A stretch of DNA of 64,000 bases from Mytilus trossulus. Lineage: Eukaryota. A program made the position numbers and the translations under genes. The notes under the pieces were generated by a model that made no database searches, was not told where the DNA came from, and saw only the letters and a program-made list of their open reading frames with translations. The stretch is taken from NCBI RefSeq assembly GCF_036588685.1, contig NC_086379.1, positions 62,930,001 through 62,994,000 of the forward strand. Reading direction: 5' to 3'. Shown here piece by piece: positions 1 to 64,000 of this stretch (positions within the stretch are counted from its first letter, which is position 1; every line of letters begins with the position of its first letter).

Positions 1-1924
1 TGTTCAGCTAGCCATCGAGCAAACACAATATATTAGCTTTAACCACACACTCAATGCATTTTGCTGTACAATCTATTCAAGAACATGAATGTTGTTGTAT
101 CTGACGTAGTGATAGTCGTTAATATAGTGTAGGCACGACTACACATACTTATTTTGATGGCTTATTAGTCAAAAAATCTTAAGTGGATTCATTTATATTT
201 TTTTCAAAACGCGTTTTTTAAACCATGTTAAGCGATATTTCCGTCCTTTTTCTGTTTGATGTATTTTTTATATTAAAGTTGGGAAGATAAAAAATATAAA
301 CTCGGGACTTTTCGTAAATCGAATTGATGAACAGAGTTGAAAAAAAATCAAGAATCAGTAAACTTGACAATCTGCGAAAAGCATACAGTGAGATCATTAT
401 CAACAGTAACATACTTTTGCTTTGCCAAGAAATGGACAACTATTTAATGTAATAAAAGCTCAAATCAAACAGGCTACAAGGATAATATTTTTTATTATTT
501 ATTTTTAATTTCTTCTATTTCAACTTACTAATACAATTCAATTTAATATACATGTAACAGCTTGAAATTGTTGAAACATGGAAATGTATTTATTACAAGT
601 TATTGATGTTTCGATGAAAAATGTATGTTCTTTGAAAACCGTATTTAGCTTCCTCGTAATGAAGTGGTGGAATGCCAACCCTTGCTTCCAAAAATTTATA
701 AAAATACATTTTTTTAAATTATTTTTCTCTGCTTTTTTGTTTTATTTCCATGAATGCATATATTGTAATATACATTGAAAAGCTTGTATGTTTAATTTGT
801 TTTATGATTTATTGTATAATTTATAAATTGATCTGCAGGTTTTGTCTTAGTTATAAAGTATTTTTTTAATGATTTAACAGGTTCCGATATACTTTATTGT
901 TTACATGACAGTAATTGGTTTTCGTATCAGATATTTAAACTAATTAAAAGAAAAAAACTATAATTGTTTTCTGTAATTTAGAATTTATTTTGTATATGTT
1001 ATACTTGTTGAAATCATTCCATAGTTTAAGAATAAACATATATAATGTAATAAAATAATCAAAGTAATGCAGTGTATTGTATATTTATTGCCTATTTCTA
1101 ATACATGTGGGTCAGGGCAGACACACGAAAGACAGTATGGGGAGTCTAAGTCAGATTATTAAACGTTAATTAAATCATATGGTCGTTTCCCCCTCACGCG
1201 ATGAGAGCATAATTATCATAGAAAAGAAAGGATATGTCGTATGTATCAATCCATGACACAACATAAGATGCACATAAAAAAAAACACAAATGCAAAGAAA
1301 CAGCGGTTTTATTACAGTTCTTTTTATTAGATTGACAATTCCGAAGGGACTACAGAAAAGTGCAAATATAACTATATATATAAATTCCACCAATGAAAAC
1401 AATATACTCAAATCTACAAACCAAATGCAAGTTTTCGTTGTTTTCATTGGTAGATATTACATAAGTCTGTCTAAGATATATTCACACGGGATGACCTACC
1501 TGCCGGCTGATGTTTTACGCATGTTTTGACCATTGTTAAAGGTATTACTAATATTATTATGAAAAAAAAGAAACTTTCATGTCGTTCAGTTGCAAAAGAT
1601 TACTTTCCATCGATAATTTCCATTATACCGACTAAAACTTAATTTTGGCTGGTTTTCACTACACTTAAGTGCAAACCCTGATGTCGGACATAATGTATAT
1701 TTACAGACATACACAAGTTATACGAAAGCAAGAGGGAGGCAAATAACATAAATTAAAGTATATGGACACCTACGGGTGCGGGAATTCTCGCTACATTGAA
1801 GACCCATTGGTTGCCTTCGGCTGTTGTCTGCTCTATGGTCGGGTGGTTGTCGCTTTGACATATTCACCATTTCCTTTCTCAATTTTATATACATATAAAA
1901 CAAAATGATATCTAGAAAATGAGT

Positions 1925-2550
1925 TATCCAGGAGGTTTTATATGCATATTGACTAGTCTTATAAAGCGTAATTTGTTTAAAATAGGGGAGAAAGGTACCA
2001 GAGAGACAGTCAAACTCGTAGATCGAACATAAACTGAAAACGCCATGACTAAAAAACAAACAGACAATTAATAGTACACAGGACACAACATAGAAAACTA
2101 AAGGCTAAGCAACATTAAGATCAGAGAGAATTTAACTATTCATCAGATCATTAAATTTCATTTATTGAATAAGGTTGTATATCTTTTGAGAGCATTAGCA
2201 CCGTGCACTTCCTATCCCTTCACGACAGAATGAATAAAAAGCAGTGCATTATCGTATGCCATGGAAAAACAATAACACAAAACAGTATAACGACTATATT
2301 CTGTTAAAATCATCGCTCATAAAAATATACATAAAAATATATTAAGCTAAAGGATATCAAGGACATGAGTTACACAGGAGAGCCTACATGTATACTGACT
2401 AGTCTTATAGATTTGCATAAGTTGTTGAGATCAGAGAGAATTTTACTATTCATCACTTCATTAAATTTCATTTAATAAATTAAGTTGAATATCTTTTGAG
2501 AGCATCAACACCGTACACTTTCTTACCCTACACGACATAATGAATAAAAA
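1925..2550. repeat. Local tandem duplication; first copy interrupted by a family C insertion
   Basis: AGATCAGAGAGAATTT..ATGAATAAAAA at 2118-2240 and 2428-2550. Upstream TGACTAGTCTTATA at ~1950 and ~2396. Confidence 0.8.
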
Positions 2551-2821
2551 AAAAACCAGCTGCACCATGAGCGCATGATACGTCCGTCGCGTTTTCAAAG
2601 ATTAGAGTTCAATGACTTCTCAATTAAAAATTAAAAAAAACTAAAGTGAGATTATCTTTGTAGATGTAAATCAGTCATCAAAGTTTAAGGACAACTGCTC
2701 AAAGCATTGTTTAGTTATATACTTTTTATGAATAAAATCCAATAACTCAGGAAAAGTAAATCTAAAATAATGAGTAATTGTCCGAAAGCCCCATAACTAG
2801 TAAACGTAAAATCTGCTCAAT

Positions 2822-3116
2822 GAAATTAACGGTACCAATTTTCTTGCACCAGATGCGCATTTCGCCATTACATGTCTCTTCAGTGATGCTCGTGGCCAAA
2901 ATATTTAAAATCCAAAGCTTATATAAAAGATGAAGAGCTATAATCCAAAAGGTCCAAAAAGTATAGCCAAATCCGTGAAAGGAATCAGAGCTTTGCATGA
3001 GGGAGATACATTCCTTAATTTATAATAATTTCTAATATTTTGTAACAGCAAATTTAAATAACACAAAAAATCCGTATTTTCATGCCAGTACCGAAGTACT
3101 TGCTACTGGGCTGGTG
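2822..3116 (-). mobile_element. Retrozyme-like element, subfamily 2, partial
   Basis: Contains hammerhead 2846-2889. Distal end shares CCAGCCCAGTAG-CA-(C/T)ACTTCGGT with the main family. Confidence 0.65.
2846..2889 (-). ncRNA. Type I hammerhead ribozyme, second subfamily (CUGAAGA core, AUC site)
   Basis: Minus strand reads GCATCA-CTGAAGA-GAC(ATGTAAT)GGC-GAAA-T(GCGC)A-TC-TGGTGC. Stems I and III co-vary relative to the main family. One mismatch in stem II. Confidence 0.78.
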
Positions 3117-3454
3117 AGTATTTTTGATTTCTTGTCCGAAAACTGGAAAATCACAATTTTAGTAATTAATAAAAGGCCACAAATCTAAAATTTATCAATT
3201 ATCGAAGGGAGCTCATGTCAATATTATCATGTTATAAAATCAAATACATTCAACAAATCGAGAGAAAAAAACAATGAAAACTTCAGGCTTAAGAATCTGA
3301 TTGATTGTTATTTGGTAAATGTCCAGTGGCAAATGTTACATCCATATTTCGGGAACGATTATAGATCAACACGTTTACAATAGGTTTACCTTTAAAGGGA
3401 TCGACAGGGATTAAGGTCTGGTCACTTAGACTTTTGACATCTGGTAGTAACTGG

Positions 3455-3535
3455 GATGAAGGACTAGTCACTTAAATGAAGGACTAGTCACTTAGATGAA
3501 GGACTGGTCACTTAGATGAAGGACTGGTCACTTAG
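3455..3535. repeat. 20-bp minisatellite, 4 copies
   Basis: (RATGAAGGACTRGTCACTTA)4. Confidence 0.92.
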
Positions 3536-5933
3536 ACTTCTGATACCTAGTTGTAAAATATATGCAAAGTTAGAGTTCGCCCAAGGCTGTGCGGATGTAT
3601 AATTACGCAACCATGTGCAGTTGGATTGTAAAGTTTAAATTCAATACCTCTTTAGAAGGTTGTTGTAAGCTAAAATTCCTGTTACTATCCAACTTCCCTA
3701 TTTTTCTAGGGACTTAAGAGCTTTTCATCACGATCGACTTACTCTGAAGAAGCTTTAGTTATTGGATTTATTATAAGTTTATCACAGTTCAGAAAAGGCA
3801 TGCTGACTTAAAAATCAAACAACAGAAAATCCATTATTGTTTTTTAAGGACTTTTTTGTTGTAAGTGTTAACTTTCTTGAAGGTTTCAAGACAAGACAGT
3901 CTCAAATCTTCATTATATAAAACATACAAACTGTTGATAAAACAACATCATAAAACATACAAGAGCCACTCTAAAAAGAGTTATGAGAGATTAAAATGTA
4001 TATACAGTATCATGTGGGGTTTTATTCTAATTTTTATTGACAGCTTTTTTAAGACATGTCTTTACGTGCATTACGTGGTTTTTACTAGACATTGCATCGT
4101 CATCTGGGTTCTTCAAACTTAAAAATCAAAGCTACTTTTCCTTTTTCCTTTTTCCTTTTCATGCTTTTATCTTTTTCATCATGTGATTATTAGCAACAGA
4201 AGTACCCGTTCAAACATTTATCACATGCCTTTTTTAAACACATATACTGAAACTATAATATTTCTAACTAATGTAGAAATTAAATCAATAAAATGTGTTT
4301 AACTGATAGTCTACTTTTTATGTAATTTTGATTCATAATTATGATCCTAGCTTATGATTTTTTAAGAAAAAAAAATATCGAAAGATGCAAACTTTTGATC
4401 AAAGATTACTCCTACCACTTTCATTTTACAATGTCGAACAAAATATTCAGTATATTAATCAATCAACATGGAAGCATGGTCACGATTCAGTCCTCCTCTG
4501 CTCGTGGAGAGGTGGTACTGGATCATAATTCGGGGCAACCGAAAAAAAGCTACCCATCAAAACTAAAAGTAAAAAAACACTTTAAAATAAAAGCTGCATA
4601 ATAGAAGATTTCCTCACATTAACGAAAGAACTAAAACTACACCTAATAATAAGATAATAGCAAATTAAGCCCGATTATATCTCTCTTTCTAATATCTATA
4701 CAAAAGGATTAAAAACATATATTTTTTAAATGTCACAAAAACAAGTTTATGCACTGTTGGGGATAAAAAAAAATCAGTCAGATGTAACACATGTATATGA
4801 ATTTGAAGCACACAAAAATCAATACTATATTTCTTATCAGCTGAAAACAAGGCCAATATTCAGTAAATGAACTATACAGACCACTGATTTAAAAATGAAA
4901 CCGTGACAATTGTTATCTATATTTTCACATTAAATCGTTTTTATGTCTTTTTTAGTCTATGGGTATCGGCATTATGCATTTATACAGAATAACATCAACA
5001 TCATAACATATGAACGACATTTATAACATTTGTGTGCACCTCGTCATATATATTAGTATTACGTCATTTAAATGGTATTATTCTTAGTGTCCAATAAAAA
5101 TAATTTAGATAAATTTAAAATGTAACACATATACATGTAGACAATGCCTGATTCTAAGGTTTAGATCACCTGTACACACATAATATTTATGCCTTTCCGT
5201 CAAGTTTGGTTGAATGTTGCTTCTTCAACGTCCAGTAACTAATATTTCATGCACTTATAAGTTGCAGCCCTAGCTATGTAAAATATTTAAATCAGAAAAC
5301 TAAACATACGATAGGTATGCGCTGCAAATAGGTTCGACGGGTACGATGAAGGTTGTTAGTTTGTATTACCACTGTGAAAAAAAACAGGACCGATTAGCCG
5401 TAGAGCAAAAACTTTGCCAATCTACACTAAAAAATGTTACAAGGGTCGTTTTAGGTTCAGAGAGGACTTTTCACAAATTGCTTGATACAGTTTTAATATG
5501 TTCTTCTGGACTTTTAGCAAAAGATGAAGAAATGTATCGTCCTTCACTCTACTGCATGGATATTCTCGGGAACGCAGTAAGTGTCCTCACAAATAACATT
5601 ATATTTCTTGCATATATTTATTCTATACAACTTCGTTTTGTGTTTGTGTTTGTTTATGATTTATATGTATCACAAGCTTCACTAATTGTTGTATCTTTGT
5701 CTTTTAATTTTGATTATGTGCATCGTATATATGCCTTTTTGTGTTTCTTTATTACATAATTGTTTGTTTTTATGGTAAATAAGATTCTAACACAATGTTA
5801 ACTGCTGTACCCCTATTTGTGACATTTTTACCTGTTATGTCTGTTTGTTTTGTTCATGCATCGTTGTCAATATAACAAAATTTTATGCGACTGTCATACA
5901 AGTGAGATGTTTAGCTAGCTATAAAACCAGGTT

Positions 5934-6027
5934 ACTATTTTGATCTGAGCGTCAATGGTGAGTCTTGTGTAGATGAAACGCGCGTCTGGAGTATTAAGTT
6001 GTAAGCCTGGTACCTTTGAAAACTATT
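5934..6027 (+). mobile_element. Retrozyme fragment with mutated hammerhead, nested in dispersed repeat E
   Basis: Core reads ATGGTGA instead of CTGATGA. Ends ..GGTACCTTTGAAAACTATT. Confidence 0.7.
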
Positions 6028-6807
6028 AATTTCTTTCATTTTCTACATAAGAAAATGCCTGTACAAAGTCAGGAATGTGATAGTTGTTCATTCGTTTGCT
6101 ATGTTTGAGCTTTTAATTTTGACTTTTGATCACAGACTTTCCGTTTTGAATTTTCCTCGTAGTTCGGTATTTTTGTTATTTTACTTTGGGTTAAATTTCT
6201 AAAGACAATGAAAATTTATAGAGTATTATTTGAAATATAGGAAAATAATATACAAGTTTCATAAAATGCAAAATGATATAATCAACACCTTTTTTATCTA
6301 GTATGCAACAAAAAACGATTGAATACAAGAGGCATTTTGTTATTGAAACATTTGACCCACATACTGAGAGAGATTTTCTTCAATCAAAGGACTTTTTCTG
6401 TTTGATATGTAACACATACATCAATATAAACTTTATATATCTTAAACTGACAAACATCTAAGAATGAGCTTTTTTCCAATAAAAGTAAAAATAAAACAAT
6501 TGACGAAAATAATCCAACAAAACAAAAATGAAATGCAAACATATCGATTCAATATGTACATAAAAAAATCGTCACAGATTCAATTACTTAATGATAAAAC
6601 TTTAAAAATAAAGATAATGAATATTAAATCCGTCTTTAATATTTAAAACGAGAGTGAATAGTAATTATATTGCCATGAAAAATAAATGAATGCAAAAGTA
6701 ACATAACCAAAATACCGAATTCCAAGGAAAATTCAAAATTGAAAATCCGTTTTTTAAATTGCAAAACCAAACGACTAATGAAAAACAACTTTCATATTCC
6801 TGACTTG

Positions 6808-7229
6808 TCTATCTGATGAGTTAAGCCTTTTTTTAACTGATTTTTATAGTTCGTTCTTATGTTGTACTGTTATACCACTGTCCCAGGTTAGGGGAGGGTT
6901 GGGATCCCAATAACATGTTTAACCCCGCCACATTATTTATGTATGTGCCTGTCCCAAGTCAGGAACCTGTAATTCAGTGGTTGTCGTTTGTTTATGTGTT
7001 CCATATTTGTTTTTCGTTCATCTTTTTACATAAATAAGGCCGTTAGTTGTTTTGTTTAATTTGTTTTACATTGTCTTATTGGGGCCTTTTATAGCTGACT
7101 ATGCGGTATGGGCTTTGCTCATTGTTGAAGGCCGTACGGTGACCTATAGTTGTTAATGTTTGTGTCATTTTGGTCATTTGTGGATAGTTGTCTCATTTGC
7201 AATCATACCACATCTTCTTTTTTTTTATA
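6808..7229. repeat. Dispersed repeat family F, inserted into a family E copy
   Basis: Splits CCTGACTTG|GTACAG of family E. Fragments also at ~7965-8055, 13100-13310, 26010-26210, 36520-36880 and 53600-53790. Confidence 0.8.
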
Positions 7230-10200
7230 TTGGTACAGACAATTCCTTATGGAGAAAATAGTAGATTTAACCTGATTTCATAGCTAGCTAAACATTTAAC
7301 TTGTACTACAAAACAGCAATTACAAGGAAAGCATTCCTTAGTAATATCTGCCCTAGATATGAATAGAAATATGAATAATCAAAGAAATAAAATACCCAAT
7401 GGTATTTAGTGTCTGTACGAAATCGCATTGATCCGAATTTTGTCTTTAAGTCGTTTGTTAATTGTCGATTTTCCCAAGGTATACTAGACCAGTTATTTTC
7501 AAAAGACAGCATATAGAGTTAGTCTGACTGTACATAAAAGGTTCATCAGAAGGTACAAAGACCTGAGCTTGTTGATAAATATTCTGTATCAACTTCACAA
7601 ATAATACACGATGGTCTTGAAATATAGATTCTGGGTACCGACGTTGTTCATCATCTGATTAACGTGTTATGGTATTCATTTATTTGTCTTTATGAATATG
7701 CTTTTATTGTTTTGTCAGTTCTTTTGGTGGAATACATTTGACGTGACTCTGTACTTATACATCTCGTCATTGTGTTATTGTTATATGATAATTTTGTATT
7801 CTTGTCTTTCATTTTTGCTAATATGCATTTTCTTTATGTCTTTTTGTGTTTCTTGGTTACGTATGACATGGCTCTGCACTTTTACATCCCGTCATTATGT
7901 TATTGTTCTATGATAATTTCTGTATTAGTGTCTTTTCATTTTGCTTATGTACTTTGTGTGTGTATAAAAAAAGAAGATGTGGTATGATAAACAATGAGAC
8001 AACTCTCCACAAGAGACAAAATGACACAAAAATTAACAACTATAAGTCACCGTTAATGTGTGCCTTTTAGTGTGTTTTTTCTTGCATATGACTTGGCTCT
8101 GTACTTATTTATCCCGTCATTGTGTCATGGTAAATGTTTCTTTATATATCTGTTTGTTTTTGTAGTGAATAAGATAATAACACAGTGTTGACTGCTAAAT
8201 TTTTTACATTTTTACCTATTTGGCTAACTGTTTTGTTCACACATTGTAGTCAGTATAATGGAATAAAAAACTGTGAAAATGTCTGTACCAAGTCCGGAAT
8301 ATGACAGTTGTCTTTGTCCAGTCGTTTGATGTGAAGGGACTTTCCGTTTTGAAATTTTTTCGGAGTTCAATATTTTTGTGATTTTACCTTTTTCTATATA
8401 TTTTTCTATGCAATAATGAAAATAATTAATAGCTACTTTTGATTTACAAAAACTCGCTTTTTGGTAGAATTAGATCAATATAGTTTCTAAGTTTCCTAAG
8501 TAGGAAATAAGTGCAAAGATGACTACCTTTCAAACTGTTTTGATTCGATGATCACAAATGAATGTTATGTAAACAAAACGCGTATGACGTCATCAATTTT
8601 AAGCTTGATATCTTCCATAAACGTGGTTTTTACCCCAAAGAAATAGACTGCCATAACCGTTTTGCAATACCTTTTCGGAATTTTTAGGTTTTTTTCCTTC
8701 TGCTTTGAATTTGATCATACTTTTCAACTGTTCATATCCCATTGCCTCAGATGAGTCTCACGTTTATATAACGCGTGTATGGCGTAACAAAATATAAGCC
8801 TAGTAGCTTAGGTTTTCTAGAGTTTTTTTCTCTGTTTGACCTCTTTTAATGATCACAAACCTGTCAATATTATGCATGTAAAAGATCACATTGTTTTATC
8901 ACCTCCAAGTCAAACATTTCATGAATTAATAAGTCGTGAATTTAACATTTTAAGGGCATAACTCCTGTGCACACTTGTGAATTGCTACGAATCAATGCCA
9001 TTTTTGAATTAATGGTATTTCAGATGTGAAGCCTATCTCTTTTTCAAGAATGAATTAGAAACTGTTATAATATTGTTGTCCTGTCATTTCAATTTAGCTA
9101 GCACCAAAACCATGTTCAACACCCGATATTTTCTTAAAATGTCCTTTACCAAGTCAAGAAAATTGCCACTGTTATATTATGGTTCGTTTCTCTGTGTGTT
9201 ACTTTTAAGTGTTGTGTTTCTGTTGTGTCGAATTTTCCTCTTATCTTTGATGTTTTTCACTCAGTTTTAGTTTTAACCCGGATCTGGGTTTTTTTTCACA
9301 ATCGATTTATGAATTTCGAACAGCGGTATTCTACTGCTGCCTTTATTTATAATATAGTGTCGTTTAACAAGTACATGCATATGCTAGCTTTCACAAATGA
9401 AAGAGATAAAAAAAAATTAAATCATTGATTGACATATTGAATATACAATTGCTTATTGTTGAAGACCTTAAGTTGACCTCTGTATGTCTTTTGTTTGTGT
9501 GTTATTGAAGGAAAAAGTTTTATTGAAAAATATTTGTATTTTACACATTGATATGTCAGTTTCTAAACAATAAAAAATAAGATTATAGCTAAATCCGACT
9601 TTCTTAGTTACAGTTACACTTTCTATAAACTCAAAAGGTACAAGGATTAAAATTCTGTACGCAAGAAGCGAGTTACCTCTACAAAAGAATAATCAGTGAC
9701 ACTCGAATAAAAAGAGTTAAACAGGTCAAAGTAAAGTTTAAGTTTGGAGAGCATTTGAAAAATAAAGTTTAGAAAGGTTTGGAAAAATGTAAACCCTCTA
9801 GTTCATCAGATCAAGAGGGTACTGTCAGTTCCATCAAATGTTAAATCAAGAGAGTGAACTATATATTAAGTCAAGAGTGTACCATCCGGTAAATTAAATG
9901 TAGAATCAAGAGAGTGGACTATCTTGTCTATTAAATGTTAAATCGAGAGAGTGTACCGTCTATTCTATCAAATGTTAAATCGAGAGAGTGTACTGTCCGG
10001 TCTATCACATGTTGAGCAAACAGAGTGAACCGTGTAAAACCATGTTTGTTAATTTGTAGAATAAATAACTTTTGAACAGCGGTACACTATATATAGCTAC
10101 AGCTGTCTTTATTTATTTCAAGGATTCAACCAGTCCGGTAGCCTGACAGCATGTAAACTAGTAGAATGAATTCACTATTGAACAGCGGTATATTTCTGAT

Positions 10201-10416
10201 GAGTTTATTTATTCATTAATAGAGTGAACCACATGGTTTAAATTTTTAATCAAGAGAAAAAATTATCTAGTCCAGCAAATGTTTTATTAGAAAAGAGTAT
10301 AATCTGGTCCGAAGCGCATTTCTGGATTTACCTTTATTGGGTCAAAGAGGATGAAATATATTTGATATCCAATGACAACTTTGTACTTGTTTTGCTTTAA
10401 AACTATTTTGATCTAA

Positions 10417-10460
10417 GCGTCACTGATGAGTCTTATGTAGACGAAACGCGCGTCTGGCGT
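10417..10460 (+). ncRNA. Type I hammerhead ribozyme, intact core (predicted cleavage after C10454)
   Basis: GCGTCA-CTGATGA-GTC(TTATGTA)GAC-GAAA-C(GCGC)G-TC-TGGCGT. Stem I is GCGTCA/TGGCGT, stem II is GTC/GAC, stem III is minimal with a palindromic loop, and the triplet is GUC. Confidence 0.88.
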
Positions 10461-10757
10461 ATTAAGTTAAAATCCTTTTACTTTTGATAACTATTTACAC
10501 CATTGAGTCGATGCCACTGCTGGTGGACGGTTCGTCCCCGGGGGTATCACCAGCCCAGTAGTCAGCACTTCGGTGTAGACACGAATATCAATTATATGGT
10601 CATTTTTATAAATTTCTTGTTACAAAAACTTTGAATATTTTCGAAACTTTAAGGATTTCTTATCCCAGGAATATATTACCTTAGTCGTATTTGAAATTTT
10701 TGGTCCTCAATGCTCTTCATCTTTGTACTTGTTTGGCTTCAAACTGTTTTGATCTGA

Positions 10758-10800
10758 GCGTCACTGATGAGTCGTATGTAAACGAAACGCGCGTTTGGCG
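10758..10800 (+). ncRNA. Type I hammerhead ribozyme, second copy of the tandem pair (weakened)
   Basis: CTGATGA and GAAA intact. Stem II is GTC/AAC (one mismatch). GUU triplet ends at 10795. Confidence 0.72.
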
Positions 10801-11159
10801 AATTAAATTTTAATCGTGGTACCTTTGATAACTATATATAAGAACTGAAACAGGTAACAAGCTATATAACCAAAAATGGACATACCAGTACTAGTCAAAT
10901 CCTTGTATGGTCAACTTTTACAATTTTAAATCAAATGTCAAATCAAACACTGTAAAGTAAATAAACTAGTCCATGTAATGTTAAATCAAGAAAATGAACT
11001 TTCAGTTCTATCAAATATGAAATAAAGTGAGAACAATCTAGTCCAGGGTAAAACCAAATCCAGGAGTGGACTATCTTGTACATTGTATATTTAAACTGTT
11101 AAAATCAAAAGATTGAACCATCTACTTCTTAATGGATCAAAGTAAAGAGTAAATAATCT

Positions 11160-12550
11160 ATTCTATAAACTATTAAAATGAAGAAAGTGAACCATCTAGT
11201 TCATATAATATCAAATCAAAGAGTAATATTCTACCCTATAAACTGTTAAAAAGAAGAGAGTGACCCATCTAGTTCATATAATATCAAATCAAAGAGTAAA
11301 CAAACTACCCTATAAACTGTTAAAAAGAAGAGAGTGACCCATTTAGTTCATATAATATCAAATCAAAGAGTAAACAATCTACCCTATAAACTGTTAAAAA
11401 GAAGAAAGTGAACCATCTAGTTCATATAATATCAAATCAAAGAGTAAACATTCTACCATATAAACTGTTAAAAAGAAGAGAGTGAACCATCTAGTTCATA
11501 TAATTTCAAATCAAAGAGTAAACATTCTACCATATACACTGTTAAAAAGAAGAGAGTGAACCATCTAGTTCATATAATATCAAATCAAAGAGTAAACAAT
11601 CTACCCTATGAACTGTTAAAAAGAAGAGAGTGAACCATCTAGTTCATATAATATCAAATCAAAGAGTAAACAATCTACCCTATAAACTGTTAAAAAGAAG
11701 AGAGTGAACCATCTAGTTCATATAATATCAAATTAAAGAGTAAACAATTTACCCTATAAACTGTTAAAAAGAAGAGAGTGAACCATCTAGTTCATATAAT
11801 ATCAAATCAAAGAGTAAACAATCTACCCTATAAACTGTTAAAAAGAAGAGAGTGAACCATCTAGTTCATATAATATCAAATTAAAGAGTAAACAATTTAC
11901 CCTATAAACTGTTAAAAAGAAGAGAGTGAACCATCTAGTTCATATAATATCAAATTAAAGAGTAAACAATTTACTCTATAAACTGTTAAAAAGAAGAGAG
12001 TGAACCATCTAGTTCATATAATATCAAATCAAAGAGTAAACAATCTACCCTATAAACTGTTAAAAAGAAGAGAGTGAACCATCTAGTTCATATAATATCA
12101 AATTAAAGAGTAAACAATTTACCCTATAAACTGTTAAAAAGAAGAGAGTGAACCATCTAGTTCATATAATATCAAATTAAAGAGTAAACAATTTACTCTA
12201 TAAACTGTTAAAAAGAAGAGAGTGAACCATCTAGTTCATATAATATCAAATTAAAGAGTAAACAATTTACCCTATAATCTGTTAAAAAGAAGAGAGTGAC
12301 CCATTTAGTTCATATAATATCAAATCAAAGGGTAAACAATCTACCCTATAAACTGTTTAAAAGAAGAGAGTGAACCATCTAGTTCATATAATATCAAATC
12401 ATTGAGTAAACAATCTACCCTATAATCTGTTTAAATCAAGACAGTTAACAATCTAGTTCATAAAATCTATTCTATAAACTGACAAGTTAAGAGAGTGAAC
12501 CATCTTATTAATACAATACCAGATTTGAGAGTAAACTATCTACCCTATAA
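11160..12550. repeat. Tandem satellite, 74-bp unit, about 18-19 copies
   Basis: Unit CTACCCTATAAACTGTTAAAAAGAAGAGAGTGAACCATCTAGTTCATATAATATCAAATCAAAGAGTAAACAAT. Example starts at 11601 and 11675. Confidence 0.97.
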
Positions 12551-14464
12551 ATAAAGGCAACAGTAGTAGACCGCTGTTCAAAACTAGTAAATCTATGGAC
12601 AAAAAAAACTAAATTGGGGTAACAAACTAAAACTGAGGGAAACGCATTAAATATAAGAGGAGAACAACGACACAACATTAAAATGAAAAACACACAGAAA
12701 CGGGCTAAGCATTAGACAAAATCGTAAAATCAAGACAGTGAACCATCTATAATCTATCAAATGTTAAATACACAGAGAGAACAGCATAGACCATCAAATA
12801 TTAAATCAAAGAGACACCATCTACCCTAAAAACTGTTAAATCAAGAGAGTGAACGACCTAGTTCATCAAATATTAAATCAAAAGAGTATGCCATCTTGTA
12901 TATCAAGTGTTTATTTCAAGAGAGTGAACAATCTAGTTCATTAAATATTGAATAAAGAGTGTGAATCATCATTAAATGTTAATTTCAAGAGAATAGTCCA
13001 TTTAACTATCAAATATCAAATCAAGAAAATGAAACATTATGTAAAATAATTTAAATTGTATTTTCTTTATTGTTCGATTTTTTATTTCCAGTATTCTTCA
13101 TTGTAACACTCCCTGATTTATGTAAAAAAAAATCATCAAACGGAAAACAAATACTATATACAGCAACAAACGACGAACCAATGATTTAAAGTCCCCAGCT
13201 GCATCGGGCCAGACACAGACAGAACGTGGCGGTGTTAAACACGTTTGCGGGCGCCCAACTTGGAACAGTGGTGTTTCAGCACAACTTAAGAACAAACTAG
13301 ATAAATCAAGTCAAAAGTGCTTGACATAATGGATCGATATAAGGCACAAAACACAAATAGAACAAATTCAGGTCTAAGAGAACTAGCAGTTAATGGACGC
13401 CAGTTTCAAGCCAATAACAACCAAAAATTAAACATGTATCAAAATCAATAAACTTTTCTGTTTTTAAAATGTTATTGCTTGCGGTGTCATTTCGAGTTGA
13501 GTTAACTTTTCTTCAAAGTGTATCAAATGTTTCAAAAATTTACAATCATACATTTCTAGAAGCCTGAAATTTCAATTTAATCCTGAGTGCCATTGATGTA
13601 ATGCATGTCATTTTTTTATAGTCTACCATCTGGTCTTTTGTATTATATATATCGAATTTCTTTATATTAAGAATTTCCATTGAATTTACGCAATACTCTG
13701 TTGAGAAGATTGATTTAGATGTTTCCTGTCACAAAATTGATTTGTCAATCACTATCCTACACTCCAGAGGTCCCATTCGTGTTCTTATGTCTTGACGCAA
13801 AACAAATCGTGTTGTTACCATCTGCATATTGAATTTCCAAATAAGTTACTTGAAAAAAACTAACCGGAATTGTAAAAGATACGACAGGACCAATTTAAGT
13901 ATTGTATCTCCGATCATGAAATATTCTAGTCGTGAAAGGGAGTGTTTCAATGAAGACTGTTCGTAAATAGAACGACATAGGAAATGGAATTTTGTCGCAA
14001 CCAACAAATAATGCATTTTGCAATCAAAGCTATATAATATGAAGGATATTGATGTCAATATTACCAGATAACATATGCAAATAAACCTCTCACAGGAAAA
14101 ATGAGTCTGATCACAGTTGTATAATAATTACAGAAACCACTTTCATTTAAAATCATTTAAAAGTGTGTCATTAGATTGTTATTGTTTCGTGATATACTAA
14201 CACGTATTATATTGTAATGGATGGATAAAAAGAATTTTCACAAACCAAGTGATTACATGTAACCGACTAAACAGGTATTTGTATATGCCAATACGCATTT
14301 ATCGAGGGTTGCGCACTTAGAAACATATCAAAAAAATATTTGTTTAGTTTGTGAATTGATATTGAAACAGACAGTATGTATTCTACTAGGTATTCCCCAC
14401 TTGATTTTTATGCATATGAATCTTTTCAAAGACAAAAGGAAAAAACACACGTAAAATCATTATT

Positions 14465-14885
14465 TTCACGTACAGATATAGTGATGTATTGTCTATGACC
14501 TATATTTCTGCGAATGCTGAAATCACATTGCAGTGAACTTGATATTAACTATACATACTGCCGAACTTTAAAGGCTTGATTCATATCGAAAGGTCGATCT
14601 TCGAATTGATTGCGATGGACGATGTCAACCTATGATCTATTATTTCAATTTTCCTAAAGTAAACTTCTCATTTTAAGTAGTAACATATCCTCTGACTCAT
14701 TGTATGACATTTGTATATCTCAATTGATACGAGACGCATTTGTATCCTTTATCAACAGTGGTATACCAAAACAAAAACTCCCTCAGTAGGTTTATGAGGA
14801 AACGGACTGAAATCTATACTACATAAGTTTAAAGGTAAATATCACCAATTGATAGGTTGATACGATGTGCCTGTGTCTCTTCTCA
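14465..14885 (+). mobile_element. Decayed Penelope-like RT fragment
   Basis: Frameshifted relics FTYRYSDVLS, YFNFPKVNF, SSNI, CISQLIRDA and LKSILHKFKGKYHQLI. Confidence 0.65.
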
Positions 14886-16394
14886 CGAAAATATGGTGTC
14901 TTGTTTTATACAATTTTTAAACAGTGATTGTCTGGTCTGTAAATTTTCCGAATGTGTCATAACTCCTATCACCATATTATTAATGTGTTTTGATTTGACA
15001 AACAGGATACGCTTACGAGTTCATATGACTCCAACACTTTTTAACTTGATTGATATATTGAAAATGGACTGACGAGTTTTTAACATCGGTATACTAAGAT
15101 TACCTCCTATTTAACCCCAATATCATATGTACTCCTGTCAAAAATCAATGTAACCAAGTAATTGCCGTTGCTAGTGTCTGACATATATTTAATTTCTTTT
15201 TATATTAAAAGCTAGATAAAGGCAACAGAAGTATACCGCTGTTTGAAATTCATAAATCGATTGAGAAAAAACAAATTCGGGTTACGAACTAAAACTGAAG
15301 GAAGCGTATCAAATATAAGAGAAATAAGACACAACAGACAACCAACATTACAATGTAACACACACAGAAACGAAAAATAGGGGTGTTATAAATAGTTCGA
15401 TTAATTATCTTCCCTGTGCCTATTAAATCTTAATATAAAGCATAAAGTATAGAATTTGCTGCTTATTGATGAAGGCTGTACAGTGACATTTCTACGTTGG
15501 AGTCTTTATTTTTTTTGAATTGGAATCTTATAAACAATTGTATCATATATAATTACTTTTATGAAGTTAACCATAACATAAAAAAATAACGAGAAACACG
15601 CATGGCTCATTGAATTTCGATACACCAATATATTTGAAGTATGCTTTTTCCCGAATTATAATTTTTTGTGGCTGGCAGTTAATAGGTTCCCCGTAGACTG
15701 TGAGTAATGTTTCGACAATATTATGCTTCTTCAGAATTGAACTTAAACTTTAACCGGAAGTCTTAAAAAGCGTGACACAGTTCTAATAATTCTAAAGGTT
15801 TTCTTCATTTTTAGGGCATTGAAGGTTATCAATCTCTATTAGTTTATCATGTTTGAAGAAATTGCAGACTTGCATAATTGATTTTTGTTTTCAACCTTAT
15901 GCATATTTTTCAATTTAGATCATAGCATATATAAATGAACACAATTAGAGGTAAACGGTTCTCTTTTCGTCGACGTTCAGGCAGTATTTGTAATTGCATT
16001 ATTGAATGTTAAAATTAGATTGATGCAAGAGCTTTTTATGATGAGGATAACTCCTTAAAAGAACATTGATTACCAATTTAGAATATGTTATTCATTTATT
16101 TACAAACCATAAGGGATTACACTTGTTTAATTTGTGATATATTAAATATCAGATTCTATTTGACTGTCAATTAGTTGTGTGAGGGTAGCTTTGCTTTGAT
16201 ATGTATGTGCAGATATTCTCCCGGAGGTTATCATATGCCTGGAAGTAAGCAGCACTTTATGTTGACACGAACTGTTATCGATATGATCATAATAACAAAT
16301 AAATTGATTACTCAAAAAAAAATATTTTGAAATAAGATATGCTTCCCCGGGAAAGGGTGAGCTTAGAATTCGGGTTCTTAATTCTAGTTTCATT

Positions 16395-16508
16395 GGTTCC
16401 TTATTTGGCCTTTTATTTTTTTTAGATTTGAGTGTCACTGATAAGTCTATTGACGAAACGCGCGTCTGGCGATCAAAATTTAATCCTGGTATCTATGATG
16501 TGTTTATT
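16395..16508 (+). mobile_element. Retrozyme fragment with mutated hammerhead (16432-16471)
   Basis: CTGATAA core, then GAC-GAAACGCGCGTCTGGCG. Ends ..CCTGGTATCTATGATG. Confidence 0.7.
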
Positions 16509-17581
16509 GATGCTATCATATCAGCATGATTCATTTGTAATAGTTTTCAACTAAATTATCGTTAACATTATATATTCGTGAAGTACATTTAATGCCTTAA
16601 GATTTTGAAAATGAGTTTAACCGTATTTTAACTTAACGTATTCATAATATCTATTTATTTTTCAAATCGTTGGAGGAGAGGGACAAGATGCAGTCTGTTA
16701 AGAGCAATTTAATCAATGATGAATTTGAAAAGAGTTCGTTAATATTGCAGCAGACTGTTCGTAAAATGTAAATTTCTTTAAAACTGATGAAATATCAAAA
16801 GGCAATCTCATTATACAAAGAATCACGGAGATTATCTTGCGAAGTTGTATTCCTCAATCCAAAACATGAACCGTTTAATTGTTTTGTACGTCGAAGTATC
16901 ATTCCGTGAAATGAAATGCGTGACCTAATTTTTTATACGAAACAACTTGAAAACCAAGTTAATCTATCTATCTAGAGAGTAAAAGCTGATGTTAAAACAG
17001 ATACCTAATATAAGACTGAATTTGGTTAAAAAACAAAACATAACGAATAACACTAACACAGTTTCGGCGCTAACATTAATAAGCTCTTTGAAAGCGCCAT
17101 AATTGCGATCGAGTTATTTTCATTTTCCAGCCACTGCTGTCCAAGAAAATAATTATTTGACAGTTGAAGTCAATTTTAGTTTTTAGTGTATTAAGTTAAA
17201 AAAAATATATTCATATATAAAGAAAAGATTATTTCCCATTGTATTCACTATAATAACTTGCTAGCGATTTAATATTATTTCTTGAAGTATTCAGTATCTT
17301 CTATAAGTATAAGCTCAAAACTATTGAGAAGTATTTCTTATATCGAAGATTAGGATTAAAAGTGTTGACATTTTTTCTGGTAAAAAAATAATTGCTAAAA
17401 CAGGTAGTATAAAGAAAGGTCTGGTATTAATTTTTGACGACTTTAAATCTAATCCTCCTGATTGCAACTGTGCAAATTCCCTATGCATAAGTTATCAGGC
17501 TATGTTACTAAGGGTGACCTTAAAATTGTCAACACTATTCTTTCAAAAAATATATGTTGGCAATAGATTATAAATACCGTG

Positions 17582-17890
17582 AAAAGTAAAATCACAAAAA
17601 TACTGAACTCAGAGGAAAATCTAATCGGAAAGTCCATAATCACATGGCAAAATCAAAATGACAAAACACATCAAAAACGAATGGACAAGAACTGTCATAT
17701 TCCTGACTTGGTACTTGCATTTTCAAATGTAGAAAATGGTGGATTAAACCTTGTTTTATAGAGCTACACTTCTCCCTTTGGTGACAGTCTTGTCATATTC
17801 TGTTATATTTACAATGATGCGTGCACTAAACAGGCATAATGAATACAATAGTCAAAATATGAGTACATCAGTCATCATCGTGTAACAATT
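17582..17890. repeat. Dispersed repeat family E (GTACCAAGTCAGGAATATGACAG..GAATTTTCCTCGGAGTTC)
   Basis: Other copies at ~5680-6188, 6697-6807 plus 7230-7305, 8150-8393, 25238-25367, 29460-29610, 34455-34770 and 44748-44889. Confidence 0.82.
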
Positions 17891-20800
17891 TTAATAGGAA
17901 GAAGCCTCATATCCTATATCAAATAAACTTTTTCAAAACAATTCAGTGCCTTACAATGAAGGAAATTGTGTTTATGAAATTCATATGGAAAACGACAAAT
18001 ATTCGTGTTAAATCTTGAAAATCTATACATTATTTCTAAATAAATGAATTGTGAAATCCTCCAATGCGACATATGAATTACACGATAGGTACCAATAGTG
18101 AATTGAATTAAGAACTGCTATGCCATCCAGGGCACATGTTTCAACTGCCAATTTAGTTCGGGTTCGTGTTGTTAAATTATAGTGGTATAGAGTTTTGTGG
18201 ACTGTTAATTGTTGATTTTTGTTTTTTGGTCGTTGTGTTTTCGGTTTTTCTTCTACTTATGTTTTTATGCCCCTTGACTTTCTCCCTTTTTTAACTTTCA
18301 TTTACGGAAAAACTTCCCTACCTTATAAAAAAACTTAACATTGCCTTAGATAACACAGTCTTTTAGTCCTCTTAGCTCCGAAAAACTTACAGTATGATCT
18401 ACAAATTAAAACGATAAAAAATCATGTTTTTTTAAACTCACAAAGTCAAATATAACATGTTCTTGATAGAATGATTAGGATAGGTCCTATGAAATATCCA
18501 TTTATCATTACAAAAATCATCGATCTATATGTAACAATAGTATCCTACACAATAATCGATTATCTGTTGAATTCAATTAATTCAGTGGAAAATATAAGTA
18601 CATAAAACAACAGGTGCTCTCAAAAAATGTTTTGCTGAAACTGCATAAAATGTAAAATGTGATTTTCATCATGTATCATACAGTTTGGATATGGAAAGAC
18701 GTGTAATTCAATAAGATATCTGTATTTTTATTAAGTTCTTATGTTTCTCTTTCTGATTCTTATATTGATGCAGAAAAGCGAAACGCTTCATTTCTCTTCA
18801 TCATTGGGAAATTTGTCATTTCCATAATCTTTTAATATACGCAGTTGTCACATTTTATATTCTAGTGCAAATGAACCTTTTTTTTACGATCATTATAGAT
18901 ACAAATTTTAAATTTTAACCTACTAAAAACTTTACATGTTTGCTATAAGTATAACTATGATGATTGATGCTTGCTCTACGTCGCATTAGAGTATAAGGCC
19001 ATATATCTCATCAAAAGCTCATTTGAATATTTTACAAAAAAGTGGTGCTGTTTTAAAATGAAAAAAAATATCTGTCCTTTACTTAACTAAAACTTTCGTT
19101 TAAAATGAAATGACTTTACTGTTCCACACTAAGAATGCGTGCTAGGATAGAAAAACTGTTAACACTATTTAGATTCTGGAATATTTTATATTGTTTTTGA
19201 ATGAAACAATTGTATTGCCTATGGTACTGTCAAATTAATCATTCATAGTATTGGAAGGGTCTGCAACAGGTTGTCGGGGTAAATGTTAAGTTGTACATGC
19301 ATTTAATTTTCCATTTTTTTCCGGATTGTTATATATATAACAGCTTAAATCATGGATATATGTTATCTATCCCTACGTATCTATTGCATCAGACGTAATT
19401 GGCTCCGCTTTTATAATTATGTATTTTTTATTGCATCATATTTGATTTGGCTTTTAACCTGCTTTGATTCTAGCGCCACTGATGGGTTTATTTGTCGTAT
19501 CAAACAGGCCCACCAATGTATAAGCCTTGTATCTTTAATTAGTGTTTATAACCATATCAACATCATCTAGTTTGGCTTTCCAGCAGATTTTTGACTTGCT
19601 GATATAAAACCAAAATGTATCTACTGTCCTAGATCAATTAGTATCATTGATGAATACAAGGTAATATAGGTCCTGCAATGATCCGTTGAATTTTGTACGC
19701 CATCACCGAAAAGCAGCGAAAAGTATATAATAGTTCTGCAGAGAGAAAATGCCTCTCTCAAAAGTAGTTCGACTTCTCTTTTTCGTATACTGCAAGGGTG
19801 CTGAAATAGAAAACGATATTTTTTTGTGAGTAATTGGTTTTTGTTGATTCCGGAAATTGAAGGCTCACAATCGACGACAGTAAACGAAGCAAAAACACTT
19901 TACAGACTCTTATTCCATTCCTTACTTTTTCTTGGTTAGTATCAATCGTTCACACAATTACATATTTATCAGAACATACCCAAGGTTAGTTATCATACGA
20001 GCTAGCCATGTTTGAGGTTTAAAATATCTGCAGCGTTTAAGTCCGTGTTATTTATTGTTTTGGTTAATTTACTATCATTTATTTGATGAATGTAAAGAAA
20101 GACCTTCTTAAAAACAACTAACATATCTTTAAAGAAGAGAGCTAGCGATGGGACCATATGTGGAACAGGATCGTTTAACACTTTCAGAGCACCTGAGGTC
20201 ACCCTAAGATATTTGTGTTGCTCAGTTTTTAGTTTTTTTAAAGCTGAGTTTTGTGTACTGGTGTTTGTCAGTTTATCTGTTGATCTTTTTTGTTTAGCCA
20301 TGGAGTTGTCAATTAATGTTTGGCTTATGAGTTTGAAATACCGTTATATAAATTAGAGTTGAGGGACTTTACAATTTGGCGCAGAGCCTATGAGAATGCA
20401 GTGTTTTGAAAAAATTTAAAAGGTGTCTATATTTACCATAAAATTAAAAGTTTAAGTTGCTGTTTATTGTAAATTTAGAACACTGTACATGGTAAGCATT
20501 TTAAATATAATAGTCTTTTCTCTTAACAATGTTATTTTACCTATACACTTTCAGATATCAAAATACTGACATAAGTGTAGAACATATGAATCGCAACAAT
20601 GTATAAAACTTGTACAGCAGTAGTAATAGCATTTTACAATACACTCATCCCAAAGAATTTCCTATAAAAATCAAACTCATGTAGTCTGTATAAAGAAACA
20701 AGAACACTTGTTAAATCTGAAATAAGTAATTTTATTTATTACATGTCCATTTCAATAAATCTTAAGAATTCTAAAGTAAATGAACTTAAAAGAAATAAAA

Positions 20801-21407
20801 GCATGTTGTAAGAAAGTCTTATTGATCATGTAATTTTGATATGTAGAAAATTCCGTTGTATAAAAGAATAATTACATATCAATATTTCATGTTAAACAAC
20901 GATAAATGTCCCGACACGAACGAAATAACAACTTACCAGGAGTCTTATTACATGGTCCATACATTTATACAAAGTACAAAATAATCATTTAATTCTATCA
21001 TTCTAATGGTAAAAGGTCGAACAATGTAACCGAATATGTAGCTACTCATTCGAGTGTTATAGAATATATCTTTCTTCTTTGCACGAACTTCTTACGACTT
21101 AATATTTTGGAAAATTTAAAAAATGAAAAGATGTGAAAAATTAAAAGAAAAACATGCAGACAAAACATGTTACAAATAACTTATTAAAACAAAGACAGAT
21201 ACATGTACTCATTCATAAACAAATTCAATCAACAGAATATTATTATGTAATGCTAATCCCTAGAGTAATCGATACATTTTAACGAGATAAATACCGGTAT
21301 TGAATTTCACGATTGTCTTTTAGTTTAGATTGTGATATTTTTACGGAGTGTGTTTTGAATGGCTGTTGGTAGCTGCATAGAAGGAGATGCTGATTTGTTC
21401 CTTACAT

Positions 21408-21689
21408 CGTAACTACAAACCCCTTCCCTTTCATGAATGTGACCTACCGAATTAGACTATTTACTGGATTTGTTATCACATAAGCAACACGACGGGTGCC
21501 ACATGTGGAGCACCTGAGATCACCCCTAGTTTTTGGTGGGGTTTGTGTTGTTTATTTTTTGTTTTCTATGTTGTGTCATGTGTACTATTGTTTGTCCGTT
21601 TGTCTTTTTCATTTTTAGCCATGGCGTTGTCAGTTTGTTTTAGATTTATGAGTTTGACTGTCCCTTTTGGTATCTTTCGTCCCTCTCTT
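21408..21689 (+). mobile_element. Dispersed repeat family C (3' tail of a Penelope-like element)
   Basis: Near-identical inverted copy at 25491-25740. Diverged copies at ~1984-2112, 18140-18290, 20150-20335, 30165-30362, 31925-32060 and 49890-50110. Confidence 0.8.
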
Positions 21690-24471
21690 CTATCGAACCA
21701 ATTATTCTCGCTCCATTTGGTGTTCATGCTATTTAATAAGTTCATATTTGTTATTTTGATTTGTCTTGGTTATAGATTTATAAAATCAAAGCTTCTATTG
21801 TTTGAGTAAGTCCTATCTTACAATGACTCCGGCTGAATCAATTTTTGAGTAAATCCGATTTCCTCAGTTTTCATTTTACCTTACTATAAAAATTATGAGA
21901 TTTGAACATCGGTGAACTACTGTTACAAATTTACCCAAGCAATCCACTTGGATTTTCTCATTTTGTAGTTAATACGGTTTCATGGATTGATGAGATTAGG
22001 ACGTCGGCAAATATCTATTGATTAAATTTACCCTTTCCATGTTCACAAACTCGCACGTTTTGTATTTCGTGCGATTCCCTCGGTTTTCAGTTTTTGTATT
22101 TTACCTTAATTTGTATCTTTTTAATGGTTGCACTAGTATAAGATTTGAACATAGGTTCACTTCTGTTACACAAACTAACCAAGCCAATCCACCTAAATTT
22201 TCTTATAGTTTAGTTGATGTTGATACAATTTAATCAGGTCATGTTTTTACCTTGATTTATATCTATTTAGTGGATTTATCAGATTTGAAAAAATGAAGAA
22301 CTATTGTAGCCTCTACCATGTCGATGCACCCGGTTTCGCTCTATTTGTGATACGCGATATACCCGCAATTTTTGTATTAGCCTGGGAATATATCGTTTTT
22401 AATTGATTTATGAGGTTTGAACATTAGAAAACTACTGTCGTCACTCACTTAACTGATTGTAAGTAGAGATCATATAAGATTAAGTGAACAATGAAATATC
22501 AATAAAATTAATGAAAACACGTGAAAATAAAAATGAAAATTGGATTCAACAAAAGTATAGATAAAATAATAACATTGGTACTATTAACCATTCAGTGAAT
22601 TAAAATGAATAAACAACTTTTTTGTCAGACCAGCAAACATCCACAGTTACATCAAATGGCATATATATTCAAAGCCAAAGTGTCAAATCAATAGCAGGAA
22701 CGAATATAGCCAAATGAAGGGAACTAGAACTTTTCTGGAAAAACTAGTTTTCATGCACGGAAACAAGCCATATTACATAAATATGTCACATGCTGTAAGG
22801 TTATATAAATTTCAGTTCAGACACATGTTCAGTTCATGGACATTTATCAAAAAAATATTTGTTTTATAGATACCGGTAGCTATTTATCAAATACGAACCA
22901 GAAAATATGTTCATTGAATATATTGAAAATAATTTACATATACTAGTTGTTTGGATAATATTTATATAACTAAACTTTGTAAAAGATAGTATCAAAGTAC
23001 TCTGAGACATTCACATGTTTTCTACAATTTTCAGATTTGTTTTGTATGAGTTACAAAAATCGCATTCTTTCTCATTGACCATTGAACGGCAACGGATTCT
23101 TTGATTTATTGATTGGGAAGAAAGAAAAAAACAATTTACCATCATAAATCGGGGTGATTTTGTTACAGATCCTGCTTCTGATAAGAATCTATGTTTATGA
23201 GTTAAACACAAAAATCATGCTGGAACGGTCGACCTTCATCTAGTACCCGACAAACCATGGTACGATACAAATCTTCTAATATCTATATACAATGTTTATC
23301 ACGCTTGGTCATTTCATGCATTAGACACGAATCTAGCGTAGTAGTAACCAAATAAGGTAAATTCGACTAACTAAATTAAAATTTATCTTTATTTTGAAGG
23401 CCAATATTTTAAATGTCTTTTTTATTGTTTGGTGAAGTAATCGGTAATATAATCAAAAACTTTAAAGATATTATTGTGTAATGGTGTTATGTGATGGTTG
23501 TTTTCGCTGTACTGTCTGTAGACACTTGTTTTAACTTGAGATCATCATAATCTAGTTGGCCGGCCGTCCCCATAGAAAATAAAAGATGATGTAACCTTAA
23601 TAATTAAGAAAGAACAGTGTAGATTTTTCGAGACCCAACCTCTCAAGGTCATAATTTTGCTTTGGATTAGAATTGTATTTTATTGATGGAGTTCATTTTG
23701 TCTCTAAAAAATGCATTCATAACCTGAAAAAATCCATGTTAGTTTTTATTGATTTATGAGAATTAATGTAATTTAGAATAAATGTGTATTTTATATATAA
23801 AAAAAGAAGATTTATTTTAATACATCATCATTAGTTATATCTATAACTGTAAAGTAAGTCAAGTTTATTCATTTTCACCACTCCTCATTCTACATATTTG
23901 TAGAGGTACAGTGATTTATTAGATATATTTTTACACTTTTTTAAAGTTGATAAATTATGTTATTTATAATTAAACTGAGGGTTAACTATCTCAAACATTA
24001 CGATTTGTTTTTATATTTACTTTCGCTTAAGACAGAGTGAATTATCGTATGCACTAAAGAAAATTTACCCCTGATGCACCTTGAATTCGAAAATAAAAAA
24101 CGTACTATAAATCTTTAAAGTAGCAATCTTCAATTATAATTCTGTAAGACTTTAATTTAGGGGTTGTGCTCGAATGATGTCTGTCTTATTGGGTGTTCAT
24201 TTGTAGTTTAAGTCTTAACCCAGTCGGGAATTCTCTTTTGAATTGTTTCACGTGTTTTCTTACTGATGCATACTATAGCTTACTATCTATGGTATGTGTT
24301 TTGTGTATGTTGCAAGTATATAATATTGTTTGCATCCTCGTTGTGTTGGTCTCTAGTGGAATCTGTCTCGTTTGTTAGTCATATCACATATCTTCTTATT
24401 TTAATGTTTAGAAATAAGTATGTCTCATTTGATTTGTCGACCTGCAATCTTTTTGGGTTCATGACAATGTC

Positions 24472-24818
24472 CAAATTTGATGCCAATGCTTGTGGACGTT
24501 TCGTCCACAAGGGTATCACCAGTCCAGAAGTCAGCACATCGGTGTTGACATGAATACTAATTGTATGGTCATTTTTATAAATTTCAAGTTTACAAAACTT
24601 TGAATTTTTCGAAAAACTAAGGATTTTTTTATCCCGGGAATAGATTACCTTAGCCGTATTTGGCACAATGTTTTGGAATTTTGGGTCCTTAATACTCTTC
24701 AACTTTGTACTTGAAAGGCTTCATAACTATTTTAATCAAAGCGTCACTGATAAGTCTTATGTAGACGAAACGCGCGTATGGCGTATTTAATTATAATCCT
24801 GTTACCTTTGATAACTAT
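24472..24818 (+). mobile_element. Retrozyme-like element, about one monomer, mutated hammerhead (24741-24784)
   Basis: Colinear with 10505-10835. Core CTGATAA, GUA triplet. Confidence 0.8.
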
Positions 24819-25490
24819 ATATGACATTTTAATTTATATTTTAGAGATCAACAACATATATCTATTTGTACTACAAGTGTATGCAAAATGGTCAAATAAG
24901 TCAATTATGACCAAACATGCATATATAAGTTTCATTAAACCAGCCTTTTCGTTTTGATAGGTCTGAGGCTTAAGGGAACCCAAGTTAGATAATGATTTAT
25001 ATCTTAGTTCGGAAATCCTGATTCTTTCTGCAAAATTATATTGAATATCAATATGTATATATTCATTGGTCATATTACAAAAACAAATAGGGTATGATTA
25101 TCGGCAGAAAAAAACATTCTGCAAACGGTTGCATCGTAGCTACAACTGACCAAAATAGATTGCATTACTAATGTTAAGATGAACCAATGTGTTCAAGGTG
25201 GAAATACTGAATGTTATTATGTCTATAAAAAAAATATTACAAGTCAGGAATATGACAATTGTTATCCATTCGTTTGGTGTGTTTGAGTTTTTGATTTTGG
25301 CATTTGATTATGTACTTTCAGTTTTGAATTTTCCTCGGAGTTCATTACTTTTGTAATATTACTTTTCTGATGGCGTTGAAATAATCAAAAGGAGGATCTT
25401 TTTGAATAAGGCCGTCACGCATTAGAATATAAACGGTATAAAGAAATGGGAACGGTAAAAAATGAGGTGATAGACGATTTTGAATTAAAT

Positions 25491-25740
25491 AAAAGAGGGA
25501 CGAAAGATTCCAAAGGGACAGTCAAACTCGTAAATCTAAAACATACTGACAACGCCATGGCTAAAAATGAAAAAGACAAACAGAAAAACAATAGTACACA
25601 TGACACAACATAGAAAACTAAAGAATAAACAACACGAACCCCACCAAAAACTAGGGGTGATCTCAGGTGCTCCGGAAGGGTAAGCAGATCCTGCTCCACA
25701 TGCGGAACCCGTCGTGTTGCTTATGTGATTACAAATCCGG
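25491..25740 (-). mobile_element. Dispersed repeat family C copy
   Basis: Reverse complement of 21465-21689. Accounts for ORF-track hits 25415-25699 and 21543-21809. Confidence 0.8.
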
Positions 25741-28700
25741 ACTAAAATGTGATTAAAATGTTCCTGGACATAAAAATGTATACGCCTTAAAGTGGGATTA
25801 TAACAGCTTTTCAGACTATTAAGGATTATCGATATAATTTTGTATGAAAGAATTCATAACGGAGAGGCGGTATATCTCGTGAAATGATTATTTCTATATA
25901 TGAATACGAATACTTATGTTTTATTGATAGATAAAGCGCGTTTTCAACATCCAATTCACTGGAGGATAAATTACTCCATTACAAAGGAAGGGAAACAAAT
26001 ACAATTCATATTTTATAGATTGAACCGTTGGTTTTCCTGTTTGAAATGTTTTACAAGAGTCACTTTGGGGCACTTTATAGCTTGCTGTTCAGTGTGAGTC
26101 AAGGCTTCGTGTTGAAGGCCGAACTTTAACTTTCAATTGTTTCATTTATACTCATTGTGACTTTGATGGTGAATTGCTGCATTGTCACTTATATCATATC
26201 TTCTTATTTCTAAGAACGTTCATGGTGACTAAATATGAACAATAAGCAAATAAATATATAATTTTATGGATCTTAAAGGTTTTTGAGATAATCGTGTATA
26301 CTTCTTTTATTTTGTTTTGCAGTATTAATGGTGCATACCCACTGTCATTCATATATAAAGTTGAACTCGATACGATTCCATGACATTGACCTTGAAGAAA
26401 GACATTCCAACTTTTTTTTCGAAACACACTCTTTTGATCAGGCAACACTGATAAGTGTCAGTAATGTCAAAACAAATGAACAATTCTCAGCCGGACAAGA
26501 TTTTTACAGACATACAGGTGCTACAATGTTGTTGAATAGATATAAAAATTAGTACATCACTCAGTATATATATGTGTGTTGAACTTGGCACATTATCTGA
26601 CTTTACAAATGGTTTCGAATTTTAAAGTCACGTCATGGTTGCCCGTTATGGTAAAAGTTGTTATCTTTGCGATGCGGTGTAGATTTTGTTATTTGTCGAT
26701 ACCCTCTCATAATCAATCGACAGCAACTATGGTTTCAAGACTAAGGACATCGGATGTTATATCATAAATTAATTTATTTTGTGTACTTTTAACTGTTCGT
26801 CATCTTTTTCATATTTCATTGTGGTTTAAAGTAAACTTTTCGGCATTTATCATCATTTATTACAAAGATTTTGATAAAGTATCGGCTTCTACTGCTAGGG
26901 GGTGGTTAAGGGGTAATGAATAATAGCTGGTTTATTTTTAAGGCATGAAATCTATAATTTGCTTTATATAAGACCGATTCGCTAGTCCCCATTTACTTAT
27001 GCAACTACTTCAATATAAAGCTTCATTCTGTTAAATTTTAGTGCACCCGATGTGTTTATAGTGCAACCTCCTATAGAACAAGTACATGCATGGACCAACT
27101 GTTCATTATGTGATAACATTGACATATAGCGATACAAGTATTTATGAACCTTAAAACATTGACATATCGTCATACAAGTATTCATAAACCTTAAAAACAT
27201 GTACCTTTATATTATTCATAATTATACCAATTCATTCATTTATATTTTAAATAAAACATTTTGCACGTTTTATATTACATTAAAGTTTTTATGATCATAT
27301 AAAAATTTAAAATACTCATAACCATCGTTTATCTTTTGCGATTTTTTTTTTTTAATTTTACATAAAAAAAAGTTAACATCAACATGACGAATTATTAAGA
27401 TACATATCTAGTACTACATAATCTGTTTTTGTCAAATTTGTCATGAAAATTGTGGTAGAAATGTTTTTCCATAACGTATATAAAGTTCAATGTATGTTTT
27501 TTTATGATAAATATTCATATTTGAATATAGCAAAAAATAAAATGACTAGCTTAAGAAAGTAGCCTTTAAATCATTTTCTTCTTTTCAAGGACAAGAACAA
27601 CAATCGAAAGGATGAAAAATTAAAACAATAAATCATCAAATAATGATATACCTTTGGAATGTGAAAGATTACACACATACATTTAATTGAAGTCCTATTT
27701 GAATGTTTTAGCCATCCTCTGTCGATTTATTGTACCCTTCAATTATCTAACATAACGGTTACCATTGTGCAAGTTTTAAGACATGAAAAAATAGCAAATT
27801 TGCTTCAGCTCCACTCCAATACAATGTGTGTACTGAACACACATGTATAATGCTATCTACAGTGAAAAAAATATATACTTTATTGAAAGTTATTACGTTC
27901 AGCAATTGCTGAGAAAAGTAATACTTGGGCTTTATCCTCTTATTGGATGTTTTTTTCATCTCTGGTCTATACGTTTAGTTTTTTGTTTAGTTCTCAGTAT
28001 TTGTATATTGAATTCCCTTTTTCATGCCATATCATGAATAGAATATCCTTGATATTTGTTATTCAAAACATATAAAAAGGTACATTAGAACATATCTTAA
28101 TAGGAACGCAAATCTAGATATTTTAAATGATGTTAAAGAATCATTAGCGACGGGGACAAAACTTTCTTCACGATTGCAGGTCGATAAAAATCTTAATGCA
28201 AAAATGTACGAATAATTTTAAACGTAACAAGTACACACATAAACAAAATTTCATTTACAAAATGGTTCATTCTCAATTTGAAGTTCATGCTGACGTTATC
28301 TTGATAACACACGTCTTGCTTTGAAATTTATTAAATAATAACATAATGTCATTACCAAGATCGTGAACGGTTTTTTGTTGAGTTGTGTATTGAGTCGTAG
28401 ACCTACATTTCAGTAACCTTTGTGTACCACAATTCAATATGTAACAAAAGTCATTATACATAATGGATGATAAAGACCTAAATGATATTTAAAGGCATTC
28501 ATTGCACACTAATATATGACCATATATTTGTTTTAAAACCCTGCAAAGGTCGCTTTAATGAAAGATAATTTCATATATCATACTGAAGAAGGTTACAAGT
28601 CATCCGAAGTATTTAATGATATATATATTAACTTTTTTTTTGGTTAAACTTTTGGTGTTGTTTAGTTAAATTTTAAGCGTGTTTCTATATATAATCTTGA

Positions 28701-28847
28701 AGAGTGAGTTATAATTACAATTGTAACGTTATTTCCTCTTTTTCCTCTTTATCATTTGTCAATGGTATGAAATCCTTGCTGTTTATGATAGAGGATTACC
28801 CTGGACTTCGTCCAAATACTGCATATAAAATAATACAATGACGTGCC

Positions 28848-29232
28848 AAATAAAGGCAACAGTAGTATACCGCTGTTCAAAACTCATCAATCCATGGACA
28901 AAAAAAAATAATTGGGGTAACACGCTAAAACCGAGGGAAACGCATTAAATATAAGTGGAGAACAACGACATAACACTGAAATGTAACACACACAGAAACG
29001 AATTATAATATAACAATGGCCACATTCCTGACTTGGTACAGGGCATTTTTGAAGGAAAAAATGGTGGGTTGAACCTGGGTTTATGGCATTCCAAACCTCG
29101 CACTTTTATGGCCATGTGAACTATAACATCAAAATAAATGACAACACAACACCACAGGACTACAATATAAATAAATAGGAGAACACAATTCACAAAGAAT
29201 CTCATTAACAACAGCCAACAAAAGGCAACAAG
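28848..29232. repeat. Dispersed repeat family B (terminus AAATAAAGGCAACAGTAGTATACCGCTGTTC)
   Basis: Other copies at ~9086-9348, 12548-12722, 15216-15374, 42425-42617 and 50797-50937. One end is fixed and the other variable. Confidence 0.85.
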
Positions 29233-29773
29233 TTCAAAATTTTAATACGCCAGAAGTGTATTTTGTCCACACAAGACCTACTAGTGCCGCCCAGATACAA
29301 AAGTACAAAGTTGAACAGCATCGAGGACCAAAAGATCAAAAAAGTTGTGCCAAAAACGGCACGGGTTTTCTAAACTACGATGTATATACTTTTAAATATC
29401 AATTGAAAGCACATAGTAAGATTGTGGATATGTTGAATGATAATGAAAAGGTATAGTCCATCAAAAATTTTAAAAATCAAATGACGACACAAGTGAAAAA
29501 AACAACAACTTCCATCTACATGAGTTGGTACAGGAATTTCCCGAAGAAAATAATTCGTTAAACCTGGTTTTATAGCTAGCTTAACCTCTCACTTGTTATG
29601 ACAGTTGAATAAGAGTTAGGTGATTTGAAGACATATAAAGAAGGTTGATAACTGGAGTTTGATCGATATTTTTTTTAAGTAAAACACGCGTTAAGGATGA
29701 AGCACACATGTACATTAAAGATACTCATATGCTCATGTATTATAACAAACCTTTCTATAATTATCCTGTATAT

Positions 29774-30050
29774 TAACTCATCATAAATACCAGGACTTAA
29801 TTTTTTATACACGCCAGACGCGCGTTTCGTCTACAAAAAGACTCATCATTGACGCTCGAATCCAAAACAGTTAAAAAAGCAAAATAAAGTACGAAGTTTA
29901 AGAGCATTAAGGACCAAAATTACTAAAAGTTATGCCAAATACAGCTAAGGTAATCTATGCCTGAGGTAGAAAAGCCTTAGTGTTTCAAAAATTCAAAATT
30001 TTGTAAACAGTTAATTTATAAATATAACCATATCAATGCTAATTCATGTC
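29774..30050 (-). mobile_element. Retrozyme-like element, partial, mutated hammerhead (29811-29855)
   Basis: Minus strand reads ATGATGA-GTC..GAC-GAAACGCGCGTCTGGCGT. Body is homologous to the other copies. Confidence 0.75.
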
Positions 30051-30604
30051 AGACCAAAAACGATACATTTGTGTAGTCTTGAATTTCTGTTTTCTGTTAA
30101 CTGAATTTTTATTATACATCTTTTTTTTTGGTCTTATGACCTAATGATTTTAGCTCTCAATTAAAAGAGAGAGAAAAATCATTGGTGGTCAATTCAAACT
30201 TTTATTACGACAAAAACAGACAACACAATGACAAAAAATGAAATCTACAAACAGACACAAATGATAACAAAACAAACAACAAAAAAACAATAAATATCAA
30301 ATAGCTAATAATCAGGACCAACAACAACACAAAAAACTGAGCTGATCTCGTGTGCTTCAGAAAATTAAAAAAAAGTTCTGCAACAACTCATTGCAAGTGA
30401 CATTACGGTGGAAAGTCGCACTCGGTAAAGTCTAATTCTAATGCAACAACGTTTGTAACGTTCATTTTGATTGGATAACGTCACTAATTTACATGGCATC
30501 AATTGACAATTGATGCTATCGGACGTACGCGCAAGCGCAGACGGCATATGACAGATTTTAAATGCATGTTTTAACGTTGTTTTCTGTCAGTTTCATTAGA
30601 ATGG

Positions 30605-30767
30605 AGATAACAATATTGTATTTTAAGCTCCGACGGCATCAATTGTGGATTTGATGGTCGCAAATACTCGTTTACTGTCTCCGCTAATGCGTCGCCAGTA
30701 AACTTAATTTGCGACCATCAAATCCCCAATTGATGCCGTCGGAGCTTAAAATACAATACAGTTATCT
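30605..30767. repeat. Long inverted repeat (hairpin), ~72-bp arms and 18-nt loop
   Basis: 30614-30645 is the exact reverse complement of 30727-30758. Pairing continues inward to GTTTACTG/CAGTAAAC. Confidence 0.93.
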
Positions 30768-32539
30768 TCTAAATCGAAGGAAATGAAATTGGCTTGTGGT
30801 TCCGATAAGTGGAACATATCCGTAGTAATATGCGACACAGATATTTTATATCGGTCAATCAAACCGTGATAGAACCTGTTTGTTTATAATGATCATATTT
30901 TATGTACCAATAAGAACGCAGAACGAAATGTAAGATTGTATCGTTTAATGTAATAATTCCTAATGACTCTACAAGATTAAATCATCAATAGTATGTTCAA
31001 GGCCACAACATAGATGAGGCAATGTATAGAATCTCGATAATCTGTGTATAGTAAACTATTTAAAGTTAAAATCGTCGTTATAAATGTAGCATTTGTGAAT
31101 ATCATTTTCTGACATTCAAAACATGCATGACATCAAATAAACAATTTAAAAATTAAACTGAAATGATAATGTCTTTAAAAGGGAACAAAATGGTACATTA
31201 GTGTTGCTTCAAGGTTATATCAACTTCATGTCTTTTTCTTTTTATTTACTTTTAATAGCGCTCGGAAATTAGAATTATTGAACACTAAATCATAAGTAAA
31301 AAAAATGGCAGTCAAACAGAACGTGCGAGTTGGATAATAATCAAGACATATCCGTCCATTCGGTTAACCTGATATTATGGGATAAGTACGAGTCTGAAAA
31401 GGTTAAAAATTAAAGAAAACCTTGTATACAATTTTATTACAAACTGAAACTCTGGAAATAAAATTTACACATTCGATCTATATGCCCCTTCGAAAAATTT
31501 AATAATCTGTACGTTTTACATATTTTAAGATGAGTGTTGCCTTGACATTTGTTGAATGGTAAATTTCGGACTTCTTGGCAGTAATTGGTCCTATTGGACA
31601 TGATGTCATAATGCATTCGTTTAAAATCTGTACGAAAAATAAGCTCCTTATCATCTGTATAAAAAGCTTATTTTAGATTTTTGGTCTTAGATTTCTGTTT
31701 GGAGTTCATATAGTTAAAATGTGGCAAGCAAAATTAAGTCCCTAGTTTCCTATAATGATCCTTTCTACCTACCGCTGTACCCTTTCCATTTGTTGATGGT
31801 TTACATAGAGCTCACACATTATTGTTCAAACTCCATTACAGTATGACTAGGGACATACATGTCCTTCTCTTGCATTTCTGTGGGAATTATTACAGATTCT
31901 TCTCAAGAGGACTTATGAGAGAAAAAGACAAGAAAGATACCAAGAACATATTTAAAAGTTAGAGGTCGTGAAAAACTGACAATGTCATGACAAAAACCGA
32001 AAGACGACAAAAGGATGAAGAAATTCACAATACACTCCATAGAAAACCAAAGACTGACCAAATTTATTCCTTCCAAAATCTGGGAATAATTTGGATAAAA
32101 AAAACTTACTCAATATTTGACCTCATCGTGGCGATCGTTCCTGTAATCAGCGATATAATTAGCTTGTTCGAATCACAGAACAAATAAACAATGATCATTG
32201 TAACATTCAAAAAGAAAAAAATACTTCTTTTATCCTCGAATTATCATGTATTGGAACTTCTAAATGTACTCAATTACCCAGTAATTTTATTTCATGGCTG
32301 CTAGCTATGACAAAAGTGTATTTAACTGGTACACTCTTTGTGCGTCACCTTGTTCTGTACCAGAAATAGAATATAGCTGATACAATTGGGTACTTTGCAC
32401 AGAGCGCCGTTGATGTATCAACCGTATTACTCAATTTATGACTATTAAACACCGGTATACTACTATTGTCTTAATCTACTCCTTATCGGTATTCTCCCTC
32501 TACTAACATTTTCACTTACTAGTTTTTTTTCCAAGAACA

Positions 32540-33621
32540 TATATATAAAAAAAAGTTAAGCACCTCTTGATATATATTGAATTATAACATGTTTCAACGA
32601 ATTTCGATAACGAAAAAAGAAGTTCTATTAAAACGATGTGATCACACAAACAAGTAGTTAAGATACTGAGATATCATGCACGAAACTAGGTCTCCAATGA
32701 AAAATCTAAATTTTAGTATGTCAGACAAAGAACATCCCAACACACTCTGTAAAAGACTTTCCAAGATCGGATAGAAGAGTCGTAATATCGCAGCGTGAAG
32801 ACAGTGTACTGCATTGTATTGTTAAAAGAATGCCACCTGCAACTAGTCTTGTTCTTAAAGACAATGTTTAACTAATATCAGTAGTCGTCTATCAGGCAGA
32901 ATATTGAGAAACTGGTCAAGATCAACGTTTAGGCAAGTAGTTAGACGTTAGATAGTTTCTGATGGAATATGTTTGGACATGTAAACCTCCTCTTCAAAAA
33001 TGAAATAAGTTGGAAGCAGTTACATTAGGAATGACGACTTCTTACACAGCAGTAAATCCCACGACTAACTTGACGAATGAGACGCAGGGTTGACGCCGTC
33101 ATTCAAGAACGTAGTAGTTTCACTAGATATTTAGCTTTGATACACGGATGATGTTAATGGTCTTCAAATTTACGTTTAGACAGTGAAATGATAATCTTAT
33201 CGGACATGATGTACTCATAGGGTCAAAACTAAAATGAACATGTTTTAATGTTATAAATAGGCTTGTGATTTTGCTTTAAAATAGTGATTAAAATAGAAAA
33301 CTACTAGTTTACGTTTATATGATACGACAAATATGAGTTTATCCTTGGGCAGTATCAAGCTTGGCGTTAAGCATTAATGGTAGGTTTTAATGCATGTACC
33401 ATGACAGTTGTATTCGTTATTTTTATGTCACGGTTTGGGATTTTTATTTTGCCATTTTATCAGGGACTTTCCGTTCTTATTTCCCTTTTTTTTAATCTAA
33501 TACTACCGTATCTACGTTGAGGTTTCAGATTGAAAACTTTATGTCCTTTTTGTAATTATTTGGTCTGTAATCTCATGTCAAGTCAAATAAATTGGGGTGC
33601 TTAACTTTTTTTCTTTGTGTA
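32540..33621 (+). mobile_element. Internally deleted, decayed Tc1-family DNA transposon
   Basis: Inverted ends AAAAAAAGTTAAGCACC (32548-32564) and GGTGCTTAACTTTTTTT (33596-33612). Transposase relics VKDFPRSDRRVVISQREDSVLHCIVKRMP (32749-) and MRRRVDAVIQERSSFTRY (33077-33130). DDE core absent. Confidence 0.82.
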
Positions 33622-34824
33622 TATTTAGTCTGTGATTAATTAATCCTCAAATTATATTGTGACATATAAAAACACCTATACAATTAGGTTTTACAAACTC
33701 AGTCTCGCTTTAGGGTGATTCCCTCAGTTTTTGTTTTTATTTTTGCATCTCGATTTGTACGTCATTTTATGAGATCCGAGGTTAATCTTTCCTTGGACCA
33801 TATACATACTGACATAAACAAATACACACTAATTATTAGTACACATAAGGTAAACAAACACCTGACAACTTTTCACTTTTTCTGAAATGTATTAATGCGT
33901 TCATGCCAGTAACAGGTATTCAGCTCGTTGGAAGTGGTCGTTACGTGGTACAATAGGATGAAATCAGTTGTCCAGCATGTTTTTGGTTTAATAGTATTTA
34001 CAAGATACATGACAATTATTAATTATGATTATTTTATTAAATTAATGAAGAGAACTGATCGAGTGAAATTAGTTTCGATGTTTCTATAACGCAATTTAGA
34101 TTCAGTAAGAATAGTTTCCTGTTTATCTTCTTCAGAAAACATAACTAGAATCGTGTTTCTTTTAAACATGTTTCTGTATACAAAGTGATTGTTTTCTGTT
34201 GTATATTTATCAATATTTATTCTTTCATTCAATTGTTCAATAGCAGCTATGCATGTATGTCGGTGATCTTATAAGTATATTAATTAATCATGAAATTGTG
34301 AATATTTTACATTTGTTATAATTTTATTCATAATTTGTACAACTACTGTCGGGCATTTTTTGTGCCTTCAGCGTCTGTTAATTTGTTTATTTAACGGTAT
34401 AATGTATAAGACTTTTTGAAGTTTGTTTAAATGTATAGTGTATATACCCATTTACTTTGAAGAAAATTCAAAACGAAAAGTCCATATTCAAATGGCAAAA
34501 TCATAAGTTCAAACACATAATATGAATGGACAACAACTGTTCTATAACTGACTCAGAAGAGTCCTTTTCTCGAGTGGACAATGGTGGATTAAACCTGGTT
34601 TAAACTATCTAAACCCCTCACTTGTATAATTTACAATCGCATAACATTTAATTATTTTCACAACGATGTGTGAACAAAACGAAAAGTCATAATAGGTAAA
34701 AATGTAAAAAATAGGGGTACAGTAGTCAACATTGTGTTATTATTCAAATCAATGAAAAAACAAACAAAAATAAAGGCAAACATTCACCATGGCACAATGA
34801 AGAAATACTTACTTTTAACGATCT

Positions 34825-35105
34825 GCTGAAAATATGATTTCTATACGTGTGCCGTCATCAGATATTGTCGTCTTTTATTGTGACGTCAAAATATACAACT
34901 CAGAGAGACGCTAGATAATTTGACGTAATAGTTTAATTTTGACCAATGAAATACTGAGATCGAACTGAAAAACGATTGGAAAGAAAAAGTATACATCGGG
35001 TAATAAAATATAGAAACTAACGATTCATGACTGTGTTTAAGGACATAGTGAGTATACCTGTTTTTTGTTTGTTTCATGTGTTTCTTTTCTAAGGCTATTA
35101 TCATG
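34825..35105 (+). pseudogene. Decayed immunoglobulin-like domain exon
   Basis: Single frame DIVVFYCDVKIYNSERR*II*RNSLILTNEILRSN*KTIGKKKYTSGNKI*KLTIHDCV*GHSEYTCF. Cys at 34879 and 35059 are 60 codons apart, TAG sits at the expected Trp, and LTI and YTC strands are present. Five stops. Confidence 0.55.
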
Positions 35106-38100
35106 ATGAACTGTCTAATGTTAACATTAAGAATGCTACATTAGTTGACAAGTTATTCTCGTTTAGACAATCAGTTTTTGAGAATTCATCTGAATTAGTT
35201 TTTTCCCTACAAATAGTCTTAAATTTTATTATATTAACAACATTTTCGATTTTACTCAATGAATGAATTGCCTGCCGTAGTGATTTTTCACAGTGCTTTC
35301 TACTTTCTATTAATATTACCAAACAACATCAGTTAGATATGCGATAAAATTAATGGATATGAATTAATTCTATAGCTAAATGTTTGAATCTAAAGGACAA
35401 ACGACTAACTGTCAGCTTAAATGTCTTTTTTGAGATCAATTTAATTTTCTATGCAACATTTTATATAAATATTGTACCATTATGTGACCTTTACCTTTGT
35501 TTGTTCGTTTTCTTCGGTTTTTATTCTTAATTAGCTTTCGTAGAAATAATTTCAAGAGGTTATTGTATTTAATTGAAGATTGTCCTGTAGTTTAGTAATG
35601 GTTCGTCGATTAGGATTAATTTTCAAGTTATCAATTAAAGCCATATTGACATTGATTTCTGGTTCCTCTGACTTTAAATTCAATAATACAATTGCCTAAA
35701 TCAAAATAACTTATGTTTGAGCATCCATCTTCTTGATGAATTCTTCCTTTATTATGAATTGTAAAGATGGGAGAAAAACAGATTTATCAAAAGGATGTTT
35801 GTGAGAGATGTCAGTTTATGTGGGTGTCAAACTCTTGGTTTGGAAAATAATTTCAAACCAAGAACGAGAACATAACTTTTGCAATGCAAAGAGGGAAAAA
35901 ATACATTAAGATTAAAATAAATATTGGTTTTTCGATTTTTGTATTCAAATTTAAGAGCAAATGGGAAACTTCATGAACATGCTAACCTTTTGTAAGATAT
36001 AAAAATACATTTTATGACTTTAACTGTGTAAGCTTTTGGCCGTATTTGAGACTGTAGAAATCTTTTGATGCTTGAACCTGGTACTCTTTGGTCTGTTTAG
36101 TGTTTGTGTCGTTTGTCTTTTTGTTTTTGTTTTATGGGGATCGTAAATGAAACCCTTTCCAACTGACTTAATAGTATGTTCTTATAATGTCTGTTACCCC
36201 ACTTTCCCATGTTATGGAAGGATTGAGTGCTCACATAAATGATTTCACACCTTTATAAGGTATATCGCATGAAGATACATTTTCCATTCTGTTCCCGTAC
36301 TATGAACAACAAATTGATTTATTTTGTACTCAATGTACTTCTGACAACAGAATTATTTCATCTATTTGTATACGTCTTTTTATTTTTTTATTTTTATGCC
36401 ATTTCGTCCAATGTTGTAGTTGTTTTTCTGATATTGTTTTACACCTCTTCCCTATTTTTCATTAATATTGTATTTATATTGTGTCAAAAATCAAATTAAT
36501 TCGTTCAGTGTATGTTTCACTTTTGTTGATATGTTCATTTGATTGCGTTCAGCCATTTTAGTTGATATTTTATAGTGCGTACCTTCTATTTTGTATTGTT
36601 ATACTACTTTAGATTAATGTGAAGGTTGGTCCCTTTTTAAAACGTTTTATTTGCCCCTGTCTCAAGTCAGGAACCTGTTGATCAGTGGTTGTCGTTTTCA
36701 TTTATGAATTATTTTATACTGGTCACTTTGAAGAACTGAATAACATGATGTTCGGTGTGAGTCAAGGCCACGTTATGAAGGTCGCACTTTGACCTATAGG
36801 TGTATACTTTTTACACATTATGACTTTGATAGAGAGTTGTATTAATGGCATTCATACCATATCTTCTAATTTCTATTAACCTTGCAAATTTTTGTATGTG
36901 ACTGTAAAAAAACAACAGCCTATGTGTTTAGTGTTTTCTCTTTTGAATTTGATGTTTTTATCATGCGGGAGCCTCCTATGATGTTTGATACATTATGTCT
37001 TTTGTTGATTGTTGAAGGCCGTTTGTTGTTTTATATATGCTTACATCCACATTTTGTTTATAACATATTCAAATGTTTTGTCAATTTGGTCTGTTCTTAG
37101 CTGACTTTGTTTTCTTTCGTCATGGTTTTGTCTGTAATTCTTTATCATGTGCTTTTTATAGCCATCTTGTTATTCTTAATTCAAACAGCAAAGAAGATGT
37201 TTTCAAATGATATCTCTCATATCATTTATAGTGGGATTTTGACGTAATATCTGCCATTAAACCCAATCCTTGCTCGTCTGGATTATTTTTGGAATGTCTT
37301 GCAGCTGCTGTTATGTCATTGCGTTGTGTATTTTTTACATGGAAGAGAATTATATTTGTCAATAATTATACAGTAGGGTAATGAACAAAGCACTTTGTAA
37401 AAGTCTCGAGAGAAAATTATTCTGGATCTATAATCAAGTAAAATACATTAAATTTTGCATTTGTTTTTACAATAAATTGCCTGGAGATCATCATTGTAAA
37501 TTGGAAAAGATTGGAAAAGTTGTGGTTCCAAAACAAACAAGGTTTATCAAAATAGGTCGAGATTAGATTGATAAATGTGCACTACATACAAAGTAGGTCG
37601 AGATAAAGATGATTGTATATGTCCCCATGCAGCATCAACTTACTCTGTTAATTGGAAATTACAATTTTACAGAACCTTAAGTTGCCCTTTGTCTTTAATC
37701 CGTACTTTGAAATAACCTTCATTGAGAATACGATCAGATTACTACGATACGTTGTCCTTGTGAGATGGTCAATACAAAGTTCTATTAAAGGCCTTATAAA
37801 TAACACAGGATCACGGTAAAGACATAAGAAACCAATATTCATGTGGTTAATCTATTTTCGCAATTAGCGAGTCAAGAATGTGTCTATCAAAATTTATCAT
37901 TAATGATGAATGAACAAAGGTCGAGCATCAAAATATTATCTGACAGAAAATAAAAGTTGAAATACGATTCTTGTCCTTACAGACAGGCAGTAGAGGTTTA
38001 TTCTAGGAAATTTGTCTCAATCCCACGGTTTATCATTGTACAGATAATCAATATGAACATTATTTACGACGATAGTAAATCCATTGATACAATGATGAAC

Positions 38101-41094
38101 TACCATATATGGTAGCATATCGCCTACAGATATGTCCATTACAGGAGTGTAGTAAAAACAACTTTTATTGTTTCTAATTGTAATCTGTAATCAGATTATA
38201 TGCTTATATTACAATTTATTTAGCCTTTTGTATTCACACATCTTTTGATCGGTTTTTCTGTCGTTTTTTTCTATTCTTATATTCTGAGATGGCTAACATG
38301 TAACATTAGTACTATCTTATCGTGATTAAGTCTTCTTCTCTCGTCAATATATCATATTAAGATGACTAGACTTATTTATTTGAAAGGAATATTAATTCTA
38401 TTTACAATCAGATTAGTTTACGGACATGCAGTTATCAATTTATTTCAAAGTAAACAGCTTTTATTTGGTCAATAACTAGTTCTATATTTCATCTCATACA
38501 ATTTATGGAATTGGGTTAAAAATCAAGTGTTTGCAATTTGTTAATAGAAATATCGGTCTTTCAATGTTCTAGAGAGGTTTTATAACAAAATGTGTGTTAA
38601 ACAATATGATATAGACGGCAACGGCAATACCACACAACATCCCCAAAAAAAAAACAAACAAACAAACAAACTAAAGTTGATATATAGTGTTATGTTCTTA
38701 TTTATAAACTACTATGAAATGTTTAAAACTGCTTCATTAAAATGAATATAATAAAATAATAGTACCATAACCAACCCTTTATTTTTGCTGCTTTAACTGC
38801 AATATACAACTTTCAATTACCATTGGAAAAGTATGTCTATGATTTTTTTTAAACTGATGCCGATAACGCTTTATCAGAAGTTTAGTCTATAGTCTATTAG
38901 CAAATAGAAAAGTTGAAGTTTCGAACTTAAAAAGCGGACAAAATCTTGTTGTACACCTATGAAAGAGTTGGGTTTTCTTTGCATTTTGTGTTTTTTGCTC
39001 TACATGAAGTACTGATTTTGTGTCATGGATAAATATCCCATATCATTGCTTTTCAGCTATCATTTACGACTTTTCTACTGTCAATTAATAGTTGACTTTC
39101 TAGAATAACGAGTTAATTCTCACAACATCTTTTTTTAACGAAATGTACGGTATCATTCCATATGTTAATTGCATTTTTGTTGGTAAAGAGAATGCAAAAG
39201 GTTTATTATTATTGTTTAATATTTGAGACGAACCGTGTTCTAAAAGGTCTCCGCCGATTCACATGTTTTCTCTGTCCAAGGACAATAACCCAATTATTTT
39301 TGTTTGTATTTTAAAAAAAAAATCATAAATGTCCTACAAGAAATGTAGGCGTGAAATCGTTCACTCTGCCATTTTGAACATATTTTTCATTTCTAGGGGC
39401 ATTTTAACTCAAGTATAATTTTTGATTGGAACCCCTTACGCATTCAAGACTTTGCTGAAACAAAACCATTGAAGAAAATTTCATAAAAGTATAGGCTAGA
39501 GAGTGATAAAATGTTATTTCACAATATTTATATTTTTAACGGTATTTGTTTTTTCATCTTATAGCTTACTGATCGGCACTGCTCGTCTTTGATACAAATA
39601 ACGTCTACAACTTTACAAGATTGTTCGCGTGATGCTGAAATAATTAAAGTTTTAAAGTTGTGACCGTATGAATGATTATTCATGTCAACGGAGGAATGCT
39701 GACTACTGGGCTGCTAATAACATGGGGAAAACAGCTACCACTCAGTGGCCTCGACTGAAAAAAGTATATCAATGTTACCACACATAATGAAACTTATTGA
39801 GGAAGTAGGATTCCACCCGCAGGAATTTTTCAAAGTTTGTATCAGTAAGCGTTCAGACTTGTCTGAAAATATTGTTTATACGAATGTATTTCTATAGATC
39901 AAAAGTGTGGGAATTTTCTATTAAATCTTTTCCCTTGGCTTGATAGAGGTATTGATAAATGTTATAATTATGCTATTGTTTAAGTACTGTAGCTATTATT
40001 CCTTTAGAAGAAAGACTATGCTAGTCTTTCTGTATAATTTATGAAGTTGTTGAATTAAATCGTTTATGAAATTCATTAACCGATAATAGTGTAGGACAAT
40101 ACTATCACATCAGCAGATGAACACTCAGTGATAGCTTTCAGCAACAAAGAACTTTCATGATACGGTATCACATTGTTAATCATAAGTTTTTGTTTTATAT
40201 TTTTGTATGGTTGTACTCTTGGTTTCTCTTATACTGGTATTCTAGTTTAGAGTTAAGTGCCTTTCCGGACTTATTATGTGATGCAAATGGCATTCTTGAA
40301 CTAATCAGAAACCTCTGCGGTTGTTGTCTTGTGTTAATTCATTTGGTAATAAAAGCAGATTATTAACAATCTTTTCCTTCAATATCATTATTTAAAAAGG
40401 TTTCTTAAGGCTGGTAAGGTTGCAAACTTGTAAAATGGAGAAAAAAATGAAAAGTAAATTCAAAGAGTCCGTTTTATGCTGATGTGCAAGGCATTCTGTT
40501 TTTAGGAACTTATATCAAATATGCGATACATTAGAAATATATAAGTTAACAATCTAAAGTTTGAAAACATTTCCATAACCACATGGTCTGTGGTCTCGGG
40601 AAGCAAAAACGCAATAAGAATGGTTCGCTAAGGTATGTGTTGTCAGTCGTTGGACTAAAAGAAATCGTTCAAGAAAATGTCAGAAAAAACGCATAAAATC
40701 TACAAATTTTCACTACTAAATCCATCGAGGAGATTTAAGAAATATGGAAGATTTAATTACTTAGCGAAAGGACATATTTCGAAAGAAAAGAAATGAAAAT
40801 ATCCGCAAAAGGATCTAAATCAATAAATCAAACAGTAATTATAAAGATTTTACGCACCAACCTCATCTAAAGAATGAAACTATCATTTTAGATTTAATTT
40901 CAAATTTTAAATATGGTGTTGGTCTTAATTTGATAATGCTTACTCATAGTTTACTAAAACTAAAACGCATGGATTATGACTTTTAGTTCGAGTTTCATCA
41001 CTAACAAATTAATGATGACCGATTTTCAAGGAATGCAACTAGGAAGATCACCGTTTCAAGATATAATTATTTGTCTCTTAATTACAAAAAACGG

Positions 41095-42195
41095 ATCCAT
41101 GTCACGTAGCTACTTACTCATATATGGTAGGATCTCTCGGTGAAACTTCCTTCCGATTTGTAGAATAACTCGACGCATACACGAAATTGGTATTGCAAAT
41201 TGCATAAATGTTGATATAAGACCAAATAAAAGCCAATTATATTATGTTCTTATTCCTAGGTTTAAAAAATTTGCGGTTTTTGTACACGGATTTCATTTTC
41301 ACCAACGAGATATGAAATTTGTGTTCTTTCAGGAAGTAGCATGATATGTTACGACTAAAATGTTTATTTTGCACAATATTTTATAAATTAACATCTGCAT
41401 CTTATATCAATGCGACCATTACTTTGTTTATTCAGACAAAAAGTTTCAGGAAATCATAATATACCTCGGACGAATCACGTATTTCATTCGCATCAGCTTT
41501 CCCGGATCCGGATTCATGTCGTTAAGAGACAGATATTATAATTGCTATCAAAATTAAAGAATTGAAAATTACTCGACAGATTTATTTTCAAGAAAGCCAA
41601 AGAGGATACTTTGTCTCAAATATAACTGAATTTTTAACCATCTTCTCTTGATTAGAAAAACTAATCTATGTCACCAACTTTCTCTTCTCATATATGGTAG
41701 GATCTCGCAGTAAAACATCCTTCCGATTGGTAAAATAATTCGACTCATACACAATATTGGTATTGCAAATTGAATAAATGTTCGTTTAAGACTGAAAAAA
41801 TCATTTAATTTCAGTAGAATTACATTTATGTTATTATTCCTATGTTTGAATAGTTTTCGGTTTTCGAATTCGTATTTCTATTGACTAAGACCAGATATGA
41901 AATATAGCTAGAGGAAAATTACTGCAAATAACGTTCTGAAAGGTATGTCCCTGAAAACTGATATGTTCATTCAGGAAGTAGCATGATATTTTACGACTAA
42001 AATGTTTGTATTGCACAATATTTTATAAATTAACATCTGCATCTTATATCAATGCGACCATTAATTTGTTTATTCAGACAAAACGTTTAAGGAAATCATT
42101 ATTTACCTCGGAAGCATCACGTATTTTAATCGGAGCAGCTTTCCCGGATTTTCCTGATTCATGTTGTTTAGAGACAGGTATAATTGCTATTGTTT
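41095..42195 (-). pseudogene. Tandemly duplicated two-exon module, decayed (Tyr-motif cytoplasmic-tail-like)
   Basis: 41095-41550 resembles 41665-42192. Donors GAG|GTA at 42107 and 41465. Exon 41791-41688 has an AG acceptor and exon 41221-41118 has a GTAAGT donor. Peptides ..IRDSSE|SYINIYAICNTNFVYASSYSTNRKEVSPRDPTIY. Confidence 0.5.
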
Positions 42196-42640
42196 CAACT
42201 AATGATGATCTTGAGAATAAGTATATAGAAGTCATACAAAGCCTATAAAACAAACATTTCATGTTTTGCTTGATAGATAGTTGTATACCCATTGGTTTAT
42301 CTATCTCAAAACATAATTCTGTTACGAACGCATAATTCTGTCTAGCAAAATAGCAAACTTTAACATTCTTTGAAAAGGAAATTTTTATTGTATTTTTTTT
42401 TCCTGTATGAAATTAAGACATTAAATGCCAAGTCAGGGATATGGCTACTGTTATCTTATAGTTCGTTTCTGTGTGTGCTGCATTGTAGTGTTTCTGTTGT
42501 GTCGTTGTTCTCTTCTTATATTTGATGTGTTTCCCTCAGCTTTAGTTTGTAATCCAGATTTGTTTTTCCCAATCGATTTATGAATTTCGAACAACGATAT
42601 ACTACTTTTGCATTTATAGATGTTTAACTTGTGTCTTTAA

Positions 42641-43315
42641 AGGGGCACTAGCTGTCAAATTCATGGTCACCGATTTGACTCAAATTCTCATATTTGGTTT
42701 ACAACAAGGTAAAACATTTATTCAACTATCAAAAGTCTAAAATACAGAGCATGGGGGAGATAATATATAGGTTCGTTTCGTGTGTATTTTAATCCAGACG
42801 CCATCTTATTAACTATCGATTTGTCCTCAGATGACCATATAAGCGATGTAAACATAAATAAAGATATGAATAGATTAAACCAACACTTGCAATTAAATTT
42901 TTTTAGGTCTGTTTGATTTTATTTTATAGATTAAAAATAGATGTTTCTCATTGCTTTTAACCATGTAAGAATGATTTTATGTGCATTGAATTCGTAATCA
43001 AATGATTTACCGTAGTTTTACTTTCATTGTTGACATTCTTTTTCTTTAAATAACCAGTTCGCGTACAATGCATGCGTGGTCAATCTCTAGCTAGGGGTTA
43101 AATTGAAGTTCACATGAATACGGATTTAAAGAGGTCGACTCATTCACTTGCAAGTCAATTACTAATTATCAATGTTTCTTAGCGTAATTTGACAAAATTG
43201 AACCTTTTTGGCAACAAAAAAAGAGAATTGTTATTTCACCTTTTCACTTTCATTATTGATTGAACAGAAAACAATCAAACTTTAGTTTTTTATATATCTC
43301 GTAGCTAGTGCCCCT
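42641..43315. mobile_element. Non-autonomous TIR element (MITE) with TTAA TSD, Kolobok-like
   Basis: Perfect 13-bp TIR AGGGGCACTAGCT (42641-42653 and 43303-43315). TTAA at 42637-42640 and 43316-43319. RR..YY termini favour Kolobok over piggyBac. Confidence 0.85.
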
Positions 43316-43690
43316 TTAAATTTGACCAAAGTTTTCTCAAATGACATACGTGGAAACGATCAACCTAAAGACATTACAGGAGTCGTAACTAAACATCATC
43401 AACAATAAAAAAAAATCTAGTCTTGATCAAATGGGCCAGTATTTTAACTTTCTGACAAATAAAATATTATGATTTGGTTTAGATATAACAACTTATTATT
43501 TATGCCACATTTTTCCGATAGTTTGGAATATCTCGCAATCACAAACAAAAAATGTGACATGTTGCGCTTGTAGTTCAACATGACGCAAGACAAATTGTCA
43601 GTTCAAGTTAAATTCACATTCTATTAAACGCTTAAAAGAAGAAGAAAAAAAGAAGAGGAAACTAACGACTTATCCTTACATAATGTGCTA

Positions 43691-43981
43691 GGTGTAATAA
43701 TAGTTATCAAAGGTACCAGGATTATAATTTAGTACGCCGCCAGACGCACGTTTCGTCCACATAAGACTCATCAGTGACGTTCATATCGAAATATTTATCA
43801 AGCCAAACAAGTACAAAGTTGAAGAGCATTGAGGATCCAAAATTCCAAAAAGTGGTGCCAAATACGGCTAAGGTAATCTATGCCTGGAATAAGAAAATTC
43901 TTAGTTTTTGAAAATTTCAAAGTTTGGTAAACAGGAAATTTATTAAAATGACAACATTATTGATATTCATGTCAACACCGA
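43691..43981 (-). mobile_element. Retrozyme-like element, partial, intact hammerhead
   Basis: Reverse complement of the 10570-10835 and 24540-24818 segments. Confidence 0.8.
43738..43779 (-). ncRNA. Type I hammerhead ribozyme, intact core
   Basis: Minus strand reads CGTCA-CTGATGA-GTC(TTATGTG)GAC-GAAA-C(GTGC)G-TC-TGGCG. Confidence 0.82.
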
Positions 43982-44524
43982 TTTGGTTTAATTCCAGCAA
44001 TAGCGTTAACGGTTGGAACTTTTCAAAATCAGGGACGGAATTTAACATATATTCAGTATTAAACTATTACCATTGGCATGTCCTGTGTAAATTCATCAAC
44101 ACGAATAGAGTGTCTTGTCTTTAGTGTAAGAAAAAAAAAACAATAAACAACGTTTTCCGGCATGAAACACATCTAAATAATGTGGCAATTCTGTGTACGT
44201 GGTTATGCGTCATGTCAGACAGTATCGTTTTACTGGAGGAAACTGTCAAAAAATACAAAAAGATTGTTAAATTATTTCAATACAACAGATTTATAATTTC
44301 ATACAGCGCCAATATTTGAAGTTTGTTCTGTTATGTCGAAAGTAAACTATGTAGTGATGAAACTTTTCAAAATGATCTTTTCTATACATTATCATCGAAT
44401 CGACATCAATTTGCAGAAAGATTTTGATAATCTCGTTAAAAGCCCAAATGATCAAGTTCTGTCAAGTATGACTTCTTCAAGTCTTGTATACAATATATCT
44501 TTTCATTTCTTATTAACAGAAATT

Positions 44525-44745
44525 GTTTGGATGGTTTAAAGAAAGGATCAGCTACCCAGTAGCAATCACAACAATGTTAATGGGAAGAAAATATTGGTTG
44601 GAAATCTTCAAAGAAAGGACCAGCCAACCAGTAGCAAGCAAACAATGTAAATGTGGAAACGTATTGGTTGTGTGGCTTTAAAGACAGAAATAGCTATCAG
44701 GTAGCAAGCAAACAAGTCTAATGTGTAGAATTATTTGTTTGGGTG
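44525..44745. repeat. Degenerate ~73-bp tandem repeat, 3 copies
   Basis: Recurring AAAGAAAGGA.CAGC.A.CCAGTAGCAA..AACAATGT.AATG..TATTGGTTG. Confidence 0.75.
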
Positions 44746-45587
44746 AAACGAAAATGTCTGTACCAAGTCAGGAATATGACACTTGTTGTCAATTCGTTTA
44801 ATGTGTTTCAGCTTTGATTTTTCATTTCATTAGATACTTTGGGTTTTGAATTTTCCTCGGAGTCTAATATTTTTAGATTTTACTTTTTCCTATACAGTAG
44901 CAACGTTTAAAATGTATATATATATGTGAAAACGCATAAACTTATATTTCAAGTGGGTGACATTCGTCGAAGAATTGATCCTAGCATCTGGTAATTAGGA
45001 AAAGCCTTGACAGAGGTTTTAATCAGCCAGGAAGACTGTCTATCTACTTGATGGTAGCGAACATTAAGCTTAATCATTGATACCGTTTACTTCATTAGTA
45101 ATTGAATTTCAATCGAATATTGATGGTATCATTATTGTCAGACAATTTGTTACCAGACTCCTCATCATGCCATTCTCTAATGAAAAGGCGGATGTCCGAA
45201 GTTTCCAATGTCAACAATTTGATATTTAAAAGATTGCTTAATTGGTCACGGCTGCTATAAAAGGCAAACCAAGAGCATGGTATTTTAGTACTACTAATGT
45301 ATATAGAATGTAAAACCAATAATAAACTTTTTAAGGAAAGTAAATAAAATTAATTACATTTTCATTTGTTCACTAGTTGTTTTCTTTCCGTAACTGGTTT
45401 ATGGTGTTCTTATTATGTTACAATTATATATTTTATTCGTGACATCCCAATTTTCTTCATTAGCGTTATCTAAAGGATTTTGACAAAAAGGTCTTTTCCT
45501 TTAATCTTTGATATGAATGTAAAATTTGTATTTGTTATATACACTTTCTATTTTTTACAATATCACACAAGAGTTCTGAGGTTGAAT

Positions 45588-45830
45588 GATAAAATTGAGA
45601 ATGGAAATGGGGATTATGTCAAAGAGACAACAACCCGACCAAATAAAAAAAAAACAGCAGAAGGTCACTAACAGGTCTTCAATGTAGCGAGAAATTCCCG
45701 CACCCCGAGGCGTCCTTCAGCTGGCCCCTAAACAAATATATACTAGTTCAGTGATAATGAACGCCATACTAATTTCCAAATTGTACACAAGAAACTAAAA
45801 TTAAAATAATACAAGACTAACAAAGGCCAT
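45588..45830. repeat. Dispersed repeat family D
   Basis: Shared GGGTGCGGGAATT(T)CTCGCTACATTGAAGACC block, inverted at 1772-1887 and 63226-63305. Confidence 0.85.
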
Positions 45831-46110
45831 TTTAAAACAGATTAAAAACACCTAAAGATGAATTTATCATAAAAAAATTCTAGAAATTAAAAAAAAACAA
45901 GCACTGGTTATATGTCAGCTGGTATCATTTTTGTTGCACTTATACATTTGGAAAAAAGGGGATAATGCTTTTTTAATTGTAAGACATAAATGGCTTTATG
46001 TGATGTTACATCGATTATTAGGAATTAATTAAAGAAGATAATGTTAAAGGATAAATTCCTATTGGCCAAGACACAATGAGTAAATAACGGCTTAATGATC
46101 TATGAACGTC

Positions 46111-46210
46111 GACGATGACGGCGATGATGATGACAATGACAATGATGATGAGGAGGAGGAGGTGGATCGACGATGATGACGAGGAGTAAGAGGAGGAAAT
46201 GGACGATGAA
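46111..46210. repeat. Degenerate (GAY/GAG)n trinucleotide tract
   Basis: GACGATGACGGCGATGATGATGACAATGAC..GAGGAGGAGGAG. Confidence 0.85.
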
Positions 46211-47341
46211 ATTGAGCTTCTAAGATCGACACCTTATTTTCTAAATTTAACTGAATAAATTGAAGAGAAGAAAATCATAACTCATGAGAAAATAATCATA
46301 ATCATTTAATAAAAAAAAGGAGCTCATCATGCTTAAATAATTACTGAAGTTATTTTATACACACAATTTATCGTTCGATCGAATATCACTTATCAGGGCT
46401 TGTAATGTTTAATAACTAATTCCATTAGTTTCTGATATGAGTACATTATGGTCAACATTAGTGTTTTTAATTATACATGAACCCATTTATTTTCTACAAA
46501 CATCGCTAAATTGAATAGTGTTCTGATTAATTAATATATGTGTATGCATCCATATTTCCACAATAGTTATTCCTTGATGGTTTTTTTTTCCATTTAAACC
46601 ATTTTTTTGCGAATTTTGTACACTTCATGACTTATGATAATTAGATAAAACGATGCAGACAATATATCCTAATGATTGTATTCTATTTTAACATATATTG
46701 TCATATGTTTTATCGATGATGAGGTAGCTATCTAAATAAATGTTGTATATTACGACTGTTCCAGGACAGTCGTGGTGTTTCAGTGGAGAATGCATAAACC
46801 TTATTTCAATTTCGTCAGTCCAGCAAGCCGAGGTTTGTTTCCTGTAAAACCCGACATTTCAAAATCATAATAAGGCAAAAGAGGTTTTATGCTGATAAAT
46901 GTATTGTGTTGTCAGTCGCTGACTTTTACTCAATATATCTGTTTTTATATCTATAAAACTGTGTTATCAAGGAAATAAGAAATAGACACAGAAAAAGGCT
47001 TATTTATAAAAGTAACATAAATGAAAAAATAGTTTAAAAAAATGATTTCTACTTGTTAGGAAAATGTACCTGTTAAACGCTTTGGGTTTGCAAGTTCCAA
47101 TGTTTTTTTAGTTGTTATAAAATCAAGCAAAAGTTAGTATGATATTATAACTTGGGCATGAACCTCTCCTCTTCTCGTTTTCACAAGTGACTTTCCAATT
47201 GAACCAATATTGATTAAGCTCAGCAAAATAGAAAAACTTCTGCCATTACCTTGTTCGTTAAAAATGTATACAGAGCACTTTAACAATTACATCTTGTAAA
47301 GAAAATACAGCAATTAAAATGGATCGTGCCAAGATTAAATA

Positions 47342-47536
47342 TTTCTTATCCCAGGCATGAGTTACCTTAGCCTTTATTTGGCACAACTTTTTGGAATTTT
47401 GGATCCTCAATGCTCTTCAACTTTGTATTGTTTTGGCTTTATAAATATTTTGATATGAGCGTCACTGATGAGTCTTATGTAGACGAAACGCGCGTCTGGC
47501 GTACTAAATTATAATCCTGGTACCTTTGATAACTAT
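47342..47536 (+). mobile_element. Retrozyme-like element, 5'-truncated, intact hammerhead
   Basis: Homologous to 62650-62840 and 24628-24818. Ends GGTACCTTTGATAACTAT. Confidence 0.82.
47459..47502 (+). ncRNA. Type I hammerhead ribozyme, intact core (predicted cleavage after C47496)
   Basis: Identical 44-nt motif to 10417-10460. Confidence 0.88.
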
Positions 47537-49889
47537 AGGTTGATATCTTCATACTCATCAGATTCAAATTAATCAACCGTAAAAGACTAAGGTGAACACA
47601 TGAATTTTACGCTGTGAATGTTTTATGGAAAGAAACAACCATCGCATACTGTATGCACAAACAAAAGTCATATTAGTACAGTAAACTTGACACATAGACA
47701 TCTCCAGTCTAGTCAGAAGACTTCTTCAGAGGAGGGTGTCTGTCTAACAGTTAAATCAATAATAACAGTCGATCAGAAGGTAAACATTTATTGAATGTAT
47801 ACTCAAGTTATCAGACAGTGCCAAGTCTCATTTGTTTTAAGTAGTCCCTTTAAACCCCATGTGCCCTCAGAATCGAACAATTGATTGTCCTAATTGTGGC
47901 TGAAATAATAGACACAGGACGTAAAAAAATAAATGCACTTTACTTTAAGCAGTCTGCAGGGATACATAATTCTGTATATATGATTTTTTGCCAGCCATCA
48001 GATTTTTCGGTCATCTGAGTTCACAGCACTTCAGTTCTTTGATAAGATAAAAATAAAAGCACAAACTTAAAACACTTAACTATCCAATAAATCAAATCAA
48101 ATTAAGCAAGAGTTTGTACAAAAATGTGGTGCATAAAAAATATAAAACAACGCTTTTCATTAGAAAATATGTTCGACACCACAGCAGTTTATATTTATAA
48201 AAATACTTAAGAAAACTAATTTATTTCTGGCTTGATCGTTTTTACAAGGGGTCTTTATAAACTTGAGGACGGTTGTCAAAACATAGACCTGAAATTTGAT
48301 ACGGTAGATTGCAATGGTCAATGAAACAAACAACCTAAGCATTAAAAAAACAGTTGTGGAATATTTCACCAATGAGACAGCAATCCAACAATGAACATAA
48401 CCTGCATAGACAACATGATCAAAAGTCTATCAATTTACTTTTTATAACATGTCAGTTATTAATTTGACAAACGCGATTTTTTTTCATATATCAATCTTTT
48501 CCGTTCATTAATTCCTTTTTCGTTATGATTACAAAGAATTTTAGACAAGATTGAAATACACATTGCATTTTATATTTACTTTAAAAACAGGGAAATAAAA
48601 CCGACAAACTATTACTACAATAGCTTCAATTTTAAAACGCAGCCAATATAGATTTGATTTCCTTCTGATAAATAATATCATAAATCAATTTCACTGAAGG
48701 CGTTTGATATCAAACAAAGATAATACAATTGGATTTATCCGAATACTTGAAAAGTATGGAAAAGAGCATCAGCTTCGTTCTAAGTAAACTACAAGCAATA
48801 TCTCCATGGGAAGAAGGCACCAAAGTTCTACTGAACATCCTGTTTACTGCTCACTTGCCGCTGGGATGCAATTATAATCAACAATATTCTAAGGATTCAT
48901 TCCCTATGACTGATAATCAAAATAGCTAACATTGAATTAATATAAAGGTTTAGTTGCTATAAGAGTCTTGAGAAAGCTGCATATCATCATCTTCAGAACG
49001 TATTTATACATCATTTCTATTATAAAGGTCTGACACAAATTAAAAATTGATTTTTGATACAGATAACATAAGGAACGGCAGTCTACGTGAGGACATTACC
49101 ATCAACAGATGCCGGATTTATTTCCGAGTAATTAAAACTACATTTTCTGTCTTTAAATGCACGACATCTTTCAACTAAATGCTTAATGAAGACTAGATAA
49201 TATTTGTTGACACGTTATTACAGTTAATAAGTAAGCTAGTGTGAAAGACACGTATGGAACGCCGTACGCTCTGTTCATTGTGAATGGTAACTGCATAGTG
49301 CTTTTATGCCTGGAACAAAACGATAGCCTCCTACATGTTGGCATTTCAAAATCTTGCCATCAAATTAGGTGCGATATCTTTAAAAGATTGAATGCACAAC
49401 CTTATCTTGTAATGTTTTCCTGTAACTAGAAAAAAATATTTAATTAAAATAAATAATCATTATAGTTTTTTCATCATGAAGAATCCAATTGTCTCTAAAT
49501 TATTCCACTATTTTTATTTAGTCAAAGAAATTGTAAAGTCAGTAAATCGTTTACGTTTTCTCATATACTCGCTGGATTTAAAGAAGTATTTTGTTCGATT
49601 TCCAACGGCGTTCATTAGCTTCAAATCAAAGTGCTTGTAACATTTAAACTGACAAGCGAACTACATTACTATTCATGAACATGCAATAATGCCGAAGTCT
49701 TTGACACTTGAGTGTACGAATGGTGTAATTACGTAATGTAAGGGTAGGTAAGGAAACGTCAAAATTTGTCTTCTCTGTATTTTAGCATCGATGTTATACA
49801 ATATAAGGCAGGTTCCATTGTTGTTGGGTTTTTTATGTGTTTTTTATTGGACAAACAACAACGTATTTTAACGACTTATCTACAAAAGA

Positions 49890-50680
49890 CAGGCAGACAC
49901 AAACATTGAATATTAAAACTAAAAAGGGACAACGTCATAGCAAAAAACGAAAAACAACAAAAGACAAACAGTCAACACAATGTGAAAAACTCATAACTAG
50001 GCAACAAGCACAAACATCATCTTATACTAGGGAGATCATAGATGGAATGGTAAGAAGATCCTGTTATTCATGCCTCCACTATGTGTTGCTCCTTTAAGTA
50101 CAAATCCGGTTATGTTGTATTCGAACGGAAAACGAAGCAATTATAATTCCGAAATCGAAACTTATCTGTGGTAATCTGTTAAACACAGGCTTAACAACGA
50201 TCAAGCGACTCATGATGATTATCGTAAATTTTTTCGGTGAGTTCAATTATACAACTTTGACCCTTTGGTTTAATAGCTTGCTTGTAAGCAGCAATGCTAT
50301 ATCAAATATTCCAAGATACGAAACACAATTAATTAAAAGTAAATCACGATAAGAGGCAGTCCTAACTGTCTCTGTTATATCCTTCATTTCAATTTCAATA
50401 TTATAAATGCATTCAACATACTCACCAAACTTTGAAACTTTGAAAGCTAGTTACATTTCATTCTTTCTAAGAAACTCCTGTATGCAGGCTGACTCATATG
50501 AACAAAGGAGCAAGTCCACAAAAGGAGGACCACGATTGATTACCAATTGCTTGTTTTAGTGGGTTTTTTTCTCCGTGCGTAACAAATATGTTGTCAATAA
50601 AACATCAAGTATAATTATTGAAAACTCCAATGTCAGACAATTGTTTAAATCAGAGAGATTTTTTTCAAATTCTGAAAATA
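49890..50680 (-). mobile_element. Decayed Penelope-like retroelement: RT C-terminal relics plus 3' tail
   Basis: Minus-strand peptides PPFVDLLLCSYESACIQEFLRKNE, FGEYVECIYNIEIEMKDITETVRTASYRDL and LLLTSKLLNQ..KFYDNHHESLDR, followed by a diverged family-C tail. Clade assignment is from recall of molluscan RT consensus sequences. Confidence 0.68.
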
Positions 50681-51401
50681 CCGCTCTAATACAAAGTAAA
50701 CGTTGACCATTTGTTTTTATGGAAAAAGATCCGACCGATTCTATCAATCTATCTTTGAATTTGTAGTGAAGAATACTTTGTAAAGGTATGGTTTAATGTT
50801 GTGTTTCTGTTGTGTTGTAGTTTCCCTCTTATATTTCATGCGTTTCCCTCAGTTTTAGTTTGTAACCCCGATTTGGTGTTTTTCTCTTAAGCGATTGATG
50901 AATCTCGAACAGCGGTATATTACTGTTGACTTTATTCACCATTGCAAGATCAAATAGACTTAGATTGTAAAGATTTTTTGTATCTTTGAATCTTTTAACT
51001 ATGAACATTCGTATTACTCCTAGAGTATGTAGTCTCATAATTATCCTCCAAAGCCCAAGATTAACAGACACGATAAAGATGGATAATACATATAAAGAAT
51101 AATAGTTATCACTAAAAAATATGGACAGTACTACTAACCATATCAATTCGAAACTTAAAACCTCTGGAAAAAAAACCAGAATTGCAAAAATAACGAACCA
51201 CGGAAAATTAGGGGCGAAAATAGTTTACATTTATGTAAGATACTATCTTTGTTACTGCTTTTAGTAAACATTATTCAGCACAAGCATAATCTCAATTTAC
51301 AGTTACTGAAAATAATGAGTCATAACGTCCTATTTATGTTTTTAAAGTTTATGTTTCATGTGGTCGTTATAATCATAACAGTTAATTTTATTGAATATTT
51401 A

Positions 51402-51697
51402 CCAGATTGATAAATATTTCAATTAGAAATCAAAACAAACGCAGTGCCTTTAAAACTGGTCTTTGACTCTTTTATGCAGGTAAAAAGCGTCAGTCTACAG
51501 CTTGGTCTGTTTGAAAGTATATAGATAGAGTGGCATGTCTGTCTATTAACTTTTACTCTAAAATTGTCTTTAAGTTCTAACTCAGTGTGCAAGTTCAAAT
51601 CCGGGTTCATATTTATAACATTGTAATAAGTTCTTGTCTTGGAATGTGGATGATAAGTAACCCACTGTGAGTTAAACATTCACCAATAGAGTTTCTA
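51402..51697 (-). pseudogene. Possible decayed Ig-like exon
   Basis: Bounded by TTTTATATAG acceptor and TG|GTAAAT donor, about 296 bp. Relics LLQC..EPG..H*V and YTFKQT..FTCI across frameshifts. Confidence 0.3.
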
Positions 51698-54600
51698 CTA
51701 TATAAAATCGAAAATCGATACACATTCATCAATATAAAAATACATTTGATGAAGGTTAAAATAAATGTCAAAAGTTCACGACTGTATTTAAATCCGTTAT
51801 TACCGAATCAACTTTCTAATAATTACAACAGTTTTTCATTTAATTCTTCCAAGTTTTTCATGATATTGTCCGTACCTGGTCAACGGGGAATAAATTTGTC
51901 GACATTTGTGTAAATAATATAAACAGATCATTTGAACTCGTAGCATTTCATCTTTAGAAAATATCTATTGCTATTCTGTTTAAGCCGTGTTCAGTCTGCT
52001 GGCTTATTTAATTAGTTTAGCATAACGTGCTCCGGCCATTTACTGTGAACAAAAGAAGTATTCCCTTTTGACTGCCAGTGTAACAAATGATTATAGTCCA
52101 ATGGTAGTCTTAGATTTGAGTAGATGTAGTAATTCCTAGAAGACCTGACATTTACAAGACAATCCATCAATTGACGACGGTCTGAAATTTCACTAATAGT
52201 CTATGGTAGTTAACCTACTAAATTCTGTAAAAGAACAAATTAAAATCACATCAAACAAATAAAGATTATTCCCATTGGTACCAAATGACAAAAATGAAAA
52301 GTGACAACTAAAAAATGAAAATCAGCACTTGATTGACATTTTGTTTGTTGAAAAATTATGTCTCGTTAATTTTTTTTTAAATGTGCAAGTTGTAACTTTC
52401 AACAATATGTATACGATATACTAAAATAGTCATGTAGCAATATAATAACCCCAGTTATAGTATACATTGTGAAGATTAATGAATACGCTCAATCAGGAAG
52501 TGTTCTTGCTTTAAATATGTTAAACGATGGTTCAAGGACAGATTTGGTCATTAGTGAATCAAACAATCCAAATTAGAGTTAGAGATTGGTGTCATTATCA
52601 TTTTATGTTTCAACCTAATTCAGATATGTAAATGCTATGGCTGCAAAATACATCCACGAAACAATGATTCTCTGTGTATTGCTGGAATTGAAAAACCATG
52701 AACTTTATAAGTGCATAGTTTGAATCGTTCAAAGGAGTATGGCCACGAAGGGTTAAAAACGGCCCTGTCTCAGAAATTGACGAAATTAGTGCAGAATGAT
52801 CACTTACTATTGTAGTTCATAAAATGATAACCAATAGACTTGTAACTGTGTTTGTATGATTTTTCAGGGCGTCAGAAAAGACCAAGGTACAACGGTATCT
52901 TAGCCATTTGCGCGTAACGTTAAAAATTGTTTCCATTAACGTTCTAATGATTTTAAAACAATTTCACCAAAGGAATTTTTAAACAAAAAATCCAATGAAC
53001 CTGGTCAAAATATATTGTTGTTTTTTAAATTTATTAACAGAATCTATTTATATTAAGGTTAAAGCTGCACATACATATAAAATTGCTTCACATAGAATTT
53101 TGTATAAGTGGCCCTTATACTGGTTTTCTGCATCGACATTCACAAGCACAATACTATAGCATAGATTAAATTAAAAGTCATGCATGATTTTAAAACATAG
53201 ACAATGGATTCTTATATTGGGCAGAAGGAATTTAGATTTGAAGCTGTAAAATATCTCAACGAGCAATATTGTTGTAAAAAATGTAAGAGGATTGTTGATC
53301 ACACCACATCTTCTTATTTGTATATATGGAAAGAAAACCCGTGATTTACATACACACAGAAACGTGGAATTTCTAGTAAAAAAGTAAAGGATGAAAACAC
53401 AGATAAAGAAAACAATGTGTATAGGCAATACATAGCATTGCATGTACTTCATAAGCATAGAATGCATTATAATTATACAAAAGCCATCAGACACCAGAAC
53501 CACACGTGTACTCGAAAACATCATTCGCATTCCTGAGGAATACATGCTCCTGTGTTACGGATTTGTTTTCCGGTCATTGTTTTGTACATAATTTAGACAG
53601 TAAGTTTTCTTGTTTGATTTGTTTAACATTTGTAATTTCGTGGCCTTTCATGTCATCCCAGGGCCTTCAAAAACTGAATATACGGCATTTGTATCATTTT
53701 TATAGTACATGTAGTTGCTTAAATCCGCTTCATTCTGAATTCTATTGTTTCATAAACTAGAATCATACCACATCCTTTTATTCTATATTGATATTTGTTA
53801 TAAATTCATTGCAAAACTCTATAAAATCTTAACTAAACACCAATTGATAGATATTTTGATTACACTTGTGAATATACAGGCTATATGTTCTTTGTATATA
53901 CAGATTTGTTTTACTACTAGTTTATAAATTTAATGTATTTACCTCAAACCGCTCTTATGCAATGGAACATCAACAGTGGCCGATGTCCTTAATATAAATT
54001 CATATTAGTTTTTTCTCTTTGTTGTTTTTCATAATCAACCTCAGGGATAATTTATCTGACTTAACGATTCTTTTTATTTATTTCCCTTTCCTTGCTAATA
54101 ATGCTTTTTTGTTCTTTCTTAAGGCGTGTTTATTTCTTAGTTGGTTCGGTATTTTCGTGCTGCTTTTGGTGTCTTGGGTTTCAATAACTGAAATATTTTC
54201 ATAACTGCAAAAGGGATATATCTTAAGTTGGTCAAAACTTTTATTATATGTTATCCTTCAAATTTTGTTCCAGACTTAATAGACTTGTTGCAATAAGGTT
54301 TTGATAATGCTATTGTTGGTTAATCACTATGCCTGGGTTTTTTTTTTGGAAACCATCAATCGCTAATTTATAATTTGAAATGAAAGTAAATGTTTGGTTT
54401 TTTTTTCTGCACTCAAATTCTGTAATTTGTCACAGTCTAGACATTAAAAAAATCATATTTTCCCGTACTGTTTTAAATGAAGTTTTTGTGTGAAATTTTA
54501 TATGAAGTGCAGTAACCGATACGAGTATGTAGGATGGCATGATTTCATATCAGCAGGTTTAAAATTTTAATAAAAAGCTTGCTCTCAGAAAAGTAGTAAC

Positions 54601-55539
54601 ATTATTTGAAACGGTGTCAAATGTATATTATTGATTTATCTGTAATTGTCTGGTTTTCTTTCTTTAATTTACTATAATCTTAGAATTAAATGCTTTTTAA
54701 GGACCTTTTTATTGCTTATTATTTTATATTCGTATTTATACTGATATGGATAAAAGCGGGAAGTACAGAAATATCAAAAACTAGATTAAACTACCTAGAT
54801 ATTTATGTGTCTGTCCCAAAATTGAAACATTGTCTGCTGTTGACTAATCTTAATTGATGTTTGTTTAATGTTAAACTTTTATTTTTATTTTCATTTTTAG
54901 AATTGGTGTTCTTGGTAGACCTTTATCTGCGTAATTTAATATAAACAGAAAATATTTAATTTCCAAATTTTCACAGAACTTTTTTCTAAAATATCTTTAA
55001 AAAATCTTAATTTCAAATGCGCTTTAACTTTACCAGCCTGATATTCGCGTAGTTTGATATTAAAAAAAAACAAAAAAACTTAATTTCCAATTTTTCACAT
55101 GACTCTTTGTATAAATAATTTTTTTTTTTTTTTTTTTAAATTGATACTTGTTTATTCCAAATATTTCCTGTTTACAATTTCCTCAGTTGCCCAGGATGCA
55201 AACTGTGGATTCCCGTTTACATTTAAACCAACTGTCCGGGAAGCAGGAGGTTGAAAAATGTGCACTATATTATCCGAAAAAAATAGTATACATGTAATAA
55301 TACTTATATTCTTTTATATGACAATGAGTGAAAAAGGAATATCTTTATAGAATGTACTACTAGTGGTAAATAATATAACATTATAAAATCATAAACGAGT
55401 GCACCTATAAACCAGATTCACATAATATTTAAACATAATCGAGTGCATCTTTAAACCATGGATTACCGTAATCAATATAAATTAAAGAGATATAAAAAAA
55501 AACAGACAACATGACTGCTATCTCCTGCAAGGTATGTAC

Positions 55540-58500
55540 TTATAGTATGAAATTAATTAATGTGTTTATTTTCTCTTTGTCTAATGTATTATTTGATAAG
55601 TAACAGGGTACAGATTTCAGATGTGTTACCATGTATGATTTCCAAAGATTTAAAATATATGTAGAGGACATTTTTATCCCATCATATTTAATTTTGTTTC
55701 TTATTTTCCACAAGGACCATTTTGTCAAAATAAAAAATAGATTTACAAGTAAATTTTGGTTCGAGTGACCACTGCTAATTCCCAAAAGCATAAACTGTTT
55801 TAAATTATCATCATCTAATTGAATATTCCATAATGTAAAAATATCTTTGATTTTACTAATGATTAATTTTGTTGTATTGCAATCAAAAAATAAATGTTGA
55901 AGATTTTCAGTAATATTTACAGTTTGGCAAATATGACATTTTCCGTTTGACAATTGCATTTTTTAAGTCTACTTTCCGTATATATGATATTGTGAATGCA
56001 TTTCCATTGAAATTCTTTCATTTTATTGGTGATTTTAACTTTTTTCAAATTGCCCCATACTATTTTCCAATTAATTTCATGGCCATAGAATTCTTGCCAT
56101 TTAAGTTGACATTTTGGATATATATTCTTATTAATCATGTCTCGAATATATTTTAGTTTTAATTCTTTTGGTTTGATTATTTTCCCAAATCTGTCTAATA
56201 TAACCATTTCATTAGAAAGTTTCAATTCTATGTTTGGTTTCTTATTAATTTCATTATCAATTTCTAACATTTGTAAGAAGTCAATTGGTATTGCACTTTT
56301 AATTCTTGAAAATTCCGATATGCAGTTTCTTTTATCTACAAGTTTTTCAAATATAGAACAACAACTGTTAAATTTGTTGGTTTCTACATTCCATATGTCT
56401 TTGATATATTTCATGTTACTATTTAGAAAGGAAGAAAAAAACAATGGCTTATTTTGAAATGAAATTTTTGAATTACCAAATAGTCTCATATTAAGTACCT
56501 CGTTCTTAGTTTTGGGATTATCTCCAATTTTTAGAAAATTAGACCATGTAAAAATCATTTTCTGATAAAATAAAGGAATATTTTTAATATTTAGTCCTTT
56601 AATATTTGAACATTTACATAAAAAATACTGATCATTATACTTGTTGTCAAAGTGTCGAAGCCAATACTTGCCAATCGCATTCCAGCTTTCTAATGGTTCA
56701 TGGAGAATGCGATAAAGAGACTTTATTTGTTTACTTCTAATGAATAAGTCTATACTAATCATGCCCATTCCGCCCTTTGTTATATCAAGACAACAAACCT
56801 GTCTTTCTATTTGGTTAACTTTCCCATCCCATATAAAATTCCAAATAATATTGTTTATTTCTTTTGAATATTTTTCAAGAATTCCCCGCATTTCAATTTC
56901 ATAACTACACATGGGCAATATGAAATTTTTTACAATTAAGGTTTTACCACTAAATGAAAGTTTCCTGCTTTTCCAAACGTGGACACAGTTTTTAATCTTT
57001 TCTATTATACTTTGCCATATAGCATCATTATCAATTTCATATCCGTGATTTACTCCGAGGGTTTTTACACTACCTGTAATCCATTTAATTTTATTAAATT
57101 TTAGTTTTTTCCTTTTAAGAGATCCTATAAGTAAACCTTTGGTTTTATCAAAATTAATTTTAGATCCCGAAGCTTTTTCGTATAGCGTTAGGACATCAAA
57201 AGATTTTTCTACTGATTTCTCATTTTTGTTAAAAAGCTGAGTGTCATCAGCAAACATGCATAATTTAGTTTCTATACTTTTACCCCCCTCACCAGGTATT
57301 TGAATCCCTTCAATTTCCTTGTTACCTCGTATTGCACATGCCATTGGTTCTGCTTGCAAAATATATAGAAGGGGTGCTATTGGACAGCCCTGTCTGGCTG
57401 AACGTGTTATCGAAAAATATTTTGAAACATGTCCATTTGTTTTTATACAAGTAATAGCATCATAGAGTAGCATTTTAATCCATTGTCTAAATTTCCCCCC
57501 AAAATTAAACTTTTCTAATACAAAATCCACCCATTCCCATTCAACTCTATCAAAAGCTTTTTGTTGATCAAGAAATATTATTATTCCATCTTCGTCTTCG
57601 TTGTCAATATAGTCTATTATATCTTGAATTAATCTGTTAGCATCACTAATGTTTCTTCCTTTTACAAACCCTTTTTGATCTGAATGTATTATTTTCGGTA
57701 AGACTTTTTTCAGTCTCATTGCAAGAAGTTTTGCTATGATTTTATAATCGGTGTTAAGTAATGTAAGAGGTCTCCAATTTTTAATATTTTCCCTTTCACC
57801 ACCCTTATGTAATAACGTAAGAACCCCTTTATGTTGTGATTTACTTAAGACATTTTTAACAAATATTTCTTGAAGGAGTGTGAAAAAATCATTTTTTATT
57901 ATATCCCAATACAGTATGTAAAATTCAGATATAATGCCATCCTCACCTGGTGATTTGTTAGTCTTGAGATCTTTGAGCACTTTTTCTAATTCTTCCATAT
58001 TTATATTACTATCAAGCATCTCCTTATCGTCCGAACTTACCTTATTTTCAATAAATTGGCAAAGCTTTTCACCGCTATTTTTGTCCCACCCTTCAGCCGT
58101 AAAAAGTGTGGAATAGAAATTTACTTGTTCTTTTAATATCGAATCAATATCATATTTATACTCACCCGTTTTTGTTTTTATACGATTCCATAATTTGTTT
58201 TGGCCATTTTTCTTTTCTAAACTAAAAAAATATTTCGTTGATTTTTCACCTTCTTCTGACCATTTAATTTTTGCCCTAATTTTCGCAGATTCTGTCAAAT
58301 TTGTATAAATATCCTTAATTTCGCTTTCAATGTCGGTTATTCTAGAATTGGTGATACTTGTTTTTTCCTCTACTAATTTTAATGCTTCGAGTTGTTTTTC
58401 AAGTTTTTTAATGTGATTGTTATTATATACTCGATTTAGTGTTTTACTTACATCAATTGTTAGAAATTTTATTTTACTTTTGGTAATATCCCACCATTCT

Positions 58501-59379
58501 TGTATATCATTATATTTGTCTTTACTATTTTTCCATCCTTCCCAAAAGATTTTAAAAGCATTTGAAAACTGCTCAGATTTAATTGTATTTAAGTTCATAA
58601 TCCACATACCCGGCCCTCTTTCTATATCATCTAACTTAATTTTTTATGTAACTATTTCGTGATCACTAAATGGGAAATGAGATATACGAGTGTTAAATAT
58701 TTTACTATTCAAAGATTTGCTGCAGAAAATAAAATCTATACGAGACTTAGAATTTCCTCTCTGAAACGTATAACGTTTTGTATCTGGAAATCGAGATCTC
58801 CATATATCATCTAATTCATATCTCAATAAAAGATTTTTTAATTCAATTGTACCGACGTCATTATTTTGATGTGATGGCATTCTGTCTATTTTTTTGTCTA
58901 AAGTACAATTAAAGTCTCCTAATAATACGGTGTAGTGTTCAACGCTATCATCGTCATACACTTTATTTAAGTTGCGCAAATTTTCGTAAAAAGTCTTTCA
59001 ATCGGAACCGTTGTTCGGTGTATATACAGACGAGTTGTATATACATTAATAATATGATATACAGCATTATCTTTTTTATGTCACACATTTGACATCTTCC
59101 GTTTTCATCGTGATTTGTAAAAGTTACATTTTCAGAAAAATTCTTTTGCAAAAGGAATCCCACTCCCCTTGAATCAGAAGTTCCGCAATTCCAAACTGAT
59201 TCCCCTCCCCCAAATTTTTTCCAGTCATTACCCCAGTTATCAATATCAGATTTTGAACAATGTGTTTCTTGAAGACAAATAATATCGAACTTTTTTAAAA
59301 CTAACCAATTAAAAATCATATCTCGTTTTTTATTGTTTCGTAAACCATTTACGTTTATAGAAGCAATTGACAAAGACAT
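55540..59379 (-). pseudogene. Retrotransposon ORF2p (APE endonuclease, reverse transcriptase, CCHC), disrupted
   Basis: EN motifs SINVNG, LQETH, LLGDFN, SRIDF and SDH. RT motifs WRPLTLLNTDYKI, FLDQQKAFDRV, RQGCPIAP and FADD. C-terminal CHIC..HLFFDC. Lesions: -1 in A-run ~59072, 17-bp insertion ~59030, TGA 59000-58998, in-frame TAA 58646-58644, -1 in A-run ~55960. Confidence 0.93.
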
Positions 59380-59900
59380 ATTAAGATCGAATAGTTTTTT
59401 GTTTCTTTCTTTCGTCATTTAAATGTTTCACTTGAATGCTTTGAACCTGATTATATCTATTTGGAACAATAAACTTAACGGATCGTTTATGTGTATACCT
59501 TTGTGTAAACAAATCAGGTAAAACTTTAATCATAAAGCGTCGTTTAAAAACCGTATAAGGTGTAATAAACAGATTCTCATCATATAACAATACTAAGCGT
59601 CGTTTAAAAACCGTAAAAGGTATAATAAACAGATACTTATTCATCTTCTCAATATTTAACAATACAGTTTGGTATAGCTTAGCAATGTTTGCACTTTTTG
59701 CAATATATACATATAGGCATATAAACGAATTATTTTTAAATAACATATACATACGAAAAATATGTTTTAAAAAGTGGACATAATATTTACAGTGATACAT
59801 TTGTGTTTTTTGTTTGTTTTTTTTTTTTTTTGTTTTTTTTAAATATTTGTTTTTAACATTAAAATCAGATTAAGTAGTCTGAGTGTTTATTCACATGGGT

Positions 59901-61362
59901 TTAATCATGATCTATTCCTGTCTCTTTTCTTGATACTTTGGATGTCCGGTCTGCAGATGTTGGAGTAGTTTTGTCACTTCTGTTGCGTTTTCGATCAATC
60001 GGAGTGTTTGATACGACGACGTTTGTGTTTGGGCTATTTAGAAACTCACACAGTTTACTGTTAATTCTTTGTGCGCCCTCTGTGCTGACGTGTACCCCAC
60101 TACTGTCATTTTTATCAAACAATGTTCTGATTACAGCTCCGTGTTTATAAAATTGATCATTTATATCAACAAATGCTACAGATTGTTCTCGAACACAAAG
60201 TTTTTTCATGAAACTATTTACGTTTTTGGTTGTTTCATTTATTTTCTGAAACTGAGCGCCGTTGCCTTTTCGCGGTATGATATTGCAAAGGCCTATCTGT
60301 GTCTCTGGAAAGCTAGACTTTACACGATTGACAGCGCTTGTTACAAGAAGGTTTATTTGATCAGAGTCACTTTTATTTCTACTTATGTCGTTTGTGCCTA
60401 GACAGATAACAACCTTTTCAATATCTTTGTTTTCAGTTTTTTGAAAAGCTAGATCAATGTTTTGTTCAATTTTGTCAAAGGATCCTCCAGATATTGAAGC
60501 GTTCACTACCGAATCGTCGATATGTCCGAGCCTAATGCAATTAGATGCTCCAAGGAGAACAGACACCGTCTCTCGTTCACAATTTGTGTTGTCTGATGCG
60601 ATGGATTCCTTGTCGTCTTCGTCAGTGTGAATGTTTTTTGTATTGTCTTGTCTACCCTCTAATATTTCAGGACCATAACTGCCCAATTCCTTTTTTTCTG
60701 TTTCCTGTTTGTACTGTTCACAGTCTCGTCTGGCGTGACTTTTGGCGTTACAGTAAGAGCAGTAGGCTTCACTTGTACAGGCGCTAGCTACGTGACCTAT
60801 ACCACAACAATTGTAACATCTCTTTTGATTCATGAGACTTGGTTTGTCCTTACATCTGTATGAAGGATGACCTGTGATATGACAATAAATACATGGAGTG
60901 CGATTGTTATCAGCAAAAAGTTTTACTTCAAAACGACCAAAAGATGTTCTATTCGGAAGCACTGTATCACATTCCAAAATATCAATATACCGAGACCCAT
61001 TTTCGATGTTTGTGCCTTTTATAACGCCTCGTTTTAAAGAACCTGGAACCACCTTACCAAATCTAAGCATTTGAGCAACAATATATAAGTTGTCTAGTTC
61101 GTAAGGTGCGTCTTTTATCGTTACATGAGTAATTAAACTCTCTACTTCGTAAAATTTAACAGATCTGTCTCTTAGTGCGATGCCTTGAGCCGCTAGTCTG
61201 TCTTTACTTTCAGGGTTTTTTAGGGTTACTATGCAGTCTTTTTCAGTGATTTGAATTGATAATACATCCTCAATATCAATTTCCTTAGCAATTTCTGACA
61301 ATACATCATCATGGGATATCCCTTTGAGTCCCTTGGTGAAAAAATGTATAGATAACTGTCTG
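59901..61362 (-). CDS. Retrotransposon ORF1p: putative RRM-like N-terminus, 3 CCHC zinc knuckles, SGNH/GDSL esterase domain; start codon lost to 5' truncation
   Basis: Frame is open from the TSD junction (..QLSIHFFTKGLKG..) to TAA at 59903-59901. Knuckles CIYCHITGHPSYRC, CYNCCGIGHVASAC and CSYCNAKSHARRDC. SGNH blocks VLLGASN, SISGG, VVICLGTNDI and DSSGVHVS. The ORF track start at 61301 is a TTG. Confidence 0.88.
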
Positions 61363-61892
61363 TTTGTATAAATAAATTAAGTAATCTTAAATCTGTGAAC
61401 ATAACCTATCTTAAGGTTGTACTCCTCTGAGGAGCCGAAAAAAATCTATATTTTTTTTTTTTATTTTTGGTTTTATATGTAAACAAAACATTGATGAAGA
61501 CAAAATCATGTGGTGGTGCACTTCTTTTTGCTACGGCCCTTTGACGGTGCCAAATTTTAATGATTGTCCAATTTTTCATAAATTTTTACCCATTTTTGGG
61601 TTATTATCGTGAAGAAATCACAGTTCCAGAATTCAACTTTTTCCATACTTTCAATAGAGATCTGAATAAATTTAACTTAAAAAACACTCTAGGCAGGTCT
61701 TGATATATATGTTTTATCATATATTGGTGCTTTTTCATGTCAAATTTACCATATTGTCAATTTTGTATATAGTTTTGGGATAGTTGTAACTTTTAGGGTA
61801 TTCGTTAACAACCAATTGTGCAATAAACTGAATAATTATTAAAAAAAGATTTAAAAAAAATCATTTCTTGCAATCTTTACCCATTTTCTTAA

Positions 61893-62450
61893 AGTCATAT
61901 GAAACGAGTGAGTGGTGAAAAATAATGTTTGTCCAATTCTTGAACCAATGCATGTATACATCATAAACTTAGTCCTCTGTATACGATTTTATCATTATTT
62001 TTGCAAATATATCATATAATCGTCAAATTTTTCTCTCTGTTTGTTATGATTTAACAAATATGGCTGCTCATTAAATGCCGTGTTTTGAATCCGAGTTTTA
62101 CCGGTTATCACCTTATAGTAAACAAATCACAAAAAGCATGGGTATCGAGCACGTGTTTAACATGTATAATCAGATATTTGTTTATTGCAATGACAGATCC
62201 ATGCGTATTGTGGTCACCGGATTTTTACGAGGAGGGTAACGCTCGGGTCACTATGCATACGGAAAATATGTCGACGAATTGCTTCCTGAAAGCAAGCAAT
62301 TTGAAATAAGTAAACTTCTTCTTAATGTGTACAAATTAAAGAATTTTCTCAGAAAAAAGTATATGTACATAAGTTGTATAATGAAAACTATCAATTAAGT
62401 TAAAAAAAAACATATGCATATTTTTTTTTAATTTGAGGTTTCTTATGACT
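61893..62450. mobile_element. Non-autonomous TIR element (MITE) with TTAA TSD, Kolobok-like
   Basis: TIR AGTCATAWGAAAC (61893-61905 and 62438-62450, 12/13 match). TTAA at 61889-61892 and 62451-62454. Confidence 0.78.
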
Positions 62451-62537
62451 TTAAAAAATTGACTAAAAATTTACTTAATTGGTAACAAAATTTTAAAAAT
62501 GTATTTACACAAAAACTACTTATTGTATATGCTATAG

Positions 62538-62575
62538 CAGAGACGTATATACACATATGTGTATATATGTCTCTG
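62538..62575. repeat. 38-bp near-perfect palindrome
   Basis: CAGAGACGTATATACACAT|ATGTGTATATATGTCTCTG, one mismatch. Flanked by GCTATAG and GTTATAG. Confidence 0.85.
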
Positions 62576-62582
62576 GTTATAG

Positions 62583-62845
62583 TCAATGTGGTTATTTTTT
62601 ATACATTTCCTGTGTACAAAATTTTGAATTTTTCGAAAAACAAAGGATTTTCTTATCCCAGGCATAGATTACCTTAGCCGCATTTGGCACAATTTTTTGG
62701 GAATTTTGGTTCTTCAATGCTCTTCAACTTTTTACTTGTTTGGCTTTATAAATATTTTGATATGAGCGTCACTGGTGAGTCTTATGTAGACGAAACACGC
62801 GTCTGGCGTACTAAATTATAATCCTAGTACCTTTGATAACAATTT
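62583..62845 (+). mobile_element. Retrozyme-like element, partial, mutated hammerhead (62766-62809)
   Basis: Core reads CTGGTGA. Otherwise close to 47342-47536. Confidence 0.8.
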
Positions 62846-64000
62846 CACAAAGTTAAGTCTGATTATAACATTAAAAAAATTCATTGATATTTTCCACTTG
62901 ATTCATATGTTTTTGGTAGTATTCAAGAACGAGATTTAAACGAAACTTAATCCTGTACCTTTGATAACTTTTAACGTCAGAAGAATACATCTTTAGTTGA
63001 ATCATAACAAATTAAAGATCTTGTATTTTGACTTTAACATTTGCGCCATATGTTTGACATAAAGGACCTTAATTTTCTCTCTCCAAAGCTATACTCACTC
63101 AGTAGTAATATCGTTTGCATGTTACTACTTTTGAAAAAAAGTTTTTTTTACATTGTTTACTCGTTAATTTTTAAACGTACATATTGTTACATATTGTCTC
63201 ACATGTGAGATAAAATGTGTGCATCTGAAGGACGCCTCCGGGTGCGGGAATTTCTCGCTACATTGAAGACCTGTTGGTGACCTTCTGCTGTTGTTTTTTT
63301 TTCTACGGTTTCCACAGAAATATCTACTGATAAGATATTTGTTTGACAATTACATGACGCAATCTCATTAATGGTATACAAATATGTGACAAAACCTTTT
63401 TATATCAGGAATTTGAATAGAGAAAGGTACAAGTCCAATTCGAAATACAATTAGAATTTAATTATAGAATGAACAACTTGTTAATGGAATACATTTACTT
63501 TAATGCATCTCGAAATACTTAGTGTAAACGCAATAAAGAAACAGTTCTACTAATAGATGAAGCAAAAAACGATTGGTTAAAAGGGTAATATTTCCTATCA
63601 TGAACATAGGAATTCTAATTATTTACAGTTTTCTTTGTAGTAACTAAACATCAAAAGGGCAAAATCTAACCGTAAGGAATCATGCCATAAGAATAGTTCC
63701 CTAGTCAAAGAAATATCGAAATAAGGGGGGAAAACAATGTAAACAAACTTTTTAGTGCTTGCGTCCAACAAAAAATGGCAAACACGAAAACCAATTTAAC
63801 TGCTCAAGGTGTGCATTTCGATAATTAAAGTCTCTTTTGGTTTCTTTAAGTCTATAATATTTGAAAAAATCAAGCTATTACAAACATTGAGTAGCTATTA
63901 AAACCCAATTAGAACAAAATTTATCCAAACAAGACATAGAAGCAGAGCTTTGTACCACGGAGCTATATCATTAAACATAAAAAGTTTCAAATATTTTGAA

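What the first reader, a model, noticed from the sequence alone, without database searches (positions are those of the whole stretch)
10375..10835. Hammerhead-ribozyme (retrozyme) system: tandem pair predicts a 341-nt self-cleaving, circularisable RNA
Seen: two type I hammerheads in direct orientation with cleavage sites at 10454 and 10795. Eight more recognisable copies lie at 2846, 5949, 16432, 24741, 29811, 43738, 47459 and 62766, with worn relics near 8550, 8750, 9660, 19475 and 29250. Known: tandem minimal type I hammerhead repeats (non-LTR retrozymes) yield circular RNAs in several invertebrates, including Mytilus as I recall, so the class itself is not new. Inference: read-through transcription here could release a 341-nt monomer. 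The ORF track misses this system entirely.
Basis: partly seen in the sequence, partly recalled or inferred. Interest (0 to 1): 0.8.

Follow-up and report, generated by a model that had tools for sequence, protein, structure and literature searches.

The report
Worn copy of known mussel-type retrozyme
This is an old, partly decayed 1.3-unit copy of an abundant and already published kind of small non-coding mobile element that carries a self-cutting hammerhead RNA motif; the family is transcribed, but this copy shows no sign of producing RNA itself.

Summary
Two type I hammerhead motifs lie in direct orientation at 10417-10460 and 10758-10801, with cut sites after 10454 and 10795, 341 nt apart (Rfam RF00163: 33.0 and 24.8 bits, cut-off 34). 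All 13 other listed sites are recognisable.

The element is a non-LTR retrozyme of the kind published for Mytilus galloprovincialis: about 353-nt units, thousands of copies, circular RNAs (PMC7229834). The core 32-mer occurs 11,823 times in this 1.3-Gb genome, partly in arrays with a 354-355 nt period.

The locus 10375-10838 is a 1.31-unit retro-insertion. Its 3' end is the family's fixed one, 41-47 nt past the cut site, and its 5' end is truncated. It is about 87% identical to younger copies and lacks 13 nt that they have, which explains 341 rather than 354.

The second ribozyme has a GUU cut triplet and only 2 of 4 helix II pairs. In three RNA runs the flanks are silent, and 89-99% of reads (X21) at the locus's own letters carry another copy's letter. 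So the family is expressed, but release of a 341-nt RNA from this locus is unsupported.

The scan has noted this family before: 292 notes, the eight shown all from other DNA of this genome. The kind is already known and interest is low.

The parts
10375..10838 (+). Whole retrozyme insertion, 1.31 units: 5'-truncated partial unit, one full 341-nt unit and the family's 3' tail
   Evidence: Self-BLAST and alignment to a natural young unit (L008:1501-1853) place the 5' end at unit position 276 and the 3' end at unit position 43. Identity is 86.6%. GC is 36.9%, and the longest stop-free stretch is 47 codons.
10417..10460 (+). Hammerhead 1 (type I). Core CUGAUGA/GAAA intact, helix II 4 bp, helix I 6 bp, helix III palindrome; cut after C10454
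   Evidence: RF00163 33.0 bits against gathering score 34. Identical to the commonest string, 131 of 170 strict-pattern hammerhead strings in L001-L030; overlapping loci count the same arrays repeatedly and L001 is this locus itself.
10455..10795 (+). The 341-nt unit between the two cut sites
   Evidence: 83-87% identical to the 352-355-nt units found elsewhere in the genome. It lacks 13 nt after 10689 that most RNA reads have. The linear fold is no more stable than shuffles, z = 0.23.
10758..10801 (+). Hammerhead 2. Core intact, but helix II reduced to 2 pairs (10773/10781 and 10774/10780 do not pair), outer helix I pair lost, cut triplet GUU (after T10795)
   Evidence: RF00163 24.8 bits. Non-pairs and a fold energy of +0.9 kcal/mol.
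10796..10838 (+). 3' tail: the 41-47 nt beyond the cut site at which insertions of this family end
   Evidence: 16 of 17 delimited insertions end at unit position 40-47. The 17th (L025) was merged with a neighbouring fragment. The tail 21-mer gives 7 matches in the window against 0.00 expected.
47335..47538 (+). Youngest copy in the window (0.58 unit); hammerhead identical to HH1
   Evidence: 93.9% identity to the young unit; RF00163 33 bits at 47459-47502.
43691..43981 (-). 5'-truncated copy (0.82 unit) with an intact hammerhead core
   Evidence: 91.1% identity; RF00163 28.2 bits at 43734-43780.
24479..24821 (+). Copy of 0.97 unit; core reads CUGAUAA (core G to A)
   Evidence: (87.8%).
62586..62845 (+). 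Copy of 0.74 unit; core reads CUGGUGA
   Evidence: 22 bits; 90.8%.
5934..6027 (+). Short 5'-truncated copy (0.27 unit: hammerhead plus tail) with two core substitutions
29780..30050 (-). Copy of a sister family with a similar hammerhead but a different tail; core reads AUGAUGA
   Evidence: 29.1 bits; 80.7%.
16421..16499 (+). Short copy of the sister family; core reads CUGAUAA
2817..2902 (-). Hammerhead-like motif of a third type (CUGAAGA...GAAA)
   Evidence: Read. Alignment score 55 against a shuffle maximum of 47. The same type occurs at L030:276-319 and on the minus strand of L055, near its low end.
8538..8620 (+). Worn relic
   Evidence: Score 54 against a shuffle maximum of 46; BLAST 73%.
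8744..8809 (+). Worn relic
   Evidence: Score 49 against a shuffle maximum of 37.
9631..9713 (-). Worn relic
   Evidence: Score 80 against a shuffle maximum of 44; BLAST 75%.
19463..19555 (+). Worn relic
   Evidence: Score 47 against a shuffle maximum of 39.
29210..29302 (-). Worn relic
   Evidence: Score 66 against a shuffle maximum of 46.

Best explanation
Window 10375-10838 is one old retro-inserted copy (1.31 units) of the abundant ~353-nt non-LTR hammerhead retrozyme family of a mussel-like genome.

How the family works, from the literature and not tested here: tandem units are transcribed, each unit's type I hammerhead cuts the RNA, a host tRNA ligase (RtcB type) closes the monomer into a circle, and a reverse transcriptase supplied in trans copies the circular or multimeric RNA into cDNA longer than one unit.

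Shown here: insertions of this family have a fixed 3' end 41-47 nt beyond the cut site and variable 5' truncation points, and they range from 0.27 to 2.46 units among the 17 delimited, with far longer arrays elsewhere. The family is transcribed, and most sequenced fragments run through the cut site.

Inferred: this layout is what cDNA synthesis starting at one defined internal site on a circular or multimeric template would leave.

This copy has decayed since insertion. HH1 is still intact in sequence. HH2 has lost helix II pairs and has a weaker cut triplet, and 13 nt of the body are deleted. No transcription of this locus is detectable. It is therefore most likely a dead relic and not a current source of a 341-nt circular RNA.
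For: Hammerhead calls: RF00163 33.0 and 24.8 bits.

Family size:
- The 32-mer from core to cut site occurs 6029 + 5794 = 11,823 times, and 0 times in the reversed control. Arrays have a 354-355 nt period, for example about 71 units at C1:269295-294459.
- There are 6919 first-look candidates for the unit, of which 39 were scored, giving 122 matches.
- 42 hammerhead matches exceed the Rfam cut-off; 74 of about 218,202 rough candidates were scored, giving 48 matches at E<=0.001. 0 of 14 control genomes ring.

Insertion anatomy: 16 of 17 delimited insertions end at unit position 40-47. Their 5' ends lie at positions 56 to 351.

Age:
- The locus is 86.6% identical to a young unit, whereas 12 units from different loci are 93.0-99.1% identical to each other (median 94.9).
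- The two duplicated ends of the locus are 85.7% identical over 119 nt.

HH2 damage: 3 non-pairs, and a fold energy of +0.9 against -5.7 kcal/mol for HH1.

RNA:
- Reads laid: 6376 of 8.71 M (X21), 7298 of 8.25 M (X22) and 4030 of 12.7 M (X24) records.
- Depth is confined to 10372-10847. The flank bins 10236-10371 and 10848-11100 read 0 in X21 and at most 3.6 in the other two runs.
- In X21, 19/320/2330/3707 reads fall in the identity classes 99+/95-99/90-95/<90.
- At each of the 16 listed element positions, 89.3-99.0% of X21 reads carry the other letter.
- The 13 nt missing after 10689 are present in 34 of 281 crossing reads, and also end the consensus of 897 clipped reads at 10690 (X21).
- No pile-up of fragment starts or ends at either cut site; the reporting threshold is one fifth of the local depth.
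- The bin spanning the first cut site has the highest depth in X24 and on the first-mate-on-+ side of X21 and X22, and is within about 7% of the highest on their other side.

Literature: M. galloprovincialis has about 5000 type I HHRs in 350-390-bp repeats, a dimeric construct named DRtz_Mg353, circRNAs seen on northern blots, kobs about 0.1/min and RtcB circularisation (PMC7229834, passages).
Against: - HH1 misses Rfam's gathering score by 1 bit, and the window gives no hit at gathering threshold.
- The organism is coded, and the published mussel sequences are in supplements I could not open. Identity with the published family therefore rests on unit size, copy number, motif type and a mussel-like genome, not on a sequence comparison.
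- No target-site duplication could be found for this locus, and none was consistent across the 17 insertions, so that retro-insertion hallmark is missing.
- Reads were laid at 80% likeness. A low level of locus-specific RNA (about 1-3% of reads keep the locus's letters) cannot be excluded, and only 6-18% of each run was read.
- The predicted folds of the 341-nt and a 352-nt monomer are no more stable than shuffles (z = 0.23 and -0.44). This does not match the 'highly self-paired' description in the literature.
- HH2's core is intact. Its palindromic helix III pairs with HH1's in the MFE fold of the 464-nt transcript, so some double-hammerhead cleavage cannot be ruled out in silico.
Confidence: 0.87

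Rival explanations
1. The locus is a working retrozyme gene. Read-through or internal transcription yields a dimeric RNA, both hammerheads cut (perhaps as a double hammerhead), and a 341-nt monomer is released and circularised.
For: - HH1 is identical to the family's commonest ribozyme string.
- HH2 keeps CUGAUGA, GAAA and the helix III palindrome.
- In the MFE fold of the 464-nt RNA, 10446-10453 pairs with 10787-10794. A cofold of two motifs adopts the double-hammerhead layout at -29.5 kcal/mol.
- 1-3% of X21 reads keep the locus's letters at most diagnostic positions.
Against: - Flank depth is essentially zero in three RNA runs.
- 89-99% of X21 reads at the diagnostic positions come from other copies.
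- Most RNA carries the 13 nt that the locus lacks.
- HH2 helix II is reduced to 2 pairs and the cut triplet is GUU.
- The locus's letter at 10774 is also a variant in other genomic copies (20 of 170 strings), so even the residual reads are not specific to this locus.
Confidence: 0.06
2. The tandem pair arose at the DNA level, by local duplication or unequal crossing-over of a satellite repeat, and not by insertion of a cDNA longer than one unit.
For: The family forms long satellite-like arrays, about 71 units at one place, which can grow by unequal exchange. No target-site duplication flanks the locus.
Against: The copy ends at the family's canonical 3' terminus and starts at an arbitrary internal point. 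This is the same n.x-unit layout seen in 16 of 17 independent insertions. Duplication in place would not produce that end structure again and again.
Confidence: 0.07

Closest known systems
Mytilus galloprovincialis non-LTR retrozyme (construct DRtz_Mg353; Cervera & de la Pena, NAR 2020, PMC7229834)
   Same: - One type I hammerhead per unit in direct tandem.
- Family unit 352-355 nt, against the published 350-390 bp and 'Mg353'.
- Thousands of copies, low GC (37.8%) and no coding capacity.
- Abundant RNA that runs through the cut site.
   Different: - This locus is a 341-nt deletion derivative, about 87% identical to younger copies, with a damaged second ribozyme.
- Sequence identity with the published clones could not be checked, because the supplements are closed and the organism is coded.
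- The exact 32-mer count here (11,823) is higher than the ~5000 HHRs reported from the 2016 draft genome.
Newt satellite 2 and axolotl retrozymes (double-hammerhead cleavage)
   Same: Weak monomeric helix III (2 bp plus tetraloop) inside an 8-nt palindrome that can form an intermolecular helix III. The double-hammerhead layout is the predicted cofold and appears in the MFE fold of the locus transcript.
   Different: The published mussel ribozyme cleaved from a cloned genomic repeat during transcription, at about 0.1/min (PMC7229834). Whether dimers are needed here is only a thermodynamic prediction.
Hammerheads in pseudo-LTRs of Penelope-like elements, and 'retrozymes as non-autonomous PLE sequences' (bioRxiv 10.64898/2026.07.22.740005; PMC8557442)
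   Same: [quoted passage not shown] PLEs with open frames are abundant in this genome: 149 GIY-YIG matches from 150 scored of 615 candidates.
   Different: No PLE that shares the retrozyme's hammerhead or terminus was found among the 30 loci examined. The one shared 27-nt block, in a Naiad-type PLE, is an insertion relative to that element's own paralogous repeats.
SINEs
   Same: Short, non-coding, dispersed and 5'-truncated, with a defined 3' end, and mobilised in trans.
   Different: No tRNA, 7SL or 5S head and no A-rich or microsatellite tail were seen. Copies can exceed one unit, which points to a circular or multimeric template.
Plant LTR retrozymes
   Same: A hammerhead-bounded unit that yields circular RNA and is copied by a borrowed reverse transcriptase.
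   Different: Plant elements have type III hammerheads, LTRs, PBS and PPT, 600-800-nt circles and high GC. None of these is seen here.

Membership tests
Rfam RF00163 Hammerhead_1 | Covariance-model score at or above the gathering score (34 bits) | tested here: not met
   HH1 scores 33.0 bits and HH2 24.8 bits, and the window gives 0 hits at gathering threshold. Elsewhere in the same genome, 42 matches pass the cut-off (74 candidates scored). HH1 misses by 1 bit with every core position as in the model consensus.
Hammerhead ribozyme (catalytic motif) | Conserved core CUGANGA ... GAAA, a cut triplet NUH, and three helices around the core | tested here: met
   HH1 has the full core, GUC, helix I of 6 bp, helix II of 4 bp and helix III of 2 bp plus a tetraloop. 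HH2 has the core and GUU, but only 2 helix II pairs. The numbering and the rule that core changes abolish activity are recalled from the literature and come from no call.
Hammerhead ribozyme (catalytic motif) | Self-cleavage at the predicted site | not testable with these tools
   RNA-seq shows no pile-up of fragment ends at 10454/10455 or 10795/10796 above one fifth of the local depth. That is expected if the molecules are circular or uncut, and it neither shows nor excludes cleavage.
Metazoan non-LTR retrozyme (PMC7229834) | Type I HHRs in short direct tandem repeats of 150-450 bp, from dimers to large multimers | tested here: met
   The cut sites are 341 nt apart at the locus. Family arrays have a period of 352-355 nt.
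Metazoan non-LTR retrozyme (PMC7229834) | Low GC (<45-50%), no LTR/PBS/PPT, no coding capacity | tested here: met
   GC is 37.8%. The longest stop-free stretch is 47 codons, also when the unit is read as a circle. I saw no LTR-like terminal repeats beyond the unit's own tandem overlap. PBS and PPT were not searched for specifically.
Metazoan non-LTR retrozyme (PMC7229834) | Expressed as monomer-length linear and circular RNA | tested here: inconclusive
   The family's RNA is abundant and continuous across the cut site in 3 RNA runs. On a tandem reference, short reads cannot tell circles from multimers. Locus-specific RNA was not detected.
Metazoan non-LTR retrozyme (PMC7229834) | Target-site duplications longer than 4 bp, when present | tested here: inconclusive
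   No convincing duplication at this locus. One of 17 insertions (L030) has a possible imperfect ~25-nt duplication.
Non-autonomous derivative of a Penelope-like element (bioRxiv 10.64898/2026.07.22.740005) | Sequence homology between the retrozyme and the pLTR of a PLE in the same genome | tested here: inconclusive
   Only a 29-nt match (26 of 29) with the pLTR of a Naiad-type PLE. The block is absent from that PLE's two paralogous internal repeats, so it looks acquired and not ancestral. Only 30 GIY-YIG loci, with 1.5-kb flanks, were scanned.

The most novel reading that the evidence does not exclude
Copies longer than one unit that share a fixed 3' end 41-47 nt past the cut site would record reverse transcription primed at one defined internal site of a circular or multimeric retrozyme RNA. 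The same terminal 27-nt block sits as an insertion in the terminal repeat of a young Naiad-type Penelope-like element with an open 929-aa frame. That block could be a template-switch scar of the element's own reverse transcriptase. If so, a hammerhead-less Naiad, and not a canonical hammerhead-bearing PLE, would be the enzyme source that mobilises mussel retrozymes.
Probability: 0.12. Interest if true: 0.45.

Novelty: already known. Interest (0 to 1): 0.14.

Why it matters
For genome annotation it matters modestly. The ORF track misses a repeat family that contributes about ten recognisable hammerhead sites plus five worn relics to this 64-kb window and at least 11,823 ribozyme cores to the genome. 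Those copies should be masked and labelled as retrozymes.

The class, its circular RNAs and its link to Penelope-like elements are in print, so this locus adds no new biology. The fixed 3' end with variable 5' truncation is a clean footprint of how the family is copied, but the scan has already noted it on other DNA of this genome.

Tried and rejected
- Rfam at gathering threshold gave nothing. The motifs appear only with E-value thresholds.
- Two scripts timed out: a fuzzy-regex scan and a circular fold with my own shuffler. I replaced them with BLAST and strand folding.
- Single-motif MFE folds do not recover the hammerhead fold and are no better than shuffles. I gave this little weight because helix III is only 2 bp.
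- Monomer folds are not unusually stable.
- The target-site duplication search gave nothing consistent.
- Partner search. Of 30 GIY-YIG loci, four carry a full retrozyme hammerhead plus tail within 1.5 kb (L034, L046, L048, L056). They lie on either strand and at different distances. At the window's own density of about 10 copies per 64 kb this is no enrichment, so I treated them as chance neighbours.
- The 26-of-29 match in a Naiad-type PLE is not that element's 3' terminus, which lies about 420 nt further on in all 5 copies. It is an indel relative to paralogous repeats. I therefore rejected it as a shared 3' recognition tail.
- The window's own LINE (55540-61301, minus strand) holds no match to the tail motif.
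- I did not build a covariance model, because the family's hammerheads are nearly invariant: 14 distinct strings among 170.
They may already describe the copy ends or give sequences that would settle identity with the published family.
- Papers seen. PMC7229834, PMC7761336 and PMC8557442: passages by 'find'. bioRxiv 10.64898/2026.07.22.740005: abstract, outline and section 14. All other titles: search listings only.
Full report
OBSERVATION. The region 10375-10838 holds two type I hammerhead motifs in direct orientation. Rfam's Hammerhead_1 model (RF00163) matches 10417-10460 at 33.0 bits and 10758-10801 at 24.8 bits, both full length over the model (positions 1-45 of 45), against a gathering score of 34. 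At gathering threshold the window has no Rfam hit at all. The predicted cut sites are C10454|T10455 and T10795|T10796, 341 nt apart. Chance is excluded. A degenerate hammerhead pattern matches 4 times against 0.01 expected, and the 32-mer from core to cut site matches 6 times with up to 3 mismatches against 0.00 expected.

- Rfam lists 47459+, 29811-, 43734- and 62766+.
- 24741+ is found by pattern, and 5949+ and 16432+ by BLAST.
- 2846 is a hammerhead-like motif of another type on the minus strand.
- The five 'relics' each align to the hammerhead-plus-tail better than any of 200 shuffles.

STATE OF THE RIBOZYMES. HH1 has the full CUGAUGA/GAAA core, a GUC triplet, a 6-bp helix I and a 4-bp helix II. 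Its helix III is only 2 bp plus a tetraloop, lying inside an 8-nt palindrome. HH2 keeps the core, but two helix II pairs and the outer helix I pair are lost and the triplet is GUU. Evaluated in the hammerhead fold it gives +0.9 kcal/mol, against -5.7 for HH1.

Neither motif adopts the hammerhead fold as its MFE structure. Two motifs co-fold into the double-hammerhead layout at -29.5 kcal/mol. In the MFE fold of the 464-nt read-through RNA, 10446-10453 pairs with 10787-10794, and forcing monomeric folds costs 10 to 25 kcal/mol. These are predictions only.

Of the nine copies of this hammerhead type read letter by letter, three are undamaged (10417, 47459, 43734), HH2 is damaged in a helix, and five carry a core substitution. 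That such core changes abolish activity is recalled from the hammerhead literature and comes from no call.

THE FAMILY. The window is part of a 1.30-Gb genome in 541 contigs. The 341-nt unit finds 6919 first-look candidates, of which 39 were scored, giving 122 matches. Full-length matches are 83-87% identical and 352-355 nt long, often head to tail. The exact 32-mer occurs 11,823 times and never in the reversed control, including an array of about 71 units with a 354-355 nt period. 42 hammerhead matches exceed Rfam's cut-off; 74 candidates were scored, giving 48 matches at E<=0.001, and 0 of 14 control genomes ring.

This matches the published Mytilus galloprovincialis retrozyme. That family has about 5000 type I HHRs in 350-390-bp repeats and a dimeric construct named DRtz_Mg353. 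It self-cleaves at about 0.1/min and gives abundant circular RNA on northern blots, and RtcB circularises it in vitro (PMC7229834, passages). I could not compare sequences, because the supplements are closed and the organism is coded.

ANATOMY OF INSERTIONS. I delimited 17 insertions against a natural young unit: 6 in the window and 11 in fetched loci. Sixteen end at unit position 40-47, that is 41-47 nt beyond the cut site. The 17th was merged with a neighbouring fragment. Their 5' ends lie anywhere from unit position 56 to 351, and their lengths run from 0.27 to 2.46 units.

The locus under study fits this pattern: 5' end at unit position 276, 3' end at position 43, 1.31 units. No consistent target-site duplication was found.

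A fixed 3' end, 5' truncation and copies longer than one unit are what reverse transcription starting at one internal site of a circular or multimeric RNA would leave. That agrees with the model in PMC7761336 (passage). The words 'truncated' and 'rolling' do not occur in the main text of PMC7229834. The 2026 preprint's abstract does speak of rolling-circle transposition.

AGE. The locus is 86.6% identical to a young unit. Twelve units from different loci are 93.0-99.1% identical to each other. The other window copies range from 86.2 to 93.9%. The two duplicated ends of the locus are 85.7% identical over 119 nt. If they were alike at insertion, each has changed by roughly 7% since.

RNA (one call; three RNA raw-read runs plus one set of contigs; 80% likeness; 6-18% of each RNA run read).
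- Depth of hundreds to about 1500 covers 10372-10847 and stops at the element's ends. The flank bins read 0 in X21 and at most 3.6 in the other two runs. A small island at 10168-10235 belongs to another repeat.
- Most reads are under 95% identical to the locus (X21: 19/320/2330/3707 by identity class).
- At each of the 16 listed element positions, 89.3-99.0% of X21 reads carry the other letter. In X24 the share falls to 65% at 10774, but there the locus's letter is also a variant in other genomic copies (20 of 170 strings).
- The 13 nt that the locus lacks after 10689 appear as an insertion in 34 of 281 crossing reads, and they end the consensus of 897 clipped reads at 10690 (X21).
- The RNA laid here therefore comes from other copies, and 341 nt is a private deletion length.
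- In X21 and X22, pairs whose first mate lies on the minus strand outnumber the others 4- to 8-fold over the body. If these are the usual dUTP-type libraries, the RNA is mostly of hammerhead polarity. X24 is symmetric.
- No pile-up of fragment starts or ends is reported at either cut site (threshold one fifth of the local depth). The bin across the first cut site has the highest depth in X24 and on one strand side of X21 and X22, and is within about 7% of the highest on the other.
- This fits circular or uncut RNA but cannot tell them apart, because on a tandem reference a circle junction looks like read-through.

PARTNER ELEMENT. This was a side question, followed only in part. GIY-YIG matches are numerous: 149 from 150 scored of 615 candidates, many in long open frames. 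Among 30 such loci, four hold complete retrozyme ends nearby, in no fixed arrangement. I take these as chance, given the window's density of copies.

Three loci of one PLE family share a 29-nt match (26 of 29) with the retrozyme's last bases. That element (L061:1967-7101) has the following features:
- 535-nt terminal direct repeats that are 99% identical.
- A 929-aa frame with GIY-YIG at residues 143-235.
- A weak RVT_1 match further on, E 0.0077 and under the Pfam cut-off.
This is the Naiad layout described in PMC8557442.

Two results argue against a shared 3' signal. The block lies about 420 nt before the element's 3' end in all five copies. It is also missing as a clean 27-nt gap from the element's two paralogous internal repeats. 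It therefore looks like an acquired retrozyme end: either a tiny 5'-truncated insertion or a template switch.

A 2026 preprint already argues from Xenopus that retrozymes derive from PLE pseudo-LTRs, so the general link is in print.

VERDICT. The specific prediction for this locus is not supported: this is an old, damaged, apparently silent copy. The scan holds 292 notes with the words 'hammerhead retrozyme'; the eight shown lie on other DNA of this genome, and some describe the fixed 3' end. Those notes are AI notes, and I re-tested the fixed end myself.

Noticed in passing
L061:2054-2081 and 6654-6681 (also in L062-L065): A Naiad-type Penelope-like element (4.6-kb unit, 535-nt terminal repeats, open 929-aa frame) carries a 27-nt block that matches the last bases of retrozyme insertions. 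The block is absent from the element's two paralogous internal repeats, so it looks acquired.
   Followed up: partly
window 16421-16499 (+), 29780-30050 (-); loose ends at 10416 and 10462: A sister retrozyme family shares nearly the same hammerhead but has a different tail and body. It is transcribed as well: 356 (X21), 395 (X22) and 210 (X24) reads leave the locus at 10462 with that family's tail.
   Followed up: partly
window 2817-2902 (-); L030:276-319; minus strand of L055, near its low end: A third hammerhead type (CUGAAGA core, a different helix III palindrome). In L055 it lies about 1.4 kb downstream of a degenerate GIY-YIG frame on the same strand, so it may belong to a canonical Penelope-like element.
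   Followed up: no
window 55540-61301 (-): A LINE-like retrotransposon. It has a 466-aa frame with a GDSL esterase domain, a 151-aa fragment of the Exo_endo_phos endonuclease domain, and an 896-aa frame with RVT_1 (E 5.5e-35).
   Followed up: partly
window 10168-10235: A small island of RNA depth (about 20-45 per strand) outside the retrozyme. Most reads (65-100%, by run and place) carry other letters at 10193, 10195 and 10199, so it belongs to another repeat family.
   Followed up: no
window 10406-10473 against 10508-10643: In the two strand-asymmetric RNA runs the minority orientation is relatively stronger over the hammerhead (about 1:1.7) than over the body (1:4 to 1:8). Antisense or other-family transcripts that contain the shared hammerhead would explain this.
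   Followed up: no
Read by eye, it belongs to a different repeat, and the Naiad-type element's 3' end seen here does not carry that motif.
   Followed up: partly

Follow-up and report, generated by a model that had tools for sequence, protein, structure and literature searches.

The question raised by this locus is which enzyme moves the retrozymes of animals, and which feature of their RNA is recognised by a Penelope-like reverse transcriptase (RT). In Mytilus galloprovincialis, transcripts of non-LTR retrozymes cleave themselves and build up as circular RNA, and the same authors proposed that animal retrozymes are moved by Penelope-like elements (PLEs) (Cervera and de la Pena 2020, PMC7229834); a link between retrozymes and PLEs has also been argued from pseudo-LTR (pLTR) homology in Xenopus (Li, Clavereau and Pollet 2026, bioRxiv 10.64898/2026.07.22.740005). 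A first-pass annotation of the stretch studied here had proposed that the 10-mer TGGTAYCTTT, placed at one fixed distance from the 3' ends of the retrozymes and of a repeat called family C, is the cis signal by which such an RT recognises both RNAs. The proposal was followed up in the window, that is, the whole stretch of 64,000 nucleotides of Mytilus trossulus DNA (GC 31%), in host DNA within public metagenome and MAG contigs, and in the contigs of four runs, of which X1 is possibly the window's own sample.

The retrozymes are units with a type I hammerhead (RF00163), which was located at five sites of the window with a best score of 33 bits against a gathering score of 34 (E 2e-4); at the gathering score itself, Rfam gave no match in the window. 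Two RF00163 hammerheads are also carried by locus L039. The spacing of the hammerheads, and hence the unit size, is 341 nt in the window and 355, 350 and 343 nt elsewhere, in non-coding tandems. The copies in the window are listed below, the box being the junction element described further on.

10289..10839, plus strand: partial retrozyme tandem with a 341-nt unit, hammerheads at 10417-10460 and 10758-10801, junction at about 10497, box, and 10-mer at 10817-10826.
24465..24818, plus strand: retrozyme copy starting within the box, with a sharp 3' end at 24818 (contigs, covariance model).
47335..47537, plus strand: 5'-truncated retrozyme, hammerhead at 47459-47502 and 10-mer at 47518-47527.
43699..43985, minus strand: 5'-truncated retrozyme, hammerhead at 43734-43780 and 10-mer at 43709-43718.
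62585..62845, plus strand: 5'-truncated retrozyme.
5934..6028, plus strand: short retrozyme end, 10-mer at 6008-6017.
29769..30051, minus strand: copy of retrozyme subfamily 3, hammerhead at 29811-29855.
16363..16510, plus strand: end of retrozyme subfamily 3.
2822..3117, minus strand: copy of retrozyme subfamily 2 starting in the last stem of the box, of the same family as tandem L048.

The retrozyme 3' end at 24818 is sharp, with 642 contigs of run X1 and 432 of run X2 leaving there into AT-rich, unrelated flanks. A 38-nt palindrome (62538-62575) lies directly before the 5' end of one retrozyme copy.

The suggestion that family C is the tail of an RT-encoding element was borne out by the Naiad locus L040, in which a family C end, the box, an unbroken 1000-aa endonuclease-RT frame and a family C 3' UTR follow one another. 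The locus opens with 148 nt of the family C end (98% to 25488-25635), its 3' UTR is 99% identical to 25559-25740 of the window, and its 3' end is thus repeated upstream of the ORF, as in a pseudo-LTR. On this comparison of sequences, family C is identified as the pseudo-LTR and 3' UTR (the end repeat) of an autonomous Naiad PLE. Pfam placed GIY-YIG at 135-172 (E 0.037) and, C-terminal to it in the same ORF of L040, RVT_1 at 645-854 (E 1e-4), both below cut-off; in the relative L057, GIY-YIG scored above the Pfam cut-off. A zinc-finger-like CxxC upstream of the endonuclease, a KR-rich block, CxC, GxKY and DKA were all readable by eye in the L040 translation, on motif definitions taken from the description of the Naiad clade (Craig et al. 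2021, PMC8557442), and likeness to the published Naiad proteins was likewise judged by eye. That description gives the clade the features seen with family C, namely an N-terminal GIY-YIG, zinc-finger-like motifs, CxC, DKA, pseudo-LTRs and no canonical hammerhead, and reports very high copy numbers of Naiads in bivalves (PMC8557442). A pattern scan found no hammerhead in L040 (both strands), L053 or L057. Family C differs from the published Naiad_Mgal, the end of which corresponds to another family of the window (17581-17883). The tails and relics of both are as follows.

21392..21689, plus strand: 5'-truncated family C copy with the last Naiad ORF codons and 3' UTR, 86-95% to the L040 ORF end, 3' UTR and pLTR.
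25490..25740, minus strand: family C copy, 98-99% to L040, with one private change in the 10-mer.
1979..2114, minus strand: copy of a family C subfamily, the best match to the retrozyme end (end comparison).
31918..32061, minus strand: older C-like tail keeping the 10-mer at 31933-31942 (sequence comparison).
49914..50785, minus strand: decayed remnant of a Naiad RT (50238-50785), the diverged C-like tail of which (49914-50109) lacks the 10-mer (tblastn).
17581..17883, minus strand: tail of a second Naiad family, without the strict 10-mer, matching the 3' end of the Naiad_Mgal consensus (by eye) and L053.

Family C had also been described as physically joined to RT relics. The relic is real, having been identified through the L040 protein (50238-50777, E 7e-17), but the tail beside it is only 66% identical to family C and lacks the 10-mer; in a homolog search with the decayed relic, 0 of 241 candidates scored. 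The family C 3' end at 25490 is sharp, 524 contigs of X1 and 361 of X2 leaving there into unrelated AT-rich flanks, and, with regard to the 30-40 bp tail and (TA)n target bias of Naiads, the loose ends are AT-rich with an agreement of about 0.4, no common tail being resolved in the contigs. Contigs of two runs guessed to be RNA cover both the retrozymes and family C, contigs as such being silent on expression, strand and circles. An alignment hinted at a decayed hammerhead in the family C tail, but BLAST gave this no support and the idea was rejected.

Direct joints between the two families were also seen, from a family C end to a truncated retrozyme (21686 to 24757; 3 and 2 contigs) and tail-to-tail between a retrozyme end and family C (24818 to 25490; 10 and 2 contigs). 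These may fit insertion of the families at each other's ends, and are possibly repeat artefacts.

Several other repeats occupy the window. A nearly whole LINE-type element on the minus strand (55540-61376), unrelated to the retrozyme finding, has a 491-aa ORF1 with an SGNH/GDSL-like domain, an AP endonuclease lying in two frames and an RT frame of 908 aa. A 74-bp tandem of about 20 copies, 95% alike, lies at 11077-12560, with related 37-bp repeats at 9800-10050 and 12700-13030, and an inverted repeat of 163 nt with 61-nt arms, 95% complementary, at 30605-30767. A third tail family (9106-9351 on the plus strand and five more copies) has a block in common with the 3' UTRs of Mgal- and Bpla-type Naiads and GGTAT about 20 nt before a T-rich end, and is probably another Naiad tail.

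The ends of retrozymes and family C had been taken to match within otherwise unrelated sequences; in fact, a far longer element is common to both and follows directly after the end. This element, here called the box, is a predicted three-stem structure of ~60 nt at the 5' ends of Naiads, which is found also after the retrozyme end in tandem units and has a core made up of CTGCTGGTGGA, a short loop and TCCCCGAGG. It was noticed through the likeness of published Naiad consensus starts to the sequence following the retrozyme end at 10497. The order common to both element types is 10-mer, T-rich end, a linker of 7-10 nt and box, with genomic copies stopping at the T-rich end. Three copies of the box were located in the window.

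10495..10571, plus strand: junction box right after the retrozyme 3' end, three nested stems at about 10502-10559 (81% identical to L040 over 63 nt; 82.4 bits, this copy being one of the model's training sequences).
24465..24540, plus strand: box found by the model.
39693..39753, minus strand: decayed box with the outer stems only (16.9 bits, E 0.06; outside the training set).

The majority letters of the run contigs at 24486-24528 shift the damaged copy of the window back towards the box. When four retrozyme units were compared with four Naiads by BLAST, the box was the sole strong match (63-69 nt, 87% to L040, E 1e-17 to 2e-19); between retrozymes and the 3' UTR of L040, BLAST at word size 7 and E up to 1 gave no match, and the anchored test described below found the 10-mer only. 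Affinities of the boxes were counted on 38 columns free of the search pattern. The five mussel-type retrozyme boxes agree with family C at 29-32 of the 38, with the Mgal type at 21-24 and with the oyster type at 15-17, while the box of the distant retrozyme L027 (24 for the C type, 23 for the oyster type) makes no choice. As to the autonomous partner that the annotation had hoped to identify, this comparison of boxes points to a family C-type Naiad as the best candidate for the partner of the mussel retrozymes.

The box extends well beyond these loci. An exact search for CTGCTGGTGG in the supplement of Naiad consensi (PMC8557442) gave 12 matches, 11 at starts or junctions and one internal; with one line-broken and one variant case added to the 11, the box occurs in 13 of the 54 published consensi, by eye in nine bivalve, three hemichordate and one toadfish element. 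Among 20 Naiad starts viewed, two of coral have a shorter form, one is doubtful and four are without it. The box is visible in these consensus files, and no mention of it was found in the text of that paper as available to us (PMC8557442). A box pattern scan of genome contigs gave nine loci (three chance, six host-derived), and one of metagenomes gave 25, three of them by chance; three of the remaining 22 enter Naiad ORFs, and a hammerhead core (by pattern) lies within 520 nt in eight of the 22. A further search returned 40 loci, four of them host-derived and the others judged chance by title, and another returned five, two already known. Matches to the loose box pattern in viral contigs (24) were rejected as chance coding matches, none being scored by the model at E 0.1, and the viral contigs had no match to the hammerhead pattern, a second box pattern or Naiad protein. 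The box was also considered as coding sequence and rejected, the open frame of L040 starting only after the box; the oyster-type frame runs through it.

Some box-bearing loci are unusual in themselves. Locus L025/L026 (G001:C10:12549-14334) is a 74-bp tandem of about 24 units consisting of box and linker only, which begins at a retrozyme end, lacks hammerhead and 10-mer within the unit, and is distinct from the 74-bp array of the window. In L043 and L050, inverted pieces of retrozyme stand beside the boxes, an arrangement also seen in PLE insertions. Animal retroelement DNA was found inside bacterial genome records (L025-L028, L032, L033, L059-L064, L095 and L128), and the bacterial record G002 holds a full Naiad frame of 1019 aa.

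The structure of the box was assessed on an alignment of 22 rows (20 of 27 loci and two window copies); the loci excluded were the satellite, one that nearly duplicates another, four with truncation or rearrangement, and the Mgal type, which carries an inserted hairpin. The three nested stems are paired in 93.5% of 417 cells, against 30-52% for slid controls, in a structure drawn from the same sequences and with inner stem and core columns largely fixed by the search pattern. Changes on both sides occur in 8 of 19 pairs (shuffles 3.4 +/- 1.2, none of 500 as high), in an uneven alignment where 12 of the 22 rows come from one family and most double changes from four rows. RNAalifold gave nearly identical stems, and in the published consensi the outer stems also pair, by eye, with different sequences. 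Single copies mostly fold no better than shuffles (z -0.4 to -0.6 at 10470-10600, z -4.4 at 24470-24580). The covariance model gave mostly 48-103 bits for AT-rich host loci, 33-38 for partial copies, 20 for the Mgal type and 20-22 for chance GC-rich matches, with none of the 24 phage loci matched. Rfam had no match over the box in five loci (E up to 1) or in the window (E up to 0.5), and ARAGORN found no tRNA in five box loci. In some Naiads (L053:120-246 and, by eye, the published Mcor, Mgal, Skow-1 and Mphi starts) an extra hairpin stands between the middle stem and the invariant core, giving a layout that we take to resemble, loosely, a type III hammerhead with an altered core.

We put at roughly 0.55 the probability of the main reading, namely that family C is the end repeat of a Naiad and that the retrozymes share its junction, likely the site at which the Naiad enzyme binds RNA and starts reverse transcription. 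The best candidate for the cis signal would be the structured box past the end, rather than the 10-mer, and it is likely through the box, more than through the 10-mer, that retrozymes borrow the Naiad copying enzyme. As retrozymes code for nothing, the element that they retain must act in cis. With the hammerhead cutting about 40 nt before the junction and the product then circularising, the end and the box would be contiguous in every monomer, so that each circle would hold the two together. The family C Naiad protein would bind the box, nick AT-rich DNA and copy the RNA lying 5' of the box, giving products with a fixed 3' end and ragged 5' ends, sometimes of more than one unit; the 10-mer would likely be a minor determinant near the start site, or have been captured along with the box. 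This is supported by the shared sequence and order, by 3' ends that stop sharply 7-10 nt short of the first stem, by the compensatory changes and by the intact partner ORF. Since the box is common to all four Naiad families compared, another or an unseen family could be the mover, and since the box of a solitary Naiad stands only behind the upstream repeat, full-length copying would need a tandem or a template jump.

The box might instead be an internal promoter or 5' leader kept for retrozyme transcription, with RT recognition lying elsewhere. The published consensi open with it, it precedes the ORF by 10-30 nt, internal promoters have been described near the pLTR boundary of Penelope and Chlamys-3 (PMC8557442), and retrozymes are strongly transcribed (PMC7229834). 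However, a DNA promoter would not be expected to show paired changes in two long-range stems, as a structure formed by a single strand would, and a role in translation cannot account for the box in non-coding retrozymes; we regard this explanation as rather unlikely.

The original proposal, that what the RT chiefly reads is the 10-mer close to the 3' end, has a real observation behind it. The motif was located as claimed, at 21668-21677 (plus) and 1991-2000 (minus), the latter with C before it.

21668..21677, plus strand: 10-mer TGGTATCTTT, 12 nt upstream of the family C 3' end.

Exact matches to TGGTAYCTTT number seven in the 64-kb window, against a shuffle mean of 0.34 with none of 100 shuffles reaching seven; four are at retrozyme ends (6008, 10817, 43709 and 47518) and three at family C or C-like ends (1991, 21668 and 31933), so that they represent copies of two families and not seven independent events. 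In run X1, position 24802 (retrozyme) reads G in 1,954,511 of a depth of 2,122,222 (92%) and position 25509 (family C) reads A in 4,799,774 of 4,847,910 (99%), X2 agreeing in both cases. The 10-mer is, as had been supposed, part of the consensus ends of both families, the majority letters of the contigs restoring it in X1 and X2, and the deviating 10-mers of the window copies are private changes.

Other parts of the proposal did not hold. The end lies 9-10 nt after the motif in retrozyme copies and 12-13 nt in family C (12 nt at 21678-21689, where the annotation had omitted two bases), not at an equal distance of ten, and the subfamily 2 end (2828-2837) has only TGGTACCGTT, with a likeness to family C at chance level (p 0.47). 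An end-anchored similarity score was used for such comparisons, with 3,000 real T-ending stretches of the window as the null; its p values are post hoc, uncorrected and optimistic, the motif having been chosen from the same sequences. Retrozyme subfamily 1 gave p 0.012, 0.0007 and 0.078 against three family C copies and 0.74 against the older C-like copy at 31918, subfamily 3 gave 0.005 against family C, and a deep-sea mussel retrozyme gave 0.011 and 0.056 against two of its C-type Naiad tails; the junction loci L039 and L040, with a private change in each, gave 0.32. Three other repeat ends gave p 0.07-0.95, two further controls anchored at the wrong end being disregarded. The match with family C is modest, with p about 0.001-0.08 for the main pairs. 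Among 21 hammerhead cores picked by pattern from 28 loci and the window (one row cut by a contig end, divergent cores missed by the pattern), the strict 10-mer follows two and the loose TGRTAYC 11, the background of the latter being 1.4%.

Between family C and the deep-sea mussel C-type tails, the 10-mer is kept while the next five bases differ, although other 3' UTR blocks of these tails are kept equally well. It is absent from the retrozyme family L036, which has a mussel-type box, from the distant retrozyme family L027 and from the oyster-type Naiad L057, the 3' UTR of which aligns with family C and stops before the motif, and the Mgal and Bpla Naiad types have a weak variant at best. The published Naiad consensi have no 10-mer at the 3' end, three internal matches only and no match to GGTATCTTC, a weak negative because line breaks can mask matches and family C is not among them. 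A conserved fold of the 10-mer region was looked for and none was found. The 10-mer is thus a real, but local and degenerate feature; it lies a variable 15-19 nt upstream of the box, which is far better conserved, and with its degeneration across retrozyme subfamilies and the absences just listed, its role as the principal recognition signal appears decidedly unlikely.

It is also conceivable that the retrozymes are end repeats of an unseen, hammerhead-bearing PLE with the same box and are moved by that element, not by family C. There is a precedent in Xenopus, where retrozymes match the pLTRs of PLEs (bioRxiv 10.64898/2026.07.22.740005), and the retrozyme body has no match in any of the four Naiads compared. 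Nevertheless, in every unit long enough to judge, the hammerhead is reached about 200-265 nt or less after the box, and none of these units leads into an ORF, and the four long ORFs found behind a box (L040, L053, L057 and L095, the last a further full Naiad) are all Naiad-type, the three scanned lacking a hammerhead; we regard such a mover as improbable. Least probable of all is that the box is an undescribed self-cleaving ribozyme cutting at the junction in place of the hammerhead absent from Naiads, as might be suggested by its small multi-stem form, invariant unpaired core, optional hairpin in some families, sharp ends just upstream and lack of an Rfam match, since mussel retrozyme RNA forms intact circles of 350-400 nt, with only hammerhead cleavage reported in the text (PMC7229834; the clones being presumably of these families), and cutting again some 40 nt away would linearise the circle.

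The main reading, of a junction shared with a Naiad, agrees in part with known systems. The retrozymes of M. galloprovincialis likewise have a type I hammerhead, tandem units of ~350 nt and two similar ribozyme families; unlike here, the accessible account names no partner family and mentions neither a shared end nor a link to Naiads, and the correspondence of its clone sequences to ours is presumed (PMC7229834). The Xenopus study also treats retrozymes as non-autonomous PLE relatives that share sequence at PLE termini, but it is vertebrate-centred and its main text names no mollusc, Naiad partner or cis element (bioRxiv 10.64898/2026.07.22.740005); compared with that case, the partner here is without a hammerhead and only the junction is common. 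Chlamys elements such as MRC1 are non-coding, arranged head-to-tail, and share terminal sequence with an autonomous PLE having an N-terminal endonuclease (PMC8557442). However, it is 3' ends that they share, whereas retrozymes share the partner's 5' end (3' of the junction), on a hammerhead-processed unit. In vitro, the protein of the Anolis PLE Poseidon nicks AT-rich DNA, begins reverse transcription at an internal position of the RNA and depends on RNA lying 3' of that position (Frangieh et al. 2024, PMC11167929). The internal start near the pLTR-ORF junction, the requirement for downstream RNA and the AT-rich targets are all similar to what is proposed here; Poseidon differs from Naiads in belonging to another clade and having a hammerhead, and its binding motif was bracketed to the first 172 nt of the ORF (PMC11167929). 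To judge by titles and abstracts, the literature searched contains no link between retrozymes and Naiads and no description of the box or of the 10-mer, although subscription journals and Repbase/Dfam could hold one. That PLEs move retrozymes was already proposed; a hammerhead-less Naiad as the partner, together with the box, was not found in the searched literature.

A broader interpretation, which we offer tentatively and hold somewhat less probable than not, is that the box is an undescribed structured RNA of Naiads in bivalves, hemichordates and a fish, and in looser form in corals, that would anchor their telomerase-related RT and fix its start just upstream. Bivalve retrozymes would be chimeric parasites that combine this anchor with a hammerhead, whereby a small circle comes to serve as the whole template for a hammerhead-less element; the smallest version would be the 74-bp box satellite. 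A partner from a PLE clade without hammerheads was not to be expected. With an intact candidate enzyme in the family C Naiad, a minimal template of ~345 nt and a ~60-nt element with natural compensatory variants, both the enzyme that moves animal retrozymes and the RNA feature recognised by a Penelope-like RT become testable in vitro. The RTs of PLEs are the closest relatives of telomerase RT, and a defined anchor RNA would thus bear on how the template is held in that family.

Follow-up and report, generated by a model that had tools for sequence, protein, structure and literature searches.

The repeat copy at 47342..47536 (+ strand; copy K, from which the analysis started) spans -153 to +40 relative to the cleavage position of its hammerhead ribozyme, which lies after 47496. 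The locus raises the question of what places the end of such a copy 40 nt beyond the cut, and which enzyme copied which form of the RNA to produce it.

A hammerhead repeat and its common 3' end

The core of the type I hammerhead in copy K (47459..47502, + strand) matches Rfam RF00163 with 33 bits (E 2.4e-4). BLAST with the whole doubled monomer finds 15 loci of one ~341-355-nt repeat family in the window, by which we mean the whole 64,000-nt stretch that was analyzed (31% GC), and a type I hammerhead is recognizable with RF00163 in five of them. Hammerhead cores are placed at 10417, 10758, 29855 (-), 43780 (-) and 47459 with 25-33 bits; these matches, and those to two units of a multimer from a metagenome contig (L002), fall just under the RF00163 gathering score of 34. 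The “cleavage triplet” is positional only, reading GTT in the second unit of copy D (D2) and GTA in copy F. From cut to cut, the monomer measures 341 nt in copy D, which carries a 14-nt deletion, and 355 nt in L002; tandem units are found in copy D, in B/B2 and in L002. The repeat comprises two related subfamilies, the second represented by E, H, L001 and L003. Mytilus retrozymes have been described as ~350-nt repeats (350-390 bp in mussel) with a type I hammerhead, occurring as two related families and in tandem, and both self-cleavage and the accumulation of circular RNA have been published for them (PMC7229834). Because size, motif, the two subfamilies, the GC content and the Naiad_Mgal-like fragments of the window all fit, the repeat appears, as far as its sequence allows this to be tested, to be a mussel-type non-LTR retrozyme. 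The window is animal DNA, parts of it also occur in mollusc metagenome runs, and together with the Naiad_Mgal-like fragments this suggests a Mytilus-like source.

The original prediction, that homology to the repeat stops about 40 nt past the cut, was correct in its coordinates, with ends at +40 or +41 in copies A, D, F, K and L. Cleavage position and end are 5986 and 6026/7 in copy A (5934..6027, +; -52 to +40/41), 10795 and 10835 in copy D (10376..10835, +), 24778 and 24818 in copy F (24479..24818, +; nearly one full monomer, +56 round to +40), 47496 and 47536 in copy K, and 62803 and 62843/5 in copy L (62586..62845, +; -215 to +40/42). Copy D is a 1.35-mer of 460 nt with cuts after 10454 and 10795, and its end is +40 of the second unit. 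Copy J (43691..43981, -; -239 to +47) is slightly longer, as had also been claimed: it ends at +47 (43743 to 43691) because it runs 7 nt into the repeat's own continuation, a spacer. In the second subfamily the end lies at the homologous position despite the differing sequence, within the window in copy H (29767..30051, -) and in the decayed copy E (16219..16507, +).

Ends in decayed copies are local-alignment ends and thus approximate: ~+41 in the old copy G (29210..29372, -; 67%), ~+33 in the old copy C (9631..9788, -; 72%) and ~+43 in the very old copy N (19284..19548, +; 61%). The old copies B and B2 (8527..8805, +) form a unit ending near +36 followed by a 5'-truncated unit (-152 to ~+26). 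At their junction (8620-8627) the end of B directly abuts the truncated unit, an arrangement that fits either a second start of copying at the same site or insertion of the element at its own end. Two loci are outliers: copy M (2837..3117, -), from a divergent family (68%), fades from the alignment at +14, and copy I (39646..39780, -), which retains only the decayed region of the structured domain described below and no hammerhead, is an exception to the fixed end. A core block of that domain recurs with one mismatch ~40 nt upstream of the domain in fragment I (39813-39822, -) and is possibly a decayed duplicate. An isolated retrozyme piece of ~22 nt (~+15..+38) at 62948-62969, 105 bp 3' of copy L, stands outside the 15 loci. 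Copy D is flanked by a 74-bp minisatellite (18.6 copies, 94% matches) and nearby arrays of 37-bp period (11092-12960 and 9896-10013), and an imperfect 163-bp palindrome (85%) occupies 30605-30767.

Alignment to a doubled monomer, the comparison suggested at the outset, clusters the 3' ends and scatters the 5' ends. The 3' alignment ends of nine of the 15 loci fall within the 8-nt window +40..+47 and those of 13 within +26..+47, and 0 of 20,000 uniform simulations matched either clustering. The best 8-nt cluster of 5' ends holds just three of the 15 loci, in agreement with the earlier observation that these ends vary.

Nine true copies (L001-L008 and L014) were recovered from public collections; the main search pattern lies wholly upstream of the cut and so introduces no bias toward any end. 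A 27-nt pattern gave eight stretches in metagenomes and none in the viral and genome contigs. A 19-mer search of the genome contigs gave 14 matches, including L014; the other 13, having no further similarity, were dropped, and a single viral match was likewise dropped as a retrozyme copy. Six solo copies from the collections have sequence past the cut, of which five share the homologous end and one (L007) ends at ~+10 to +14; the other three are L002, a multimer, and L005 and L008, which are truncated where their contigs end. L001 has a second fragment that ends at -69, and L008 has two internal deletions, one of which begins within the hammerhead core and reaches almost to the common end. The contig that carries L014, close to its start, is labeled as a cyanobacterial metagenome-assembled genome, and the copy is probably there through host contamination.

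The fixed 3' end is real and genome-wide in the contigs of four DNA runs. These contigs, which bear four organism labels, were compared with one permuted monomer (L002:451-805), and the junction table covers the top six rows per run (24 of 2,414), run X2 being fully counted and X1, X12 and X16 partly counted. Within these top rows, the leading junctions with long unlike flanks (agreement 0.38-0.40) fall at +41/+42/+43 in every run; +40 is not among them. The contigs at +41, +42 and +43 number 277, 205 and 213 in X2 and at least 399, 331 and 316 in X1. X12 has at least 346 at +41 and 271 at +43, and X16 at least 322 at +41 and 234 at +42, the remaining position not being among the top rows in either run. 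By rough arithmetic, the average row in X2 holds at most ~17 contigs (10,383 partly aligned contigs, about 600 rows). The original prediction had named uniformly distributed ends, or a peak at the cleavage site, as the outcomes that would speak against it; among the top six rows per run (24 of 2,414) neither appears, no row lies at the cut and the strongest junctions are those at +41 to +43. The common 3' end is a 3-4-nt window (+40 to +43) and not one base, blurred over this range because of matches with the AT-rich target. A drop in depth across +40 (ratio 0.47-0.56 in the four runs) was discounted, since depth does not measure copy number and falls still lower at the reference's private variants. 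Loose ends at 523, 574, 693 and 697 (L002 coordinates) were set aside as subfamily differences from the reference rather than insertion junctions, because the letters beyond these ends agree with one another (0.54-0.74) and also match the element.

The flanks of the retrozyme copies are mutually unrelated. Copy A sits within a Naiad 3'-end fragment (5760..6187, +) without target duplication, and a Naiad 3'-end fragment at 34459..34800 (-), which falls short of the common Naiad terminus, offers a paralogous empty site. The empty-site comparison proposed earlier was run on this paralogous site, and it shows that the insertion went into an AT-rich run, that nothing was duplicated, and that the copy ends at +40 or +41. 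Target duplications are not above chance in any of eight copies, the longest shared junction word being 4-6 nt, as in random pairs; duplications over 4 bp “when present” are an optional trait of non-LTR retrozymes (PMC7229834). No poly(A) or simple-repeat tail is seen in the alignment of copies. Neither a 30-40-bp PLE tail nor an inverted 5' copy was seen, features that are optional in PLEs (PMC8557442); what was observed is the 7-nt extension in copy J and, ~10 bp before the 5' end of copy L, a 38-bp near-perfect palindrome (62538-62575). Palindromes at PLE 5' junctions have been described (PMC3846280). The junctions of copy A (5933-5934 and 6026-6027) lie in a short segment that shows good conservation across the Naiad-fragment paralogues; should this segment be the scissile region of a twister-like fold, copy A could represent a Naiad-retrozyme-Naiad template switch rather than a plain insertion. 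An Rfam search found no twister in the Naiad 3' fragment paralogue at 17560-17920.

A predicted fold 3' of the end and at Naiad starts

In predicted folds, the common 3' end falls in an AC-rich, mostly unpaired spacer, and the most stable part of the monomer follows immediately on its 3' side. In copy D the 7-nt spacer (+41..+47; 10495..10501, +) separates the end from a GC-rich domain (+48..+105; 10502..10559, +), predicted from folds of the L002 unit and matched by eye to Naiad 5' ends, and a UUCG-capped hairpin (10561..10580, +) follows the domain in the retrozyme monomer and is absent from the Naiad starts inspected. The predicted domain consists of helix P1, a 1-nt bulge, helix P2 and the core blocks GCTGGTGGA and TCCCCG; it is decayed at P1 in copy D. 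Folding of the L002 unit gives z scores of -3.8 and -2.8 for the domain, in regions chosen after the fact. In both monomers examined, the 85-nt stretch of greatest predicted stability includes the domain; taken whole, the monomer is no more stable than its shuffled versions (z -0.5). Positions +36..+47 are mostly unpaired in the predicted circle of the near-consensus L002 monomer, and the spacer is less unpaired in D. The fold has no matching family in Rfam. Covariation is absent among the seven retrozyme rows compared, a set with too few rows in which the domain is decayed and L008 is misaligned.

The same fold opens 16 of 54 published Naiad consensus sequences (PMC8557442 supplement), as compared by eye on the printed consensus sequences without a computed alignment or covariation statistic. 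Of the 16 occurrences of the 9-mer GCTGGTGGA in that supplement, 14 open a Naiad main body, the hosts being corals, bivalves, hemichordates and a fish; two more starts, with the 9-mer split over a line or altered by one change, bring the families to 16. In each of the 16 starts, TCCCCG or a close variant forms the second block after the 9-mer. The remaining 38 families have no exact motif match, and most of their starts lay outside the by-eye comparison. The probability of finding both core blocks by chance in a 355-nt monomer is ~5e-8, or 2e-7 under a GC-rich model. In a search of viral sequences, 120 matches to the gapped core motif were rejected: those in the 25 lowest-GC contexts are chance-like, and no Naiad locus was found there.

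The closing helix of the fold, again read by eye, is ACUGGGU/GCCCAGU in the retrozyme, ACCAAGU/ACUUGGU in Naiad_Mgal, ACCGAAC/GUUCGGU in oyster Naiads and ACCAGGU/ACCUGGU in Naiad-1_Pfla. Between the retrozyme and Naiad_Mgal, the 7-bp helix shows three compensatory pairs and one one-sided change, pairing is kept by other base choices in oyster, ark-shell and hemichordate Naiads, and the second enclosing helix covaries as well. In the entries that print a repeat junction, the Naiad 3' end lies 7 nt (Pmar, where the authors marked the last four letters as target) or 3-4 nt (Olur) before the closing helix; for the retrozyme ends at +40..+43 the corresponding distance is 7-4 nt. The consensus of Naiad_Mgal, an autonomous Mytilus PLE, begins with the same domain. 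Exact words of the retrozyme hammerhead and domain are absent from the PMC8557442 supplement, and the link was seen at the Naiad_Mgal start. Naiad_Mgal and Naiad_Mcor carry a hairpin insert in the fold, whereas the retrozyme domain does not, so the present partner may be another Naiad family.

Naiads have left further traces in the window, all of them 3'-end fragments; no Naiad open reading frame was found in the 64 kb. Besides the fragment interrupted by copy A, these lie at 17582..17893 (-), whose last ~125 nt nearly match the end of the Naiad_Mgal consensus by eye, and, with the same 3' terminus, at 25240..25366 (+), 44750..44887 (+), 8117..8398 (+; with an internal deletion) and 6694..6807 (-). 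One 3' terminus is common to six Naiad fragments, and this fixed end of their own indicates that the clade has been active in this genome. The doubled retrozyme monomer has no BLAST similarity to the Naiad 3' fragments of the window. We rejected the retrozyme as a plain Naiad deletion derivative, because it shares only the ~60-nt fold and adds a canonical hammerhead, and its 3' end shows no homology by BLAST to the pLTR sequence in the Naiad 3' fragments of the window.

The ribozyme probably does not set the common 3' end. The 40-nt distance to it is probably incidental, the end more likely being set by the distance to the fold on its 3' side. Judged from the sequences compared, a Naiad-type fold at a fixed distance 3' is the likely end determinant that the earlier reading overlooked.

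A proposed copying mechanism and its alternatives

We consider it probable that the retrozyme is copied in trans by a Naiad PLE reverse transcriptase that binds the predicted fold at +48..+105 and starts cDNA synthesis 4-7 nt upstream of it. The RNA would be transcribed from a locus with more than one unit, and the fold would be bound by the Naiad protein. The GIY-YIG nuclease of the Naiad would then nick AT-rich DNA, and the nick would prime copying in the unpaired AC-rich spacer. Copying would cover the 40 nt to the hammerhead junction and then cross it, and random stops would yield 5'-truncated copies. Because the junction is crossed, the template would be a ligated circle or an uncleaved multimer. 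Being located 3' of the start, the fold would not be among the first sequence copied, and insertions of less than about one unit would be without it; such fold-less copies would be dead on arrival, and only partial tandems such as D could reproduce. An internal start explains at once the presence of sequence from both sides of the cut, the seamless multimers past +40, and the short copies without a fold. The retrozyme would thereby work like a non-autonomous PLE passenger, with a fixed 3' end, 5' truncation, partial tandems and a cis element at the matching position.

A more specific reading, which we hold tentatively and with less confidence than the involvement of a Naiad enzyme, is that the ~350-nt circular RNA is itself the template and parasitizes the hammerhead-less Naiads through a copied enzyme loading site, its fold conserved from corals to fish. 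If this were true, the fold would act in cis as a portable signal that sets the start of reverse transcription a few nt upstream of itself, and any RNA carrying it could undergo target-primed rolling-circle copying by a telomerase-related enzyme.

The fixed end and the conserved position of the fold would be accounted for equally well if the fold were an internal promoter or RNA-processing signal, with the true RNA 3' end near +41 and linear RNA copied by a PLE or other non-LTR enzyme. Internal promoters of PLEs overlap the pLTR/5' region (PMC8557442), and RNA-seq read ends occur at the initiation sites of the PLE known as PAc (PMC11167929). We nonetheless regard such a signal as an improbable explanation, given that published mussel retrozyme RNAs are mostly cut-to-cut circles, linear forms amounting to under 5% to 25% (PMC7229834), that PAc initiation is internal in vitro (PMC11167929), and that the copies have no poly(A) or simple-repeat tail.

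The form of the template bears on a further alternative. The original prediction held that synthesis starts internally and runs through the ribozyme junction, and this is supported by the fixed end, by the spread of the 5' ends, and by multimers (copy D and two junctions in L002) in which the monomer carries on seamlessly beyond +40. It also held that a linear cut-to-cut monomer could not serve as template. Simple copying of such a monomer is indeed disfavored, as it would yield 40 nt only unless the enzyme jumps; the claim of outright impossibility went too far, in that template jumping between linear monomers is conceivable, if disfavored. In that scheme the enzyme would start at +41, reach the 5' end after 40 nt, and jump to a 3' end, either that of the monomer just copied or that of a different one. 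The divergence pattern of L002 offers it some support. At the second cleavage site of this multimer (plus-strand 300), the 3' side is much more diverged and of another subfamily than the 5' side; units 0 and 1 differ from each other by 6.8%, and unit 2 differs from them by 11.6-13.3%. This change may reflect a hetero-multimer or an assembly chimera, L002 being one short-read metagenome contig. Jumping is nevertheless quite unlikely on the other evidence. Variant states on either side of the cut, scored by eye, agree in 14 of 16 scorable copies (of 22 alignment rows), L006 and the old copy C being discordant or intermediate, and because variant states travel together across the cut, a covalently continuous template is favored. 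No bases are added or lost at the cut junctions except for a 3-nt duplication in J, and there is no pile-up of 5' ends at +1 among the top rows, where 40-nt pieces may be too short to place.

The suggestion that the 1.3-mer in copy D records more than one turn of a circle was not borne out: its overlapping 119-nt units differ by 13.6%, as diverged as unrelated copies, so that one circle and a read-through multimer fit equally, copy D being too old to discriminate between them. Between these two continuous templates, published abundance would favor the circle and the PAc result the uncleaved multimer, and the present data may be read with either.

DNA-level copying was considered as well. Elements that transpose by a rolling circle likewise have a fixed end, insert into AT-rich targets without duplicating them, and occur as tandem units. 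Helitron-like transposition from a fixed nick, with hammerhead and fold as passengers, would not explain why homology to the 5' ends of Naiads is found at a matching offset, and we judge it very unlikely. The window also contains a LINE at approximately 55140-61400 (-). Its ORF1 bears a GDSL-type esterase domain together with knuckle-like Cys/His motifs; the endonuclease region is broken, the reverse transcriptase frame measures 908 aa, and the tail is A-rich. Although this element supplies endonuclease, reverse transcriptase and tail, it was rejected as a partner for want of similarity to the retrozyme monomer, and a SINE-like element borrowing the 3' tail of an apurinic-endonuclease LINE (one LINE tested) is highly improbable given that the copies have neither an A tail nor target duplications.

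Comparison with known systems

The enzyme that mobilizes animal retrozymes, and the role of circles as templates, have been standing questions since 2020. In the published model PLEs are named only as candidates (PMC7229834), and according to a review no conserved motif reveals the retrozyme partner (PMC7761336). Circle-templated, more-than-unit copying by PLE enzymes has been proposed (PMC4209133, PMC7229834), and it has been suggested that hammerheads may parasitize PLEs (PMC8557442). For Mytilus retrozymes, reverse transcription from circles with PLEs as candidate mobilizers was put forward in PMC7229834, to which the present work adds the fixed end and a partner motif. Together, the fixed end and the shared covarying fold name a clade (Naiad), a predicted binding site (~60 nt) and a start (+40 to +43), so that one in vitro assay can test the partner, the signal, and circle versus line. 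They also indicate that many Naiads, elements which dominate bivalve genomes, begin with a conserved RNA element, and make a concrete case for hammerheads as PLE parasites.

Across the literature searched, which left aside subscription papers and some supplements, we found no report of a fixed retrozyme end, of the Naiad fold or of a Naiad-retrozyme link, and the fold goes without mention in the available part of the description of Naiad structure in PMC8557442. The supplements of PMC7229834 and 10.64898/2026.07.22.740005 and the supplementary figures of PMC8557442 lay outside this search and may bear on novelty. What is new is the shared fold, which points to a likely partner and a start site; for the general mechanism there is a precedent in another PLE.

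That precedent is PAc, a Poseidon-clade PLE of the lizard Anolis, which nicks AT-rich DNA (PMC11167929). Its reverse transcription starts internally, 85-92 nt 3' of the hammerhead cut, and needs RNA 3' of the start; hammerhead cleavage is dispensable (PMC11167929). PAc and the retrozyme have AT-rich targets in common and, with the start predicted here for the retrozyme, also initiation downstream of the cut in AC-rich RNA, the need for RNA 3' of the start, and genomic ends at the initiation sites. They differ in that PAc is autonomous, belongs to a different PLE clade and has two starts inside its ORF, and neither circle nor retrozyme is studied in the available text of that work (PMC11167929). 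Xenopus retrozymes have been argued to be non-autonomous PLE sequences on the basis of co-occurrence and pLTR similarity (10.64898/2026.07.22.740005); that study, in its accessible portion, includes no molluscs, end mapping, initiation site or Naiad link, and leaves the mechanism open. The Naiads themselves are abundant in bivalves and show 5' truncation, partial tandems and AT-rich targets (PMC8557442), as the retrozyme does. Naiads encode a nuclease and a reverse transcriptase and are without canonical hammerheads (PMC8557442), whereas the retrozyme adds a hammerhead to the fold that it shares with them.

Follow-up and report, generated by a model that had tools for sequence, protein, structure and literature searches.

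The 64,000-nucleotide stretch of Mytilus trossulus DNA analysed here (the window) contains a minus-strand LINE copy whose ORF1 is predicted to join two RRM folds and three CCHC zinc knuckles to a C-terminal SGNH esterase domain, beside an ORF2 assigned to L1-Tx1. Schneider et al. 2013 described esterase ORF1 proteins as a class without structural RNA-binding domains and with a coiled coil upstream; their survey found no pairing of an esterase with an RRM, and they suggested that the combination never arose or that the two are mutually exclusive (PMC3905857). The predicted architecture is a direct counter-example to this exclusion and would extend ORF1 esterases to the L1 superfamily, making LINE esterase function testable in an ORF1 that carries RRM and CCHC domains. 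The protein falls within the definition of type I ORF1, lies outside that of type IV and carries a family-specific form of the esterase.

The features of the element are given below from its 5′ to its 3′ end, in positions of the window.

61363–61375, no strand: 5′ copy of the TSD, 13 bp; within the window the identical 13-mer occurs only at 55106 and 61363
59901–61361 (frame 59904–61361), minus strand: ORF1, open frame with 486 codons preserved, stop at 59901–59903, start codon and 5′ UTR lost
61152–61361, minus strand: predicted RRM-fold domain 1, residues 1–70 (VIA Z 9.9, rmsd 1.9, 71 residues aligned to an RRM)
60906–61148, minus strand: predicted RRM-fold domain 2, residues 72–152 (Foldseek and VIA matches)
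60720–60893, minus strand: three CCHC zinc knuckles, residues 157–170, 182–195 and 201–214 (match to the pattern CX2CX4HX4C)
60576–60719, minus strand: helix 215–242 and acidic low-confidence linker 243–262 (model, composition)
60033–60575, minus strand: SGNH/GDSL esterase domain, residues 263–443 (Pfam, AlphaFold, Foldseek, VIA)
60543–60545, 60486–60488, 60390–60392, 60105–60107 and 60090–60092, minus strand: putative active-site codons S273, G292, N324, D419 and H424, respectively
59904–60032, minus strand: basic low-confidence tail with a KRxR...TPxS motif (pI 10.0; pLDDT below 50 from residue 447)
59380–59900, minus strand: inter-ORF spacer of about 520 bp (one contig of run X1 covers 58753–60151)
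55540–59379, minus strand: ORF2 with APE endonuclease, RT and C-terminal CCHC (Pfam; tblastn with the intact ORF2 of locus L005)
55119–55539, minus strand: 3′ UTR with AATAAA (55151–55156) and poly(A) tail (55119–55137), from the sequence
55106–55118, no strand: 3′ copy of the TSD, the same 13-mer as at 61363

Classification of the Element

ORF2 and its surroundings show the traits of L1/Tx1 elements, namely APE, RT and a C-terminal CCHC in ORF2, a poly(A) tail and a TSD. Pfam recovers Exo_endo_phos (5e-8), RVT_1 (5.5e-35) and, weakly, zf-RVT (0.017), which is listed for most near homologues. The motifs WRPLTLLNTDYKI and GGMG and a C-terminal C-x2-C-x8-H-x4-C knuckle, the latter sitting behind a frameshift, are all present, in agreement with an earlier note on this DNA that had called ORF2 L1/Tx1-like. 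The best PDB match of ORF2 is human L1 ORF2p (9e-55), with R2 at 4e-17; as the PDB matches include no CR1, L2 or RTE protein, they do not by themselves fix the clade. In the RT alignment of PMC10294476, the row M.edulis_278_LINE shows a single residue difference from the window across two stretches compared by eye. This entry is classed as L1 / L1-Tx1 with seven RT members in Table S7 of the same paper, whose RT tree includes 259 references. Through this near-identical RT we assign the element to L1-Tx1. A CR1, L2 or RTEX identity of the RT was also considered and rejected.

In an RT tree of 123 rows, the window and three loci from metagenome contigs (L003, L005 and L007) fall into one set of 83 rows with an SH-aLRT value of 99. 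This tree was made by a quick method with a midpoint root and no labelled references, and L004 and one other row were dropped on account of short alignment. Since the ORF1 type of this set is taken from the window and these three loci, the tree does not establish monophyly of esterase-bearing Tx1 elements.

The earlier note also proposed that the element might define an undescribed Tx1 lineage, a claim that holds for the protein more than for its carrier. Bivalve L1-Tx1 families were classified by RT in Martelossi et al. 2023 (PMC10294476), and ORF1 architecture is undescribed in the portions of that paper considered here; the word "esterase" is absent from the accessible main text of PMC10294476 and PMC11203168. 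Two consensus sequences among the first 24 of 223 L1-Tx1 labels in the curated library of that study (S.glomerata_8 and S.grandis_47) appear, by eye, to start with the N-terminus of this ORF1. Other entries there clearly differ, so that the RRM/CCHC/esterase ORF1 is one of several bivalve Tx1 types. It is therefore the architecture that is undescribed in the literature searched, while the elements themselves appear to be catalogued as L1-Tx1 through their RTs and, apparently, some consensus sequences.

Domain Organisation of ORF1

The modelled order of domains is RRM-RRM-CCHCx3-helix-acidic linker-SGNH-basic tail. Three CCHC knuckles, an acidic linker and four motifs retaining S, G, N and H had been noticed earlier, and all of them were located; that first reading had missed the two RRM folds in residues 1–152, as well as the missing start codon, a mark of 5′ truncation. 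The RRMs are predicted folds taken from a separate model of residues 1–222, and a Pfam search of ORF1 detected no RRM. The VIA top 50 rows for this N-terminal model consist mostly of RRMs over residues 1–75, and its Foldseek match to tandem RRMs is HuR (4egl, E = 9.5e-7). Domain 2 matches 2ek1 in VIA (Z 8.9, rmsd 2.4, 74 residues aligned over 77–152). It is also the most conserved domain of the family, with a mean pairwise identity of 55% in an alignment of 57 near full-length matches picked from 97 proteins. The knuckle region gives profile matches to nucleocapsid and Air2 knuckles; across the 97 proteins, query included, three knuckles occur in 65 and two in 21. The linker (7 D/E, 1 K/R) has a mean identity of 11% within the family.

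The SGNH fold suspected in the earlier note is well supported by Pfam (Lipase_GDSL_2, E = 5.2e-13, 50.3 bits against a cut-off of 32.9) and by an AlphaFold model built from 57 sequences, whose mean pLDDT is 81.9 over ORF1 and ranges from 81 to 97 per 10-residue block over 261–440. Known SGNH hydrolases match the domain in Foldseek (7.8e-11) and VIA (Z 19.6, rmsd 2.6, 172 residues aligned, 263–444), with O-acetylesterases (sialate O-acetylesterase, PAF-AH, OatA) as its nearest structural neighbours. With an esterase-only profile, the best PDB match is the ZfL2-1 ORF1p esterase of zebrafish (4c1b, E = 4.1e-11), separated by a small gap from bacterial 2hsj (2.5e-10). The full-length profile places 2hsj first and 4c1b sixth, while 4c1b ranks 40th in Foldseek and is absent from the VIA top 50. 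The motif KRxR...TPxS of the basic tail recurs in 37 of the 57 aligned homologues and is a possible nuclear localisation or phosphorylation site; the tail might also supply charge.

According to the portion of PMC4120745 considered, type I ORF1 proteins have one or two RRMs followed by CCHC and are found in Jockey, I, R1, Tad1 and plant L1 and L2. The window ORF1 resembles them in having two RRM folds directly before three CCHC knuckles and differs by its added C-terminal SGNH domain and basic tail; the table rows of PMC4120745 considered hold no type I subtype with an esterase. Type IV proteins (CR1, L2, RTEX; ZfL2-1, PDB 4c1a/4c1b) likewise carry a C-terminal SGNH domain that conserves S, G, N and H and follows a linker of low conservation, but they are built on a coiled coil with an arginine-rich motif, whereas the window protein has RRM-RRM-CCHCx3 and accompanies an L1-Tx1 RT. 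Type IV is defined by the lack of an RRM and by a coiled coil upstream; here there are two RRM folds, three knuckles and only a 28-residue helix ahead of the linker, with no long coiled coil in ORF1.

Non-LTR esterases are placed in CR1, L2 or RTEX only in the portions consulted of PMC4120745, PMC13343379, PMC5408684, PMC5478143, PMC6431247 and 10.1101/788562. The portion of PMC5203782 considered reports RRM/CCHC combinations consistent with Tx1 and mentions "esterase" only in a reference; PMC5940361 likewise contains the word only in its references. The literature searched, mostly open papers, yielded no description of an esterase in an L1/Tx1 ORF1 or together with RRM/CCHC. Shuffling of ORF1 domains is a familiar theme, and the esterase may already have been the subject of a Repbase note. 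A GDSL ORF3 in bdelloid Vesta LTR and Athena Penelope-like elements is described, in the relevant part of PMC5408684, as captured independently of non-LTR esterases. It is SGNH accessory cargo of a retroelement too, although it is stand-alone and unfused, whereas the window SGNH domain is fused to RRM/CCHC. Since rotifer LTR elements took up GDSL independently, a separate capture of the ORF1 esterase is possible.

Active Site of the Esterase Domain

The motifs LLGASN, SISGG, CLGTND and DSSGVH supply S273, G292, N324 and H424. Among the 57 aligned proteins, S273 is kept in 57, G292 in 54, N324 in 55, D419 in 53 and H424 in 56, in a domain whose median column conservation is 42% and in which only 20 of 181 columns reach at least 90%. 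The putative nucleophile Ser, the oxyanion-hole residues Gly and Asn, and the His all lie within the 16 most conserved of these 181 columns. In the wider set of 96 RRM/CCHC-type domains, 81 keep all four residues and the Ser is invariant (96/96).

Block V reads DxSGxH rather than DxxH, with a Ser at His-3 in place of the usual Asp, which corrects the earlier reading of this motif. The canonical His-3 Asp occurs in only 2 of the 57 aligned and 3 of 124 labelled domains, and a profile alignment to 4c1b sets the catalytic Asp279 of ZfL2-1 against S421. An Asp at His-5 without one at His-3 is present in 106 of the 124 labelled domains, indicating that block V has been remodelled family-wide. We infer that either D419 takes the acid role or the enzyme works as a Ser-His dyad. 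A dyad of this kind serves some SGNH enzymes that are active, among them certain CE2 esterases (PMC9487903), so that activity is still possible without DxxH. Judging from the conservation of its site, the SGNH domain is probably enzymatically active.

H191 and S228 of ZfL2-1 are transposon-specific, and the double change H191F/S228A abolishes activity (PMC3905857). These residues map to positions 320 and 359, where the window copy has C320 and C359. His and Ser occur there together in 35 of 96 RRM/CCHC-type domains and in 9 of 27 NADAR-type relatives, and the two positions co-vary in the 57 aligned proteins (15/5/3/34, Fisher p = 4e-7, uncorrected for relatedness). A Cys/Cys pair replaces H191/S228 in 19 of the 57, within the subgroup that holds the window copy (60390–60404 and 60285–60287). 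The family thus differs from ZfL2-1 in block V, the window copy also at the H191/S228 pair, and both in charge: the esterase domain has a pI of 7.8 in the window and a median of 7.1 across the 57 (range 5.3–9.3), against 10.8 in ZfL2-1. R364 is invariant and R277 near-invariant in the aligned domains, which suggests an anionic substrate.

Homologues and Linkage of ORF1 to ORF2

A protein search gave 4,240 candidates, 96 of which are homologues. Five bivalve genera are named among them (Mytilus, Saccostrea, Ylistrum, Pinctada and Pecten); the earlier note had proposed to look for the architecture in mollusc genomes. The closest proteins are 98–99% identical and named Mytilus edulis, and identities within the family go down to about 30%. 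Many records carry the label "CNBP", by which databases mislabel proteins of this family as host genes. A search of viral contigs gave 61 pattern matches, with no relative among them. In the ESM Atlas, the whole ORF1 protein falls into one unnamed cluster, and the domain falls into GDSL clusters whose commonest phyla are Mollusca, Annelida and Chordata; we treat both results as leads only.

Ten ORF1 loci (L001–L010) were taken from metagenome contigs. In seven of them an endonuclease or a full ORF2 starts directly downstream of ORF1, either abutting or overlapping it (L003, L005, L007) or just behind it (L001, L002, L004, L009). The contigs of L006 and L010 end inside ORF1, and that of L008 ends 68 bases past it. 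Unbroken ORF2s of about 1,245 codons are found in L005 and L007. In mussels the family is young and present in multiple copies, and intact relatives exist (L007; the ORF2 of L005).

Distances in the N-terminal part and in the esterase correlate among the 57 aligned proteins (Spearman 0.67, Mantel p = 0.001), consistent with a fusion that is ancient and has been passed on whole. The family is therefore best read, from its sequences, as an old and diverse lineage and not as a recent chimera of the window copy. The chimeric ORF1 of the earlier note thus stands as a fusion of RRM/CCHC and esterase, whereas a recent or copy-specific origin does not agree with 96 homologues, identities down to about 30% and correlated distances. 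An esterase-only profile built from nine sequences collected 71 representatives at E values up to 1e-30. The top 150 esterase relatives comprise 49 proteins with RRM or CCHC plus SGNH, 25 with NADAR plus SGNH, 3 others and 73 whose N-terminus is too short to class. The esterase tree (107 rows, from 125 dereplicated at 75%) lacks a ZfL2-1, CR1 or RTEX reference and is weakly rooted; it therefore does not reveal which group donated the esterase.

The nearest non-family ORF1-like match is a protein of 737 aa (P0343) with a long helical region, in which H, S and DxxH are kept. It looks like a coiled-coil esterase ORF1 and is a possible representative of the donor class.

In L002 (421–2350), ORF1 is intact and ORF2 consists of an endonuclease start joined to the C-terminus, with a 3′ end like that of L005; this locus is an internally deleted copy that keeps ORF1. 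The 3′ ends of L002, L005 and L007 share a conserved hairpin-like GGATC-TTT-GATCC between AATAAA and poly(A), a motif not seen at the 3′ end of the window element.

NADAR-Bearing Sister Proteins

Sister ORF1s read RRM-RRM-CCHC-NADAR-SGNH, with NADAR inserted between the knuckles and SGNH; the window ORF1 has no NADAR. They include P0092, P0096, P0272, P0274, P0278, P0282, P0289, P0290, P0294, P0300, P0304, P0311 and P0313. Seventeen of the 25 NADAR plus SGNH proteins among the top 150 esterase relatives also carry RRM or CCHC. On the 107-row tree, NADAR-bearing esterases occupy two separate clades, equal to two changes. Of 27 NADAR-type domains, 14 retain the complete set of S, G, N and H; in one NADAR-bearing group the block III Asn is gone (C in 9/27). 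A homologue search with a NADAR-bearing ORF1 returned six proteins.

NADAR in ORF1 of Crassostrea gigas Tx1 LINEs (Repbase) has been noted in PMC12477816. Those elements likewise carry an enzyme domain in ORF1, although NADAR is absent from the ORF1 described here. The terms "esterase" and "SGNH" have no occurrences in the text and searched supplements of PMC12477816, where the pairing of NADAR with SGNH is unmentioned.

Possible Functions of the Esterase

By precedent from type I ORF1 proteins, the two predicted RRMs and three knuckles would coat or package the RNA of the element, and a flexible linker would carry the SGNH domain, probably a slow active acyl-esterase. Catalysis would proceed through Ser273 and His424, with D419 or a backbone carbonyl in the place of the canonical Asp. 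The esterase may dock the particle on membrane lipids and then release it, as proposed for zebrafish ZfL2-1, and may have come from a pool of transposon esterases before a long co-inheritance with RRM/CCHC. If the RRMs and knuckles do handle RNA binding, the esterase must do something besides standing in for them. We give this reading as a whole about an even chance of being correct, and are least sure of its lipid or membrane substrate. The ZfL2-1 esterase is able to hydrolyse both pNP-acetate and butyrate, and its surface charge lets it bind liposomes (PMC3905857). The lipid- or membrane-binding module of the earlier note extends this behaviour to a domain with a pI of 7.8, and we take it as an analogy only.

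The same near-neutral charge is compatible with an active esterase that acts as an "eraser" of host acetyl or acyl marks on the particle, its RNA or a small metabolite, as a counter-defence beside NADAR. We consider this rather unlikely. It draws on the NADAR carried by 25 of the top 150 esterase relatives in two separate clades, on the O-acetylesterases among the closest folds and on the conserved R364 and R277, which may point to an anionic substrate. Fold neighbours, however, do not show function; the ZfL2-1 esterase displayed no histone-peptide deacetylase activity (PMC3905857), and the loss of the block III Asn in one NADAR group does not suggest obligate coupling of the two enzymes. A broader form of the same idea, which we hold to be doubtful, is that a deep L1/Tx1 lineage of bivalves and marine samples uses a further class of ORF1p, in which an RRM-RRM-CCHC RNA scaffold works with the DxSGxH esterase and, in two clades, NADAR to strip host acyl and ADP-ribosyl marks from the particle. 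If true, a LINE coat protein would be armed with enzymes for counter-defence, and the proposed mutual exclusion of RRM and esterase would be overturned.

Instead of acting as an enzyme, the domain could give ORF1 a surface for binding RNA or protein, or a contact for oligomerisation. The OSK domain of Oskar would be its counterpart: this SGNH fold is non-catalytic, also matches the model (Z 16.9, rmsd 2.8, 165 residues aligned) and is weakly matched by Pfam in relatives. The loss of the DxxH Asp, the replaced H/S pair in the subgroup of the window and the short helix in place of a long coiled coil agree with such a role. We find it unlikely all the same: a binding-only domain is not expected to keep the whole site, as seen here in the conservation of Ser, Gly, Asn and His and in a Ser without exception, and Oskar, according to PMC3905857, no longer has hydrolytic activity. 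Very improbable, finally, is that the frame is a host gene, as the CNBP names of close homologues and a spacer with its own AATAAA and A-run might suggest, or a chance copy-specific fusion beside an unrelated LINE. One TSD surrounds both ORFs, one contig spans the spacer, and the frame, which no intron interrupts, has numerous diverged paralogues in Mytilus; the linkage of ORF1 to ORF2 in seven of ten loci refutes both a host CNBP gene and a copy-specific chimera. A slow active acyl-esterase tethered to an RNA-coating ORF1 remains our preferred reading.

The Inserted Copy and Its Surroundings

A single TSD pair encloses ORF1 and ORF2, and the rough chance of such a 13-mer at 55106 and 61363 is about 1e-5. 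The last three bases of the 5′ copy match the element too, as microhomology. One contig of run X1 (contig 8) departs from the window at 61365 and continues for 247 other letters, in which an ATG lies in frame five codons ahead of the first complete ORF1 codon (read by eye from the loose end of the contig); the window copy is hence 5′-truncated just inside ORF1. Its ORF2 is broken near 59071, 59019 and 55958. At each of these breaks the contigs of runs X1, X4 and X15 depart from the window sequence, so the lesions are private to this copy. Being 5′-truncated and carrying three private ORF2 lesions, the window copy is dead.

The spacer is spanned by the X1 contig listed above and therefore belongs to the family, although the ORFs of relatives L003, L005 and L007 abut or overlap. 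An AATAAA lies 9 bases past the ORF1 stop and is followed by an A-rich run, and ATTTAAAA precedes both this run and the 3′ end of the element; an ORF1-only mRNA might be made from the element. The spacer also holds a 46-nt direct repeat (59535–59580 and 59595–59640). Contigs of two RNA libraries cover much of the element, although contigs cannot show transcription. The depth of X4 contigs, which is not a copy number, climbs toward the 3′ end of the element, as expected of truncated LINE copies.

Target-sequence specificity is a trait of many Tx1 families. A junction in X4 that skips 55078–61447 was considered as a candidate empty site and rejected for its short sides and the 28 other letters between them. 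The left flank (54936–55122) contains 63-nt units 124 bases apart, and contig depth over the right flank (61483–61700) is very high; the element thus sits among other repeats.
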